Source: Calcarisporiella thermophila CBS 279.70
Taxonomy: Eukaryota; Fungi; Calcarisporiellomycota
DNA: 64,000 bases
Direction of reading: 5' to 3'
Assembly: GCF_041956535.1 (NCBI RefSeq)
Contig: NW_027192192.1
Span: 183,051 to 247,050 of the forward strand
A program made the position numbers and the translations under genes. This document shows, in pieces, positions 1-64,000 of the stretch. How positions within the stretch are numbered: the stretch's first letter is position 1; the number at the start of each line of letters is the position of its first letter. The notes below the pieces were generated by a model, which was not told the DNA's origin, ran no database searches, and worked only from the letters and a program-made list of their open reading frames with translations.

Positions 1-1014
1 ATATGTTTGGCTATCCCCCATTCAGCCTTGTATCGTCTGTAGGTAAATAAAATAGGAGAGGTAAATGATATAAAAAAAAAATGTATACAAACTAGTCATT
101 ACCTTGTGAGGTGGACGATACAGCTTTCAACTCAACTTCCCGAGCAGTTCGCGGTTTGTTGTTATCAAATCTAAAGCCCAATTGTCTCAGAAATTCCCGG
201 GGAAACTTCTCAGAGACTACAGAAAACTGTTTTTTTCTCGCTTCAGGTTTTTCACTGGCTTGCAAAAGTGCAAGTTGTCGAAGGGTATGGTAGTATGAGT
301 TATCCGTGTGCTCTAGTAAATGATGAAATAAAATCATTCCATCTCGTGTATCAAAAAAGAATCTTGCTACTTCGTCTAGCTATTCTTTATAGGTAGAGGA
401 AGAGGAAAAGTCCTCCAAACTCATTTGACTATTCTTCTGCGAAGAGGACAGTAAGAAACGAGACTCAATCTGGGAAATAAAACGAGGAATAGATGTGGAG
501 AGAGCCGACAAGATGAAAATAAAAGCGAGTTATAATTAGAATAAAAAGATGTAAGATTTAATATATGATTTTTAACGAATTCAAAGATGTAGAGCAAAGA
601 AGAGTAAAAATGGTTTCGAGAATAAATATTCTTGAATATATATTGTATTTTTAAGGAAATATTAATACCGTTGCAGAGAGCTCTGAAATGCTGATTCTTC
701 AAAATCTAAATGCGGTATGTCTGATCAAGCTGGGAAACTCCCAGATTTAGAAATAATTTCTAGCTTTTTTTTTTGCTGAAATACAAGCCACATTTTCGAA
801 TGAATATACGCGACATTTTCTGCACCAGTTTCTTACGCGTGTATTACTTAGGTTTATATAGGTATGTGTGTCAATTATACAAGTGGCCCAAATAACGTGG
901 TCATCATCAATAGTTTGACCGATATATAAATCCACCTTATTTATAATTTTGTCATTTACATAATACTAGCAATCTTATACTCATTCCATTTTGTGCCATT
1001 AATCGATTATAAGT

Positions 1015-1632
1015 ATGGCCGAAGATGACGTGACAGCGGATCCTTCTCCTACGCCAGCATCCGGGAACGATGGTTCGAAACCGTCTGGATTTATTGCTTT
1101 AATAAAACCTTTAACCCGCCGTCCTAAGTCTTCCCTCGAACCGCAACCGGATAAACTCCAACTTCTTCAAGCAGAGCTCGCTGCCACTCAAGACCCGAAA
1201 AAACGATATGCAATATTAAAGCAGTCTGGTTTAGCGGATTTTGGCCCGTGGTCTCTAAAGGACACCATTTTTGATCCACCAGCCCCTAAGGAAATAAAAA
1301 AGGGTGACAAAGAGAATGGCGGGAAGAAACAAAAAGACGACAAGGCCAATACTCCTGCTGCTACGGTTAAACCTCCAGATAATGTATCCTCACTTAATAC
1401 CCCTCTCGTCAGCATTAGCTGGCAGACTCCACAATCCTATATCTCCCGGTATTACTGGCCATATTATTCTTATTACCCGTATGGCTATATTTGGCCATAT
1501 AGCTACTATAGTGGTACTTTCTATCCAACCATGAGATACTTGTATCCTGGAGGCTACGGCATCTATGGTGGCATGGGCGGGTATCCATACGGGGTCGGAA
1601 TGATGCAATATCCATACTATGCATTCATTTAA
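1015..1632 (+). CDS. Hypothetical 205-aa protein with Tyr/Pro/Gly-rich low-complexity C-terminus
   Basis: Single long ORF in AT-rich surroundings; C-terminal YYWPYYSYYPYGYIWPY...GGYGIYGGMGGYPYG; no recognised domain. Confidence 0.6.
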   Translation: MAEDDVTADPSPTPASGNDGSKPSGFIALIKPLTRRPKSSLEPQPDKLQLLQAELAATQDPKKRYAILKQSGLADFGPWSLKDTIFDPPAPKEIKKGDKENGGKKQKDDKANTPAATVKPPDNVSSLNTPLVSISWQTPQSYISRYYWPYYSYYPYGYIWPYSYYSGTFYPTMRYLYPGGYGIYGGMGGYPYGVGMMQYPYYAFI

Positions 1633-1872
1633 GTCTTTGTATTTTTTTTTTTGTTCCGTTAACTTTTGATTGCTTTTAAATACTCTCTAATATCTATTTA
1701 TATCTATTTATTTCCCCCCGATTCTCGCACTGTTATATTTTGAGCTTCTCTCATATATCAAGTTCCTTTTATCTATTCCACTCCTGTTGTATTAAAAATG
1801 AAACGGTGATCTTCATTTAAAGCTAGCCAAAATTATTGAGTCCAATTAGGTATGGCAAATAAATAATGACCT

Positions 1873-1895
1873 AATCAATCAATCAATCAATCAAT
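1873..1895. repeat. (AATC)n microsatellite
   Basis: About 5 tandem AATC units between convergent genes. Confidence 0.8.
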
Positions 1896-2007
1896 AAGGT
1901 ATACCAAAATCGATAAATAATAAGCGTTTGCATGTGTATTATAACAAATAAATACTTTAAATTATTGCAAAAAGATTAGGGGAAGAAAGAGAAGCACGGC
2001 TACAGGG

Positions 2008-5000
2008 TTAGCCTGTGATCATACGCAGAATTAAATAGAGGGTACTGCCGGTAAAACGAATGACTGAAAGCGCAACAACACTCCAGAGGACAAAGGCAAA
2101 GTATCTGGGTGTGGATTCTAGGAAAGAATACGAGCGTTTTAGTATGGTGCAAGGTAGTTTCTAGCCGATCCCGAAATCCAGAAAAGGCAGTTAAAACTTA
2201 CGCGCATTTGGACTGAATTCGGCAGACATCAAATGGATTACCAGCACCACCAGGAGGGCATTGCTTAGAATCCACGCGACAACAAGGCGCGTCCTAAAAC
2301 CGCGATAGTAGTCCTCCTGCTTCGTTTTCGCATCACGCTTCTGCTTTGGTGCCTCGACCTTATGTTGCAATTCTGTCATTGCTAAATCATAGTCGGCATT
2401 GAGATCTTTTTCTTCAGTTGGGATGGCTATTTCAGCAGTTTGGACCCCATTTTCTTGGGACGATTTGACTACGCCAAGATCAGTGGCCACCGTATTGTCT
2501 CCTTTTGTGCCCCAGCTAGTTGATAAAGGGTCAACTCCAGCACGTGTTTTCCCAGGAATGTAACTTATCCAATAGCAAATATCTTACCTGACATCGTGGG
2601 TGTTACAAAATGCGTATATATTCAGTACATTGATATAGCTCGGCATCATGAACATGTATTGAATAAACGACGTGATCATGTGCCAGGCATCCAAATACAA
2701 GAGTGATGAAACAATATACATCAAATAGGTTGCGGCAAAGGAAATAACGATATCACGGAACGTACTATTGCTGAGGAGGGCAAGAGCTTTGGTGAATCCA
2801 GCACCTTTTGCATTTTCAACGGCCACGGTCACGCCGACCCAAGTAATATAGATAGATGCGAAAATCATATAGCCCATAATGAAGGCAAAGAATATCATGA
2901 TCATGGTGTATGCATACTTGGAGCTGTGATAAGCGACAAATAAAATGATGACATGTTACTTAGTTGAATTGCCTTTGCGTCTCTTATAAATCAATAACCA
3001 TACCCTTGAGGCCTATTACCAAGAGCCATTACAAACTGCACCACAAGCAGTGTTACATATATATACGTCAACACCATCTTAAAACCTAGCGCAACATTCA
3101 TCGAGAAGGGGCGTTGTTTATCCAAATGGACTAGAGCCTCTGCTAGGGAATAGAATGTGAGGTAGAAATTACCCTAAAAAATGTATCCATACTGTATGTT
3201 AGCCCATGAGTTACTTAGGTGAATAAAATATAAATTACCATTCCAAACCATGAAAACAAAAGGGAATAGCATTGGTAAATAAACTCAAAGTAGAGTAAGA
3301 ATTTACGCAGAACTGAGTGCCGACTTCTATTAATTTGCGCGAAATGGAAAAGGGCATATACGGCAGCGAAAAATGATCCATTTAACCAGCGGCGGCGCTG
3401 GGATACAAACTCGGGCACAGTATCTGGCACATCTGTTTCTCCATAGGCACTAGCGACATACTTTAACACCCATGCATCATCTTTCTTTGCGACCAATTCA
3501 AAACATAAAATCCGATCTTCGGCCAAATACATGTTGGCCGTAAATACATCTGCATCCCCACCATGCTGTTTTTCTCCCTTGAAGTAGGAATTGAGCGGAC
3601 CTGCGCCAGTGGTAGGGTCGTTCTGAAGGGCTATATACCGGTAGGCTGAAAAAGCTCCTGGTAGCACCGAGATGTAGCCAAAAACCGACTCAAGGGGTTT
3701 GTCGAGGATATTGGACATTTTGTATTCAAAGTTTTGTGCCGCAACCAGCGGATTAATGAGGTTTACTCCCACCGTGCCAGTCATAGCTCGAATCTCACCA
3801 CAAGCCCCCGCAACATTCGAATTGATATCAAACGCCTATAAAGACGCTATATGTTATTTCTTATCCGCGGGAAAGGACGCGAGAATCAATTCTATACCTC
3901 ACCTTCCAGAGATGGTATATTGAGGTTGGACCAGGTCTGGTCCCAACATCTAGCAGGACGCATACATTTGGCTGGATGATGGGGCCAAATCCATTGAAAA
4001 ACCAACGATGTGAGTTGATTTTCTTTTGGTTCTGCTCCTTCAAGCAGAAGATAACCTGCACTGGCACCAAGCCCTTTTCGGCTCCTTTTTTTTTCAATTC
4101 TGGATCCAGAGATATCTGGGTGGTGAACTACGGTTGACGAAAAGTGTCAGCTTATTCCAATGCCTATTTGGGTCAAATACAGAAAAGAATACCTCGTAAA
4201 TATGTGCAGTAACCGGTTTACCATTGACAACGTTCTTCGCCACCCCGTCCTGATATACGCCCATTGCTGAAAGTACATGTAACGTACGAGGGTGGATCTT
4301 GCTTCGACCATCGGAGACAATACAAACCACAACCTTTTTCCATCCGTCTTTTCCCCATGTACGGCTTCGATCGCGCGTACAGAGATGTGCAATGTTTTTC
4401 ATGACTCCGTGCATCGTGCGACAAAAAAGGATCTCATCTTCCTGAATAGGCGAACGTTAAGCAATAATAATGTCAAAATTAGCAAAAATACTCTCACGAA
4501 TTTGTAACCATTAAAATAGTTGGGCGTACATTATACATAGTCATAACAATAAAGAGCTCAGTACTCCGGCCCATAAGAGGCTGTCTAAGTGAAAAACCTT
4601 CCGACTTGAAGTTGTTTGGATCGCAAGTTGCGGCCGTGTAGCGCATGTGCGTGAACTCTTTCTCATTTTTTAAGGGAACGCCATCCAAGTATCTTGAGGG
4701 GACTGGGCAGTCAAGCACCAAGTTACCATCCGTCTACCACAGAAGAGGCTTCGATTGTTATATAAAATAGAAGGGAAAATGCTGTAGATATACTATACGT
4801 ACAAGCTGCACACGTTTAACAGTCCTATGTCGCCTAGGCTGGTGACGCGGCGCGGTACCATAATGCATCATCGGCATCTGCAGCTCGATGTGAGGCTCTT
4901 TCGGGCTTTTCTTCTCATTTACTTCCATCCCACCCCCATTTTCATTTCCACTACCAAATGTCCCTTGACGAATTGGCTCCTGCCTATATCCAAGGTGTTC

Positions 5001-5315
5001 TGAATAATTAGTTGGAGCCCTGCGGAAACTGTACTCGGTTGGCGGAGCTGGCGGATTGTTGTAGACCGCCGGAGGAGGGCTGACTACAGGGTGTGGATAT
5101 GGGGCATGAGGCTCGTGATATGTAGGAGAAATAGGCTCACTGGAAGGAGATGGTGCCCCGTGCTTTAGAAGAGGATGTCGCATTGAGAATTCGTCATTAG
5201 CCATAGGTGTGTAGTCATCATTTGGAGTAGGTACGGGAGGCTGCAAGACCTGAGGGGCGGCCATGTAGTGGGAATGGCCCTCAGGATAATGGGGCTGGCT
5301 GGGATTCCGATACAT
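2008..5315 (-). CDS. CHS: Chitin synthase, division 1 (class I/II type), multi-exon
   Basis: Motifs [66 protein letters not shown] across GT-AG-bounded exons; start MYRNPSQ at 5315, last exon ends ...LILRMITG*. Confidence 0.96.
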
Positions 5316-6013
5316 GATGTAGGTGCCGAGAGAAGAGAACGCGAGAAAGAGTCGGGGAGGAGTAGAGCTTAAGCGAAAATAAAGTAAGGTCGTACAGGTG
5401 CTTAAAAAAGAAAATGTGCAGAGCCTCAGCAACTGTGCTGAAATTTTTTTTTTCCGTTTTGCAGCCACGCTCGAAGTGAAAAATTGGGCTGAGGCCTCTA
5501 TGCTCAAGGTTGCCTTCTTATTTCCCTCTAGCCCGTGGTATCATGTTTCCTAACCCATGCCGTCCCTTCAATTTGTTATATCTTCTGTCCCTATAATGAG
5601 TCCCTCGTCCTCTATATGGTGGCATATCTGATGGGAGCCTATTTTGTTTTGTACAATATTGGTAGGGATGAATTTTCTCTCCAGGTTAGCAAATTTAACT
5701 CTAATAAGTGCTTTCCCAATGGCCATTGCCGGCTTACAACTGAGTATTTGGAGACGTGCCTTCTTATTGAAGTCAATAAAATCAAAGGTGCTGGTTCATA
5801 GTTTTCAATCTCCCAAGAACTAGGATTCCCAAAATTAAATAGGCATAAAAAGCCTACTTTCAGAAGAGTCTGAAGAGCAATAAAATAGATCGAACCAAAA
5901 AATTACTGTTATTCGAATCACAACTGATATTGTTTCTCGAAGAGATACAGAAAAGATCGCCATCAGCAACTATAGAGCTTTGCCTTTGAATTATTTCATA
6001 TTTCTTTCACATA

Positions 6014-8585
6014 ATGGCTTCTGCGGAACGACAATCTACTTTATTTCGCCACTCTTTTTGGCCACGCAGTGCTCACAATCCACATGACTTCTCTACAGGG
6101 TTACAGGCTCTCCACACGCGTCTCGATCAATTATATGGAGAAATCGCTGTTATAGCTAATTACTTCCTTGCCTACGCAAATGCTGAGGAATCACATTCTA
6201 CACGTCTACTCTCAATTCACACCAATCCTACCCCCATCTCTTCCTCGGCTGCAATTTTGGCCACTCTTTCACCAACCCCTGTGCGTAAATTTGCAAAGAA
6301 TCCTTCAGAAGAGACAACAGTACAACGTGGATTCGATTTAATAAGGAAAGAACTGGAGCAAGAAGCACAAGAGCGCCAAAAGTTAGCAAAAGAGCTTGCA
6401 GATAGAGTAGCAAAACCACTTGAAAGATTTACGGAGGAATATCGAAGAAAAGTGAGGGTTGGACGTGAGAGAGTCGAGTTGAAGGTGAAAATATTTGCCA
6501 AAATACTCCGTGATGTAACTAAGACCAAGTCCCAGTATGAAACAAAATGTCGCTCTCTTGAGGAAGCACGCGAGCTAAAGGCCACTGACTTGAACATTTC
6601 GTCGGCTCCGTCTTCTTTGAATAAGCAAGAGGGCATTAAAATTGACTCTTGGGCTATAACGCGCATGCAATCAGAACTCCCCGCGCATGACAAGAAGTTT
6701 CCCTTGCTTGGTACATACCGTGGCGTACACACCGGCGAAGATATTGTTAAGTGGCTATGCACTAACCATCCATCATGCAAGCTACCAGCTGATGCAGAGA
6801 AGTTTGGGCAAACCCTAGTGCAACAAGGGCATTTGCGACGAGTAGGCCAAATTGGAAATAGCTTTGTTGGGAGTGACGAGGCGTTCTACCTCTGGCGGGA
6901 GAAGAGTGAGGGTGGAGTAGGTGCTGGGATGGGAAAGGCGCTTGCAAACATTTGGGCAGGGGCTGAAAATATTACGAATGCTGCATCCTCAAATAGTAGT
7001 ATAGCACTCACAGGCGGAATGGGGCTCGAGGATCATGTGAAAAAACTGGAGTCAGAAGTTGCCCATGCTGATACCGCTTACCTCTCTGCGGTTCGAAAGG
7101 CTGATTTAGCGCGGCAGGAAGTGGAGCAACTTCTTTTTGAGCATTTTGATGAAATGGAAAATCTGGAGATGGACCGTGTGGATGCCATTCGGTTGGCATA
7201 CAACTGTTTGGCCGAAGTCATTGCCAACTCTGCCCCCAATGTTAAAGAGATAGGTGAGCGGCTGGGGGTGATACACGAAACATTGAAGCCGCTGCAGGAT
7301 GTTCGATATTCTGTAGATCGATGCAGAACAGGAACCTACACACCCCAGCCCATTATTTATGAGAATTTTTACCATGGAAAGGCACAGGGTTAGTATAGAG
7401 CCTTATTTAAGTTCTCTGTGTTGTTCCCTCTTCTCGGCAATGCCATTGCTGATAAAATTCTGTATCTCTAGACCAGATTTTCGGTGTCCCTATCGAAGAA
7501 TTGTCTAGAGAGGAAAAAAATGACGTGCCACATTTAGTAGCAACCTGTTTAAAGTTAATCGAAGACGGGTCTGCGGAGCTACCGGTGGAAGGTAAGTTTC
7601 CGTGCATATATATACGTAGTTCATTCATCACGTAAGAGCCTATATTCTAGATAAACTCAACATTTGGACACACGATCCTCCGCTCTCTGATATATTCCCT
7701 CTGCGTAATGCCGTTAATGATCCCGCGAATTTTTCTGTGGATACGCTCCGTAATCAAGCATTGCCGCTTGTGGCAGCCCTTCTGCGCACATACTTTGCAG
7801 AGCTGCCCGAATGTCTTTTCACTACGGAACTCTATGACGCTCTGCACACACTATACCTTACCGGAGACGCGCAAAACGGTGGTGTGCGTATGAAATCGGT
7901 TGCCAATTTGCTTGCAACGCTTCCAACCACTTCATTTACTACGCTTGAAAAATTTCTTGCAAGATTAAATGCTCTCTACATTGAGTCACAAGACCGAAAC
8001 AATTCTGGGACCGTATCAAAAGGAGAAGACTGGGCTAGCAATGTAGCTAAATTGTGGGCGCCTGCCCTTTTACGTACTCATACGGAGGGTCCTCGCAGTT
8101 TTGACAATCGCCATCCCCCTCGCGTCATCCACGACCTTATCTTATGTCACGACGAGATTTTCACCGAGGAAACGCGGAAAGCTCTCTATAAAAACTCCAT
8201 GAGATTACCGCTCCAAACTAAACCAGCCACAATAGAGGATGAGGTGAAAAAACGAAACTCGTCTGAACAAGGGAGGGCGACACCTGAGAAGCATGAAAAT
8301 AGACAAGGAGAAGTCCTATTTACACTTTCGCCTGTGGAAGGGAGTGGGAAAGGGTGGCCACGCGATGAGAAAGATAACGAGAAAGATAAAAAGGAGAATG
8401 ACGTGATAATTGAGAGGGAAATAGGTAAAAGTCAGGCTGAAGAGAAAAGTGGAGAGAGAAATCGAAGCGTAGAAAGCACATCCAACCAAGAAAAGCGAGA
8501 AGAGCTAGCAGTGAACCATAAAGCGCATGCAAATGAAGAGAATAATAGCGATGATGATGATATAGACCCTTTTTTTAAAGATTGA
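6014..8585 (+). CDS. F-BAR(FCH)-DEP-RhoGAP protein (Rgd2/Rga8 family), 3 exons
   Basis: N-terminal F..SFW FCH start and coiled coil; DEP-like TGEDIVKWL...AEKFGQTLVQQGHL; IFGVPIEEL and AALLRTYFAELPECLF RhoGAP motifs; introns about 7389-7470 and 7592-7650. Confidence 0.88.
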
Positions 8586-8864
8586 ATAGTTTTGTGTCAT
8601 GCTAGATTATTATTTGCTTACTATATAATTTATTTACGACGAGCAATTGTTCACTAGTTTTTATCTCTCTAGTCTTCTTTCCCCGTTGTTTTTATTTCTT
8701 TTTCGTCATTAGATAAAGATTCATGGTCAGATGCAGGATGCCAAAATTACGAAATTTCAACCGACTTGTCCAATTTGCCACCAGTTACTCGTCCACGTGA
8801 GCTACAACTTTTTGTAAAACCTGGTGCAGTAGTCTTAATTTTATCTTCACTTAATCTTTATACA

Positions 8865-10446
8865 ATGAACTTGCATCGCGCTCAATCACCATATGATGTC
8901 CCGGGCCTTTTATACGCGGGCTTCAATCAAGATCATGGCTGCTTTTCACTAGGTCTCGAAAACGGATTTCGAATCTTCAACTGCGATCCGCTAAAAGAAA
9001 AGATGCGAAAAGGTTCATTACTAAATTACTTCTTTTTTTCCCGCCTTGATTAGATGAATTGCTGACTTGAAGATTTTGTAGACTTTGAGGATGGAGGGAT
9101 AGGAATCGTAGAGATGTTGTTTCGCACCAACTACTTGGCCCTAGTGGGAGGAGGAAAAAACCCGAAATATCCACCAAACAAGGTGGTCATTTGGGACGAT
9201 TTGAAGAACAAAGCCGTGGTAGAGTTGGAGTTCAGAAGTGAAGTTAAGAATGTGAAGCTGCGGAGAGATCGGTAAGTGTCCTCTACCGCTTGAAGAAAAC
9301 GATATAATACTAATTGACTCCCTTCGCAGGATTGTGGTAGTTTTAGTAAATAAGGTAATAGTGTATCTCTTTAGCCCAACGCCACAGAAGCTGCATGTAT
9401 TTGAAACGGTTGACAATGAAAAAGGTGATAACACAGAGGCTACTTTCTGGCCTATTCTCTCCGCTTTTACTGAGCTATCCTATGTATACATGCTAGGACT
9501 TGCCGCACTCTCCTCCAACTCTAACGCCTCCATACTCGCCTTTCCCGGTCGCCAACGAGGCCATATTCAGATTGTCAATCTTTATTCCGCATTTCCTACC
9601 ACAACTGTCACTGCGTCTCACCCTCCGCGGTCACCCGCCTCCACAACAAACTCTGCAAACAAATTCTCCGAATTGAAGACCACGGTAACCACACCCAATG
9701 TCAGCATTATTGCAGCGCACACTGGAAGGCTAAGTTGTCTGGCAGTCAGCCAGGATGGAACTAAATGTGCGAGTGCCAGTGAGAAGGGAACGTTGATCAG
9801 AGTGTTTGATACAGCATCTGGAAAATTACTCAATGAACTTCGGAGAGGTGTGGACCGGGCAGAAATCTATAGGTCTGTTGCCATCATTGCGCGTAACTTG
9901 TACTAGATTGTTCATCTTTCTCTTCTTTATTTTAACAATGTAGCATTGCCTTCAATCCCGAAGCAACACGGCTCTGTGTTTCATCTGATAAGGGCACTGT
10001 CCACGTCTTCAACCTCGATCCAAGCGTAACCACCGATGTGGAGCTTGAGGCTGCTGGACAGGGTGGTAGCGGCGGACCTCACTATGGCGAAATTGCCGTC
10101 AATAATCCGATTCTAAATCCCTCGCCAAGTGGGAATCGACAATCCAGGTATTGTATTCTGTACCCTAGCAGATTCATCCCAAAATGACATAACCACTCCT
10201 CTCCCGGTATGTAGTTTGTCCTTTATGAAAGATCTTTTACCAAAGTACTTTTCCTCTGAATGGAGCTTCGCCCATTTTCGAATCCACACGGATTGTCGCT
10301 GCATATGTGGATGGGGTTCCGAGAGAAACTCGGTCATAGTGGTGTGTGCGGATGGGAGCTGCTACAAATTCTATTTTGATCCTCGGAAAGGTGGTGAGGG
10401 AGTTAGAGATAGCTACATGAAATTCTTGACTGGTGTCGATGATTAA
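8865..10446 (+). CDS. HSV2: PROPPIN WD40 phosphoinositide-binding protein (Hsv2/WIPI3-4 type)
   Basis: [34 protein letters not shown] lipid-binding motif, [10 protein letters not shown]; several short introns. Confidence 0.92.
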
Positions 10447-11455
10447 TTTTCTTATTTAATTCCTAAATGTATACAACCATGCAAATATTTTAAATTTCTT
10501 TTAGTAAAAAAGCCATCTCACTGATTATTCTTCACCTACTTTCTTCCCTCTCTTCGTCTACTTCTACTTCTACTTTTCTTTCACATTTCCCCTTATATCC
10601 CTATTCATTCTTACGAAATATATGCATCGACTAGAGAGGCTGCCCCTTCCCTAGACAAACCCACGATTGAATCATTGATAACCATATTAGAGCAATGTGA
10701 CTGCTCTTGTCCCATAATTTCAATATCAGTGTGGCAGAACCTTAGGCTGTTCAAATAAGCGGAGTGTCAGAAACAAAGGTTGTGTTGATACGAGTCGAGA
10801 GATGGTTGGCACATCCTCTTGAGAAGAACGGAGCTGCGCTTTATGCGCTAAATCAACACACTCGTTGTGTTAAAGGGCATAGTCGTCTTAGGACGGCATC
10901 TTTAACAGTTTTTTCCTCTCTACCAGGGTTGAAGTTGATAATTCACAGCTTTTACAAATTCAAACGATTTGGAATATATTGCTTCCATAGGTTTTGTCGC
11001 CCTCTTTTTTTTTGGAGTAGGTGAATTTTTTTGTTATATATAATTATTATCGAGGAATGGATAGAATATAGGCCATTTCCTTCACTTCAAAGTGGCTGTA
11101 ATAGAAGTTATTGGCATTGGCAGCCATTCTTACTCAATAGTGAAGGAATCTCCATGGCAAACGCAAGTGGTGAGCATATCAGTAGGCTTTAACAATGGGC
11201 ATTTCAAACATGAGTTGAAGAGCTAAGCCCTCCCTAAGAGATCACAAAGGGTAGGGAGATAAGCATTTATAGGCAAATATTTTCATTCAATTTTTTTCTA
11301 TTCTACTTTTTTGGACGCTCTTAATCTGGGCAGTATTGTTCAAGGATGCCAAGCTCGAAGCAGGTTGAGGGTAGCCAGAAATTGTGACCGATTTTCCAAA
11401 ATAAATCCGTTTACAGCACACGCGTCACTTTCCGTTCCATTTGACATTCCATGCA

Positions 11456-13407
11456 ATGACCAGAGCCATGGTTTATCTTCGAACCAACCACCTAACATTA
11501 CGACTCCTTCCTACATATACCTATCCCTCCTCTCCAAATGCTCGCCTAAGTCTACTGCTGAGATGCCGTCCACAATCTTTCGCCACCTCTCTACCAAAAT
11601 TCTCCTACGCCTCTTTCTCGACCTCACGTCCCCCCTCTCCTCCCGAGAGCCAGGGTGAGAGGAGAGCAACTCAACCACAGAATGAACCCATTATTCTCGA
11701 AGAGCTCCTCTATGGTCGAACTCGTATCTATACTAGCCTACCGCCACGCCCAACCTCTCCCACTCATTCGAAAACCTCCCCTTCCATTCCCCTCACTTCT
11801 AGTCGCAAGAAATCGTCGCCATTACCCTGGTATTGGCGCAAACCGGAAGCTGCTGCCACAGCGACAACAACGCAAGCTGGGGATGAGAGAAATAAAAAGT
11901 GGTTTGGCGGATTCGGGAGCATGAAGCAAAGCTTAAGCGCTATGTTCTTGCCAGTTGGGTACCCCGAGACGGTTCATGAATGCTACAAGAAATTCCACTT
12001 ATGGCAGGCGTCCGAAACTTTTGTTGGTAGCGCGGTAATTTATCTTTTTTTTTTCGCTTTATAGTTATGAATGGCCGCTTTACTCTGTTCAAGTATACAG
12101 GTGGGTGTGCTGTGCTCTCAGGCAATGTTAGCCTCCCTTGGGCTTGGAGAGGAAGCAGCAACAGGAGGAGCTGTTGCGATTCAGTGGTAAGGCTTGATGC
12201 TGCCCATTATGTTATCTGCAGCTTTTGAATAATGGAATACTGATTACTATGATCCTGTCCTATTAGGGTGCTTAAGGATGGTTTTGGTGAGGTTGGCAAG
12301 CTCTTTTTCATCAAGCGCTTCGCCTTTTCTTTTGACTCCCACCCCAAGACTTGGAAATTTGTCAGTGAAATATTTTCCCTGGTGGGCTCGTTTCTTCAAC
12401 TCTGTACCTCTATCGCACCCACCAAATACTTTCTCCCGCTGGCGAGTCTAGGCAACGCATGCGAATCCATCCACTATAGTGTGTGGGGAGCCAGCCATAT
12501 GACTTTCACGCGCAACTTTGCAGTAGGTATCTCTTTGATTAGCGACGCCATCTTCCCTTGAAGCTGAAATCCTTTATGCTGGCGAAAATAGTTGGCGGGA
12601 AATGTAGGAGACGTTGTGGCCAAAACCGATGCACAGACATCGCTGGCGCATCTTGTCGGCATGTTGTCCGGGGTCGGCCTTATCACCATTTCGCATGACC
12701 CCTCCTTCCTCTTTGCCTGCTATGCCGCTCTTGCCCCACTAAATCTTTACTCCACCGTCTCTCTATTGAATTCGGCGAACTTTGAAATTTTGAACCAGGC
12801 CAAACTCACCTTGATCGCAAGGCAATACATCGACACCGAAACGGTGCCTACCATGCAGGAGCTGAAGGATCGGGAGATTGGGTTCGGAGAGTGGATTAAA
12901 CCAGGAAAGGGAGCCATGGATGTAAGACTCCAGTTGGGGGTCATGGGGACCGAGGCGTTTGGGAACGTGGAGGAGATCTTGCGTTGCATCGAGGTTTTCA
13001 AGGTAAGGAGTTTTCCTACCCATGTCAATTCATCTCCTAATATTTGGCACACCCTTTTCTAGAAAGAGAACTACCTTCTGAATTATCACAAAAACACCTT
13101 CTCCGTACTCTTTCACGCCGATGCCGAGTCGAACGACGTTATCCGTGCGATTCTGCACGCCGTGAAGTTCCATGACTTGCTTTTCCGTCGCCCGGATGCC
13201 AAAGTTAGCCCGGTACAGAGAGCGCTGGAGGACGAGGAGGAGATGAGGCGGCTACTGGAGGAGAGTTTACAGTGGACACGGAAAATGTATCCGCAGTTTG
13301 TCGCAGAGCTTGACCAGAAAGACTGGCAGTCGGACATGGTGTTCTGGAAGGATCGTGGGTTTAGAGTACAGTGGGCACGGGATGAACCACAGGTGACAAA
13401 AGACTGA
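11456..13407 (+). CDS. RUS/DUF647 (root UV-B sensitive / RUSF1-like) family protein
   Basis: FLPVGYPETV, AIQW-LKDG.GE.GKL.F, FDSHPKTWK, GNVGDVVAK, ENYLL motifs typical of DUF647; N-terminus resembles an organellar targeting peptide. Confidence 0.85.
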
Positions 13408-16400
13408 GGAAGTTGAAGTCCTGCTCGGTGCGCGGGGACAGAATGGCCGTGCATTTCTTATTGTTGTGTGTATACCTTTCACTCCGGCAGTTTTTATTTA
13501 TACATATATACATGCTTTCTTCTCATGACTTGCCCATTGTATAGCAAAATATGTTATAGAATATAATTCACTTTACAGTAATAATTTCAGAGATAGCTCA
13601 AAAGTTTGAGGACATCTAATGATAGATGGTTTGATTTGGTATTTCTAGAAGATGGCTAGGACGATTTATTGAATACCGCCTACGGGTGCAATTGGAAAGA
13701 AAACAAAATGGACTTTGCTAAGATTCTCGATACAGTGCCAAAAAACATCTTTTTTGCGAAAAAGATATCAAAAGAGGGGAAATATATCTAGACTTCGGCT
13801 GCTGGCGGTATTCGACTAAGTAACAGATTTCCAGACAAACAATTCCGTGCAAATACGTCGCTCTGACGGGAAAAAGCATCGCCACAGCTTCACCCTGTTT
13901 TCTCTTTAATTGTGGCTCCTGTCAATGTGAATTTGCAATGACAGGGTCGACGTGAACTCCTTTCCACATACATGACATTTGTACGTGCCCGAATGCATGA
14001 CTTGATGACTTGATTGAATAAATGAAAATGGGTTGAGAGGATAGAAGAAAGTCTGGTGTTAGTGAGAGGAGAGGGGAAGAAAAAGAGAAACGATTCATGG
14101 CGAGATGGTTAAATACTTACGCGTAAATAGAGTTATCCCCAAGAAAGTTTATTAAAGGAGAAAGGATCCGGTTTCATGCCAGTGAATTCAAGGATGTAGG
14201 TATGACTGATATCGTTGTAAGAGTGGCAATACTTTACATACTTCAGGGAGAAAACAATTAACCGGCGAGCTCATCTCGGACGATTGAGTAATGGAACCCT
14301 TGCAGCATCCTTCTCAGCTTGGTTGAGTGGTAGAAAGAGTGAGGATGGCATGCGCTTGCATTTCCAAACAACGCGTACAACCACCATATCCAGATAGATT
14401 TCTTTCCAAATACTTATTGGCCCCGTGGCGCCCTAAAGCTGAGAGGTGCCGCGTTTCTCTGAAGGTTTAGTATTAAGTTTCAATAGACAAATCAATCCTC
14501 TCTGGCTTTGGCTTTGATCAGACGGAGGTTCGCCACGAGTCCATCTCCCTACTAGTAGTCCTTGGGCGACTGAGACACAGATGACAGGTTACTCGCCTTG
14601 CTACAATGATAAGATTTTATCCACCGTGGAATTCTATCGTTCCATTCTTAGTATCTACGGCGAAATTGAGTTTTGTGGACCAACTAGTGCATGCTGGGGG
14701 AAAAGCAGCGATGAACTGCTTTACACTAGCTGCTTTATACAAGCGCTCGGCTTGTTTGGCGGAAAAGAGATATTTTGACTTTCGGTTTTTCCATATTGAA
14801 GGCGCCGTTTGTGCTGAGTAACGCGAAAATATAGGTAGTATATAGGATGTGATTTTCTGAAGACTTGGAGATAGAGTTTTTACTGACTCGTATATCGCGT
14901 CCCAAGGTTTATAAAATTTGATCACATACCTATCCTAACATATTGCCAGAGAGTAGCTTACCTTAGGAAACACTCTAGGATTCACTTTGGAAACGGATCC
15001 ATTCCTTATCACCTATTGTCAATGACATCCCGACCCTGATAGTTTAATTGTTGAACGAACATGGCGACCGGTTCCAACAAAGACAGATGTCCTCGAGGAG
15101 AGAAAAAGGTAAAACAAGGAAGGGAATAGCGTACATTGCCCCGGGTTATTTGTGCTCTAAAAAAATCCAGTGTTTATGAAGGACGAATCATTGTGGTAGG
15201 AAGGTGTTCCACTTTATACATATCACAAAATATTGACAAAGCCTGGGCTGATGTTGACGTTCGATCAGAGGTACGGAGGGTCGCCATTAGTGGCCGGCCT
15301 TTTCATCATTAGAGAAATAGGCTTGGAAAACTTGAGTTTAATTTACTTCTTTCTCATCGCGAGGAGGCTTTCTATCATTATGCAGTGGTCGCTGGAATAT
15401 TAATCCACGAGAGGCGATCCTCATCGAACTGCGCTCAACCGAAAACAAACTTTAAACGTTCATTATTTATGGGCAACGCTTGGTGCATTCTCTCCATCTT
15501 TTTTTTTTCTTCTCTTCCTCCCCCCAGCCTTTGCTTTTCTGTTTATTCTCCCCTAACCGATAGCAGGTTCTCTTTACAATCATGTGGAGGTGCGAATATT
15601 GTGGTGCTACCTTCTCCCGCTCCGGGGAACTTCAGCAGCACCTCGCGAGAGTCCATCTTATTCATAACCGCGAAGATGTCTGTAACCCAGTCCCATCAAG
15701 ATAAAACAAACTACTCTCTCCTCACTGCTTTCTAGGAAAAGACAGATATCGAATAAATTAGGCTATTAGCCCAATTTCTTATCTATTGATCTGACTTCTT
15801 ACTCTGTTTCCAGTCGGATGGTTCATTATCCATTTTTTTTCTCCCATTCTCACTTTACTTGACACACATGGTATGGATTGAATTTTTCTTCTGTTATCTC
15901 TCCCCCTTCTCTTTCATATGTATTATCCTCTAAGCAGATGAGAAAATTTATGCGCAATTTTATACTTCTTTATTTTCGTCATGAGGCAACATCGAAATGC
16001 TTTGTTTAAGGCCATGCAAAATGCTTGTTGTTTTCATTAATCGTCATCCCTCTAACCTAATATGAGATTTTATTTTTTTCGGAGTTATCCAAGGGGTTTT
16101 GTGAGGTATCCCTATCTAAGCTACATGATCTTTGGATTCTCGATAAAATGCAGAAGGATTTATCTGAGGTTTGGCCAACTGTATATTCAAGAAATGTTAC
16201 CTTTTTTGAAAAAAACATCCCAATACTCTTCCTGAATAACTAGCCCAATCTAAACAGTATCATTCGCAGAATACTCCTTCCATCATTTAGCCAAATCTCT
16301 TAATCCAGTGTCCAAACCATGCCGATGGCTATTTTTTACTCTCACCTATTCCAATAACAAAATAGCTCGCCCCCGCTACTAAGTCTATTACCGCTATTTG

Positions 16401-17273
16401 GCCTTCTTAAATTTGCAAAGTTTTCATACAGAGCCAAAAGGGAGCTATTTGTGGCCCGAAAGGGTCTGGAACTGGAGTTCTACTGGTAATTAGATCCCCG
16501 TTATAATTAAATTTTAAACTCGCCCGACCTATATGAAATGGGGATGAAAAATGAAAAACACTAAATAGAGCCAACCTACTAGCACCCTGACCTAGCCCAA
16601 TAGAATCGCTCATCTTTGTGTCTTTTTAGGTTGGCCAGTTAGAGGAGAGATGGCGAGGCGTTCATATGCGTATCTTCGCTGCTTGTGACCATCAATAAAT
16701 AGGGTGTGTTGCGCTTTCGATGCATGAGTCGACGATTGTTTTTCTCCGCCTTGCAGTCCTGCTAATTCCATTTAACGTCATTTCTTGAGAGCCCCTGCAT
16801 AGTTGGTTTAATGCCAGCAGACCCCAAGGTTCGCTTTTCTCTTGTCTATTCTCTAAAAAAAAAGTCCTTGGCTTCTTTTACCGGCATTTCAATTCATAGT
16901 TGCCAATTTGGGAGTCTTCATTTGGCCTGGATCCCTCCAGGATTCGAATTTCCTAATGAGCCCCATTAAACTCTCCTTTTAAATTGAAACCGACTTGGTC
17001 GGTGCAAAGGAGATCCTCGCTCAATGATTTCCTTCCTTACCTCTTCTCTAGAACAACACTATTTTTATCATCATTCAGCGCTATCAAGAACATACAGAAG
17101 CAATATACAGACAAATGATAAAAATAAACGCAGTGCTTGAGATGAATATCTTCCATACTCTGATAAAATATAATAAATTAAAAACAAAATAAGAACATAT
17201 TGTGGAGGGAAGGGGAGGAAAGAGAAATAAACACAGCGTAAGAAGAAAGCATCAACAGGGGGATGAATGGGGG

Positions 17274-17994
17274 TTAGCCTAATAGTAGTGTCGACAAGGT
17301 TGCCAGGCTCCAGCCTATCCAGCGGGGGATATCGGGCCTAGCGGTCGCACTCAAGATCTCCTTCATTCGGGCCGCCTTCATCCGCCTATCCAGCCATTCC
17401 TCCTCCGTGGGCGGCTTCTCCACCAACAGGGTTGAATTACTGTCTATCATTATGGTGCACACCCGCACCGGCGGTCCAGAGCAAGGATAGGTCTCGTTGC
17501 CAAGCGCCCGGACGGTATAGTTTCCAGGCTCTAGGTGTTCGGGTAGGCGGAACGTCCCATTGCCCGCCCGAGTTTCATTCCAGTCGGAGCGGGTTGCGTT
17601 GGCCAGGTTGTCCGCAATCACGCGCCCATTCTTATCGATGATTTGAATCTTGATCGAGTGGAGCATGGCCATGTCTTGGTATCGAACTAGAATGGTGAAA
17701 ACTCATCAGTGTAACATAAACACACCAACCCATTACAATGGACTTTACCAGTGTAGTTGAAGGGGATAATGCCGCCAGCGGTTGCCATGGCCGCCTTCTC
17801 AGTAGGTATCTCGAAGAGAATAGCGTCTAGAATAGAAACAGAAACGAACAATTGGATCAATAACACAGCCAGTCAATGGGCTGTTTTTTCTGGTTGAATC
17901 TCTCCCACAAACGCCAAATGAACCTACCTCCCCGCACGACTGGTGAAAACACCAAACTTCCCACAATAAAACTAGTTAGCTTTCGGAACTTCAT
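17274..17994 (-). CDS. Small secreted, probably GPI-anchored or membrane-tethered protein, 3 exons
   Basis: Spliced reconstruction MKFRKLTSFIVGSLVFSPVVRG|DAILFEIPTEKAAMATAGGIIPFNYT|VRYQDMAMLH...; signal-peptide-like start, Ig-like LPEHLEPGNYTVR, hydrophobic C-terminus. Confidence 0.65.
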
Positions 17995-18652
17995 GTTTTT
18001 TTCAACAACAAAAATCGTGTAGTATAGAGGCTAGATATAGGTAGTATAGATAGAGATGGGTGGAATAGATAGGTGGGTAGAAGTTGGCAAAGAGGGTGAG
18101 CCTGACAGGGCTGGGAGGGCTGGGAGGGCACTTGCAGTGAAAAGATTGATGTGAAAAGAGAAATAGAAGATGAGGAAAAATAAAAGACAAAGAAGAAGAA
18201 CCGTTCGATCTAACGATTGATTTTTATTTTCGAGGAACCGGTAGACTTTCAAATCTAACGTCAAGTTACAAAAAATTCAAATATGGCAGGTGAAATTGAG
18301 AAATGGATTGGCCCGTTGGGATTTCCACCTGTCGTGCACATTTCAAGAAAACCTATTTTTATTCACGTCGCTAACGTAATAGAAATGAAAAAAGCATGCA
18401 TGCTCAAATAAAAGAGGAAATAGGGGGGAAGAATAAAGAACAGAGAAAAGAATGCCAAGAAAAAAGAAGATTTTGGAATATGAAAAGGCAGAGGCCCTTT
18501 TGATTAAGTTGGCTTGTAAAAAATATATATATTCAAGACGTTTACCCATACAACATGAACCAGAACTAAGAAAGAAAAAAAAAGAAAAAAAAAGCGAGAG
18601 GAAGACGAAAAACTATCAGGCTGATAGGACGCTGGCTTTTCTTCGATTTTTT

Positions 18653-21600
18653 TTATGACGACACTTTTTCTAAGACCGCGCTAGGCTGCATTTCTTCTTG
18701 GGCGGCGCATAAGAATGTCAACTTGCGGAGACGAGCGAGATTTAGCCAAGAAGGGAGGTATTTTTCGGGGGTGCGAGCGATGCGCTGCTCTGGAATCTCA
18801 AACGGCATCGATGGTTCTTCCAGAGGAATTGTATCGAGTAGAAGTGCGTCGCTCTTATCCGATGAATTGACTCGGGTGGCCACCGCCTTTAGGATTTCCG
18901 AGCTGATTGGATTCTATCATTAGCCCAGAGATCAGTATCGTTGTTGCTTTTCGTCTGTTTTCCATTCTCCAAAAGACATGTAAATTCGCTTTTACCTCAT
19001 AGTCTGCCACATGATAATGGGAAATCAACTTTTGGATCTGCATCGGGGTGAGGATCCAGCAAACGTCGTAGATGATCTCGAGGTCTTGGAGGGTTGCTTT
19101 CTTGAGCTGCAACAGTTTTGTTGCTTGCATCAGATGCTCAAGTTGGACGGTGCCTTCATGCATCCCATGGCTCTTACACCACTCCTCAATACGTGTAATG
19201 TTGTATTGGATTTGCATGGCTGGAAGAGAAATATAAGGAAAAAAATGTATCAGTCCAAGGAAGTCCGCGTAGAGCAAGCTCCTCCGAAAACGAAAACACC
19301 AGCTGCTTGCGGCAGTGGGCGAACTTACCCCGCTTCCACGAGCAAAAGTTCTTGCGCATCAACAGATCGTTGAACCCGGCCACTCCAATCAATCGCAGAA
19401 GCTCGCCGAGCACCTGCTGAATGATCCCGGGTTCGAGGTAGTAGCATTTCATGGCCCTCCACAGTCGGTTCAAAAAGTTCAACAGATCATCCATCTTAAA
19501 GGTGGGTTGCGTCGAGCCGCCCGACAAAAGCTTGTTGAGGAAACGACCGCCCGAATCGTTTGTGATGAACCCGGGCAGCGACTGGTTCTCGATGACGGCC
19601 GGAATGACCATCTTGTTCAGCCGCTTCTTGAGCTCTTTGAGCCACGCGTGATAGATGTTGTCCTCCAGGCACTGCATCTCATACTTGACGGTGGAGATGA
19701 GCTTCTCGAAGTCGTGCCATCCGAACGCACGCATTCCCGACACGGCAGAAAGACTCGCCTGGTGCTGCAGCTCCTCCTCCGATGCACAGATAAGGGAGTA
19801 AAGCTCGTGCGTGTTGGAGAGCCAGTATGCGCAAGGGACCACCGCCTCGTCTCCCTGGTAGGTCTGGACAATATCACACGCAGAGGCATCAGCAAGGGAG
19901 TTAGCCGGACATGGTATAAGAAAAGCAAATAAACCACACATAGACCGCTTACCAGGCACTGCATCTGAATGGTGTCCATCACGTTGAAGAGTAGTTTCTC
20001 CGATTCCTGCAGGAACCCAAGGCGCCACATCTGGGTCACCGCCAGGCCAATAACATGGGCCGGGAACAACACCTCCTTTATTGAGGCGGGGCTTTGCACG
20101 CTCGGCATTGGGATCTTCAGGGTCCGAATCAGACCCTCCAGAATCTCGCCACGCAATGGCTCCTCCTCCTCGAGCAGGCGGATAATCTCGTCCTCTGGGT
20201 TGCCGTCCATGGGCTCGAGGGGGGAGCGTCGGCCCGCCGGGCGCAAGATCTTACTCATGTCCAAGTGGTCAAATGAGGTCGACACGTGCTTCGGATTGAA
20301 CGCCGACTCCTTAATGACAAACTCCATGGAGGTGCGAGGCTTGCTGCCCTTGGAGATCTCGTACGGCTCGGCGGAGCTGTTACGACGCGGTCGTCGCGGA
20401 GCCGGGGGCAAGTTGCCGGTAGGGGACTTGCCACGCACCTGGGTCCCATTGGTGGTCACCCCGTAAGACGGGGTCTCCTTGAGCAAGAACCCATTCTCGT
20501 AGCGACTCTCCAAAATCGCCGCCGCATTGGCAACCGCCGACGACCGCAACTCGTCTGGGTAGAGTACGTTTGAGTTGGCTCGACGAGGCGGAGCATGGGA
20601 TTTGGTCGCAAGCTCGGCTTTGAGGTGAGCCAGCTCTTTTTGCAGAGCGGCAATCTTGGTCGCATTGTCGGCGCCGCGCTCTTGCTGCCTCTGGTGCATC
20701 TGCTGTTCCTGGGCTTTGCGGATCTTTTCGAGCTCGTCGCGGAGCTTTGAATGCTCGGAGTTGAGCTGTGCGATCTGCTCTTCCTGCGCACGGATGCGCC
20801 CAAGCGACTCCTGGTAACTTGTATGCAATTGCTCCTTTTCCGCGCGTAGGGTCTCCCATTCTCCCCGCGGCACCGTCTTCTTTTGCATCGTTTGTTCGAG
20901 CTCCTTGGTGCGGGCGTCGAGGCGTTCGCACTTCTCGGCCCAGGACTGCACCTGTGCTTCGAGAACCCCGGCGCGCTTCGCCAGCTCCAGCTTCTTCTCC
21001 CGCTCTACGGTGAGCAGCTGGGTCAGCTCGACCACCTTGTTCTCGAGGTGGTACTTGACCTCTTTGTAGTGGTTGACGGACCGCGCCTCCTGCTTCAACT
21101 GTTTGAGCTGCTTTCGTGCCTGGTATCGACGGATGCACGACTGGGCAAGCACGATCTGCTTTCGCGTGCGCTGGTAGTCTCTTCGGGACAGGTAGCCGCG
21201 GAAAACGCGCTGGATCTTGGAGGCAGCTCGTTGTCGGTTGAGGTGCATATATTGCAAGCGAGCCGCCCGACCTCGAGCCAAACTTTGAATCCGGATAATG
21301 GCCAGTTTGGTGCGAGTATAACGCTTGCGAGCCGCATATCCCCTCCAGACCTTTTGAATCTTGATCGCCGCACGTTCTTCCCGCATCGCTCTCGCCTTGC
21401 GCTGGGCAATGATCCGACGAGTAAGGCGTTGCAACCGTATTGTTGCCTCTCGCATCTTGGTATAATGCCGATGACATAGATATCTGCGCACGTTCTTTTG
21501 AATAACGGTGGCACACATGTGCAAGCGCTCGGAGCGATACCGCTCTAGGGCCGCGAGCTGCCCAGCCCGGAAAAAGAGCTTTGTGGCACCGACTTGATAT

Positions 21601-24505
21601 TTGTCGCGATCATGGATCATGGCGTCCAGGATGGTGGTGCACAATTGCCGGATATCGCGGGTCCAATGCTCCGAGTTGACGAGCATGTAGTAGCGGTCGG
21701 CAAACTCTTCAAAGGTCCACCGCGACGGGTAACCTGCACAACTAATGCGAATCGTTTCTAAAACGCCGCACGCGCGAAGCTGAGCTATCACCATTTGGGG
21801 TTCAAACACCCACGGTGCTTTTCCTTCGTTCGGTTTGATACACCGGATGTAATGCACGTTAGTCGAGTTGATCGTGTCCATGAGGTTGATGAGAGAGCCC
21901 TTAAAAATGGAGCCGAGGGTGGGCTTCTTGGCGATAACGCTCATGCGCTTGCTCGCTTGCTCCTAGAAAGCAAGTTGGAAATTAGTTGATTCCAACCGCA
22001 ATATTTTGAACCCCCCCCCCTCCCTCTCGCTAAAAACCCATTGCTTTCGCAACACTCACCTGAAGAGGTTGAGAGGCCATTCCCTTAATGAGCACCTCTT
22101 TCAGGAAGTCAAACTCGGTGCTTTGCAACAACGAGAGATGTTCCTCCGGCACCGTATCCCGATTTTTCTCGAGGAAACCGTCGGTATCATAAGTGACGTC
22201 GTGAGCATAATGGCTGACCGTAAATGCGTTGTTGGCAAAACGAGGCTTTTGAAAGTACTTCTTGTATTGTGGCGTGGAGAAATGCTGGATGAGTTTATTG
22301 CACCAGCCTTGATCGGAACCCGACGGCAGACGCGATTCCTTTGGTAGAAAGATGAGATCACACGTTAGAGCCCAAATGAATGGGTCCCTCCTTCCCAAGG
22401 TATAAACGATTGTTTCATTTCAATTACCTCATCTAGTAGTGAGAGTATGCCCAGCTTCCCCTCAATCATTTCAATACAAGGTTGATTGTCGCTAAATTCG
22501 ATAAAGGTCCAATCGATATTCTCGCGAATATACTCCTACCAAATGAAAGAAAAATGCAGGCAATACCCACAGTTAAACGTTTGAAACCGCCCAAACGCAA
22601 CTGCTCCTCTCCTCTCTCCTCCACCACCTTACCTCTTGTTCAAGTTTGAACACATGCTGGTTGAATTCCTGCTGCAGCTTCTCGTTTGCATAGTTGATGC
22701 AGAACTGCTCGAACGAGTTCTTCTTGAAGTGCTCAAACCCGTAAATATCGAGTACACCAATAAAGGTGTTGACGCGCGAGAGATCTTTGTGTGATAAACT
22801 CTCATTGATCACGCCCACTAGCCAATCGAATAGATTAGCGTAGATATATTTGGCAACGGAATCCCTGACCACGACCGCCTGCGCAGGCTGGAGATTGCTC
22901 ACGATCTTCTCCGATCGGGTGGTGATTTGTTTTCGCACGATCCACTTGCGGAACTCGGAAAGGTTGATGCCGAGAAGCTCAGTCGCGGTGGCAAGATGCG
23001 GATCATCCTCCGCCAGCATGGCGTCGTTGCGCCCCGTAATCTCAATGTTACCAATATGGAGCAGGGCGGCAAGCAGGCGAAAGATTTGCCACTGAAGCTG
23101 GACAGAGATGCCCACGGTGGAGAGCGCACGCTGAGTCGTCTCGAATTCGGCCGCATCGTCGACCCCGGAAATCGTTGCGACACCACCTTGCCGTAGATAG
23201 TGGAACTGATCATAGGTTTTGATTTTAAAGGTCTTTTTCTCAGACATGGGCGCACCAGCACAGAGCTGTTAAGAGGGGACAAGAAGTAGAGAAGTTAAGG
23301 AGTTATAATAAAGGGGGAAGGGATCTAGATCGAAGCATCTACCTGATAAAAAATATGATAGTTTCGTTCGGTGTCAGGCTGGTAAATCAATCTAGATCGC
23401 TCGAGCAGATAGGTTCTTATTTTCGCCCCAATGATATTAGCGCCGTCATCAAATTGAATCTAGCAGGTAAAGGAGCATTGATAAGTCGATGAGAAAGGGA
23501 TCAGGAATCCATCCGAGCGGGAAATACCTCGATGTATTTTCCGAATCGCGAACTGTTGTCGTTCCGTGTTGTTTTTGCGTTACCGAACGCCTCCATGATC
23601 GGATTGGTGGCAAGAATCTGCTCCTCCACTTCGGACATTCCGCTGACCACAACGGCATTCATCCCGTCCACGAGGCGGGTCGATTTCTTCATGGTCTTCT
23701 CGTGGTCATCTGCGGTGGCAAAGTAGCGCATAATGTATTTAGCGCTCACCGTTTTACCCGCCCCACTATTGTATTGAGGAAGAGCTATTTGTGAGTAGGC
23801 GAGCCTAGCCCAAAACGATAGGGCGTGCCTAACCTTTCTCCGGATACGACTATCGTCTGATTCTTTTGCTCGCGTAGCATACAACGGTAAGCGTCTTCTG
23901 CAATTGCAAAGAGATGGGGCTCAAGCTCTCCGCGTCTTCGTCCAGAGTATGCCTGTACAATCTCTGGCTCGTATAGATTGACACGCTGGAACGGATTGAC
24001 TGCGATGAGCACGATGCCCGAATATGTGTAGATGTTTCTTTGTGCGTAGCGTGTCTTGATGGCATTGAGAACTGTAGTGCAATGGAGGCAATTATTCATC
24101 AGATTCGAAAAAAATGGAGAGTCGTCTGGGATTACCAGCAGGTTCATTAAGATAGCTGAGATTAGTGAGGTCATCTGTGGTTTCCAGATGGGGGGGATTG
24201 CGCAAAGGAGGGAGTTCAGCAAACTGGGTTTTTTCCAAGTTAGCAAATGTCGACTCGATAGTGGTTTCCTGCAAGAAGCGCAGAATTGCAAGAGAGAGTC
24301 AGTAGAGCGTAGATATGAAGACAAGACGAAGGCTGAGATCATTTACTTTGCCCTTTTCATCGGTAAACACAAGCCGGACGCGATCTGATTGAACATCTTT
24401 TGCCGTCACCTGCGCGCTTACCCATCCTTCACGTTCGTCTACAAACCACACACGCGTGCCCTTGGTGTAGGCCTCCAGTGCCTGGGACACAACCGGCGGA
24501 GCCAT
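18653..24505 (-). CDS. MYO2: Class V myosin (motor, IQ repeats, coiled coil, DIL cargo-binding tail)
   Basis: [21 protein letters not shown]-loop split by an intron, [43 protein letters not shown], tandem IQ motifs, [15 protein letters not shown] and [14 protein letters not shown] (DIL). Confidence 0.97.
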
Positions 24506-27450
24506 TAAAAATTAACAAGTATATATATAAAGAGATAGATATGAAAGAGAATATATATATATAAGCAATGAGAAGAGTCTCTAACAGAGTTAAGATGAAA
24601 AAAAAAAAATAGAAGTATATTGAAAAAATGACAAATATGAACAAAATAAAAACTCCTCTGGTTTTTTTTCCATTCCGCTCCCTCCAGTGGCTGATGATCT
24701 CTCGTTTTGAATATCTCGGCAGCACAGGTTTTTTTATTAGGGATTTCACGCGAACCCTCCGCCCGATCCATTAGGCATCCGCAGCTCCTCCAGAACAATA
24801 AGACCTCAAAGTAGCGTGCCTTCTAGGGAGAACTCGCCGAGCATTAAAACGCTCCCATTGATGTGGGGAATGAAGTCGGTGTTCTACGCGGTGCACCCAA
24901 CACTCCCGGGGCACCGTTGTCGCAGGAATCCAAGCAGATTGCTTTTTATTCTTGCCGCTGTGGGTTGCAACGCGAGCGGAAAGAACCTTGGGTGGACCTC
25001 AGCTCGCCGCTGCATCCCAAAAACTGAGCCACCCGACCTCTCCAGGCGCAAAAGCGGCCCCTGAAAAGCTCAGGCAGCAAGTGTTCGAATTAGGCTCATG
25101 CATTGCCTGCGATGAGGTTCATGCGCGAGCTGGCAGGATTATTCACTCGCCCGCATTGCAGCCCTCCAATGGCGCCTCTCGTGACCAGTTAGTAATCCAA
25201 GCAGCCCAACCATCGCCGCATCGATTGGGCGGCGGCCTGGGGTGAGCGCGGGGGCAAAGACCACTTGCGAGGACCGCGTTTGGGTTAAATGGAAGCGCTC
25301 TTGAAAGCCAGCAGCAAATCCAGCTAACCGCGTCCCGGCTCCGATCTGGCTGGCGGTATGCGCCGCTCTCGCCAGCTTAGTCAAGGCCGCAGCAGCGAGG
25401 AAGAGAGCGTGTTCGGTGAGCTACCGAGAGTTAGGCTCGGGCGGCAGCAACATGCTTTCCCAAAGGCAAGCCGGCAGTTGATGACGCTGGAGCTTCGGGA
25501 CCGTGGGGATGCCGCGGAGAAGCCCGTCGGCCCCTCCAAGTCGCTTTTTTCGGGCAAGCCAGAAACCCATCTGCAACCTTGTCTACGGCGCCCACATACA
25601 GTGGCTCCAGAATGGAGGCGCGCATTGAATCATGTTGCTTAATCGGCTCATTACCCCACAGTTTTCAGCGCCAATCGCCGCATGCATGGTGATTTCCAAG
25701 CTTTTGGGGAGACCACCTCGGCAGGCTGGATCCCGTTGAGCTCAGAGGAAAGAGGGGCCGGCAAGGAGGAAAAGGTCTCAGAGCTCGACTGTTAATGAGC
25801 GCACAGAGCTGCTAATATTTGAAGGATTAAGGAGGAGCCCTCTTCAAGCCACCCCACTATCAACATTTATGTACATATCTCTGTGTGGATTCTATTGAGC
25901 ACTGATCCATATGGGATGACGTTGCATGGGTTAGGGTGTAACAATTTGTAGCGCTTTGAAACCGGGGTTTTCCGTTTTTGTGTTTAATGAAATCCCATTC
26001 AAAGTATAAAAGGAGAAGAGTTTTTTTTGGCTCAAAAGAACCCCATCCCTTCTGTTGTTGTATTAAAACCACCCATTTCCCCCTCTGCCTTCCCTCTCAT
26101 CACATTTCAATATGGAACCGACTCAGTGCACGACTCAACCCACTCATTCCAACAACGACCAAGCGTCGTGGTTGAAGCCGTTAGACCTCTCTGAAGACAC
26201 CATGCAATTAGCTGCAGACCTATACAAGATAGCCATCAATTTATATCTTGTTTTCGATGCATCCCTTACGCTGTTTGTTTAGCTATCTATTGTGAATGGC
26301 CAATGACCCTCTTGGATGCACCGTCCAATATCTCAATCATTCCAGTTATATTTCTCTATATAACACTCGATCCCATGGACAATGATCTTATTTTATTTTT
26401 GTAATCTCAATTATTTCATCATAATAAAGCCGCATGTTTATAGAACAGTTCCCCTCCTTTATGATGATGTGGTGCCCCGTAGCTCGATCATCATCTCTTT
26501 GAAGTGCTACCAAGGTCACAGCCCACCTCACTATTACATTTAAAATCACAAGGCGTATAATTGAATCCCTAAGCCTAACTTATGCACGTTTCAGGGGCTT
26601 ACATCGGCAATAAGTTTCAAAGGGTGCACGTACCTGAGGATAAAAAAAAAACACCAAGTCAATAGCTTAATTGACAGACTATTTTATCTCCTGAATCGTC
26701 CTTGGTAAAAAGATGGTCCATCTTGCCCTGAAAATGTGTCAATGCATGTCTCAGTTACCGCAAGTGGCATCTCAAACCACCTAAAACGCCCCAGAAACAT
26801 AAATTCAGTGCACCACCGCCAACTTATAGCACGGATGTATAACAAACATATAACCCATCCGCCAAATACAGTATAAATGCAAGTGCAATGGCAATAGGGG
26901 CCTTATATAGGAACACGGGTATCAATTGAAACAGTAGCGATATATAAACCTCCATGAATATATACCTTAAATGTGGCTGGGTGGTAGCAGCCCGTAAGAT
27001 GACATTATAACATGGCACTTATTCTTACTAAATCGGTCATCATTTATATAAGTGGGATGATTTTCATAAAATGTATCGATTGCCCGTATAACTCAGGGAG
27101 AGATGGAGCTGAAAAAATATATATGAAATGAGGTTGACCCAAAATGATTAGCGCCTAGAAAATAAGAAGTAGACAACGAAACTGCAGTATATTGAATAGC
27201 ATAAAACCTCAACCCAACTGAACAATTCGTTTACATAATAATAGAAGATGCAATGAATGCCACATTTGGGTGGCAAACAAAGTGTATGCAAAGCCTCAAT
27301 GTGATAGCCCCATCCACCGTTTATTTCAGACAGTATGTCAAAATTCTGAGCATAGACTCCAACAGGGATAATCGAGCAGATTGGTCAATATAAATCCATA
27401 TTTAAATACATTATACAAACTTCAATGGCCGCTAGAAGAAGAACCTCAAT

Positions 27451-28411
27451 TTAATTGTAATATCGCCAAAGCACGGCTGCTACAGTTATTAGAGTGGTGA
27501 ATATCATCACGCCCACGTTTCTCTGCTTTTCGACTCTGGAAGCGAACTCTTCTCTATCGTTGACTCGGGGGAAAGGCTCACTTGGTACCGGCACGCCTAG
27601 GAACTTACAGAGTGGCTCCCAGCCTTCCTTCACCTAGAGATCGAAAAAAATGACAGTTGGATAAGGGTTAAACTCACATGCCTCAAACTTAACACTTCGG
27701 CAAGATGAGATAGATGAAAATACGCACATTGAATACAAGAAGTCGTTCCGCGGGCACCACTCGCTTTACCTCTTCAATGTGTTGCTTATACACTGCTACC
27801 GCCTTCTCTTTATTTCGGGCTTGTCCATGGAAAGTACCGTCCATAATAAGCTTGTTGATCATCTTGAGGAAATTACGGCCGAATGTGAAAAAGGCGACTA
27901 TTTTGACTAAGGGTTCAAATGGATATTTGAAGATAGTGCTCATGGCACTCTCGTGCCTTTCGTGATCGCCATTCGAGGTCAAAAGGGAAAGAATAGAGCA
28001 ATATTAAGTGAATCCTTAGCTGAATCTCATCATGGAATCTTTTTCACCCTACCATTTTTCCGGACTATCGCGTACCGTCAACACGACTTTCGCATCCGGA
28101 TATTTGGCCATCAACTCCTTGTAAAATGAAGTAGTAGGCCAATCTACGCACGAGTTAAAGTCTTTGAATATTTCGTCCCAGTCCACCTTTTTGCCATCGA
28201 AAGCATCAATAAACTTCTGCATGTGCTCTGGTCTAACACGCTTCATGTGATAGCATGGCCCGAATCCTAGCATGTCAAGGGCAACCATCATGGAGAGAGT
28301 TCCTGTTCTCCCAAAACTAGTAACCGAGGTTAGTTTTCGAGAATTCTTTTTTCCGTACTCCAGTCGACCGTAGTATACTCACCCTGCCCCGATAACTTTC
28401 AGTGGTGCCAT
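27451..28411 (-). CDS. Sulfotransferase-family (P-loop, Sulfotransfer_4-like) protein, 4 exons
   Basis: MAPLKVIGAG|FGRTGTLSM...LGFGPCYHM, DWP, YPDAKVVLTVR, VPAERLLVFNV, EGWEPLCKFLG.PVP..PFPRVND; C-terminal TM. Confidence 0.9.
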
Positions 28412-29964
28412 GGCGCGGGTGTGTTAACTAGATGTGGGGGTGGAAAGATAGAAGATTTTAATTCGAAAGGCAGAGTCTCCATAGAACGGTTTTTAAATAC
28501 AAAGCTAGATCTGATATCATTCATTAGATTTCATTCGGGTAAAGCGCCCAGTTTAGAAAAGAGTGGCGATGCTCGGAATTTAACAGTCCGAGTTGGAATG
28601 ATTCACCAACTTACGCATATTAAACTGGTCGGATGTGGAAGATGTTTTTCCGCGCCAGAGAAGGCCTTGGACTCGGCTAAATCACCTGAGGACCGGCTAA
28701 AGAGTAAGTGTGTGAAAAAACCCCTTCATACAATATCAGCTCCCCCATATGCTCAAGGAGAGAGATTATAGTTCAGCGGATTAAATATTTAATTTTCCCA
28801 TGGGCTTCCTAGTGCTTACTCATCTTGGCGTGGTCTACTTGTCACCCGTTTTCTAACGGTGGGTAAAAACTGAACACTTTACTGTCTTGATTCAGACATT
28901 TCCGACCTTCTTGGCTACTTATCGTAGTGGCTATAGCAATCTTTTCCAAAATGCTGTGTCTCAAGTTTGAGCCTGCAGTGATAAAACAAGGGCAATATCT
29001 TCTCTTTTGCCTTGATTTGTATCAGTGTTTGTATCACGGAACTCTCTTGTGAGAATTCAGATTAACAAGGATGCACCACAACGAGCGTTAGTAAAACTCT
29101 GGCAGTGTTAAACACATTAGGCCCCACATTACACGTAATTAAGTTGGAGTATTAATTGGTATGACATCAAAAACTATAATGACAGCGTTCTAATAAAAGA
29201 GGAGACCTCTAATGCCCGCCCCACTTCGCTTTTGCACTGCCGGCGATACGAGCTTTTTCCCCCTGATCCTTGGCGAGGGGGATAGCAATTTTTTATGCTT
29301 TTTCATACTCCTATTTTTAGATTTCGGGCAAAATGAATATCAAGAAAATTATTCAGCCACGAGAGGATATTCTTAGAAAGTCATCCATGCATTGATATTC
29401 AACATGATTTCGGATGAATTCATAGTGTGATGGAAAAATGTCACTGTTATGATCCTGATGATCCTCCGTCCATAGAACACGCCTCTATACTATTGTTAAA
29501 AGAGAGACGAACGACCCATTTTTCCCGCGTTAGATTGAATATAGAAATGTTTTAAAGCAAAGCCACAAACACTATTGCAATATTTTTGTGGAGTAGTTTC
29601 ACGAACACACTTTCTGCAATGAACAGTGGTGTATTGAGCGAGAAGAGGACCTAATCTTTATTTCAAATCTAATCTTTCATCTAAATTTCAGAAATCCAGT
29701 TCTTATTATGAGCGTTACATTGATCCTACATTATTTATTCTTTGGAAAGTATTACATAACATGTGAAAGGTTTCTCTTGTTATACCTTTCCATCTGAATT
29801 TTATCTATTTTCTTATCCTTATAAATAAGGATGCCATTTTGCTTGAAATAGGGGGATCATTAGCAGTTTTTAATACTTTCTGGGATATTTCTTCACATTT
29901 CCAAATTTTTAAGCAACGTTTTTGGAAGCCCTATTAGAAAATTACACACAAGGAAAAGTCCACC

Positions 29965-30303
29965 ATGATAAATTTATTCTATAGCGTTATGACAATGCTC
30001 TTAGGAGTTACTTTTCTAATGGTTCGCGCGGATACAACTACGATATGGGGTGGCAGTGATGGCAACTGCAATAATTGGTCAGGTTATAAAGCACTTGGCT
30101 GTGGATGTCACGATATACCAGCTAGGCCTTTAATGTATTCCTATGGCATCGAGTACAAGGGACAACATACCAAATTTTATAACCGCCGAGGATGCAGTGG
30201 GGAAGTATTGGGAATTTTTACAGAGAGTACGTGCTATCGGGATCCACGGGCTCGGTCTAACAGCATCTGTATCAATTGTAACCCGGGCGGATGGGATTGC
30301 TAA
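29965..30303 (+). CDS. Secreted Cys-rich peptide, MiAMP1-like (beta/gamma-crystallin-fold antimicrobial peptide family)
   Basis: Signal peptide ending VRA-D; TIWGG...CNN, CGC, YKGQ...YN..GCSG, SI.I.C match the recalled MiAMP1 pattern (TVWSGPGCNN, CGC, YTGQ...YNQAGCSG, SIFIQC); TATAAA at about 29820. Confidence 0.78.
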   Translation: MINLFYSVMTMLLGVTFLMVRADTTTIWGGSDGNCNNWSGYKALGCGCHDIPARPLMYSYGIEYKGQHTKFYNRRGCSGEVLGIFTESTCYRDPRARSNSICINCNPGGWDC

Positions 30304-30680
30304 ACCACGAATTAGTATGTACTTGAAATCTATATAATGAGAAGTTATTATTTTTATTTTCTTTTTGAGGTAGAAACTGAGAGAGGTTTCAACTTAAAAT
30401 TTCCTTTAAGGTGCTAATGAAATTGAAGCCTATTTCTTATTGCCCTTATCATTCCTCCATCCCTTGAAATATATTTTATATTGTTATAATAATATAACAG
30501 AGGCAACTATGATTTATAATTATCTTCAAGATATAAAAGTAAATTTTTTAAGATAATAGAAGGCAGCGTCTTCTCGTCTTAGTCTTTGGTTTATTGGGTG
30601 CTGACTTATGCATAGAATGAATGGATAACAGGGAGATCGCTCATTATCTCTGGGTTACCAGTTTTTTAGCTTTAAAGAGG

Positions 30681-31030
30681 TTTTTTTTTTCTCTCGGGAA
30701 GTGAGGGAAAAAATTTTGATAGTTGATAGTTCACTTGATAGTTCTAACCCAAGGGAATAGAACGGGTAGGTTTCCACCTCAATATCACCTAGGTACTGTC
30801 TCTAGCCTCCCATTTTTGAAGTTGGATTTTTCTAAGGATTATTGCTACCTCTTTTTGTAAACATTTGATATTGCTTGTCTACTGCAATACTATTGATATC
30901 CATTGAGTCCTGAGAAAACCCAGCAAACTCCCATGGATGGGCGTCGCCTGCAGAAATGGAACCCGCAAAGCAGTTCAGCCCCGGGATCTCAAATCACTAC
31001 GCCAACCAAGAGAGGACTTTGAAAAGGGCA
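30681..31030 (-). mobile_element. 3' fragment of a decayed non-LTR retrotransposon
   Basis: Poly(T) at 30681-30690 (poly(A) on minus); 30760-30810 resembles 36755-36810. Confidence 0.45.
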
Positions 31031-31041
31031 TCGTTTTATTA

Positions 31042-31985
31042 TTTTTTTTTTGGTCGATCAATGGAAGCTTTATTGGGTATAATAATTCCCAGTTTTTACA
31101 AGCTGTTAAAAGATATATTCCGTTCCACCACCAGCTATCAGGAAAACACCGGAAAGTGCTTAAGAGAACCAATTTATCCAGGTCAAGAGTAACCGCCACC
31201 CCCGCAACCCCCAAAGTGTTGATAACAACATATCCATAAGACACGAATGCCATTAACTAATCCTGACAGACCCACTCAGCTTACGATATGCATTTCGAAG
31301 GCGAACAAATAGTAAATGAGCGAATATCAGAAAACTGGCCGGTGTATCAAAGGCGCTTGATTTGGGCTGAGTTCTTTTTGACCTTAACCGGTGTCTGCAT
31401 CTTATCAAGCTCGAGCATTCTAGAATGAAGTGGTCTTAATTTTTATTGTACCTGTAGATTGCAGGGGTGTTTCTCCAGATTAGGATGACAGCCGTTCCAA
31501 CGATATCCATCACCCTCGGAAGGCTGTTGATAATGGGTGGACATCCGCTAATGTTCAATTTTGGATTGCATTTTATAAACTGCGGATGTGTCTACCGGGA
31601 TTAGTCTATGGCCAATCAAGCTGAAAGGCCTATCTATGCAGGAGGAAGAAGTGCTGACTAAACTAGTCAGGGTGACTCTCTCAACCAGTCGAAGAATTAA
31701 TGCCTATAGGGTTAGACTTGGCATTGTCCAGTATTGTTTCAAATCTTGATCGATGTATTATCCATAAAACATTGCCATGGCTCAATACCCACTTGGTTAA
31801 GGCACTGGTCCGATTGCTTCTTCAATCCAGCTGGTCTGTATTATCCTGTAGACTCCCCTGGAGAGTACACTAACCTTTTGGCAGTTTGTCAACTCTTAGC
31901 CGGTTCTGTGTAAGGACTGGGCGGCCAAACAATGCATGTGCAATGGATTCAGGAATCTCTAGAGAACAACCTTTGTAGGTGTTTG
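31042..31985 (-). mobile_element. Decayed non-LTR retrotransposon, ORF2 C-terminal region and 3' end
   Basis: Minus-strand AATAAA...ATTGATC...poly(A) end at 31042-31075; stop-riddled remnants (KVVL*RFL, MFLWIIHRSR) resembling the LINE ORF2 C-terminal region. Confidence 0.55.
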
Positions 31986-32561
31986 ATTTTTTATTTATTT
32001 GTATTAGTAGTAATGCCGGCGATAATACAGAATATATGATTGAGCTTAGATGAACATGGAGAGTAAATTAGAAGGGGACGGCCAAATCCATCTAAATTAA
32101 CTTCAAGACCCCCCCAATTGATCCTATTTTGATCATGGTTTTTATACCTTGTCGTAGTAATGATTGCAGAAAGTTCCATATGGCCTCCTTTGAATATTTT
32201 AAGGATGTAGAGTGGATACAAGTTCAAGTTCGCAGCAAAAACGGGACGAAAATAAAAGAGAGATTTTACTAATACCAAACTTATACATGCTCTTTGTATG
32301 CAATAGAAATGGCTGACGCATTTATTTTTCCTTTTAGCTTAATGATTGCAAGTATTAGATTCGCGGTTCATATATCAAGAGTAATCCTGCATTTGTTCAA
32401 AGAAGCTCATCGCGGTTTCATATCTGTATTATACTCGATGTCATATTGGTCCCATGCACCCTCCTCTACCTCCTCCTTCACGTCCAACATGACAGAATCC
32501 TCGGTTATTTTGGCAGCAACCACTTTAACATGGGTATCGCCGATGTCGACATCACACCCGA

Positions 32562-33396
32562 CTAGTTGGGCTGCCTTGCAAAGCAAAGAGATAGCCTCCT
32601 GAAAGATTTCCAAAATGATACCTAACTAGTCATGATATCAAAAATCGAACTTAAATGCACACCACTTACACGCCTCGATTGTTTTCCACTGCGCTTTTGA
32701 ACTCTCTTTGGAATGATGCGTTGAGCTGCACTGGATACCGAGGAAATAATTTTCTGCAAGAATTGAACAAGGGAGTAGGTAGTCATATCTCTCTAAACTA
32801 TGCCTGGATTTCTTACGCTTTTCGTCCGCTTTTCGATGTGTATATGGGTCTGTTTCGGAATATATGGGGCTTCCGAAGAGCTTCCGCTTTGCTTTTTCTT
32901 ACTTCTCTCTGGTCTTAAGAGGCAAGATGACTCTCACTTCACCCTCCGTTTATCTATCGTATTTGATATATCGCCTACTTACGTGAGTGATAACAGTACT
33001 TTGCGTGCTTCACGCTGATCACACATACTGCAAATATCGGTGCAATACTTCACTAATAATCTGAGCCTCATATCCTCCTCTTTACTGGCTCTAAAGAATA
33101 CTTTAGCTGTATCTCAGTTGGAGCATAATACCAACCTACTCACTTTATCGGATCATAATTGTTGGCCTCACATTTAGCAGGATCGAGATACCTTTGTCCA
33201 TATTTGTCGGTAATCTTGTACGATTGATATTCTATAGCCGCTTCTTCACTCTCTCTAAGAATGGCCTTGCATTCTGTTTATCAGACCATATCAGATGATA
33301 TTCAGTAGTAGATAGAAGTGAAGTAAGAGCAAAAGTTTGAATTAGCTAATGCCTACGATTTATTAAATACTCCAGAGGGGTATTTCCTTCCGACAT
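32562..33396 (-). CDS. Orphan six-exon protein (about 175 aa, basic C-terminal half)
   Basis: Five GT-AG introns splice into one open frame: MSEGNTPLEYLINQCKAILRESEEAAIEYQSYKITDKYGQRYLDPAKCEANNYDPIKASKEEDMRLRLLVKYCTDICSMCDQREARKVLLSLTPERSKKKQSG...KRSGKQSRRVSFWKSFRRLSLCFARQPN*. Confidence 0.7.
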
Positions 33397-33955
33397 TGGG
33401 AGAGCTTGGGAATGATTTTGGGAGTTGCTTTGGTTGGCTTTTCGAGACGACTCATCTTGACATATATATCAGATTTTTCATATTTTAATCCTAACCTAAT
33501 TGATGTGGATTTACGAAAAACTTTATTGCGGTCAGATAGGAAACAAAGAAATATAAATTATTACTATAGCTTAACTGATTAAAATTCATGACAGTACAAT
33601 GCTAGGTTAAAAATATTAGACAAAATGTTTGTGACCATTAGAGAGCTACATAACGACCCACTATTGCTCTTATCTCTCTTTAGACAAAGGCATATCACTT
33701 GGATATAAAACAAGCAATATGGTGTACCACACCCCATTCTGGGTCCTTATGGTTACGAATCTAGGATTATCTCTTTGTTTGATTTATGCACTCTCTTTGG
33801 ATGCGATAGAAATTCACTCTTTTTCAAGTTTTCATCTAGTGATAACAAATATTGTATCCGCCGTGTATATAAGTCAAGGGTAAAACCTGCGGTGATTCAA
33901 GCTCAACGTGGTTCATTTTAGTATCATTTTTTTACATATACATAGAAACAACAAA

Positions 33956-34321
33956 ATGCAAGCTGTTAGAGAAAGACTTGATAGTTTTGGTCATTGGATA
34001 ATCCAATATGACCTAGGGCAAAAGGCGTTAACTGAATCGTACGGCTCGCATACCCGGTTTTATAGGGAAATTACTTCTATTCTCAGCGAGCACGGATATA
34101 TACGAGTTCAGCAGAGTATATTTCGGCATCGAGACGGATGCCTGCTTGCCCAAGTGCTAATTCCTCTCATAGCAATTCGCAATCTACAATGGATAGACGG
34201 CCTGTCTCCAAATGGAGATCCTCACCTATTAAGCGTTCGAGTTTCTATTCAGGACGCAGAATACATGGACGTAACTCCATTTGTTCGTGGAGGTGATATG
34301 CCCGCTATTCCTCTCACTTGA
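33956..34321 (+). CDS. vapD: VapD/Cas2-like ferredoxin-fold endoribonuclease (121 aa)
   Basis: IIQYDL (acidic residue at the end of beta1), Y.EI..IL.EHGYIRVQQSIF (cf. GF..QGSVY), LAQV...I..LQWI, and C-terminal MDVTPFVR (cf. SDFTDFIR); ATG in an AAAATG context. Confidence 0.8.
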   Translation: MQAVRERLDSFGHWIIQYDLGQKALTESYGSHTRFYREITSILSEHGYIRVQQSIFRHRDGCLLAQVLIPLIAIRNLQWIDGLSPNGDPHLLSVRVSIQDAEYMDVTPFVRGGDMPAIPLT

Positions 34322-34499
34322 GTATGTGATGAGAGAGGACTTTCCTTTATTAGTTTACCAATTGTTCTACAGAATTGTTTCTTCTTATCGAAATACATGT
34401 TTTATTTATTATTGGAGTCTTTATTGTTTCAGAAAGCTCTCCATAAAGTGCATTAGCTACGTTAGTAAAAGGAATAAAATGAAGGAAAAATTAAGAATT

Positions 34500-36300
34500 A
34501 AGGCAGTATAGGAGCTCAGGATACCATATGGATATTTTTAGCTCATATAGAAAGAGGAACGGTAAAACTCAAACTAACCTTGGATATCAGAGTATAACAT
34601 GATGAATGAAATGAGGGGTGGAAGAGGGAGAGGGGTAAGGAAGAGTAGAAGTAGCGTCTACTGCTTCATTCCAGTACCAGTACCGCTCTGATGACTCCTT
34701 CTTTAACCGCGCCTCACTTGCACCACTTGCTTCAAAACTGTTCAGTTTGTCGCTTTCTTCGTTCTCTTATCTACTCGGCTCCTATATCCTCCTCAATATC
34801 CAGTGCACGATTGATGATGGTCTCGGATGAAGGTTGAATGTATTCAAAATGGAAGGCAATATGATCTCAATGCATTTTCCTTAGTGCAGAGTCGAAAGTA
34901 ATTTGGGCCACATGCATAGCTCTTCGTGGAGAATCAGAAAATTCACCTAGTGTTAGATAATGAGCTGTCAGCACTCGAGTATTCTGGGAGCCTGGGATGG
35001 TGTTGATATGCCTCTCCGCGCACTGCCATACTGGTGCGGGTTCGGGACATTCGAAAAACCAAAGAATATCAGGAAACCAGACTGACCACCACATGGAAGA
35101 GATGCAAGGATCAAGGATGAGCTCCTCTGCGAGCGAAAATTTCTATGCACTTCCCCAGTCCCAATGAAGAACTTAACAATTACGTCGATCAATGGCCGAG
35201 GCCTCTATGAATTCTTCTCTTGAGCATTTTCCGGCATTTCACTGAAAGCCGATTGGGTGGAGCGGTCAATATCTTCGTTTGTTCCTATTTTTTCCTGAGT
35301 TTGCTGATATTCTTTAGTTTTCTCTCCCCTCTTGGATTGGTTATTCTCATCTGAGGAGTAGTCTGTTTGGATAAGTTTCTGACGCCTGTGCTTGGCAGTT
35401 GTATAACTATCTTCGCTCTGGGGGTTGAGAGGGTGGCGGTTGCGCTTCACCGAGGTAAATTGGTTCCCGTGAGCACTTTTGGTTGTTTCCCTGATAGCAA
35501 GTTGAATGGAGCTGATAGTATCTTCGTCCGTTCGATTTACCTCCTGAGTTGTTGCTTGGAGCTAATGGATTGTTCCTGTATCAAGATTACTTCCTCTTTC
35601 CCTTTGTTGGCCGGTGGAGCGTCGGAGCTTGGATGAGGCTTGTTGACTTGGGTTCTTTGACGACGTTTCCGTCTCGCCAATTCTGGACATTCGAGTATCT
35701 TATGGCCCTGCTTTTTGCAATACTTACAGAAGAGTGGGGCGTTTCCCCAGGTCAAGATGACAGGCAACTCCGTCAATGTCTATCGCCCTCAGGAAGTTAT
35801 AGGTGATGCCTTGGCATTCACCTATGTTTAGTTTGGCGAATCCGGTCTTGGAGAAGAATCTCATGTACCCATTGTTGTGTATACAAAGTTAATCTCTTCA
35901 ACTGGCGCGAAGGATGAGAGAGTCTCTCTGACTAGTCTAGTCTGTTATTCTGTATTCTGCATAGGCAGGTCCTGCAGCTTGATTGAGGGTATGTTGTGGT
36001 GCTCTCGGCACAGCTTGATGATTGGATTTGCTTCTCATCAAAGGAGACGATGTCCTTGATGACGTTGATTATATCGCTGTCGCGTCGGAATGTTGCTTCT
36101 ATAGCTCCTAGTCACGGGTATGACTGAATTCCACAGATGCTTTCACAATATTGGGTGAGCAACTTCTCCTGGCAAGGTTTGAGGAAGAGATCTACATCCT
36201 TGAAGAGAAACTTCGCTGCATGCTCGAAGTTCTTATAAGAATCGATTTGGAAATGTTCATCTCCGAGATTGTTCCAACGCGTTTTCATTTGATTCCCACG
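34500..36300 (-). mobile_element. Decayed L1/Tx1-like non-LTR retrotransposon (ORF1 zinc knuckle, endonuclease remnant, ORF2 3' end)
   Basis: WGNAPLFCKYCKKQGHKILECP CCHC knuckle (35537-35776), followed by a basic low-complexity ORF1 tail, an APE-like LGEF remnant, and a 3' segment (34535-34715) shared with 38530-38710. Confidence 0.75.
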
Positions 36301-36419
36301 ATGGTGGACGCCGCTTCGACATAAGACCGTGTGGGATGTCTTTCTGAGTTACTACGTGGAGGGATCCCCGTTCGAGTGGATAGTGTCGTCCATTTTTTAA
36401 CAGCCAGTCCCAAGTTTTT

Positions 36420-36700
36420 TTTACTTTTTTTTTCTTTTTTTTTTGATCAATCAATGGAAACTTTTTATTTAATTTTCATATATTACATGAAGTTAATGTC
36501 AATAGACTTAACATAACGAGATATATGTCCTTGATCGATATGCGTGTATCGTAGTTGTCGTGAATAGTATGTACGCGAAACCGATGTAATCTTTGTACTT
36601 ATCGTAGGAGGGATCCTTTCAATAATGGGGACTCTATTTCTGATCAAGTGGACAGCAGTCACAAACTGAGAGTAAGGGCTCCATGTTTTTTTACTATAGA
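36420..36700 (-). mobile_element. Short 5'-truncated non-LTR retrotransposon 3' end
   Basis: AATAAA...ATTGATTGATC-poly(A) on minus strand at 36435-36470, the same terminal motif as at 31042 and 38381. Confidence 0.45.
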
Positions 36701-36704
36701 TGTG

Positions 36705-38200
36705 TTTTTTTTTTCACAAAGGACCTTTATTGAAAAGTATCCTGTACAGTTAAAACGGTAGGGTAACTTCTACGTCAAAATCACCTGAGTACTACCCCCA
36801 GCCTACCTTGAAGTGGTTTACAAGTGAGAAGAAAGTAGATAGAATGTTAGAATTGGTTGATTTGAATGGTTGAGTATGTAAGATAGTGATAGTGAAATGT
36901 ATATAGATAATATTTCTTTACTCTCGCATATCGTTTGATAAGCAAAAGGCAAAGGTGTTGAAAGAGAGTAACATTTACTGTCGCTGTAATATATATCTAA
37001 GCTCATGTTCCTTTGGGACTACTGGCAGCTTTTGCCTTAGTCTTAGGGGGGCACTTGGTCATTGATGGGCTTTTTGGCTTAGAGATAGTTTTCCGTGTTG
37101 GATGATCGATGCGCGTGGGCGATTTGGTAGGACTGAAGTCGAACTTCATGTTCTTCTGGGAAGCTAGGAATTCTTGCGGGTTCACCGTCTTGATTTCGGG
37201 GCTTCTCTTGGCTGGCACAGTGGATAGTTCAAGTCCGGATATTTCGCTAAACATTTGGATCCAAGAGGTTTGGTATTCGGTGCCTTTGGGGTACTGGGTA
37301 TCTTACTGGTATCCTCTTGTTTCTTCTGTGATTTCTTCGTCTCATTATCTGTATTCATTCTATCTGGCGTGGTTTCCCGAGTGGGCGGGGGGAAGTGTTT
37401 GCACGGGCTTATATTCTTGATGCTGTCTGTTCTTCTTTGGGCATTCTACTCGTATGTGACCAGGAGTCTTACAGTAGTTACACACTGGTGTAGATCCTCT
37501 CCAAGTAAGGATTATCTTGTCCTCATCGATGGATAGCTGGCGAGGTAGAAGGTTTTCTAAAGGTTCCGTGGTCTCAGGGTTCGGCTCAAGTATGGCGTAG
37601 CAGTGGTCTTGTAGCCACCCCGGGTTCCCATAGTATTGGAAGTCAATCTGGATGACTCAGGCATACTTGGACAAGGCTGCTTCCAATTTTTCTCTGAGGG
37701 ATTCCTCTTCCTGTCCTGGGAGGTCGTTAATTCTAACGTTTAACACTCTCTGGGACGTGGAGAGAGTCTTGTAACACGGGACTTTCGATCGTTCGCGTAA
37801 AAACCATTTCTGATTACCTCGTAAATGTTCACCTCATTTTGGAATGCAAGGATGATGGTCTTGGAATGTCCAAGGATCTTGATGGCTGCCACTTGTTTCT
37901 GGTACTTCTCATATAGTAGCTTCACTGCTTCTTGGGATGAGAACGCAAAACGCGAAAACTTGTATGTAACCGAGTTTTTGAAAGATGAGCTAGGCGAGCT
38001 TCTGTTGACACTCTCCAGAGTCGGTTCCTCGCCTGGGTCTTTGGTTTTCCGGGTGCATGCTACGCGTAAAACATCCGCGTAGGATGGATGGTTATCAGGG
38101 GGGATACTAGTCATTTTTCTATTGATGTGACTACCAGTGTGACTGCTATTATATAGCTGGTACAAAAATTTTCTAGTTACATTTTGTCATAAACTAGAGC
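36705..38200 (-). mobile_element. Internally deleted non-LTR retrotransposon (ORF1/gag remnant joined to a 3' end)
   Basis: ORF1-like MTSIPPDNHPSYADVL...IILAFQNE and frameshifted continuation (VRINDLPGQ, LSKYA); AATAAA and poly(A) on minus at 36705-36731. Confidence 0.6.
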
Positions 38201-38380
38201 GATATAACTAGGGGATACTCGGGGAACATAGGTAAAACTATAGGTTTATTCAAGAACAAGGTGTGTATGTTGGAAGTTCTCATTAGAGTGTTCCTTTTAT
38301 ACTATAAGATATAATAAATATATAACCTGTTAACTAATAAAGCTAATGAATACTGGTTTATAACTAGTTCCTAATTAATG

Positions 38381-38712
38381 TTTTTTTTTGATCAATGCCG
38401 AGTCTTTATTGTATAGGAAGACTCTAAAATACAATTGTTACATTATTATAAGCAATAAAGTGAAAGGGAAGCCAAAGTTAAAGCTTTGTGTGATATCGTA
38501 GATCGAAATGATATGTTGGTCATATCGACTTTCAGCTCAAATAGGTAAGGGAGTGGTGAAACTCAACTAACTGTGGATATCAAAGGATAACATGAGAGGT
38601 GGTGTGGGGAGTAAACAAATGGAAACAGAGGATAGGAAGGGGATAAGGTAGGGATTACTGCGTTATCCCAGTATCAGTGCCGCTCCGATCGCTCCTTCTC
38701 TAACCGCACCCA
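38381..38712 (-). mobile_element. 5'-truncated non-LTR retrotransposon copy immediately upstream of tRNA
   Basis: Poly(A) and AATAAA on minus at 38381-38410; 38530-38710 aligns with 34535-34715. Confidence 0.65.
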
Positions 38713-38790
38713 TAGTTTCTAATTAATGTCGGAGCTTGAATATCGTTGGGATAGCTTGATATGTGACTCAAGTTATGACAATTTCGAGAA

Positions 38791-38874
38791 GGTGATATGG
38801 TCGAGCGGTCTAAGACGTTAGACTCAAGTTCTAATCTGCGTAAGCAGGCGTGGGTTCGAATCCCACTGTCACCA
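38791..38874 (+). tRNA. tRNA-Leu (CAA), intronless
   Basis: Acceptor GGTGATA/TGTCACC-A, A-box TGGTCGAGCGG, anticodon arm TTAGA-CTCAAGT-TCTAA, long variable arm, B-box GGTTCGAATCC, oligo-T terminator downstream. Confidence 0.97.
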
Positions 38875-38936
38875 ATTTCTTTTTTCATAATTTATTCAAT
38901 GTAAATATCTCTTTTTGTCTCTTTACCTCTGACTCG

Positions 38937-40017
38937 ATGCCATTTCAATACTTTCGATTCATCCGACCTCCACCACGTCAGATTGCTCCTAATCAACGCT
39001 TTAAACTCATTTATTCTCTCACTAATGATTTAGGCGATGAATCCTACTCTCCTCCCTTTGATCCGCGTTTCTCTCTTATTGACAGTTGCACCCATGCCGA
39101 AATCGAAGGAGCGTGCAGGCTTGTGAAGAAGCTAGAGAAGGGAACCCCCGGAGAAAATATTGTGGAGGTTGCGATCTCAAACACATTAAGCATCGGAATT
39201 AGAGTGAAGATCAGAATAGACATCGGGAAAGAGATATCTGGAGGCCTAAGCCAGTTCGTTGGAAGTCAGAACGGCCAGGTGGTGGTGATTCCCGTTCTAA
39301 GTGCCGATATTTCCGTTGTAAGGGCGAATGCTCCAGTATCAAACACGTTGGTGTTGCAAGCAGAGCGACATTTTTATTTGCCTGACAACCGATGTGCTAT
39401 TGTGAGTGAGGAAACTGGACACAGCATTGCACGGCGCATATGGTGATTACTGTATCTAACTATCATTTTCACCCTAATTTCCTAATCTTTGGCCTCTCAG
39501 GGACTGTGGCGTCATGCTGGCCTGGATCTTCACGGATAAGACCTTTGTAAAACAACTGGGTGTGGACGCGTCCACACGCTTTCTTGAACTAGGGGCTGGC
39601 TGCGGTCCTGTGTCAATTGTGGCCGCTTCCATTCTTTCCGCCCATTTTACGCTGACGGACGTCGAGGAAGCAATTCCGCTTCTTCATCAAAACTGTACAC
39701 AGAACTCCCTCAAAGCGGACGTGGTGGAGCTTGACTGGGGTCAATTAAACGATGAAGTCGTAGGGAGAGTAGGGGGAGTGGATGTGATCTTGCTTGCCGA
39801 CGTGCTCTATAATGAGTCTAGCCATGGCATCCTCCTCGATACCCTGTGTTGGTTTAGCCGCCACATCAACCCCCGCATCAAAATAGTTCTGGCCTATAAA
39901 TTTCGACATGAGTCCGAGTTGAATTTTTTCGATATGCTAAAGCCGCATTTTTCGCGCAAGAAACTGCGCCAGGAGATGGACATCTGCGTATACCTGTTAG
40001 AGCCCATTCCTATCTAA
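38937..40017 (+). CDS. SAM-dependent protein methyltransferase (Methyltransf_16 / METTL21-like), 2 exons
   Basis: SIARRIW|DCG, FLELGAGCG motif I, LTD, ELDWG, ILLADVLY, AYKFRH. Confidence 0.9.
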
Positions 40018-40120
40018 GGGCGTATTTGAGTCGGGTGAGAACTGGATTGAGGGATGTGTTTATTCTGTATGTAGGGTCACTAACTAGAAATAAATTATCA
40101 TGCACATGGATAAACAAAGT

Positions 40121-41877
40121 TCATTTTTCAATCGCAAGCATGCGTCTAAACTGGATATTCTGAGCGCTTGTGCTTTGTTCCCAGGCTTCCATACGAGCAA
40201 GTTCCACCAGCAGCTTTTCGCATTCTCGTAGTTCGCGAGTCTCTTCCTGGATGGTGCGATATGTATTCTTAAGTGCCTTGGCGAAATCCTGGATCTGATA
40301 AGAAGAAACGTGAATATTCTGAATAGAGCAAAATAGAGTAGGTATTCAGCGACAAACCAGCTCAGTTCCGGCTCCTCCTTCAAGGAGATTGCTCTCTAAT
40401 AATTGCGCCAACTGGTCGAGCTGTTCTTGCAATGCATCTATTTTAGTTCAAATTAAAAATGGGTGTTAATGAACGCTACGCAGAGCGCTTCTTCACATTG
40501 AATAGAAAACGTTACCAAGGTTTTGGATGCTGATTTGGGAAATGGGCATGACTGAGGTTGTTCGTGCGAGCGCCTCCGCATATGCAACATACTTTTCAGT
40601 AAATGTATTGAGCTCGTCAAGAATCGCGTCTAAATTCTCTTGCTATCTCATCATAGCCATTAACCACCGAGAGCTCACAAACTTTCTAAGTGGAACTAAC
40701 CTGAATACGGAGAATATGGTCTACTGCATAAATCTCTTTTTCTAGCTTTAGTTTCCGCTCCTCACGCATGATCTCTTCATTCATGTCGCGCACCATCTTC
40801 CATACTGCTAGCAACTGCTCCTACAAGCAAATCAATTCATTTTAATAATTTTTCAGTAAAACCTGGTGAAATAAAAATTCTTCCTACCTCTGCTTGGATT
40901 TTCTGTTGTTCAAACGACCATGCACTCCGTGCGTTGAGGAAACACCATTGTGTCAGACGCGTCTGTAAATGAGAAATCTCCTCTTCGTTATTTAGTGAAT
41001 CTTTTGCTGGCTGCGAAGTTTTTAGCTGAGGGATACGAAGGGGTGGTTTGCCTCGAAGTTGGGCAGTCGGCGAAGTTTTAGACGAAATAGACAAACGGGA
41101 AGTGGGAGCATCTGAAGCAGAATCAGGTGGCATGCAAGAATTGGTATCCGTATTAGGGGGTTGAGTCGAAGTTTTATGCATCTGTCTATCTGCCTCCATT
41201 GTAGAGGTTTCTTTTGGCTTAGCAGGAATGTTTTTAACAGCGTGAATCTGTCTACCCTCAGACTTTTCAGGTAGTGTAGATGGTTTGGCAAACGTAGAGC
41301 TGCTTGTCGTTGATACCTGTTTTCTAGAATCCCTATTACTGACTCGTTGACCTATTCTCTCTTTTACTAAGTTATTTGTGGCAGTATGGGTTTGAGTAGC
41401 AGATGCAGCCGAAGATTTAACTTGGGGGGGTATTGTCCTCGTTGTGGAAGAAGTTGTCGATTGCATATAGCGAGAGGCAATCACACGTCCAGTCACTACG
41501 CAAATATTTGAATTCAAATATTGCCTCAAAAAACAATGCGATGTTCATACAGACCTTTCTTCGGCTTTGAATCGGCTCCCTCTTTCTCCTTTTCTATCGC
41601 GCCCACCCTCTGTCGAACACTCTCCACTTTAGTTACATTCTGAGCTCTTGATTCGCTAATCAATTTTGTCTTATCCTGCGCGATTGTTGACGCCGGCCTG
41701 CGTCCTGTCACGTTTGCAGAGAGGGTAGTAGATCTATATTCAAGAAGTTAGACGCGTTTGAGCGAAAATCAGTATACGATGTCTTAAGGCTGACTTAGTA
41801 TTAGTGCTTATAGGACGTGGTTTGAGATTTGTTTTCACGGCTCCGCCAGAAGATCTTGATGTTGCTTTTTGTTCCAT
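40121..41877 (-). CDS. Augmin subunit HAUS8/QWRF-like protein, multi-exon
   Basis: Basic Ser/Thr-rich N-terminus containing VIASRYMQ, then LQTRLTQWCFLNARS...FEQQKIQAE|EQLLAVW and a coiled-coil C-terminus. Confidence 0.6.
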
Positions 41878-42013
41878 TTTGATATTGAATGAATTTATAG
41901 TTTCAAGAAATAGAAGAAAAAAATTGAAAAAAAAAAAATGTAACGCGTCAAATTTGGAAAATAAATAATTAGATGGAAATAACGAAGAAAGTTCTAATTC
42001 TTGCTCTATTCTA

Positions 42014-43275
42014 CTATAGCTGCTCTTTGGCAAAGGCCTCGGCAACTATCAAGGGGAATACTACTGTCGCATCCGCATACACCTTCACGCTCTCAGCACC
42101 TGATCTGATCTTCCCCCAACTCACTGCTTCGTCTGGGCGTGCTCCGCTGTCACTGCCATCAAATTCTTGCGCAGTGTTCACGTACACCGCAAAATCGGCC
42201 CCATTTCTCATGAGGTTTGCATTGCAAATGTGATGCTTTACCACCCCTCCCCCCAGAATGATCATCCCAGTTTTGCGGGCGCGAACTGCGAGGGTGTTAA
42301 TGGCTCGAATATCGGACGCAATATCGACTATCAGCCCAGGGTTCTTATATGAATGGAAGTAGATCATATCTCCGAGCGAACCATCTGTCAAAGCGGGGCA
42401 GAACACGGGAATATCGTTCTAGCATGATCGAGAGCACATCATGAGCATAAGCTTATAGGCAACTGAATATAGATCATTGAATCCAACAATTTACCTTGTA
42501 TGCCCAGTAGTAGATAGAATCAGGATGGTTAATCTCTTTCCCTAATCGTGCAATGATTTTCGAAGGGCTCCATATAGTCCCTTCCTTCTTTTGCTCCTCC
42601 AGCATTTGATCCAGGAGGGGCACCACCCAATCTTCAAACTTGCAATAGTTGTCGTTCGGAACCAATAAATTCCCAATTCGATTCAACCCGCGCCGGCGGA
42701 GGTCTGCACCGTCAAGGTGGAATGACCCGAGGAAGGTTGGACCAAGACACTTGATGAAATCTTCCTCTATCCCACCCGCTGTAGTAACGAGACAATCAAC
42801 CATACGATGCTGAACAAGATATTTTATAATTTCACGCAAGCCTGAGGAGACAAGATTAGAGGTATAACCAAGGAAGATGCGACAGCGAGTCTCAGAACGA
42901 ACTTTGGGATCAAGGTACTCCTCATTTTCATCAGGAAGAATTGGTTCGTCTGATAGTCTCCATTTACGCTTTATATTACCATGGAGATTAGCTGAGCTGG
43001 ATTCACAAAAGAACGATTCTGTTCAATATCATTACCATTTGCTTGATAATATCGATCGCTTTCCCTAAACTGCTCGCTTGAAATCCGATTCGCTCATATG
43101 ACCGTAGTAATTCCGAAAACGATAATGGGTGGTTGAAGTCAGGTCCAGAAATTGGCACTGCATCATCGGGCATCGGTTCAGATTGCACAAGCACTGCCTG
43201 TGCAGCGAGAGTAGGAGGTTCTTCTTTAGTAGTTGAGACTGCTCCGTTGACTGTTGTTGATGTTGGCTGTGTCAT
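42014..43275 (-). CDS. DYS1: Deoxyhypusine synthase
   Basis: [82 protein letters not shown]. Confidence 0.97.
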
Positions 43276-43392
43276 TGGTATGGTGGAGAGAATAATTTAG
43301 GAAAGAACTATTTACACCAAATGAATTAACAGTCCCAATTAATTTTTCGGCGTAGTCACGCCCTAATGTTATTTCTACATACACGTACTCCT

Positions 43393-44861
43393 ATGTCTCC
43401 AACAGAATATGGTCTTCTCCCACTAGATCTCTTGCTTCTTGTCACTGATCTTATATGTGAAGCTAGTACTAATAGCCCCTCCATCCACTGGGATGAGAGT
43501 ACTTTTTCTCGTATTTTCACACGCTTTCAAAAAGTGGAAAGCGAAGCTCAGTCCTTATCTTTAGAGGAGTTAGATAAACGATGGGAGGCATATAAAGTGG
43601 AGTGTGTGCGCACTAACCGTCGAGTGATGACCAAGGAAGAAATATTGAATGCATCGCAGGCATTGTTTAGAGTATTGATTTCAAATCCACATTTATCGCA
43701 AGAAAAATGGTTTTATGTTTTGAGGACATACCGCAAGCATTATCCTTCGAAAAGGATCTACCAAGAGCGGATAGCGGAGGTTGGAAGCGTTTTTCTTGTA
43801 TTCCAACATATCATAGCGAGAATTAGCGGCTTTAACGTTATTTTAATAGGACTTTCAGGAACTCTCTCAGACGTTTGCCATCGGTGATGTTATGTCGGGG
43901 ATTCAGTCATTTTTATTGAATCAGACTACAACGACAATCGCTGAGCACGGCGAAACAGAGCCCTTACTAGGTAGATATAATGCACCTTACCTTTCACAAG
44001 TGGTTTATTCATTTTTTTTTTCAATAGCTTGCTCCTACAGGCTTTCGCCGTTGACAATCACTCGCAGAGCTGCGGCTAGAACATTATTGGAGCACTTTAG
44101 GCTAGAAGAAAATAGCATAGCTATATCCAGATCTTTGAAAGAATTTGCCACCCGCGTTCCTGATGGAATAGTACCTTTTGTATTGTTTCTGTTCAAACAT
44201 CTCTATTACTACTGACTTCGGGGCTTTCCATTTTTGATAGGATATAATCGCACACGCGCTTTTGCTCACTAGCGAGTATTCTAGAGATGACACTTTAAAA
44301 AATCACTTAACGTCTTGGATATTTTCTGTGGCCAGAGATAAAAGCTCAGCCCAAGTGTCCTCTCTAAGCGAACACTTTTGGGGCATGCACCCTTGGCTTC
44401 TTGCCCGCCTTACTTATTTTCTTCCCCCAGAGTTCTCGTCTCTGTATATATCGGTTCTTACTAGTGATCTGTTGGCTACACATCGTGCTATAACAAGTGC
44501 TACGATCGCCGATGCCGCGGCATATTTGTATCACGACAGATTAATACAATTAGGGGCGCCATTAAAGAAACAATTGCCAAAAACTTCGATTGAGAAATTT
44601 GAGGGCGAGATCGAGCGGTGGGTGACCCTATTTCTCTGTGGTGAATCTTGTGCAAGCAGACAGGCAGTTGAGAGGATAATGCAGGAATGGAAGTACACCC
44701 ACAAGCCTTTGATGGAAAATATCCTTGCTGATAAGCGTCTACCAGACGAGGTGCGTGTAAGGTATAGGAGGGTGTGCACAGGGTTTGAAAAAAGAATTGG
44801 GGCTGTGGCATCGGCAACGGAAATTGAAATGGAAGATAAAGCTTTTGTAAATAACAGTTAG
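43393..44861 (+). CDS. Helical protein, probable FANCF-like; multi-exon
   Basis: N-terminal ASTNSPSIHWDESTFSR and LFRVLISNPHL, and C-terminal HPWLLARL...PEFSSLYISVLT, resemble recalled FANCF segments; start could instead be 43366. Confidence 0.5.
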
Positions 44862-45053
44862 AGAATGCATTCTATAGCCTTATTTACTTTACAATGGGGG
44901 TTAAAATATATATGGTGTAATATGCCAATTATCATTATAAAAGAGTAAAGCGCATAGGAGTTCAGTTGAGGATTAGATAATAAAAGATAGGCACTCTTTA
45001 ATATACCGTGTTTCCCTCTGCTTTTCAGTATCCAGATGCCTTGCTAATAGATA

Positions 45054-45573
45054 TCATACCGTGGTCGACGCGCTCGCGGCTGAAGACTTTCCTTGTTGTT
45101 CCAAAAATTTCTTTCTTGCCTGCAATACCATGTATTCCTTCCGCTTCATCAATAACTCTTGCCGCTTATCTGGATTTGCTTCCCACACCCGCGGTGGCTC
45201 GATGACTTCATCCTCCTTTTGTATTGCATCATGCATTTTGTAACGGTGTACGAGAGAAGGGGATGAGGAGTGTGTGGAAGTCGAGATGGAAGAAGAATTG
45301 GAACGAGCGGTGGAATCGGGGGTCGCGGATCCCGATGGAGGAGTGTTGCGAGGAGGGGTGCGAACAGGATTCCTTCGTGGCTGCTGATTCGCTCTGGCAT
45401 CTCCGGAGTTCGAAGATGACGAATCGCCTAAGACATAGAATAATTTGTGAAAGGCAGTTAAATGGCTGAAATTCGCAATGTCAAGATAGAGAAACTGGGT
45501 AACTACCCATTAACCAACGGAATGCAAACACCACCACAAATATGGCTGCTAGAATGGAGATTGTATCGTTCAT
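45054..45573 (-). CDS. Cue1/Cue4-like ER membrane protein (TM plus Ubc7/Ube2g2-binding helix, no CUE domain), 2 exons
   Basis: MNDTISILAAIFVVVFAFRWLMG|DSSSS...SLVHRYKM...WEANPDKRQELLMKRKEYMVLQARKKF; intron about 45429-45506. Confidence 0.75.
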
Positions 45574-45741
45574 CACTTATAAAATCAACCCCTCTCTGAC
45601 AAAAGAAGAGAAAGAAAGTGAGGGGAAGGTATTTTGATTTGTTGGGTGGCTTGATTTTCACAATTTCAATCTATACAACTCACACATTCACTCGCCTTTC
45701 TCTATTTCTTTCCTTAAAACTTTAATCCTCTTCACTGCAGA

Positions 45742-47274
45742 ATGGAAACGATGGCAACTGGGGAGGATACACATCATAATGAATCTATTCCTTCCCATGG
45801 ATTTAAAAAATCTCTCAACGGACATTTGGATAGTAGCCATTTACCGTCAGTAGAAGGGGAAACTGGAGACGCAAACAATATCAACAATTCCCGTCCTGCT
45901 TCAACAGCCGAAACACCTGCTCCTGATTCGGAATCATCGCCTATAGAGTGTCTCTGTCAACAGATCCTAGTGAGTCCAGAATCACGCATCTGCCATCTCT
46001 GCAATCGTGTTATCCAATCAGTTGCAGCGCTACAGCAAGATCGTCTTGCATTCCGCGATGAACTCGAAGCTACTAAGCGCAAACTTACAGATGCTGAGGC
46101 TAAAGCAGTTCGCCTAACGAATGAATCAGCCAAGTTGCGTACTCGTATTGAAGAACTTGAAGATGCAGCAGATGCGCGTGCCGATGAGTTGGAGGCGCTG
46201 AAACGCGATCTTAAAATATTAAACGAGAAGTATGTGGATGAAATTGAAAAGGTAGCAGAAATACAGCACTCAAAGGACATGGTGGAGAATGAACTGGAGG
46301 AGTTGAGCCAACGTCTCTTTGAAGAGGCAAACGGCATGGTGGCATCAGAGGCAAGGCAGCGGCATGAACTGCAACTGGTTAGAAATCAGCTTGAAACCCA
46401 GCTGCAGGAGACTCGCGAACGCCTTGCGGCGGAATCGCAGCAGCTTCAGGAGTTGCGTAAACGAATGGAAGAAATGGCCCAGCAGCAACCGGCCAATGCG
46501 ACAATGGGAGAAGAGAGCGGTTCTAAGCGTGTCAGCGTGCACAATCGCGCGAGCGTGGACTTTGCGGAATTATTGGGGCTGAGACAAAGAATTGCTCCCA
46601 TTAATACAGAGGGTGATGGTAGTCAACAAGTGGATGAAACTCTGATTGCGGAGTTTAAGGAGTTCATCACGGTGGGCCGCTCCACCTTACTCAAACGCCT
46701 GCATTCACTACCATTTATGAAGCATTGCCTCGAAGAAGATATTGAACCCTGTCTACGCTTTGGTTCAAACCCTCGTGTTAATCCTAGAAAAATTGCGGAT
46801 GCTATCCTCTACAACGCATGTTTTATTGAAGGGGCACCGCCTGGGATGATGGAAGAAATTGCAAAATCAGAACAAGGGTTGCGCAACTCAGCACTACGAC
46901 CGATGCTATGGGAGAGATTTAGCGACCCAGGACCTTTCCTAGGCTGCCAGGCCTGCGGTCGAACTGGCGAGATGAAATTCCGGTTCCGTATTTCCAGTTT
47001 AGATGACTGGCTCCCCATCGACCAGTATTGCCGAGACCGCCTAGTGGCTGTGGGCGAATTTTATGTCTTTATCCGAAATTTGCACCAAGGCCTCTACGAA
47101 TCTAGATCAATTCAGGACCTGTATGCGGAGTGTTTCCGTCTACGACTTCAGATGTTTTATGCTCGGCTTGGCGCATTCCCAAGGCTACGTTCGGGAATTG
47201 ACATGCGACCTCTTAGTGTAGGGCCTCCACCCTCGGACGATGCGTCGAGTGAATCTAACAAGAATGAATCCTAA
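45742..47274 (+). CDS. SEC2: Sec2/Rabin8-family Rab GEF
   Basis: Coiled coil with ENELEELSQRLFEEANGMV signature; EEDIEPCLRF; C-terminal CQACG...CRDRLVAV.EFY.FIR. Confidence 0.92.
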   Translation: METMATGEDTHHNESIPSHGFKKSLNGHLDSSHLPSVEGETGDANNINNSRPASTAETPAPDSESSPIECLCQQILVSPESRICHLCNRVIQSVAALQQDRLAFRDELEATKRKLTDAEAKAVRLTNESAKLRTRIEELEDAADARADELEALKRDLKILNEKYVDEIEKVAEIQHSKDMVENELEELSQRLFEEANGMVASEARQRHELQLVRNQLETQLQETRERLAAESQQLQELRKRMEEMAQQQPANATMGEESGSKRVSVHNRASVDFAELLGLRQRIAPINTEGDGSQQVDETLIAEFKEFITVGRSTLLKRLHSLPFMKHCLEEDIEPCLRFGSNPRVNPRKIADAILYNACFIEGAPPGMMEEIAKSEQGLRNSALRPMLWERFSDPGPFLGCQACGRTGEMKFRFRISSLDDWLPIDQYCRDRLVAVGEFYVFIRNLHQGLYESRSIQDLYAECFRLRLQMFYARLGAFPRLRSGIDMRPLSVGPPPSDDASSESNKNES

Positions 47275-47774
47275 AATGGTTCAGATACACCTATTTCGGC
47301 GGGTTTTGTTTCTTTTCCTCTCCTCCTTAGTTAGAGCTATATATACAGGTTATTATATTTTGGTATTTCTACATTTTTATTATTTTGTTTTTTTTTGAAT
47401 ACTGCGATATATGAACAGACTTTTCATTTCCCCCTCCTTCTCCTCTTCCACCTCTTTTCCTTTCTCGCCTTTTATTTTAAGATATTTTTTGTTCTACTAT
47501 TTCTTTTTTTTATTCTTACGTTTCCACATTTTTTTTCCTAATTTTTTTTTTCTTGAAAAGGTGAGTTTTACCTTTCTACGATGCTCTTGATCTCTTTATA
47601 CTTCTATTCTCTTGATTGTATCATAAATTAAGTAGGGAATAATAGTGGCATTTTATCGATATTGGAATTTCCATAGGAGGTATACAAAATGAAGCGATTA
47701 AGCCACCATCGAAATATAACACTTCCTTAACGGAATAGGACTCGGGAATATTCTTATAAATTTTAGATCGACTA

Positions 47775-49378
47775 ATGTCTAAATTAAAGTCAAGTGCGGA
47801 TTTCAAGAGCGTATTAGCAGATCTTGATGATTGGCGTAAATCCATCCGCGCTAAAGATCAGTACACTAGCTCTGCAACGAAGTCGAATGTGGAGGCTGTC
47901 TCCGCGAAGTCCGCAAGTAAGATAGAAAACGTTAAATCTGAAGGTAGCACTGAGAGAAATGAAAAGAGGTCAATTGTTGAAAAAGAAAAGGTTTTTTCAA
48001 TAAAAACAAAATTATCGGTCTGCCAAAATTCGAGCTACTGACCTCTGATCGCATAGGGAAATGAATTCTTTAAAAATGGAAAATTCGAAGATGCTATCCA
48101 ATGCTATACAACTTCAATCGCTTTCGATCCCAAAAATGCCGTCTCACTTATAAACCGTGCAATGGCATACTTGAAGCTAAAAAGGTTTGCATTTTTTTTA
48201 GTGTTTATACTTTTGAATATTGTCTCAACTATTCCATAGATATAAAGAGGCGGAAAAAGATTGCACAGTGGGCCTAGGTCTTCAGCCGGACAACGTTAAG
48301 GCATTGTGGAGAAGAGGTATCGCTCTCAAGGAACAAGGAAAATACAAGGAAGCCCGACAAGGTTAATATCTCTACCCGATGTTACTGTTTTGCTATTCAC
48401 TACGAAAGGAATTGACTTTTTTCTCTTGATATTCTTCCTGAATTTCAACAGACTTCCAAAGAGCTCTCGATATCGAACCTGGTAATAAACAAGTGTTTGC
48501 CGAGCTTTCCAAACTTCCAACCGAAGTAGCTCCCGACGAGCTACTCAAGCCGATGGCGAGCAAAAAGATGGTGTCTCCATCTCAACAAGGTAAAAGCTTA
48601 GAGCCCGAGGCAATGGTAGATCGCCCAGAACGAAGAAGGCTTGTAATCGAAGAAGTGGACACATTTGAAGCAAAAAAAGATGAGAAAAAGTCGGGAGAGG
48701 TATTAGTAGCGCCATTGAAAACGAGTTCCTCCGTTCAATCCGCTATCACCCATAGCACCGGTATAAAGCTGCCCGAGGTTAATGCCGAAGTAAAGACCCA
48801 AGCGCCGCGAACCACCTATGAATTTGAGCGTGATTGGCGTACCTATCGGCGAAATGAAAAACTTCTCTATCAATATCTCAAGGTATAACGAGCTTTCCTT
48901 TGAAACACATGTCACCAATTCTAAATTGTAATATTTCTATTTTCCGTGTAGTGCATACCCCCATCTTCTTTCGGGAACCTCTTCCGATCCTCGTTCGAGT
49001 CTGAATATCTCACCAAATTCATAGAAGTTCTGAAAAACTATTACATTCCGTAAGTATTGACATGTTTTTTTTCCCTCCGTATGTGAGCATTTTTTTAACA
49101 CATTTCTTGTCTATATCTCTCAAGAAATGACTCAGCAACTGAGATATACAATGTGCTGAAGGGGCTTTCACAAGTTCAGCGATTCGAGATGGTAACGATG
49201 TTTTTGAGTTCGAGCGAAAAACAAGGTATGTATAATCGTAACCTTTTTATATCCGCTTTAACGTTATTTTAAATGTTATTTATTTCAAGCTCTTCTCCAA
49301 ATCTTTGATCACATCCAATCTGGAGAGGAGGTATCTGCCGAAGATTTAGAAAAGTTGAAGAAGAAATGGGGGTGTTAG
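47775..49378 (+). CDS. RPAP3/SPAG1-like TPR co-chaperone (R2TP), multi-exon
   Basis: EKEK|GNEFFKNGKFEDAIQCY, NRAMAYLKL, VKALWRRG carboxylate-clamp TPRs; PRTTYEFERDWR and RFEMVTMFLS (RPAP3_C). Confidence 0.88.
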
Positions 49379-51090
49379 ATATTATCTTTTCCGCTATTTC
49401 TTTAATAAAAAACAATAATGCATCTCCAAGTTCTTTCGCTATGATCGGGCGACTTACCTATTAAACCGAAGAACAATGTTGAATATAAATATGACCTATG
49501 TGTGTATGTAACGATAAAATTCCTCAAATTTGATTCCGGTCGTAAGAAAAAAAAAACAATTATGAAGAGTTTTGCTAAGAAATGTAGGGTGGTCACATAT
49601 CTATCAGACATAGGTATAGAGAGCAACAGAGTGCCTCTCATAATGTCTCAAGCTATTGGGGAGTTATTTTTTCACAAATGGTTTTAATTTTTTGCCATGA
49701 TGTTCTGAAGTTGTATATATTCTGACTAGTTCATATGAAGTGGATTATGGTGACCTTAATCTCCGGTTATTGTATTCGTAATCTGACCCCTCGGCAGTCA
49801 GGTAAAATTATGATCAGAGTGTGATAATTGATGTGCTTCTAGTTGAAAGAAAAGCTTCGTTTCCACTGTAAAAGTACTTAGATATAGATAGATGGTCATT
49901 CAACCAATGGAGCATGTTGTGTAAACAATTTGCCTATTGTCACCCCGATATATCTTCAGGTCACTGCTCGAATACTTTAATATTGCAATTATGGAATGCG
50001 ATTGATAGAAAAAAATTTTTTGAAACTTTATGAGACTATAGGTTTTGTATTCACTTAAGCCCAGCTATTTTATTCTATTAAATATTCTTACTCCGGCCCC
50101 ATAAGGAAGATGAAAATTTCTAGAATAAGAAGAGTCTGGTTTATTTCAGAAAGTTGGGCTAGGCTTGATGTAGCACCGAATTAGTTTCATGGGAAGAGCA
50201 TATCAAACAATGCAAAATCGATGCCTTTGTTTTAAAATCATTATATCAAATGCATAATGGCCAAGAGTCTCAGAGCATACGTAGCTTTCATTGCTGGTGG
50301 ATCTTTGGCGATCGCTATCTTGTTATAGTGGAGCCTCGGCAGCGGTCTATTTTGGGTCCAGGCCGTTGCTCTCATACCGGCGCAGGGGAGAAGAGTGCTG
50401 AGAAAAGCGGCACGGCAAAGGGGGCAAATCATAAAAGACATGAAAACGTAAAGCCATTAACCCCAAAACGGTCGATGCTCTGGGTTACTTCATATAGAAC
50501 GAAGTATGGCAGTACAGGATTTCTTCCAGTCAGATCCCACCCGTAGCAGATTTTGTCCCCCGTTGTGGATTGAGAATTGTGTACTTTGGTAACTATAGGG
50601 GAAAGCATGGAAGAGAACTTAGCATCTCGGCTCCCTTTTTATTTCTTTCTTTATTCTTTTTGTTCCACTACCACAGCAAGGCTTGTTCTTCATCTCGCAA
50701 TTCTTTTCGAGCTCCCACTGCCTTAATCTTAGAAGGGCCCCTTTTCCACGTTAGAAGACGACGAATTTGTTTTCTTCCGTGTGCTCTGATTTATTTTAAT
50801 CTTTCCCGCTTGCCGGCATCTCCCTTTTCCGATTTGATTTAATTTTTTTAGTTATACTTGGATCTGCGAGCACTATCCCCTTAAGCAATCATTTTGCGTT
50901 AATCATATATTCCACCATCAACATCAGATATAGCACCGATTCCTCATCATCGAAAGGTTAATCTATTTTTTGCAAACTGGCGCCGACATCCACATTTCGT
51001 TGCTTTGAGAGAGATCGCACTCCCCTTCCCCTCTTTATCTCTTACATCAGCAACTAATCCTCTAAGAATCTGGAGATTCTTCCGGTGCCA

Positions 51091-54000
51091 ATGGGAAATA
51101 ATTCATCTCGCACAAAATCTCGGGAGTCAAGTGTGAATAGCCCGCTTACTTCAGAACTGATGGCACGCTATCCTCCCGGACCCCACGGTACATTGTTTAG
51201 TAATGCCTCTACTTCGTGTCTTTCAAGTGGCACGGGTGGAGCGCAGACAGCCCCTCGCTACCCTATGTACCGCCAAGGCTCAGAATCTTCCATTCCGAGC
51301 GGCAGTGGGCGAATTTATCAGCATCAGAATGCTTCGACTGCGAGTATGCCTACCGCAAAACGCAGTCAGCAGTTTGACAAGATTGTAGATATTTCGAAAC
51401 CCACTGAGTTTGAGCATGGAATTCATGTTGAATATAATCCTGAGCTCGGGAAGTATGTGGTGAGTAATTTTTTTTCCTTGACATAGCAGCACCCGTTATC
51501 CTATGTCTTTTGCTCATTTTTTTTGCGCTATGTAGGGACTTCCCGATGTTTGGCAAGACAAGTTGCCTGGTGACGACGTTCTTAATACTAAATATATTAA
51601 TCCTCATCTTGTTCCGACACCATTGCAACAAAGTAAGGCGAAATTATTCATATTTCTGTTTCATAATACATATTAATTCTTGCATGCTATCAATAGGAGC
51701 AGAACCGTTTCGTGGCGAGCTTATAGGCCGACCCTATAATGTGCGGCACGTCGTTCACCTTGAGCCTGAAGACGTCGACGTCAACTCCATCGATTTACCA
51801 CAAGAATGGATGGATTTCCTGAAGTCGTTTGGCGTTACAGAAGAGGCGGTGCAGGCAAACCCTGCTGCCTTTAGAAGCTTACTAGAGCATCGTTCACGAC
51901 TATTGCAGCAGCACGATCCCGCACCACAGCGGCGAAATCAATCTCCTTCTGTCAAGTCTGTTTCGAGTGATACCCTTGCCGAATCCACATCACAAGTATC
52001 CCCACAGACGCCACCCGTTGCAGCTCGCTCTGCCCCCATCGTGACAACAAAATCTCCTCATGCGCCCTCGCAGTCGTCCACAGGCAACCGGCCTCCACAG
52101 ACCGCCACAGCCAGCGGCACCACCACAACAACCTCTGCCCAGAGATCACTTCCACTCTCACCTGCTCCACCCACAACCTCGAGATCCCAGCGCAGCAACC
52201 GTAGCGAAAGGGAGCTCCCACCCCAGCCCCCGCCCCCGTCATTACCACCTCCTCCGAAACCTTTGCCACATCCTACCGCTCCCGGAAACAGACCCCTGCC
52301 TCGAGAGCAACTAGGCCCCACGGTGTCTATCGTGTCCCAACCCCCCAAAGTTCTTCAACGCGCCGCAAGCAAGCGGAAGCCGGTGCCTACCGTGGCCGAT
52401 ATCAACCGCAGAAGATCCTCCTCCGTTCCGGTGACCACCCACCCCGCCCACCCCCCCAGTCGACCCTCCCAATTGCAGGTGGCTGCAGCTGTGCCCAAGA
52501 CGGAAAGACCCTCTGCCCCCCAAAATAAACTTGCTGCGAAAACGGAGGAGGATCGAGCGCAAACGAGTCCACCTGAGAAGTTCCCCGCACCACCTGAGAC
52601 TCGACTGGAGCAAACACCCTTACCCTCGCCGCCACCGTCTGCTGAGAATCTCTTCGGATTAGGTGAAGATGGCCCATTTATTTTGATACAGTGCCTAAGG
52701 TGATTTACGGAATTCAACTTTATGCATCTAGATGGCATGGTAGACCAGGGTGACCCTCAGCGGATGTATGCCAATTTGGTGCAGATTGCAGAGGGAGAAT
52801 CAGGAGGGATGTTTGCTGCCGAGCATTCTCTCACTAACAAGACGGTTCGTGTCAAATTGAACCAACAGTTTCTCATTTTGCAGTTGATTGAACTGCGTGT
52901 TCTCCCCCCTCACTAGGTTGCCATTAAGATTATCCCCAAAACCTCCACGGCTAAGCTCGAAAAAATTCGACACGAGCTCACCATGATGAAAATGAGCCGG
53001 CATCCGAATATTGTGGAGTACATTGCCAGCTATTGGACGGTGGATAGCCTTTGGGTAACCTTCTATGTCAAAGGGTGAATTTTTGTCCACCTGAGTCTAA
53101 CCTTGTACTTGTGTGGGATAGATCGTCATGGAGCGAATGGACATATCGCTGGCCGATATCTTGTCTGTTGCGGATGGCGCAGGGGACATAGCGATGCTAA
53201 TGACGGAGGCTCGAGTCGCCCGAATAACGAGGGATGTGTTGCGAGCGCTGGCCCACTTACATCGGCTAAAGAGGGTCCACCGAGATTTACGGAGCGACAA
53301 TATCTTGTTGAATTCAAGAGGAGAGGTTAAGCTTGGTAATTAGCTCGCTTTTTTTTGGAAAATTGTTCGCACTCTGTTCGAATCCCTCATCCTCCATGTG
53401 TCTATTTTAGCCGATTTTGGCCACTGCGCTCAGTTAACGCAGACGCAGCCGACGCGTTCATCTGTGGTTGGCACACCCTATTGGAGTAACTATCTTAAAT
53501 CTGATTTGATTCTAAACATGGCTCTTGACTGACTCCATGGTTGAATGTTTAGTGGCACCTGAGGTAGTGAAAGGCAACGAATATGACGTGGGGGCCGATA
53601 TTTGGAGTTTGGGAGCTGTTCTTTATGAGATGGTGGATGGGCAACCACCCTACCTGGATTATCCCGCACTCAGGGTGATTCATCGCGCACAACTCTTATT
53701 TGTGTACTTGAACCGGAATTAACTCATCCTGGTTTTTAGGCCCTATTTTTGATCGCCACCAAAGGCATGCCCCGGCCGCGGCGGATGTCTTCTACCGATA
53801 GGTTATCGGAAGATGAGAAACTGTCTGAGGAGTATGTTGATTTCTTTGAACAGTGCACTAAGATAGATTCGCATGATCGGCCTAGTGCAGAAGAGCTATT
53901 GGAGGTAAATACAAGGGATTATCAATGAATAATTGTTTATTTTTTTTGCTCATTCTGATTTTATTTATTAGCATGTTTTCTGCCAGAACGTTGCCTCTTC

Positions 54001-54643
54001 CGTCGACATGCTGCGGTTAGTGGAAGATGTACAACGATTTGAACAAATGCTTGATGAAGGTGTAGATAATGCTGAGAGAGAAGCAGTTGAAGCTGGTGAG
54101 AAGGAAGAGGAAGAGGAGGAGGAGGGGGAAGAAGAAGTCGACCGAGACGGTAATGATATCGATATGGGTCACGATGCTACCGAGAGCGACGGAGCGGATG
54201 TGAGACCGAGTGGAGAGGAGGCCAGGGATAAGGATTTGGTCGGAGAAGATGAGGAGAGTGAGGGGGATGTGAGTGGAGAGGAAGAGAAAGCGGGAGATAA
54301 GGTTGCAGCCGAGGACGAGAAAGACACTCTTGAGGTGGAGAATATTTATGGTTTAGATGACGAGAATGAGGATGCGTATGACGATGAGGACGGGGGGGCG
54401 TACGATGATGAAGATGAGATCTGGATGTCGTATGGGGAGGAGAAGGTAGAGTATGAGGATGAGGTGGAAGAGAAGCGGCAGCTAAAGATGCTCGGACCGA
54501 CTCCTCCTTCCGAGCTTAATCTCCCCAACTCGCCAAGCAGCAATCTAATCCGCCATAGCCTTCAGTCCTATGGTGCCGGGGATAGGAGCCACCTTCTGCG
54601 AAACGAGCGGGCGTATTCGCTCCCGACCTCGATCAAAAGGTGA
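51091..54643 (+). CDS. PAK/Ste20-family kinase with two CRIB motifs and acidic tail, multi-exon
   Basis: ISKPTEFEHGIHV and IGRPYNVRHVVHL CRIBs; Pro-rich linker; VAIK, HPNIV, HRDLRSDN, ADFG, VVGTPYW|MAPE, DIWSLG. Confidence 0.9.
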
Positions 54644-55312
54644 TCCCGCAGCCCCCATCATGTACAAAGATTATCTCTTAAGTGAATGTGAAATGTTTTA
54701 TTTTTTTCTCTCTTCTCTTATTTTATTTTCTCTCATACTCTTATTATACTTATTATATTCGCGTTTTATTTTTTTTTTTTTGTTGAAATAGTCTTGATAC
54801 TCTTTAATCCTTTCTTTTCGATATATATTGTTTGTGAGTCTGGGGAAGACCTGGGGGTGAGAGGTATTAAATTTCGTTTGAGTTTTGCTACCAGAGAGCT
54901 CTCGCTATTTTTGTCCTAACGCTTTCGAGCAAGAGTTTGATTGTGTATCGCTTTCACCCTCCGGAAAGGTTGCGCGGAGCTTGAAAGATGAACTATCTTT
55001 CTCGCAACTTTGTAGCGAACGAGTAAGAGCAAAACCCTTTCCCAGCAACCCAAAACACTGCTCCATGTGTTGATATCCGCACGCCCGCGCCCCTAATCCC
55101 CGTCCCAGATCTATGCTTTCTGCGCCATACCATCCGCCTTCCGATTCCCCCCCTTGTATGCGCCTGCCCGCCCTGCGATATCCGCCGAATTCCCCTTATA
55201 TGTGCTTTGTAGGACCAGCTGGAGGTAGGGCTCGATTCACCCTCGCCCCCCACGTGTTCGATGCCGCTCTAACCCATGATTTGCTTCCCTTCATTAGCCG
55301 ATTAGTGCCGTG

Positions 55313-57814
55313 ATGGAGAAGATATCCAAACGTGTCAGCTCGACGCGTATTCGTAGCCTGCTCAAACCCGATTCTCTTCGCGCCGATGAGCTGAACACCA
55401 GCAACGCCCAGCTCGTTCTCGGTTGCTCCGAATCGCCCATTCCCTCAACCTCCTCAGCTCCCCAATCTTCGCATGCTTCCGCCTCTGCTAATCAACCCCA
55501 TCGCTTCTCCGAAAGCGATAACAATCCCCAAGTTTCCAAATGTTGCGTCCATGAATCTTCGACGATAAAACGCGTATGCTCATGCTCCGATGACGATGAG
55601 GGTGGAGATTCACCGGGCATAAGAGGCAACGACCATCCAATCTTTCCTCTACACATCGCAAGTGCTATTTCAGAGCAGGAGAGTGCTTCGAGTATCCATG
55701 GCTCGGCAGAGGAGCTGCCATTGAAGGGTTACATAGATGCGAGCGAAGTAACCGAGGAGAAGTTTATGCACGAAGTAAAACTGGGTAGGGATGTGGGGAA
55801 GGAAGAGGTAGAAGAGGAAGTGGAGGAAGAAGAACACGAAGAAAGAGAAGAGGAAGAGGAGGAAGTGACCGGAGAAGAGGTGGAAGAAGAGGAGGATTCA
55901 GAAAGAACTGCACCAAAATACAATGGCCATCTCAGCAGCGAACCCCACGAGAACTTGTCATATGGCCACATGTCTCCGTATCAAGAACTAGCTGCCTCCC
56001 CTACAACTACACGCCAGTTTTTTAGAACGTTTACTCTACCGTTCAAGCATACGCGTCGTTCACTGCAACTTATTCGCGGCGCGGATCGCGCAAGCTCCCT
56101 ACCATTCTCAGACACTGTGCCCAACGCATACCCAACGGATGAGGCAACCACAGCGCCCCCCGACATGGCTGAAACAGAAGACAGCGCGTCGCGACGTGAA
56201 TCAACCTCCTCGTTTGTTTCAAACAACATCGTGTCCTCCTGGAACTCTTTCTACTCTAACCGGAAGTCCTGGAAACGAACACGGTCGCTGTTGCCTCACT
56301 CCTCCACTGCGCAGGAGGCTTCAAGTCGACCCAACTCCTACGATAGCAGTAGCCACAGTGAGCCCTCGCTCTCCAATAGCAGCAGTATGCCTATCAGCGA
56401 GTTGACTCTCAACCGGGTGATGCCGTTCGCATCCATGACTGGTTGGCTTCTCACCCTCTCCCCAACCACGTTTAATCTCGGCGGCAAGGCATGGAAACGT
56501 CGCTACTGCGTCCTTTCACAGCGAATCCTCTACATCTACAAGTCACCATCCGACGAACAGACCCCCATTGACCGAATCGACGTGGATTCAGATACCAAGG
56601 TGTTTGTGTGCAACGACTTCCCCGGAAAACTCTATGTGATGCGCATCGTGCGGGCCGTGGATGAACGCACCTCCGTTTTGCAAGCACAGTGTGCCGATGA
56701 TTTGACCATTTGGCTTCGAGAGCTAAAGCAATCCGTGCTGGACAAGAATATAGCTCTGGAAGATCCAGTGCCGGTGCCCACCCTGCCCACAGCTACTCTT
56801 CCCCCGATTCTGCGTCGCACCAAGAGGAAAAACCCCCAGCCAAGCGAGTTGGAATGGTGGGAAGAGAGGAACGAGGATGAGGTGGGAGTGGAGGAGGAGG
56901 TGGAGGAGGAAGAGGAGGAGGGAGGAGCTGAGGCAGAGGAAGAGGTCAGAGGTCGCAACTCGGATGGGACGCAGAGTGAACTTGGCAACAGCACCAACAG
57001 CACCTTGGTTCCGGCCGGAGAGATAAGAGTGAACGGGAATTCAAGCCATACGAAGATATCAGAGAGTGCACACGCTGGAGAAGAGGATGTGGATATCACA
57101 CCTTATGAGTACTTCGAAAGCCATGAGAGCGACGAGGAGCTTCGGCACGTACTGGAAGAGCGGGGGAGGTCCAAGAGTGAAACCCTAAGAATATCGAGAG
57201 ACATAGCGACGCATGGTAGTCGAGAGGTCGTGGGGAAGGAGGTGGCACCCCACCCAATAAGGGAGATTGGAGACAAGCACCAAAGCGAAAAAAGTGCAGA
57301 GAGTGTGTGGGATGACCTAACAATGCCGCGGGTTCGGCGCTCTCTGGATGGCTCCTGGCTGAGTGTCTCGAAAGAGTACCCGAGGCCTCGTAGCGTATGC
57401 GCAGAGACCTTCCTTAACCCGCTCCAATTGGAGCAGGAAAAGCCGGACTCGCGGATGCCGACCTATCTCCGCCCACGACGACCCTCACCCAACCCCAGCC
57501 TCCATCAGCAATATCGTACCATGCGCAAGGCTGTTCCGCCTGCGCCTCCTCCGCCTACATCGCCTCCTCCTCCGCCACCCATTCCTAGCATGCGAATGCC
57601 CGCGATCACCGTTGTACCACCGCTCATCATGCAGCACAATCATCCCTCTTCTTCGCCCTCGCCACCCATGGAACCGAGTACGTCGCCGAGAGCCTCGATA
57701 GCAATTTCCGCCCCCCCTTCATCTGTTGAATTTCCTCCATTGTCCACTCCTCCGGCATCCTCGCCTCTTTATCCTTATCTGGAAGATAGAGAAGAAGGTA
57801 CCATACGATCGTGA
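55313..57814 (+). CDS. PH-domain protein with acidic tracts and Pro-rich tail (single exon)
   Basis: MTGWLL...KAWKRRYCVL...LYIYKS...LQA...DLTIWLRELK PH motifs within an 834-aa ORF; true start uncertain. Confidence 0.8.
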   Translation: MEKISKRVSSTRIRSLLKPDSLRADELNTSNAQLVLGCSESPIPSTSSAPQSSHASASANQPHRFSESDNNPQVSKCCVHESSTIKRVCSCSDDDEGGDSPGIRGNDHPIFPLHIASAISEQESASSIHGSAEELPLKGYIDASEVTEEKFMHEVKLGRDVGKEEVEEEVEEEEHEEREEEEEEVTGEEVEEEEDSERTAPKYNGHLSSEPHENLSYGHMSPYQELAASPTTTRQFFRTFTLPFKHTRRSLQLIRGADRASSLPFSDTVPNAYPTDEATTAPPDMAETEDSASRRESTSSFVSNNIVSSWNSFYSNRKSWKRTRSLLPHSSTAQEASSRPNSYDSSSHSEPSLSNSSSMPISELTLNRVMPFASMTGWLLTLSPTTFNLGGKAWKRRYCVLSQRILYIYKSPSDEQTPIDRIDVDSDTKVFVCNDFPGKLYVMRIVRAVDERTSVLQAQCADDLTIWLRELKQSVLDKNIALEDPVPVPTLPTATLPPILRRTKRKNPQPSELEWWEERNEDEVGVEEEVEEEEEEGGAEAEEEVRGRNSDGTQSELGNSTNSTLVPAGEIRVNGNSSHTKISESAHAGEEDVDITPYEYFESHESDEELRHVLEERGRSKSETLRISRDIATHGSREVVGKEVAPHPIREIGDKHQSEKSAESVWDDLTMPRVRRSLDGSWLSVSKEYPRPRSVCAETFLNPLQLEQEKPDSRMPTYLRPRRPSPNPSLHQQYRTMRKAVPPAPPPPTSPPPPPPIPSMRMPAITVVPPLIMQHNHPSSSPSPPMEPSTSPRASIAISAPPSSVEFPPLSTPPASSPLYPYLEDREEGTIRS

Positions 57815-58544
57815 CCCTATTCTATAATTATGTTTTTTTTTCTTCATCCTCTAATGCCCTTGAAACTTTAATCCCATCATTGTCCGTATTTATCCTGTAT
57901 TGATACGATTTTCTTTTTGTTGTTTTATTTCATTTTTTTTTTCCCCTCTTTTGTCCTATGGTATTTCACATACCCATTTTCTATAGCTTCTTATGCTCTA
58001 CTTTTTCTTTTGCAATTCTAATGACCCCGCTATTTTGATCCTGTTTAATTATCCTGATTTGCCGTGCCGCGATCAGCTTCGGGAATAGGCTCTTTTGCGG
58101 ATTCCCTTTTCCCACCTATTTATTTGTGAAAATGGCTAGATTTCTGTATCTCTACCTTTAATTACTTTATGTTCGATTGAGCTGCGCTCAATTAGTTTAA
58201 TATATTTTATAGTATCTCTGGACGAATCTAACGGATGTCTCTGGAATCCCCTCGCTTGGAGGCTAAGCGCTCTTTCGAATATTCGCCTCCCTGGTTGTTG
58301 AATCTAAGAGAAGTAGATCTAACACAGGGCGCGCTTTTCACTCCCGGAAGCTTGTACACAACCTGCATGCCTCTATATATAGAAATAGTTCATACTGCCT
58401 CTTTACTTTGGGCCAAACTCCAGTCCCAAATCTGCGCCACCATCCCATTCGCACTTCCATTAACTTATCACGAGTGTTTCTAACACTCCTGCCATATTCC
58501 CCTCCCCCCCTCCTCAACGGAGATTCCGTATCCTACTAGAAAAA

Positions 58545-61500
58545 ATGGGTACACAATCCTCCTCTTCCGAGCATCAACTGCAGAACATGCTTGGTTCCTC
58601 CAGGGAATCCGAACTAAGCTCCGATCAGGGCCGATTCCCCACCTCCACCCCCAATAAACGAGCTCGTCTCATGTTCAATGACGAAGCGTCGTCCACTGAA
58701 GCATCGGAGGCGGTGGACACGTCACGTATGGACAAGGATTTCTTATGGTAAGTGGAGCTCCTGCCTGATCTGCAAGAGCTCATCGTCATGGATATCTGTC
58801 TATTTATATGTGATTCTCTTGTTAATCGCACTCAATTTATTTTGTTAGCCCCATCTGTTTGCAGATTATCAAAGAGGCATTTATGACACGTTGTGGGCAT
58901 TCGTATTGGTATATATTCAAAGATTAGGCTCTGGCATCGATTAAAGAATGATATAAATGTATTTTCTAATGCTTAATCCCCTAGCTACCTTTGCATAACC
59001 AAACATCTGGAGCATCGACAAGATTGCCCAACTTGCGGCGCTTCTGTAGTTCGCGAGCAAATATACCCTAACTTTTTACGTAAATAGCTTTTTATTTGAT
59101 CTCCATATGCAAGTTTGTAAGATCGGCAAAACACTTATCTAATATACTTGGCCCTGGGTTAGTGAACCGATTGCTCGAGAAAGCTACTACCACGGCCCAA
59201 CAGCAACAGCAGCGATCATCGGCCTTCTCAAAAATGCGTCAGTTTATTCTGCGGCAAGACCGAGATTGGAGCATGGATGGTGAATATCTATATCATGGCC
59301 ATAAATAAGTGTGCCGTTAAAATTCTCTATTTTCTAGAAATCAACGAGCTTCTGGCGAGCCTACTCGACAAAAAACGGCAGTTAGAGTCGGTGGAGAAGG
59401 AGGAGGTCCTCCAGCTAATGCATGATTTCTTACAAATGTCCAAAACCCAGAAGGAGAAGGTAAATGGACGACCACGATTTATTGGCTTGCTCCAATATTC
59501 TAAGGAAATTCGTACCGCCTCAATATTTAGACAATGGAGAGCTTATACAGAGAACTTCAATGTCTGACTGAAGACCTGAAGAAGACTCAAGAGCAGTTAT
59601 CTAGCTTGGATTCGAGCGTTCGGGATAACCTTAGAAAAGCGGATGATGAGTTGGAGGCAGAAATTGAGGTCGGTGGCGCAAACGAGGTACCCAACGAAGT
59701 TCCCATTACCTCTACAGCATCTCTCATGACCACAGCGGAAGAATCCTCCGCCACAAATGCTGGGAAAAAGCGTGGTTACTCTGTAAGTCCTCGAGTCAGT
59801 TCTCTCTCTTCATTTACTATTACACCCATTTGACTTGTCTTTTCTTTGCTCTCTGTTAGGATATCGAGGTGTATCGGAGCTCTGAAGTTGCTGCGATGCT
59901 AGATAGGTAAGCTTTTTTTTATAGTTTTTCAATTGGCTGACCTTTAATCTATATTATTCGATCTCCAGGGTTGAGGCACAGGGCTATGAGAGCACTCAAC
60001 GCAACAATCGCATTGCTATGAAGAAGGAGAGAATTCGTGAGCATTTTACCGATTTGCAGGATTGCTATTTCCGATATCGCCTCAATGGTGGGTATCATGT
60101 GTGATTTTTCTTCTCTCCCTCTCATGTTTTAACCCATAAGCCTGTCGTGAACCATTAGCACCCATATCCGACAAGCCCTACGAGCTTTTTGCCTCCACCC
60201 TTTCCCGCTTCACCAGTTGCTCACGCCTTTCGGTGCTGAATACATTGCGCTACGGAGACACCACCTCCCTCAGCATCGTCTCCTCAATAGACTTCGATCG
60301 TGACGACGAGTACTTTGCAACAGCGGGTGTGATGAAGAAAATCAAAATATTCGAATTCGCAAATCTGGACGAATCACTCACCGCGTTAGCCGAGCGCGAC
60401 CCCCTGAGGTCCTCCGGCTTCATAACACGCAACCTCTCACGCTCCAGCAGCATGTCGAATCAGCGGTTTATCGACGAGGAGACCCCGTTGATCCATGGCG
60501 GCGAGATTTCGGGTGTAGCAGGAGAGAGCCTAAACGGCCGCACGCGCATGGTGGACACCGTTCTACAACAATATCCGATCCGGGAGATGGTCTGTCGCCA
60601 AAAAATCAGCTGTTTATCCTGGAACTCCTACATCAAATCACACCTGGCCAGCTCTGATTACGAGGGTGTGGTGACGCTCTGGGACGCCCTTTCGGGCACA
60701 AGCCTGCTGACGTTTGACGAGCATGAGCGGCGCACCTGGAGCGTCGATTTCTCAAAGGCAGATCCGACACGGTTAGCGAGTGGAAGCGATGACTCCAAGG
60801 GTTAGTTCGCCTCGATGTCTTCTCCTGGAAGCATGCGTTTTATTAACCCACTTGCTGATTTAGTTAAAATTTGGTCCACCAATCAAAAACACTCGGTGCT
60901 TACTGTCGAGAGCAAAGCCAACATCTGCTGTGTTAAATTCAACCCCAGTAATAATTATAATCTGGCATTTGGCAGTGCCGGTATGGACATTTTATTCTGC
61001 GTTTGTGGGTGTTGATGGTCACAACTTTTTTTTTATCCTAGATCACAACATTCACTACTACGATCTCCGCCAACCGCGTGAGCCATTGAATGTCTTTAAA
61101 GGCCACCGCAAGGCGGTATCTTATGTTCGATTCACTGGGCCAGACGAATTTGTTTCTGCGTAATTTCTCCATTCTCTTTTTCTATTCTACTGTTTGCATT
61201 TTGCTTATAGAGGACCCTCTCTTTGATTAGTTCTACTGATAGCACACTGAAGCTCTGGGATACGCGGGGCAACGCGGACCTCTCTTTACAGCAGCCGCAA
61301 CCGCAATCTTCACAACCACAACCGCAACAGGAACAATATCAGCCTCAGGTTCAATCGTCACCTTGCATCCGCACGCTCACCGGCCACCTTAATGACAAGA
61401 ACTTCGTCGGCCTCTCGACCACCTCGGACTTTATTGCAACGGGGAGCGAGAACAACTCGGTCTACATCTACTACAAGCACCTCACCCACCCGGTGGTTAC

Positions 61501-61657
61501 CCTGCGGTTTGGGAGCGTCAATCCGGTGACCGGGCAAGATGTGCAGGACGTCTCCGACTCCTCGCTGTTTGTAAGCTCGGTCTGCTGGAAGAAAGATTCC
61601 AATGTGTTGTTAGCTGCCAATAGCCAGGGCACCATCAAGGTGCTTAAATTGGAGTAA
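58545..61657 (+). CDS. COP1: COP1 E3 ubiquitin ligase (RING, coiled coil, WD40)
   Basis: DFLC|[20 protein letters not shown]|YLCI..HL...DCPTC RING; [79 protein letters not shown]. Confidence 0.93.
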
Positions 61658-61937
61658 ATGATTGGCCTGCCATTCGTTGAAGTTATATATTCATTTTATT
61701 TTAGCTCTCATTTCATGTATACTTATGGTTGTAATCCGTCGGTGAGGGGAGTTGTCAATAGCTTTTCCATTTCTTTTTTTCTTTATTTCTTATTTGCTTT
61801 TGGATCTTTTAAAGTATGCTTTTTCATGCAACTGTATTTTTTTTTTCCAAAATAAATACTCCTAAAGAGCAAACTCTCTAAGCACATGATTTGTTTTTAT
61901 TCAGATAAGCAAAGAAAAGAAATAATCTAGAGCCATA

Positions 61938-63345
61938 TCATGTTGGTTCCGTGGACGGCACCTCCTCTATCGACGGCGCACTTGCCGCCTGCTCGGGCCT
62001 AGGACTTGAGGTGGGGGCTAGGCTCTCGACCATGGTCATACTATAGGAGGGGTTCGAGATGGGCGTACTGCGCCCCAGCAGATGGTTCAACAGCCCGGTG
62101 ATGGTATAGATGCGACCGCTGTAAGGGACGAACCGGGTGGTCTCGATCACGAGCTGGGAGACGACGGTCAGCTTTTCGCTCACGTTCCGCGTGATATCCG
62201 TCGACCCCAAAGGCACGATTCCGAAGAGGCGAGGCTCGATGGCCAGCTGAGGGAGAGTGAGAGAGTGGACGCGCGGCATCGAAATGCGAGACTGAGAGCT
62301 GAGCGGGGAGGTTGCTGACCAGGTCCAATCAAACACGATCTGGAGGGTGAAGCGGGTGTTGTCTTCGCAGCATGCTAGGGGGAATAGGCAAGGAAAAGTT
62401 AAAACAAGTCGCAATCTATAGGCACAATGAAGGCGGAAGCATACTGTTTACGGCGGTGAATATTGGCGTGCACAGGTTGAAGATGACGCACACTGTGAAG
62501 TGGTAATCGGCAGAGAGCATCTGCGTGACGCCATGAATCTCGAGCCCAAGCTGGGTTTCATCGCTCGAGAGATACCAGGAAGCCGATTTAACGAGAACTA
62601 GCATCGTAGAAACATCTCTTCATTAGTAACATATAAAATAATGCTCGTTCCTGTATCCATCAACACGATAAAGTTGCGCAGGAGCGCACACCCGCAGGTA
62701 CACAACTCTAGACACTATGACCCCCGCTTAGTTTAAGGAACACTTACTTGTGTTGACACCCGCGGCCCAACGCGCCCACATTTGATATAACCATCCGCGC
62801 GCGTCATAGTACAAATAGCTACAATTGCTGTCGATGCACATACAGGGCATGGGCGGGATCGGCCTGGGCTGCATGGAGCAGTTTCCAACGCTGGCCGGCA
62901 TCGACGCCTGTATTTTGGCATTGACATCCGGCAGAATCGATGCGCTGATATTGTTGAGGAGCTGCACAAAGGCCCTGCTTTGATCACGCGTGAACTCTGG
63001 AAGTGTGCAGTTGGCACATGTGTCGGGCGGTGCTTCTGGCAGCATGGGGGGCGGGGGAATGACGCTGGGCTTATAGATAGTGACCGGGACTGAATTGGAG
63101 GGGCTTGAGGAGGGGCTGGCGGGTTCGCTGGTCGAGAGACCAAAACTGGACATGGGAGACGCCGAAACTGTGGGTGCCGAATGCAGGGACAAGGGCTTGT
63201 CATAGTGTGGCTGTTCGTTGAAAAGGGTGGGCACGGAGGGCTGTGGGCTGAGAGCTGGTGAGGCAGACGCAAGGGTTGAAAACAATAATAATAATAGCAG
63301 CGACGCAGCGGTGACGATAAGCACCCGGTATAAGTGCGTCTGCAT
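61938..63345 (-). CDS. Uncharacterised secreted protein (signal peptide, Ser/Pro-rich linker, Cys-containing globular domain), 3 exons
   Basis: MQTHLYRVLIVTAASLLLLLLFSTLASA signal peptide; ORF pieces 62728-63345, 62416-62604 and 61938-62414 join through GT-AG introns. Confidence 0.7.
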
Positions 63346-64000
63346 TTCCCTCTTCGCTTGGAGAGTTTTGTGTGGGTTGGGATAGGATTCATTTCCTCCC
63401 TCAGCTATCAGAGAGAAGAAGCGAAGAATATAACCACCAAGGACCAGGGCAGCAAACAACAACGCAGAAACAAGGAAAAAGAAAAAAGGAGCCAGGCGGA
63501 GCCAAGGGAGGCGAACACTTCGTGCTATGTATAAACAAGGGAAGCAGCAAACATGAATATATTCATCCCCAACGGTTTGGAGGGCCGGTTGACAAACAAA
63601 CAAAAATCCTTATTTTATCGAACGAATTTAGTAACGTCTGGTTTGAAATAATTATTAACAACGAAAAAAATAATTCTCATGGTTGTAATTGAAACTAGTG
63701 GTGTCATTTCTAAAAATACGCATGTATACAGGGGAGGTTACGAAATGCTTGGCAGGACCACTTTCCATTAAGCATAAAAGGCACATTGAAATTATAAGGG
63801 ATTTCCGCATGGTGGCAAAGGATGTCATCAGTTCGATACCAGACCGCCTCGAATACATAAACTGTAGCGGTTCCATAGAACTAAATGAATGAAAGGCCTA
63901 CGTGCTGCGTAACATACTGTAGTGAACATGAAGGTCTTACTAATGAACCATAGGGTCTGCAATAAAGGAGTCCACCCCCTTGGGTCTATTCCCCCTCGGG

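Follow-up and report, generated by a model that had tools for sequence, protein, structure and literature searches.

The locus examined here raises the question of why a gene-poor interval ending at a tRNA-Leu gene should lie between blocks of conserved genes in the genome of Calcarisporiella thermophila CBS 279.70. We addressed it in a 64-kb stretch of contig NW_027192192.1 (positions 183,051 to 247,050), referred to below as the window. Stop-free frames of at least 110 aa cover 25% of the interval compared to 54% and 61% of its flanks, and TE relics, with boundaries partly set by eye, make up about 5.3 kb, or about 52%, of the region from 28.5 to 38.8 kb. The flanks contain conserved eukaryotic genes recognized by Pfam (deoxyhypusine synthase, Sec2, RPAP3, a PAK-type kinase, and PROPPIN) together with myosin V and chitin synthase, which were identified by eye. 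Host genes are intron rich, and the left flank includes a Sulfotransfer_4 gene, whose 3′ end is approximate and whose exon layout was read from the sequence (Table 1). The tRNA-Leu gene at the end of the interval, called by ARAGORN and by Rfam, is the only tRNA gene that ARAGORN detected in the window. These results bear out the preliminary description of this DNA as conserved, gene-dense blocks interrupted by a gap that holds TE relics and three small genes (MiAMP1-like, orphan, and VapD-like) and ends at the tRNA. An ordered, single-orientation stack of LINEs in the gap had gone unremarked there.

TABLE 1 Features of the interval and its borders, in window coordinates
Feature	Position	Strand	Basis
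Sulfotransfer_4 (PF17784) gene, spliced, left flank	27454..28411	-	Pfam E 3e-24, 1e-9, and 5e-13 on three exons
Intronless gene for a Cys-rich, MiAMP1-like peptide of 112 aa with 8 Cys and a hydrophobic N terminus, predicted to be secreted	29965-30303	+	Pfam, PDB, Atlas
Relic D, probably the 3′ fragment of a relic A-related LINE	30681..31033	-	Weakest call of the set
Relic C, the LINE with the heaviest decay; tail with AATAAA and poly(A), remnants of ORF1, destroyed zinc knuckle	31034..31990	-	blastn, tblastn, and tblastx to A and B
Orphan gene of six exons with no internal stop; predicted product of 225 aa	32407..33396	-	Gene model by eye, then checked
Second copy of the orphan's final codons with the adjoining 3′ flank	33784..33939	-	67% over 157 nt to 32281-32432
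Intronless gene for a 121-aa protein of predicted VapD/Cas2 fold that retains Asp19	33956-34321	+	Profile search, Foldseek
Relic B, LINE with an internal deletion; ORF1 broken, zinc knuckle, 3′ UTR, degraded tail	34400..36409	-	Homology to A and E
Relic F, 255-nt 5′-truncated LINE 3′ end with tail	36426..36680	-	Nucleotide homology
Relic A, ORF1-only LINE, ~370 codons, ~4 breaks, intact CCHC knuckle, 300-nt 3′ UTR, tail	36705..38114	-	Pfam zf-CCHC E 5e-4
AT-rich stretch, no tail	38130..38364		Searches at the thresholds used gave no homologous stretch in the window
Relic E, 331-nt 5′-truncated LINE 3′ end, AATAAA plus A-tail	38382..38712	-	TSD; homology to B
tRNA-Leu(CAA)	38791-38874	+	ARAGORN; Rfam 60.4 bits; T7 terminator on its 3′ side

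The reading that we prefer, and to which we give about an even chance, is that the interval consists of five or six dead L1-type LINEs whose 5′ ends face tRNA-Leu and that likely came from repeated insertion just upstream of it, with three fungal accessory genes among them. We found that every poly(A) tail of the five or six L1-type relics is on the minus strand and that their 5′ ends point toward the tRNA. Four of the window's seven AATAAA-plus-A7 motifs fall between 30.6 and 38.8 kb, and each of these four is a minus-strand motif (binomial P of 0.007). When the six frames of the interval were compared with the window (tblastn, E < 0.01), all matches were inside the interval, and none of 111 ORFs tested outside it encoded a TE domain. 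The traits of TRE5-type non-LTR elements, namely, a poly(A) tail, a TSD, 5′ truncation, and ORF1, are present in the relics. A six-frame Pfam search detected no APE or RT domain in any relic, so that placement in a clade depends on ORF1, the tail, and the TSD; both domains are apparently deleted, which precludes a tree.

Relic E provides the clearest insertion site. Its 17-nt TSD (38365-38381 and 38713-38729) is identical at 16 of 17 positions, was not equaled in any of 500 shuffles, lies on the upstream side of the tRNA with its end 61 nt away, and marks a target without a T-run; E itself begins, at its 5′ end, 78 nt short of the tRNA, and the close homology between E and B stops at about this TSD. 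Relics A and F have candidate TSDs (36694-36704 and 38119-38129 for A; 36410-36425 and 36681-36695 for F), with matches equaled in 3 of 500 shuffles and, for the anchored match of F, in 4 of 500, in windows picked post hoc with the data already in view. The ORF1 of relic B starts at an ATG at 36393 and is homologous to that of A (E of 2e-10), while its 3′ end is 67% identical to relic E over 340 nt (blastn). Endonuclease and RT domains were not found in B with Pfam, and a Cys-rich remnant without a Pfam match presumably resembles the ORF2 C terminus. An A-run lies immediately 5′ of the ORF1 ATG in both A and B, and in A it may be part of the TSD. The AT-rich stretch between A and E would belong to relic B as its 5′ UTR or else to the host DNA that precedes the tRNA. 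Relics C and D lie another 3.3 kb away, with two genes in between. The right boundary of C is approximate; C contains two internally inverted segments and has a tail like that of F (87% over 38 nt), and D matches the 3′ end of A at 69% over 68 nt (E of 0.001; local score of 111.5 compared to a maximum of 106 in 200 shuffles). An Rfam search did not find a decayed second tRNA beside C or D.

When younger inserts were subtracted, the distance of the inferred nick from the tRNA was 61 nt for E, 313 nt for A, and 322 nt for F, and that of the relic B ATG was 354 nt; four relics are thus nested in the roughly 350 nt next to the tRNA. ORF1 breaks per kilobase rise with distance from the tRNA, from 3.6 in A to 5.1 in B and 7.7 in C, compared to 10 to 13 in noncoding controls; this gradient has three points, and the count for C is inflated by its inversions. 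We also considered whether relic B had inserted at exactly the site of E and rejected this, as its left flank matched the -61 site at 7 of 12 positions, a match equaled by 9 of 113 background flanks and not significant.

This arrangement could be produced by targeted insertion of the kind known from Dictyostelium TRE5. By that analogy, the RNA of an L1-type element would be guided to the tRNA gene, with TFIIIB, a Pol III factor, as the probable guide; the + strand would be nicked about 60 nt upstream of the tRNA, with reverse transcription primed on the poly(A) tail; every new copy would displace older DNA outward; and some copies (A and F) would insert within the 5′ part of an earlier copy. 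Since A and B are without endonuclease and RT domains, they would be mobilized in trans, like TRE5-A.2, a nonautonomous form with ORF2 deleted as described in the available part of PMC3159450, and ORF1-retaining, ORF2-deleted copies are thus common to both systems. According to excerpts of PMC5911963, TRE5 inserts opposite to the tRNA gene 44 to 54 bp upstream and NLTR-B inserts 39 to 64 bp upstream, and the geometry of the stack matches theirs in its opposite orientation, with the -61 nick of relic E near the NLTR-B range. As in Dictyostelium discoideum TRE5-A and TRE5-A.2 and Polysphondylium pallidum NLTR-B, insofar as the accessible text of PMC5911963, PMC5006619, and PMC3159450 describes them, the relics are poly(A)-tailed non-LTR elements upstream of a tRNA in opposite orientation. 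That orientation is present here in all tails, with C internally inverted, and is a signal weakened by a strand skew across the whole window, in which T-runs favor the + strand (11:6, 7:0, and 17:2). Unlike the dictyostelid elements, the stack is at a single locus in a fungal host, the 5′ end of E is at -78 with other inserts at about -313 and -322, the relic ORF1 has a CCHC knuckle, there is no RT for tree placement, and contact with TFIIIB is hypothetical. At these positions, A and F exceed the distance range of TRE5 unless they inserted into the 5′ UTR of B. The targeting model draws on one tRNA locus and takes its clean distance from E only.

A different origin would make the tRNA incidental: a Zorro3-like L1 element seeking poly(A), AT-rich, or promoter-type open DNA could have entered a gene-poor gap, with later copies nested in earlier ones. 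We consider this possible but less likely than targeted insertion; a poly(A)-seeking, self-nesting element of this type accounts equally well for part of the layout. Zorro3 of Candida albicans (L1 clade) is, in the sections of PMC1965478 and PMC7175516 available, a fungal L1-type LINE that resembles these relics in its A-run before the ORF1 ATG, its zinc-finger ORF1, and its poly(A) tail; the accessible part of PMC1965478 gives it a 5-bp 5′ UTR and poly(A) targets and describes no tRNA association and no large target duplications. The A-runs directly 5′ of the ORF1 ATG in A and B agree with this origin (PMC1965478, in part), as do the candidate TSD of relic F, which holds a T-run 9 nt from the tail of A, and the distance of C and D from the tRNA. 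The T-run skew spans the whole window, and a poly(A)-seeking element would therefore likewise give a single orientation. Relic E, however, is bordered by a clean 17-nt TSD that derives from a target other than poly(A) and ends 61 nt short of the tRNA, unlike Zorro3 as portrayed in that portion of PMC1965478. In addition, the flanks offer 36 A/T runs of at least 8, yet no relic was detected there, and the stack ends 61 nt from the sole tRNA in 64 kb.

Chimeras of amplified DNA can yield inverted-segment patterns like that of relic C, which has two internal inversions plus a duplicated inverted piece, and an assembly or amplification chimera could have joined repeats from several loci. We regard this as extremely unlikely, as the relics are only 60 to 80% alike and would not be merged by an assembler, E is bordered by TSDs, as A and F probably are, and the inverted repeat of C is 69% identical and thus old.

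We next turn to the genes within the interval, beginning with the MiAMP1-like gene. Its product scored 25.8 bits against Pfam PF09117 (cutoff of 26; E of 1.3e-5; model positions 4 to 76) and had an E of 0.014 to PDB 1c01, with the first four Cys aligned. Its nearest Atlas clusters were fungal (0.92 to 0.93, compared to 0.88 for plant MiAMP1). From sequence, it is predicted to be a secreted antimicrobial peptide: like Macadamia MiAMP1, it has a signal-peptide-like start and the first four Cys in register, and unlike it, the peptide is just below the Pfam cutoff, with 8 Cys, a net charge of about +1, and unnamed fungal proteins as its closest Atlas clusters. A single-sequence structure model had a pLDDT of 42, too low for a fold reading. 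A word-index protein search gave one candidate and no relative, none of 11 candidates in viral contigs was related, and PF09117 was absent from the one genome and the 14 controls searched, an uninformative sample.

The orphan gene has five GT-AG introns of 44 to 83 nt, and its last exon had no credible Pfam match (best E of 0.12). The duplicate of its 3′ end scored 164.5 compared to a mean of 105 and a maximum of 147.5 in 200 shuffles and ends 17 nt before the VapD-like ATG.

For the VapD-like ORF, we found 16 relatives at an E of ≤0.001, the best being 51% identical over the full length; the relatives with an organism name (4 of 10 clusters looked up) were all from Mucoromycota, with none named as bacterial. 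The family profile matched PDB VapD (E of 8.6e-6), and a structure model with a pLDDT of 69.6 had VapD as all of its top seven Foldseek matches (E of 7e-5 to 9e-4 to bacterial VapD, TMq of 0.51 to 0.60, and identity of 15 to 21%). The conserved Asp, which we take to be catalytic, is present in 9 of 13 aligned rows, with 3 gaps and 1 Ile. On the strength of this model, the protein is predicted to be an endoribonuclease, resembling bacterial VapD (Helicobacter pylori HP0315, 3ui3; Haemophilus influenzae VapXD, 6zn8; Campylobacter jejuni VapD-VapW, 9kan) in its predicted Cas2-like fold and in the aligned Asp after the first strand. It differs from these proteins in belonging to a Mucoromycota family apart, in having N- and C-terminal extensions, and in the lack of an antitoxin-like ORF (no same-strand ATG ORF of at least 60 aa was seen directly upstream). 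The score against NCBIfam VapD NF041506 was 22.8 bits, below the cutoff of 100, and 120 candidates included no close full-length prokaryotic relative and three partial matches of 30 to 42 residues. A word-index protein search gave eight candidates and no relative, the A2 profile search returned three matches among 996 candidates, all its own members, and a sigma-70 scan around the gene was at chance level (6 found compared to 4.8 expected). Searches at large with window sequences gave no exact match in a protein collection for four ORFs, no confirmed case among 74 metagenomic pattern matches to the relic A ORF1 frame, and no metagenomic match to 32 nt of the tRNA; the absence of any listed sequencing run for 33500-43499 is uninformative.

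The preliminary description had seen in these genes a tRNA-anchored defense island that may gather foreign antagonism genes of apparently plant-like and bacteria-like derivation, in parallel with prokaryotes. Prokaryotic islands of this type have an integrase or recombinase gene, an att fragment of the tRNA at the far boundary, a site at the tRNA 3′ end, and newly acquired foreign cargo that varies in its presence among relatives. The locus shares with them accessory genes and mobile DNA beside a tRNA, with conserved blocks on either side; two of the three genes are of an antagonism-type fold or family, the orphan and VapD-like genes are between two LINE groups, the broken orphan duplicate abutting the VapD-like start is a sign of local rearrangement, and by arithmetic, the VapD-like stop would have been about 140 to 430 nt from the tRNA before relic B. 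In contrast, a six-frame Pfam search of 28500-38789 at an E of ≤10 found only the zinc knuckle and MiAMP1 and no integrase or recombinase. The tRNA did not recur in the window as a 20-mer (≤3 mismatches), a 16-mer (≤2), or an exact 12-mer, one 14-mer at 51393 being the single match, and the interval is on the 5′ side of the tRNA. The GC3 of the cargo (0.35 to 0.53) overlaps that of host genes (0.36 to 0.70, a range that leaves out one mis-framed sulfotransferase exon with one stop). With Mucoromycota as the named VapD-like relatives, fungal clusters nearest the MiAMP1-like peptide, and five introns in the orphan, the plant-like and bacteria-like origins were not confirmed as a sign of foreign cargo, and the prokaryotic parallel is not supported: the mechanism here is that of retrotransposons, and the cargo has fungal relatives and introns. 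We therefore consider the defense island highly unlikely, and as first framed, it is not established. As an antagonistic role is plausible for two of the three genes, a weak reading as accessory genes in a TE-rich gap survives. Of the proposed hotspot, what stands is that the region upstream of the tRNA looks like a repeated insertion site for L1-type retrotransposons. The locus is not an integrase-made island, and a foreign origin of its cargo is not supported.

Our best reading of the three genes is that they are fungal accessory genes at the lineage level, persisting in an insertion-tolerant gap. Recent import from a foreign source is not supported, and the VapD and MiAMP1 families may go back to an ancient transfer. 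Delivery by retrocopying or 3′ transduction was also considered and rejected, as the orphan keeps its five introns and the two intronless genes, which lie on the other strand, showed no A-tail. A wider proposal, that L1-type LINE families of an early-diverging fungus target a position some 60 nt upstream of tRNA genes and that their growing stacks are landing pads trapping accessory antagonism genes, including a fungal VapD/Cas2-fold nuclease family, shuffled between tRNA loci by recombination of LINE copies, would go well beyond this locus, and we think it unlikely.

In the literature searched, we found no description of the conserved VapD/Cas2-fold family of Calcarisporiella and arbuscular mycorrhizal fungi and no fungal tRNA-targeted non-LTR retrotransposon. 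Such fungi are described as often hosting endobacteria, which makes the VapD-like family a candidate nuclease of interest. The accessible parts of two reviews place tRNA-gene-targeted non-LTR retrotransposons only in social amoebae, with the fungal examples being LTR elements (PMC5911963, PMC7175516). If the targeted-insertion reading is true, this case in a host that is probably of the Mucoromycota would represent a further convergent origin of Pol III-directed targeting, and the TFIIIB-tether model would become testable in fungi.

The window is eukaryotic and intron-rich. In the frames that flank the gene-poor interval between the sulfotransferase gene and tRNA-Leu(CAA), we found Pfam matches to deoxyhypusine synthase, Sec2, RPAP3, a PAK-type kinase, and PROPPIN, and we identified myosin V and chitin synthase by eye. 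The share occupied by long stop-free frames is 25% in the interval compared to 54% and 61% in the flanks, so the gap amid conserved blocks reported in the preliminary description is borne out, as is the tRNA-Leu gene at its end, the sole tRNA gene in these 64 kb. Since this gene lies on the plus strand at the right end, the interval is upstream (5′) of it. The interval has a GC content of 40.5% versus 45 to 46%, as expected of largely noncoding DNA. In the surroundings, the ORFs of a ~2.9-kb stretch upstream of myosin V, which holds a GC-rich patch, had no Pfam match and no TE sign was found there; GC3 is far higher in the myosin V exons than in most neighboring genes (0.36 to 0.59) and is likewise high in a WD40 exon; and an ORF between the tRNA and a Methyltransf_16 exon may be the N-terminal exon of the same gene.

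Features of the interval and its surroundings, from left to right (AATAAA signals are on the minus strand)
Feature	Position	Description
Myosin V exons	19189-23268	GC3 0.65-0.70
Stretch upstream of myosin V	24505-27400	~2.9 kb long; GC-rich patch (56%) at 25001-26000
MiAMP1-like gene	29965-30303	Hydrophobic N terminus, 8 Cys
Relic D tail context	30652-30691	T-run, short spacer, T-run
Relic D	30681-31033	Tail without AATAAA signal
Relic C	31034-31990	ORF1 piece, CCHC knuckle destroyed; AATAAA, then A-tail
Relic C, rearranged part	31087-31750	Inverted ORF1 segments 31110-31271 and 31613-31686
Relic C inverted repeat	31249-31307 / 31552-31612	69%
Orphan gene	33396->32407	Six exons, five GT-AG introns, 225 aa joined without stop
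Copy of orphan 3′ end	33784-33939	67% identity
VapD-like gene	33956-34321	
Relic B	34400-36409	ORF1, CCHC knuckle intact; Cys-rich remnant without Pfam match; degraded tail
Relic F	36426-36680	5′-truncated 3′ end; AATAAA, then A-tail
Relic A tail context	36676-36715	T-run, short spacer, T-run
Relic A	36705-38114	ORF1 and 3′ UTR; CCHC knuckle intact (Pfam zf-CCHC E 5e-4); AATAAA, then A-tail
Candidate 5′ UTR of relic B	38130-38364	
Relic E	38382-38712	5′-truncated 3′ end; AATAAA, then A-tail
tRNA-Leu(CAA)	38791-38874	Plus strand
ORF without Pfam match	38844-39446	169 aa from ATG; begins 63 nt past tRNA
WD40 exon	60140-60802	GC3 0.67

Self-comparison of the window resolved six relics, five of them clear and the sixth weak, which we read as decayed LINE copies, probably of L1 type; they sum to ~5.3 kb (52% of the interval). 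The TE relics of the preliminary description are present and, in addition, ordered, with the 3′ end on the left in every copy. Four of the window's seven AATAAA-plus-A-tail motifs fall within 30.6 to 38.8 kb (p 0.007). The ORF1 pieces of relics A, B, and C are homologous, and the Cys-rich remnant of relic B presumably resembles an ORF2 C terminus. A Pfam scan of the interval detected no endonuclease or RT domain in the relics. In tblastn of interval frames against the window, every match was inside the interval, and none of 111 ORFs tested elsewhere in the window, a selection of frames, had a TE domain. We also observed that two ORF1 segments of relic C are inverted in place around a normally oriented one, an arrangement that may stem from twin priming, from two separate elements, or from a rearrangement at a later time. 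The tail contexts of relics D and A are 73% alike over 40 nt, which may reflect a common longer 3′ end or a common target.

Relic E is flanked by copies of a 17-nt repeat with one mismatch, matched in 0 of 500 shuffles, and its close homology to the 3′ end of relic B ceases at about the boundary of this target-site duplication (TSD). Its right-hand copy stops 61 nt upstream of the tRNA and, under target-primed reverse transcription, would mark the first nick. Relics A (3 of 500 shuffles) and F (4 of 500) have weaker candidate TSDs, for which we looked after the data had been seen. Removal of the younger inserts leaves relic A 313 nt, relic F 322 nt, and the ATG of relic B 354 nt away from the tRNA; four insertions thus lie within ~350 nt of this gene. 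If the candidate 5′ UTR belongs to relic B, this element would also have begun near −60 to −80, with relics A and F nested inside it. The flank of relic B agrees with the −61 site at 7 of 12 positions, no better than background, as 9 of 113 background flanks reach this value. ORF1 breaks per kilobase climb outward (3.6, 5.1, and 7.7), as a push-out model predicts, on three points only.

The preliminary description proposed that foreign genes, apparently plant-like and bacteria-like, may accumulate in the interval. The MiAMP1-like peptide scores 25.8 bits against Pfam MiAMP1 (cut-off 26) and matches PDB 1c01 at E 0.014. The top three Atlas clusters hold unnamed proteins of Ascomycota and Basidiomycota (0.92 to 0.93), with the plant MiAMP1 cluster in 13th place out of 30 (0.88), so a plant origin is unsupported; Atlas recognition (2288) was just below threshold, and cluster taxa do not give family range. 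PMC9828482 describes MiAMP1 as a family of antimicrobials whose genes arise and are lost rapidly in plants, and its available text does not mention fungal members. The intron-bearing orphan looks like a native fungal gene. The copy of its 3′ end stops 17 nt short of the VapD-like ATG, suggesting that a tandem duplicate was disrupted at the present site of the VapD-like gene. These two genes stand head-to-head, 560 nt apart (33396-33956), a layout known from fungal toxin/antidote and immune gene pairs; we found no evidence that they interact.

A full HMMER search with the VapD-like protein, described as bacteria-like, retrieved 16 relatives (E<=0.001), of which the closest shares 51% identity over full length. 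Among 10 clusters looked up, 6 carried no organism and 4 were named (Calcarisporiella thermophila, Rhizophagus irregularis, R. clarus, and Funneliformis caledonium), none of them bacterial. Prokaryotic genomes yielded, among 120 candidates, only three partial matches of 30 to 42 residues. The family profile matches solved VapD structures (best E 8.6e-6), the top seven Foldseek hits of the model (pLDDT 69.6) are all VapD, and Asp19 is conserved in 9 of 13 alignment rows; the NCBIfam VapD score is 22.8 bits (cut-off 100). This is a fungal family, probably of bacterial ancestry. The conserved ~120-aa VapD/Cas2-fold proteins of these Mucoromycota (Calcarisporiella, Rhizophagus, and Funneliformis), of which our literature search found no published account, include several database entries that look truncated or mis-spliced.

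That the interval is a tRNA-anchored defence island of prokaryotic type, as first framed, is unlikely. The orphan and VapD-like genes do sit between two LINE groups, the VapD-like gene would once have been within about 140 to 430 nt of the tRNA, and either genes entered the stack or LINEs landed around resident genes. However, the Pfam scan found no integrase, the window holds no att-like repeat of the tRNA, and the interval is on the wrong side of it. Recent foreign cargo is also unsupported, given the fungal relatives, the five orphan introns, and cargo GC3 values (0.42, 0.35, and 0.53) that overlap those of 11 host segments (0.36 to 0.70). A somewhat doubtful alternative is that a poly(A)-seeking, self-nesting element built the stack. 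The available text on Zorro3, an L1-type LINE of the fungus Candida albicans, describes an A-run just before ORF1, poly(A) targeting, and no tRNA link (PMC1965478, PMC7175516). Relics A and B likewise start with an A-run, and T-runs favor the plus strand window-wide, so the common relic orientation is weak evidence. The chief fact against such an element is the target of relic E, which is not poly(A) and carries a long duplication.

That the stack is tRNA-directed is the leading reading, which we judge about as likely as not. In social amoebae, TRE5 elements are described as inserting 44 to 54 bp upstream of tRNA genes in opposite orientation, NLTR-B elements insert at 39 to 64 bp, and TRE5-A ORF1 contacts TFIIIB (PMC5911963, PMC5006619); TRE5-A.2, as described, retains ORF1 and little of ORF2, and its mobilisation takes place in trans (PMC3159450). 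The interval resembles a TRE5 locus, as seen at one tRNA gene and in relics without a detected RT domain. The tRNA-upstream LINE stack itself is real in this early-diverging fungus.

Follow-up and report, generated by a model that had tools for sequence, protein, structure and literature searches.

An intact, apparently unannotated gene for a putatively secreted MiAMP1-like protein in Calcarisporiella thermophila

A 64,000-nucleotide stretch of the C. thermophila CBS 279.70 genome (contig NW_027192192.1, positions 183,051 to 247,050), hereafter called the window, contains a small gene for a MiAMP1-like protein (Table 1). Its reading frame is unbroken from 29,965 to 30,303 on the forward strand, and no intron is required. 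An in-frame stop codon lies nine codons upstream of the ATG, which is the first one after that stop, and the start context (ccaccATGa) is rated good. An overlapping ORF of 64 aa in another frame is unsupported. The DNA of the gene is single-copy, and its surroundings are gene-poor with a GC content of about 40%. The ORF itself has a GC content of 0.44 and a GC3 of 0.42, and the neighboring genes span the same range. These neighbors are eukaryotic (myosin, Sec2p, PH, and DEP). Contamination was ruled out on the basis of the eukaryotic neighbors on the contig and the location of relatives on fungal scaffolds of 0.8 to 2.25 Mb. The gene is real and intact, and it appears to be unannotated in C. 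thermophila.

Dispersed repeats lie on both sides of the gene. The upstream repeat, which holds the TATA-like box, has approximately six copies with 75 to 79% identity. The downstream repeat is present in at least 30 copies (72 to 88% identity) spread over many contigs. No direct or inverted repeats were found around the gene.

Table 1. Location of the MiAMP1-like gene, its parts, and related loci. Coordinates without a prefix refer to the window.
Feature	Location	Strand	Description
MiAMP1-like coding sequence, complete	29965..30303	+	ATG, 112 codons, TAA; intronless
Probable signal peptide, residues 1 to 22	29965..30030	+	Hydrophobic; putative cleavage after V-R-A, before D23 (by rule)
Mature 90-aa domain	30031..30300	+	One predicted beta/gamma-crystallin-type MiAMP1 domain, eight predicted strands; Pfam residues 26-105
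C102 codon	30268-30270	+	Probable partner of C112
C-terminal extension N-P-G-G-W-D-C	30280..30300	+	Past the end of the MiAMP1 domain; C112 is its last residue
Possible TATA box TATAAATA	29820..29827	+	Read from the sequence; ~140 nt 5' of the ATG; inside a dispersed repeat
Upstream dispersed repeat	29637-29830		
Downstream dispersed repeat	30732-31012		
Paralogue L003	L003:1489-1818 (G000:C3)		~16 kb from L004
Paralogue L004	L004:1477-1803 (G000:C3)		~16 kb from L003
Paralogue L010	L010:1498-1791 (G000:C38:15656-15949)	-	97 aa, four Cys
L027	G000:C23:54040-54273	-	Decayed copy, in-frame TAG
L028	G000:C41:52639-52767	+	Small ORF, signal-like N terminus, few Cys
P0005 gene on L017	L017:1209-1574	+	ENA metagenome contig of 1667 bases, seen in two samples

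A sequence-only reading of this DNA had described an intronless gene with a mature peptide of about 90 aa and eight cysteines, and both the ORF and the cysteine count bear this out. The hydrophobic N terminus and the V-R-A motif fit the pattern of a signal peptide, as that reading proposed, and a comparable hydrophobic N terminus can be read by eye in all eight C. thermophila paralogues. The motifs W..CNN, CGC, Y.GQ....YN..GCSG, SI.I.C, and NPGGWDC are all found in the translation. The mature part has a single N-x-S sequon, at N37, and cysteines at residues 35, 46, 48, 77, 90, 102, 105, and 112. Six of these sit in MiAMP1/PF09117 cysteine columns, in line with the six-cysteine MiAMP1 pattern noted earlier. 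C35, C46, C48, and C77 are aligned with C11, C21, C23, and C49 of MiAMP1, and C105 is the last PF09117 profile position in the Pfam alignment. C90 falls two alignment positions ahead of the fifth cysteine of the MiAMP1 structure (1C01) and in the cysteine column of the family alignment. The MiAMP1 pairs (bioRxiv 10.1101/127746) predict, by homology, three disulfides, C35-C90, C46-C105, and C48-C77.

The remaining cysteines, C102 and C112, form an extra pair beyond the six-cysteine framework. The C-terminal extension and this pair are found together in the window gene, the paralogues L002 and L003/L004, Linnemannia P0004, Mortierella P0033, and P0012; the other relatives have neither. Because both cysteines are jointly present or jointly absent across relatives, a C102-C112 bond, suggested in the sequence-only reading as a fourth disulfide, is probable.

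The mature protein is near neutral, with a pI of 7.7 and a net charge of +0.9. The plant homologue Anthurium AMP1 has a pI of 9.3 and the tested actinobacterial PF09117 protein a pI of 8.67 (PMC9903846), while several paralogues and relatives are acidic. The basic charge of the characterized antimicrobial members, which is a property of those tested and not a formal criterion of the family, is not matched. The near-neutral charge and the acidic relatives therefore weaken a cationic antimicrobial peptide mechanism. In addition, the Ca-binding motif of microbial beta/gamma-crystallins (N/D-N/D-x-x-S/T-S) has no match in the 112-aa protein. The MiAMP1-like fungal effectors are likewise without it (bioRxiv 10.1101/127746).

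Pfam returned a single match for the protein, to PF09117 (MiAMP1), covering profile positions 4 to 76 of 76. The match is significant (E 1.3e-5), in agreement with the proposed family, but borderline, as its 25.8 bits compare with a curated gathering cutoff of 26 bits. A six-frame scan of the genome gave 26.4 bits for the same frame and 34 to 35 bits for paralogues. Among PDB sequences, phmmer matched 1C01 alone, and weakly (E 0.014). A profile of the gene and its four closest relatives (A4) matched 1C01 with an E value of 2.1e-7. Aligned by hhalign with a profile of plant and actinobacterial members (A5), it gave a probability of 98.3% (E 1.4e-14, 41 columns). Ten of the 15 fungal-type relatives match PF09117 individually, and the nearest relatives have precomputed PF09117.16 matches. 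NCBIfam gave no meaningful match for the protein. Since the profile methods concur, the homology is secure; the protein is nonetheless a divergent member.

An AlphaFold2 model, built with the eight paralogues as alignment, has eight strands (pLDDT 87.2, pTM 0.80). Foldseek ranked 1C01 first (E 5.4e-4, TM 0.59/0.68, 31% identity), followed by bacterial and animal beta/gamma-crystallin domains. VIA-align aligned 1C01 over 76/76 residues with a Z score of 10.5, an rmsd of 2.2 Å, and 33% identity; the next rows do not exceed 9.3, with many crystallin domains at Z 8.4 to 9.3. In an ESM Atlas shape search, the top match was a plant "Antimicrobial peptide 1" cluster (TM 0.71), and ascomycete and basidiomycete clusters were listed as well; a feature search was in agreement with the structure matches. 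The predicted model is consistent with both MiAMP1 homology and the beta/gamma-crystallin-type fold put forward from the sequence. Profile and structure evidence together rule out a chance ORF. The observation is beyond chance given the Pfam E value of 1.3e-5, the seven further intact paralogues, and the E value of 2.1e-7 for the subfamily profile against 1C01. We are highly confident of the homology, fold, and family membership of the protein.

Macadamia integrifolia MiAMP1 and the pine Sp-AMPs have a signal peptide and a single small domain, a layout that the window protein, with its probable signal peptide, resembles. MiAMP1 shares with it the six-cysteine framework, the CGC and Y.GQ....YN..GC core, and, in the model, the predicted fold over 76 residues. 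However, the window protein has an insertion of three residues (P-L-M) following the CGC region, the extra cysteine pair, and a seven-residue tail, and it is near neutral instead of strongly basic. The C-terminal "FGW(K/R)SI" motif of MiAMP1 is replaced by "ANSICINC," and the two proteins belong to separate clades. The actinobacterial MiAMP1 family (Streptomyces, Embleya, and Streptosporangium) is comparable in its PF09117 domain and size and has a signal peptide, which is probable in the window protein. Its members differ in having four cysteines and in grouping with plants, features in which they are resembled by the paralogue L010 and not by the window gene.

Among fungi, reports cover an Aspergillus fumigatus "secreted antimicrobial peptide," Cladosporium fulvum Ecp4, Ecp7, and the C-terminal region of CfCE72, and a Rosellinia necatrix candidate (PMC3853031; bioRxiv 10.1101/127746; PMC10796067). 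Similar to the putatively secreted window protein, they are small and secreted, with MiAMP1-like cysteine spacing or fold, and CfCE72 has an additional cysteine pair. However, they come from Ascomycota, mostly plant pathogens. None of these reported proteins was among the close relatives found; the sole ascomycete match, from Lecanicillium, lies on a separate branch. A two-Greek-key architecture, as predicted for the window protein, is shared with the Williopsis (Cyberlindnera) mrakii toxin WmKT/HM-1 and the beta/gamma-crystallins. No sequence similarity was detected, and 1WKT was not among the matches listed by Foldseek or VIA-align.

For relatives elsewhere, the paralogue profile was run exhaustively with HMMER against 1.84 billion representatives; 32 matches in total had an E value of ≤1e-3. 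The fungal matches outside C. thermophila are from Mortierella sp. GBAus27b, Linnemannia elongata, and Lecanicillium (one protein). Plant matches comprise Anthurium, Papaver, and Stephania proteins, and the bacterial ones are Streptomyces and Embleya entries named "MiAMP1 family antimicrobial peptide." The metagenomic protein P0005 and several eukaryote-like contigs complete the set; on one of the latter (L014), the neighbors are actin, Ysc84, and MatE. A word-index protein search with the single window protein found nothing, and searches with the alignments A3 and A4 gave no proteins beyond those from the profile search. Neither bacterial and archaeal genomes nor JGI metagenomes yielded relatives when scanned with single proteins and an alignment of two sequences.

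The nearest relatives outside C. thermophila are the hypothetical proteins KAI8353505.1 of Mortierella sp. GBAus27b and KAK5810270.1 of Linnemannia elongata, with 40 to 44% identity in the mature part. Both are uncharacterized, belong to a different phylum from C. thermophila, and have the same framework. The extra cysteine pair and tail are shared by the Linnemannia protein and by the Logan version of the Mortierella protein. The Mortierella model P0003 (KAI8353505.1) ends in "...SICINFLI"; the Logan version, P0033, ends in "...SICINCKTDGWQC," with the last two family cysteines. The tail of P0033 (...D-G-W-Q-C) bears a cysteine, like those of the window protein and L002. The 3' end of the KAI8353505.1 gene model is probably wrong.

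In the tree, P0005 and the Mortierella protein are sisters (98/98). The gene stretch of P0005 has a GC content of 49% and adjoins a Trans_reg_C and AAA_16 pair at 65 to 67% GC, with a GAGGAGG sequence 8 nt 5' of its ATG. Pattern scans of 185,579 bacterial and archaeal genomes found no relatives. The P0005 locus could be a fungal-type gene within a bacterium or an assembly chimera. In addition, P0016, P0024, and P0028 form a sub-branch of the fungal-type clade that lacks the second cysteine of the CGC core. They have a cysteine two positions before C102, at the S100 column, a shift that suggests a relocated disulfide.

The explanation we consider best, and somewhat probable as a whole, is a secreted MiAMP1-type antimicrobial that is one of eight paralogues and belongs to a fungal-type clade. 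For its secretion, disulfide pairing, activity, and target, we infer the following scheme. Once the signal peptide is removed, the secreted product of the gene would have a mass of about 10 kDa. Its 90-aa mature chain would form one beta/gamma-crystallin-type domain held by the three MiAMP1-type bonds, and the probable C102-C112 bond would anchor the short tail at the C terminus to the final strand. The most likely role would be that of an extracellular, very stable, and mainly antifungal antimicrobial that serves interference competition where substrates are hot and crowded. The protein would probably act at the cell wall of the target, a mode that has been proposed for its relatives in plants and Actinobacteria. 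The antimicrobial role, taken by itself, is plausible but tentative, as it is drawn by analogy. Antifungal activity is on record for MiAMP1 and Sp-AMP3 (bioRxiv 10.1101/127746), and yeast is inhibited by a PF09117 protein from Streptosporangium (PMC9903846). The A. fumigatus secretome includes a PF09117 protein (PMC3853031).

The same fold might instead belong to a beta/gamma-crystallin-like secreted protein with another, non-antimicrobial extracellular role, a reading we regard as rather unlikely while taking it seriously. Candidates are a wall or spore protein with a stress or structural function, an I36-like protease inhibitor, or an effector like C. fulvum Ecp4/Ecp7. C. thermophila is a saprotroph that is not known to have a plant host, and this speaks against an effector. 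Another role would fit the near-neutral or acidic charge of the protein and many of its relatives, and the eight divergent paralogues suggest varied roles. Among the structural neighbors are many beta/gamma-crystallin domains that are not antimicrobial, along with clusters of I36 inhibitors and a domain of a Neurospora perithecial protein. However, the nearest match in both sequence and structure is MiAMP1, not the crystallins or I36, and the crystallin Ca-binding motif is missing. To date, descriptions of MiAMP1-like proteins in fungi concern apoplastic effectors with no assigned biochemical function (bioRxiv 10.1101/127746), but the tested plant and actinobacterial PF09117 members are antifungal (PMC9903846; bioRxiv 10.1101/127746).

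The 28.2-Mb genome contains eight intact, intronless paralogues (the window gene, L002, L003, L004, L005, L006, L007, and L010), all with signal-like N termini. Recent paralogue pairs have dN/dS values of 0.05 to 0.23 in the mature part, and the family is therefore under purifying selection. L003 and L007 match the C. thermophila proteins XP_069255213.1 and XP_069246451.1 exactly. A collection of 15 billion proteins holds no exact copy of the window protein, L002, L004, L005, or L010, nor full-length L006, which occurs in public protein sets only as an N-terminally truncated model of 90 aa. Two of the eight genes are thus intact in the public sets, one is truncated, and five are missing. Small genes of this family seem to be under-annotated.

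That the window gene is a silent relic or recent pseudogene, intact by chance and unexpressed, is very unlikely. Its exact protein is missing from public sets, it stands in a gene-poor region (about 40% GC) with dispersed repeats on either side, and one decayed family copy is known (L027, with an in-frame TAG and lost cysteines). However, the frame, probable signal peptide, all framework cysteines, and core motifs are kept at only 40 to 44% identity to relatives in another phylum, and the start context is good. Moreover, the absence from public sets of four other intact paralogues, with a fifth truncated, points to under-annotation and not to decay.

Several other family loci of C. thermophila have features of their own. 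L003 and L004 are 97% identical in the DNA of the mature part, with six synonymous changes and one nonsynonymous change. Their signal peptides are just 72% identical and their 300-base flanks about 60%. Either very strong constraint or gene conversion restricted to the mature region would fit this pattern. L010, which scores 34 bits on PF09117, has the ending "GFGWKS..ILC" of the plant and actinobacterial MiAMP1 type. It groups with the plant/actinobacterial clade, apart from the other seven copies, on a long branch whose placement is unsure. In L027, the CGC core has become WGC and one more framework cysteine is gone; it is probably a pseudogene. L028 matches the middle of the family profile only (E 0.0145), and its kinship to the MiAMP1-like family is doubtful.

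An unrooted maximum-likelihood tree was calculated from 26 domains and 87 alignment columns. With 97/98 support, it splits into a classical clade, comprising plants, Actinobacteria, L010, and one metagenome protein, and a fungal-type clade. The window gene falls in the latter with L002, Linnemannia, Mortierella, and P0005 (82/76). The inner branches are weak, including the sister grouping of the window gene and Linnemannia (81/33). AU tests rejected monophyly of all eight Calcarisporiella copies (P = 2e-5) and of the seven copies without L010 (P = 7e-5). Because the C. thermophila copies are not monophyletic, the family diversified before, or independently of, the species. No direction is shown for any transfer, since the tree is unrooted and based on 87 columns only.

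A recent horizontal acquisition from a plant, the plant-fungus transfer raised in the sequence-only reading, is highly improbable: the family was first known from plants and the best solved-structure match is a Macadamia protein (31 to 33% identity), but the 97/98 split sets the fungal-type clade apart from the plant/actinobacterial one, forcing the window gene into a clade with plants costs 62.8 log-likelihood units (AU test, P = 1e-4), the closest relatives are from Linnemannia and Mortierella, the GC and GC3 values of the ORF fall in the range of neighboring genes, and even the seven of eight paralogues in the fungal-type clade are not monophyletic, which points to an old diversification. 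On this sequence-based tree, the window gene is a product of old diversification among fungi, as opposed to a recent arrival from plants.

The family as a whole can no longer be described as a plant family, as the earlier reading did. PF09117 is 96% eukaryal, occurs in plant and fungal genomes, and has fungal branches in a published tree (PMC9903846). Its presence in fungal genomes and Actinobacteria has been recorded (PMC9903846, PMC3853031), and C. fulvum effectors have been described (bioRxiv 10.1101/127746). The proposal of an unrecognized fungal branch accordingly stands in a narrow sense, for the subfamily in Calcarisporiella and Mortierellaceae, and fails for fungi generally, as fungal PF09117 members were already published. 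Among the papers searched, we found none that ties MiAMP1 to Mucoromycota-type fungi. What is new is the lineage (Calcarisporiellomycota), the eight-cysteine subfamily with its C-terminal G-W-x-C tail, and a seemingly unannotated gene. Given the fungal PF09117 proteins already published, the general view is unchanged and the addition is modest.

A broader and unlikely reading sees in the MiAMP1-like proteins a secreted arsenal that is old, spans several lineages of early-diverging fungi, and has crossed between kingdoms on more than one occasion. It draws on the eight-cysteine subfamily common to Calcarisporiella and Mortierellaceae, on the closest further member of that subfamily, found on the metagenomic contig L017 with bacterial-type neighbors and a 17-point GC mismatch, and on the grouping of the four-cysteine L010 with the plant/actinobacterial clade. 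If it were true, fungi could be the source, and not the recipient, of the bacterial or plant genes. With the present finding, a known family of small, very stable, antimicrobial-type proteins is extended to Mortierellaceae and to a thermophilic lineage of fungi that has been little studied. The version from a thermophile could serve as a robust scaffold for work on antifungal proteins, and the patchy distribution over plants, fungi, and Actinobacteria makes the family a small case study in gene transfer.
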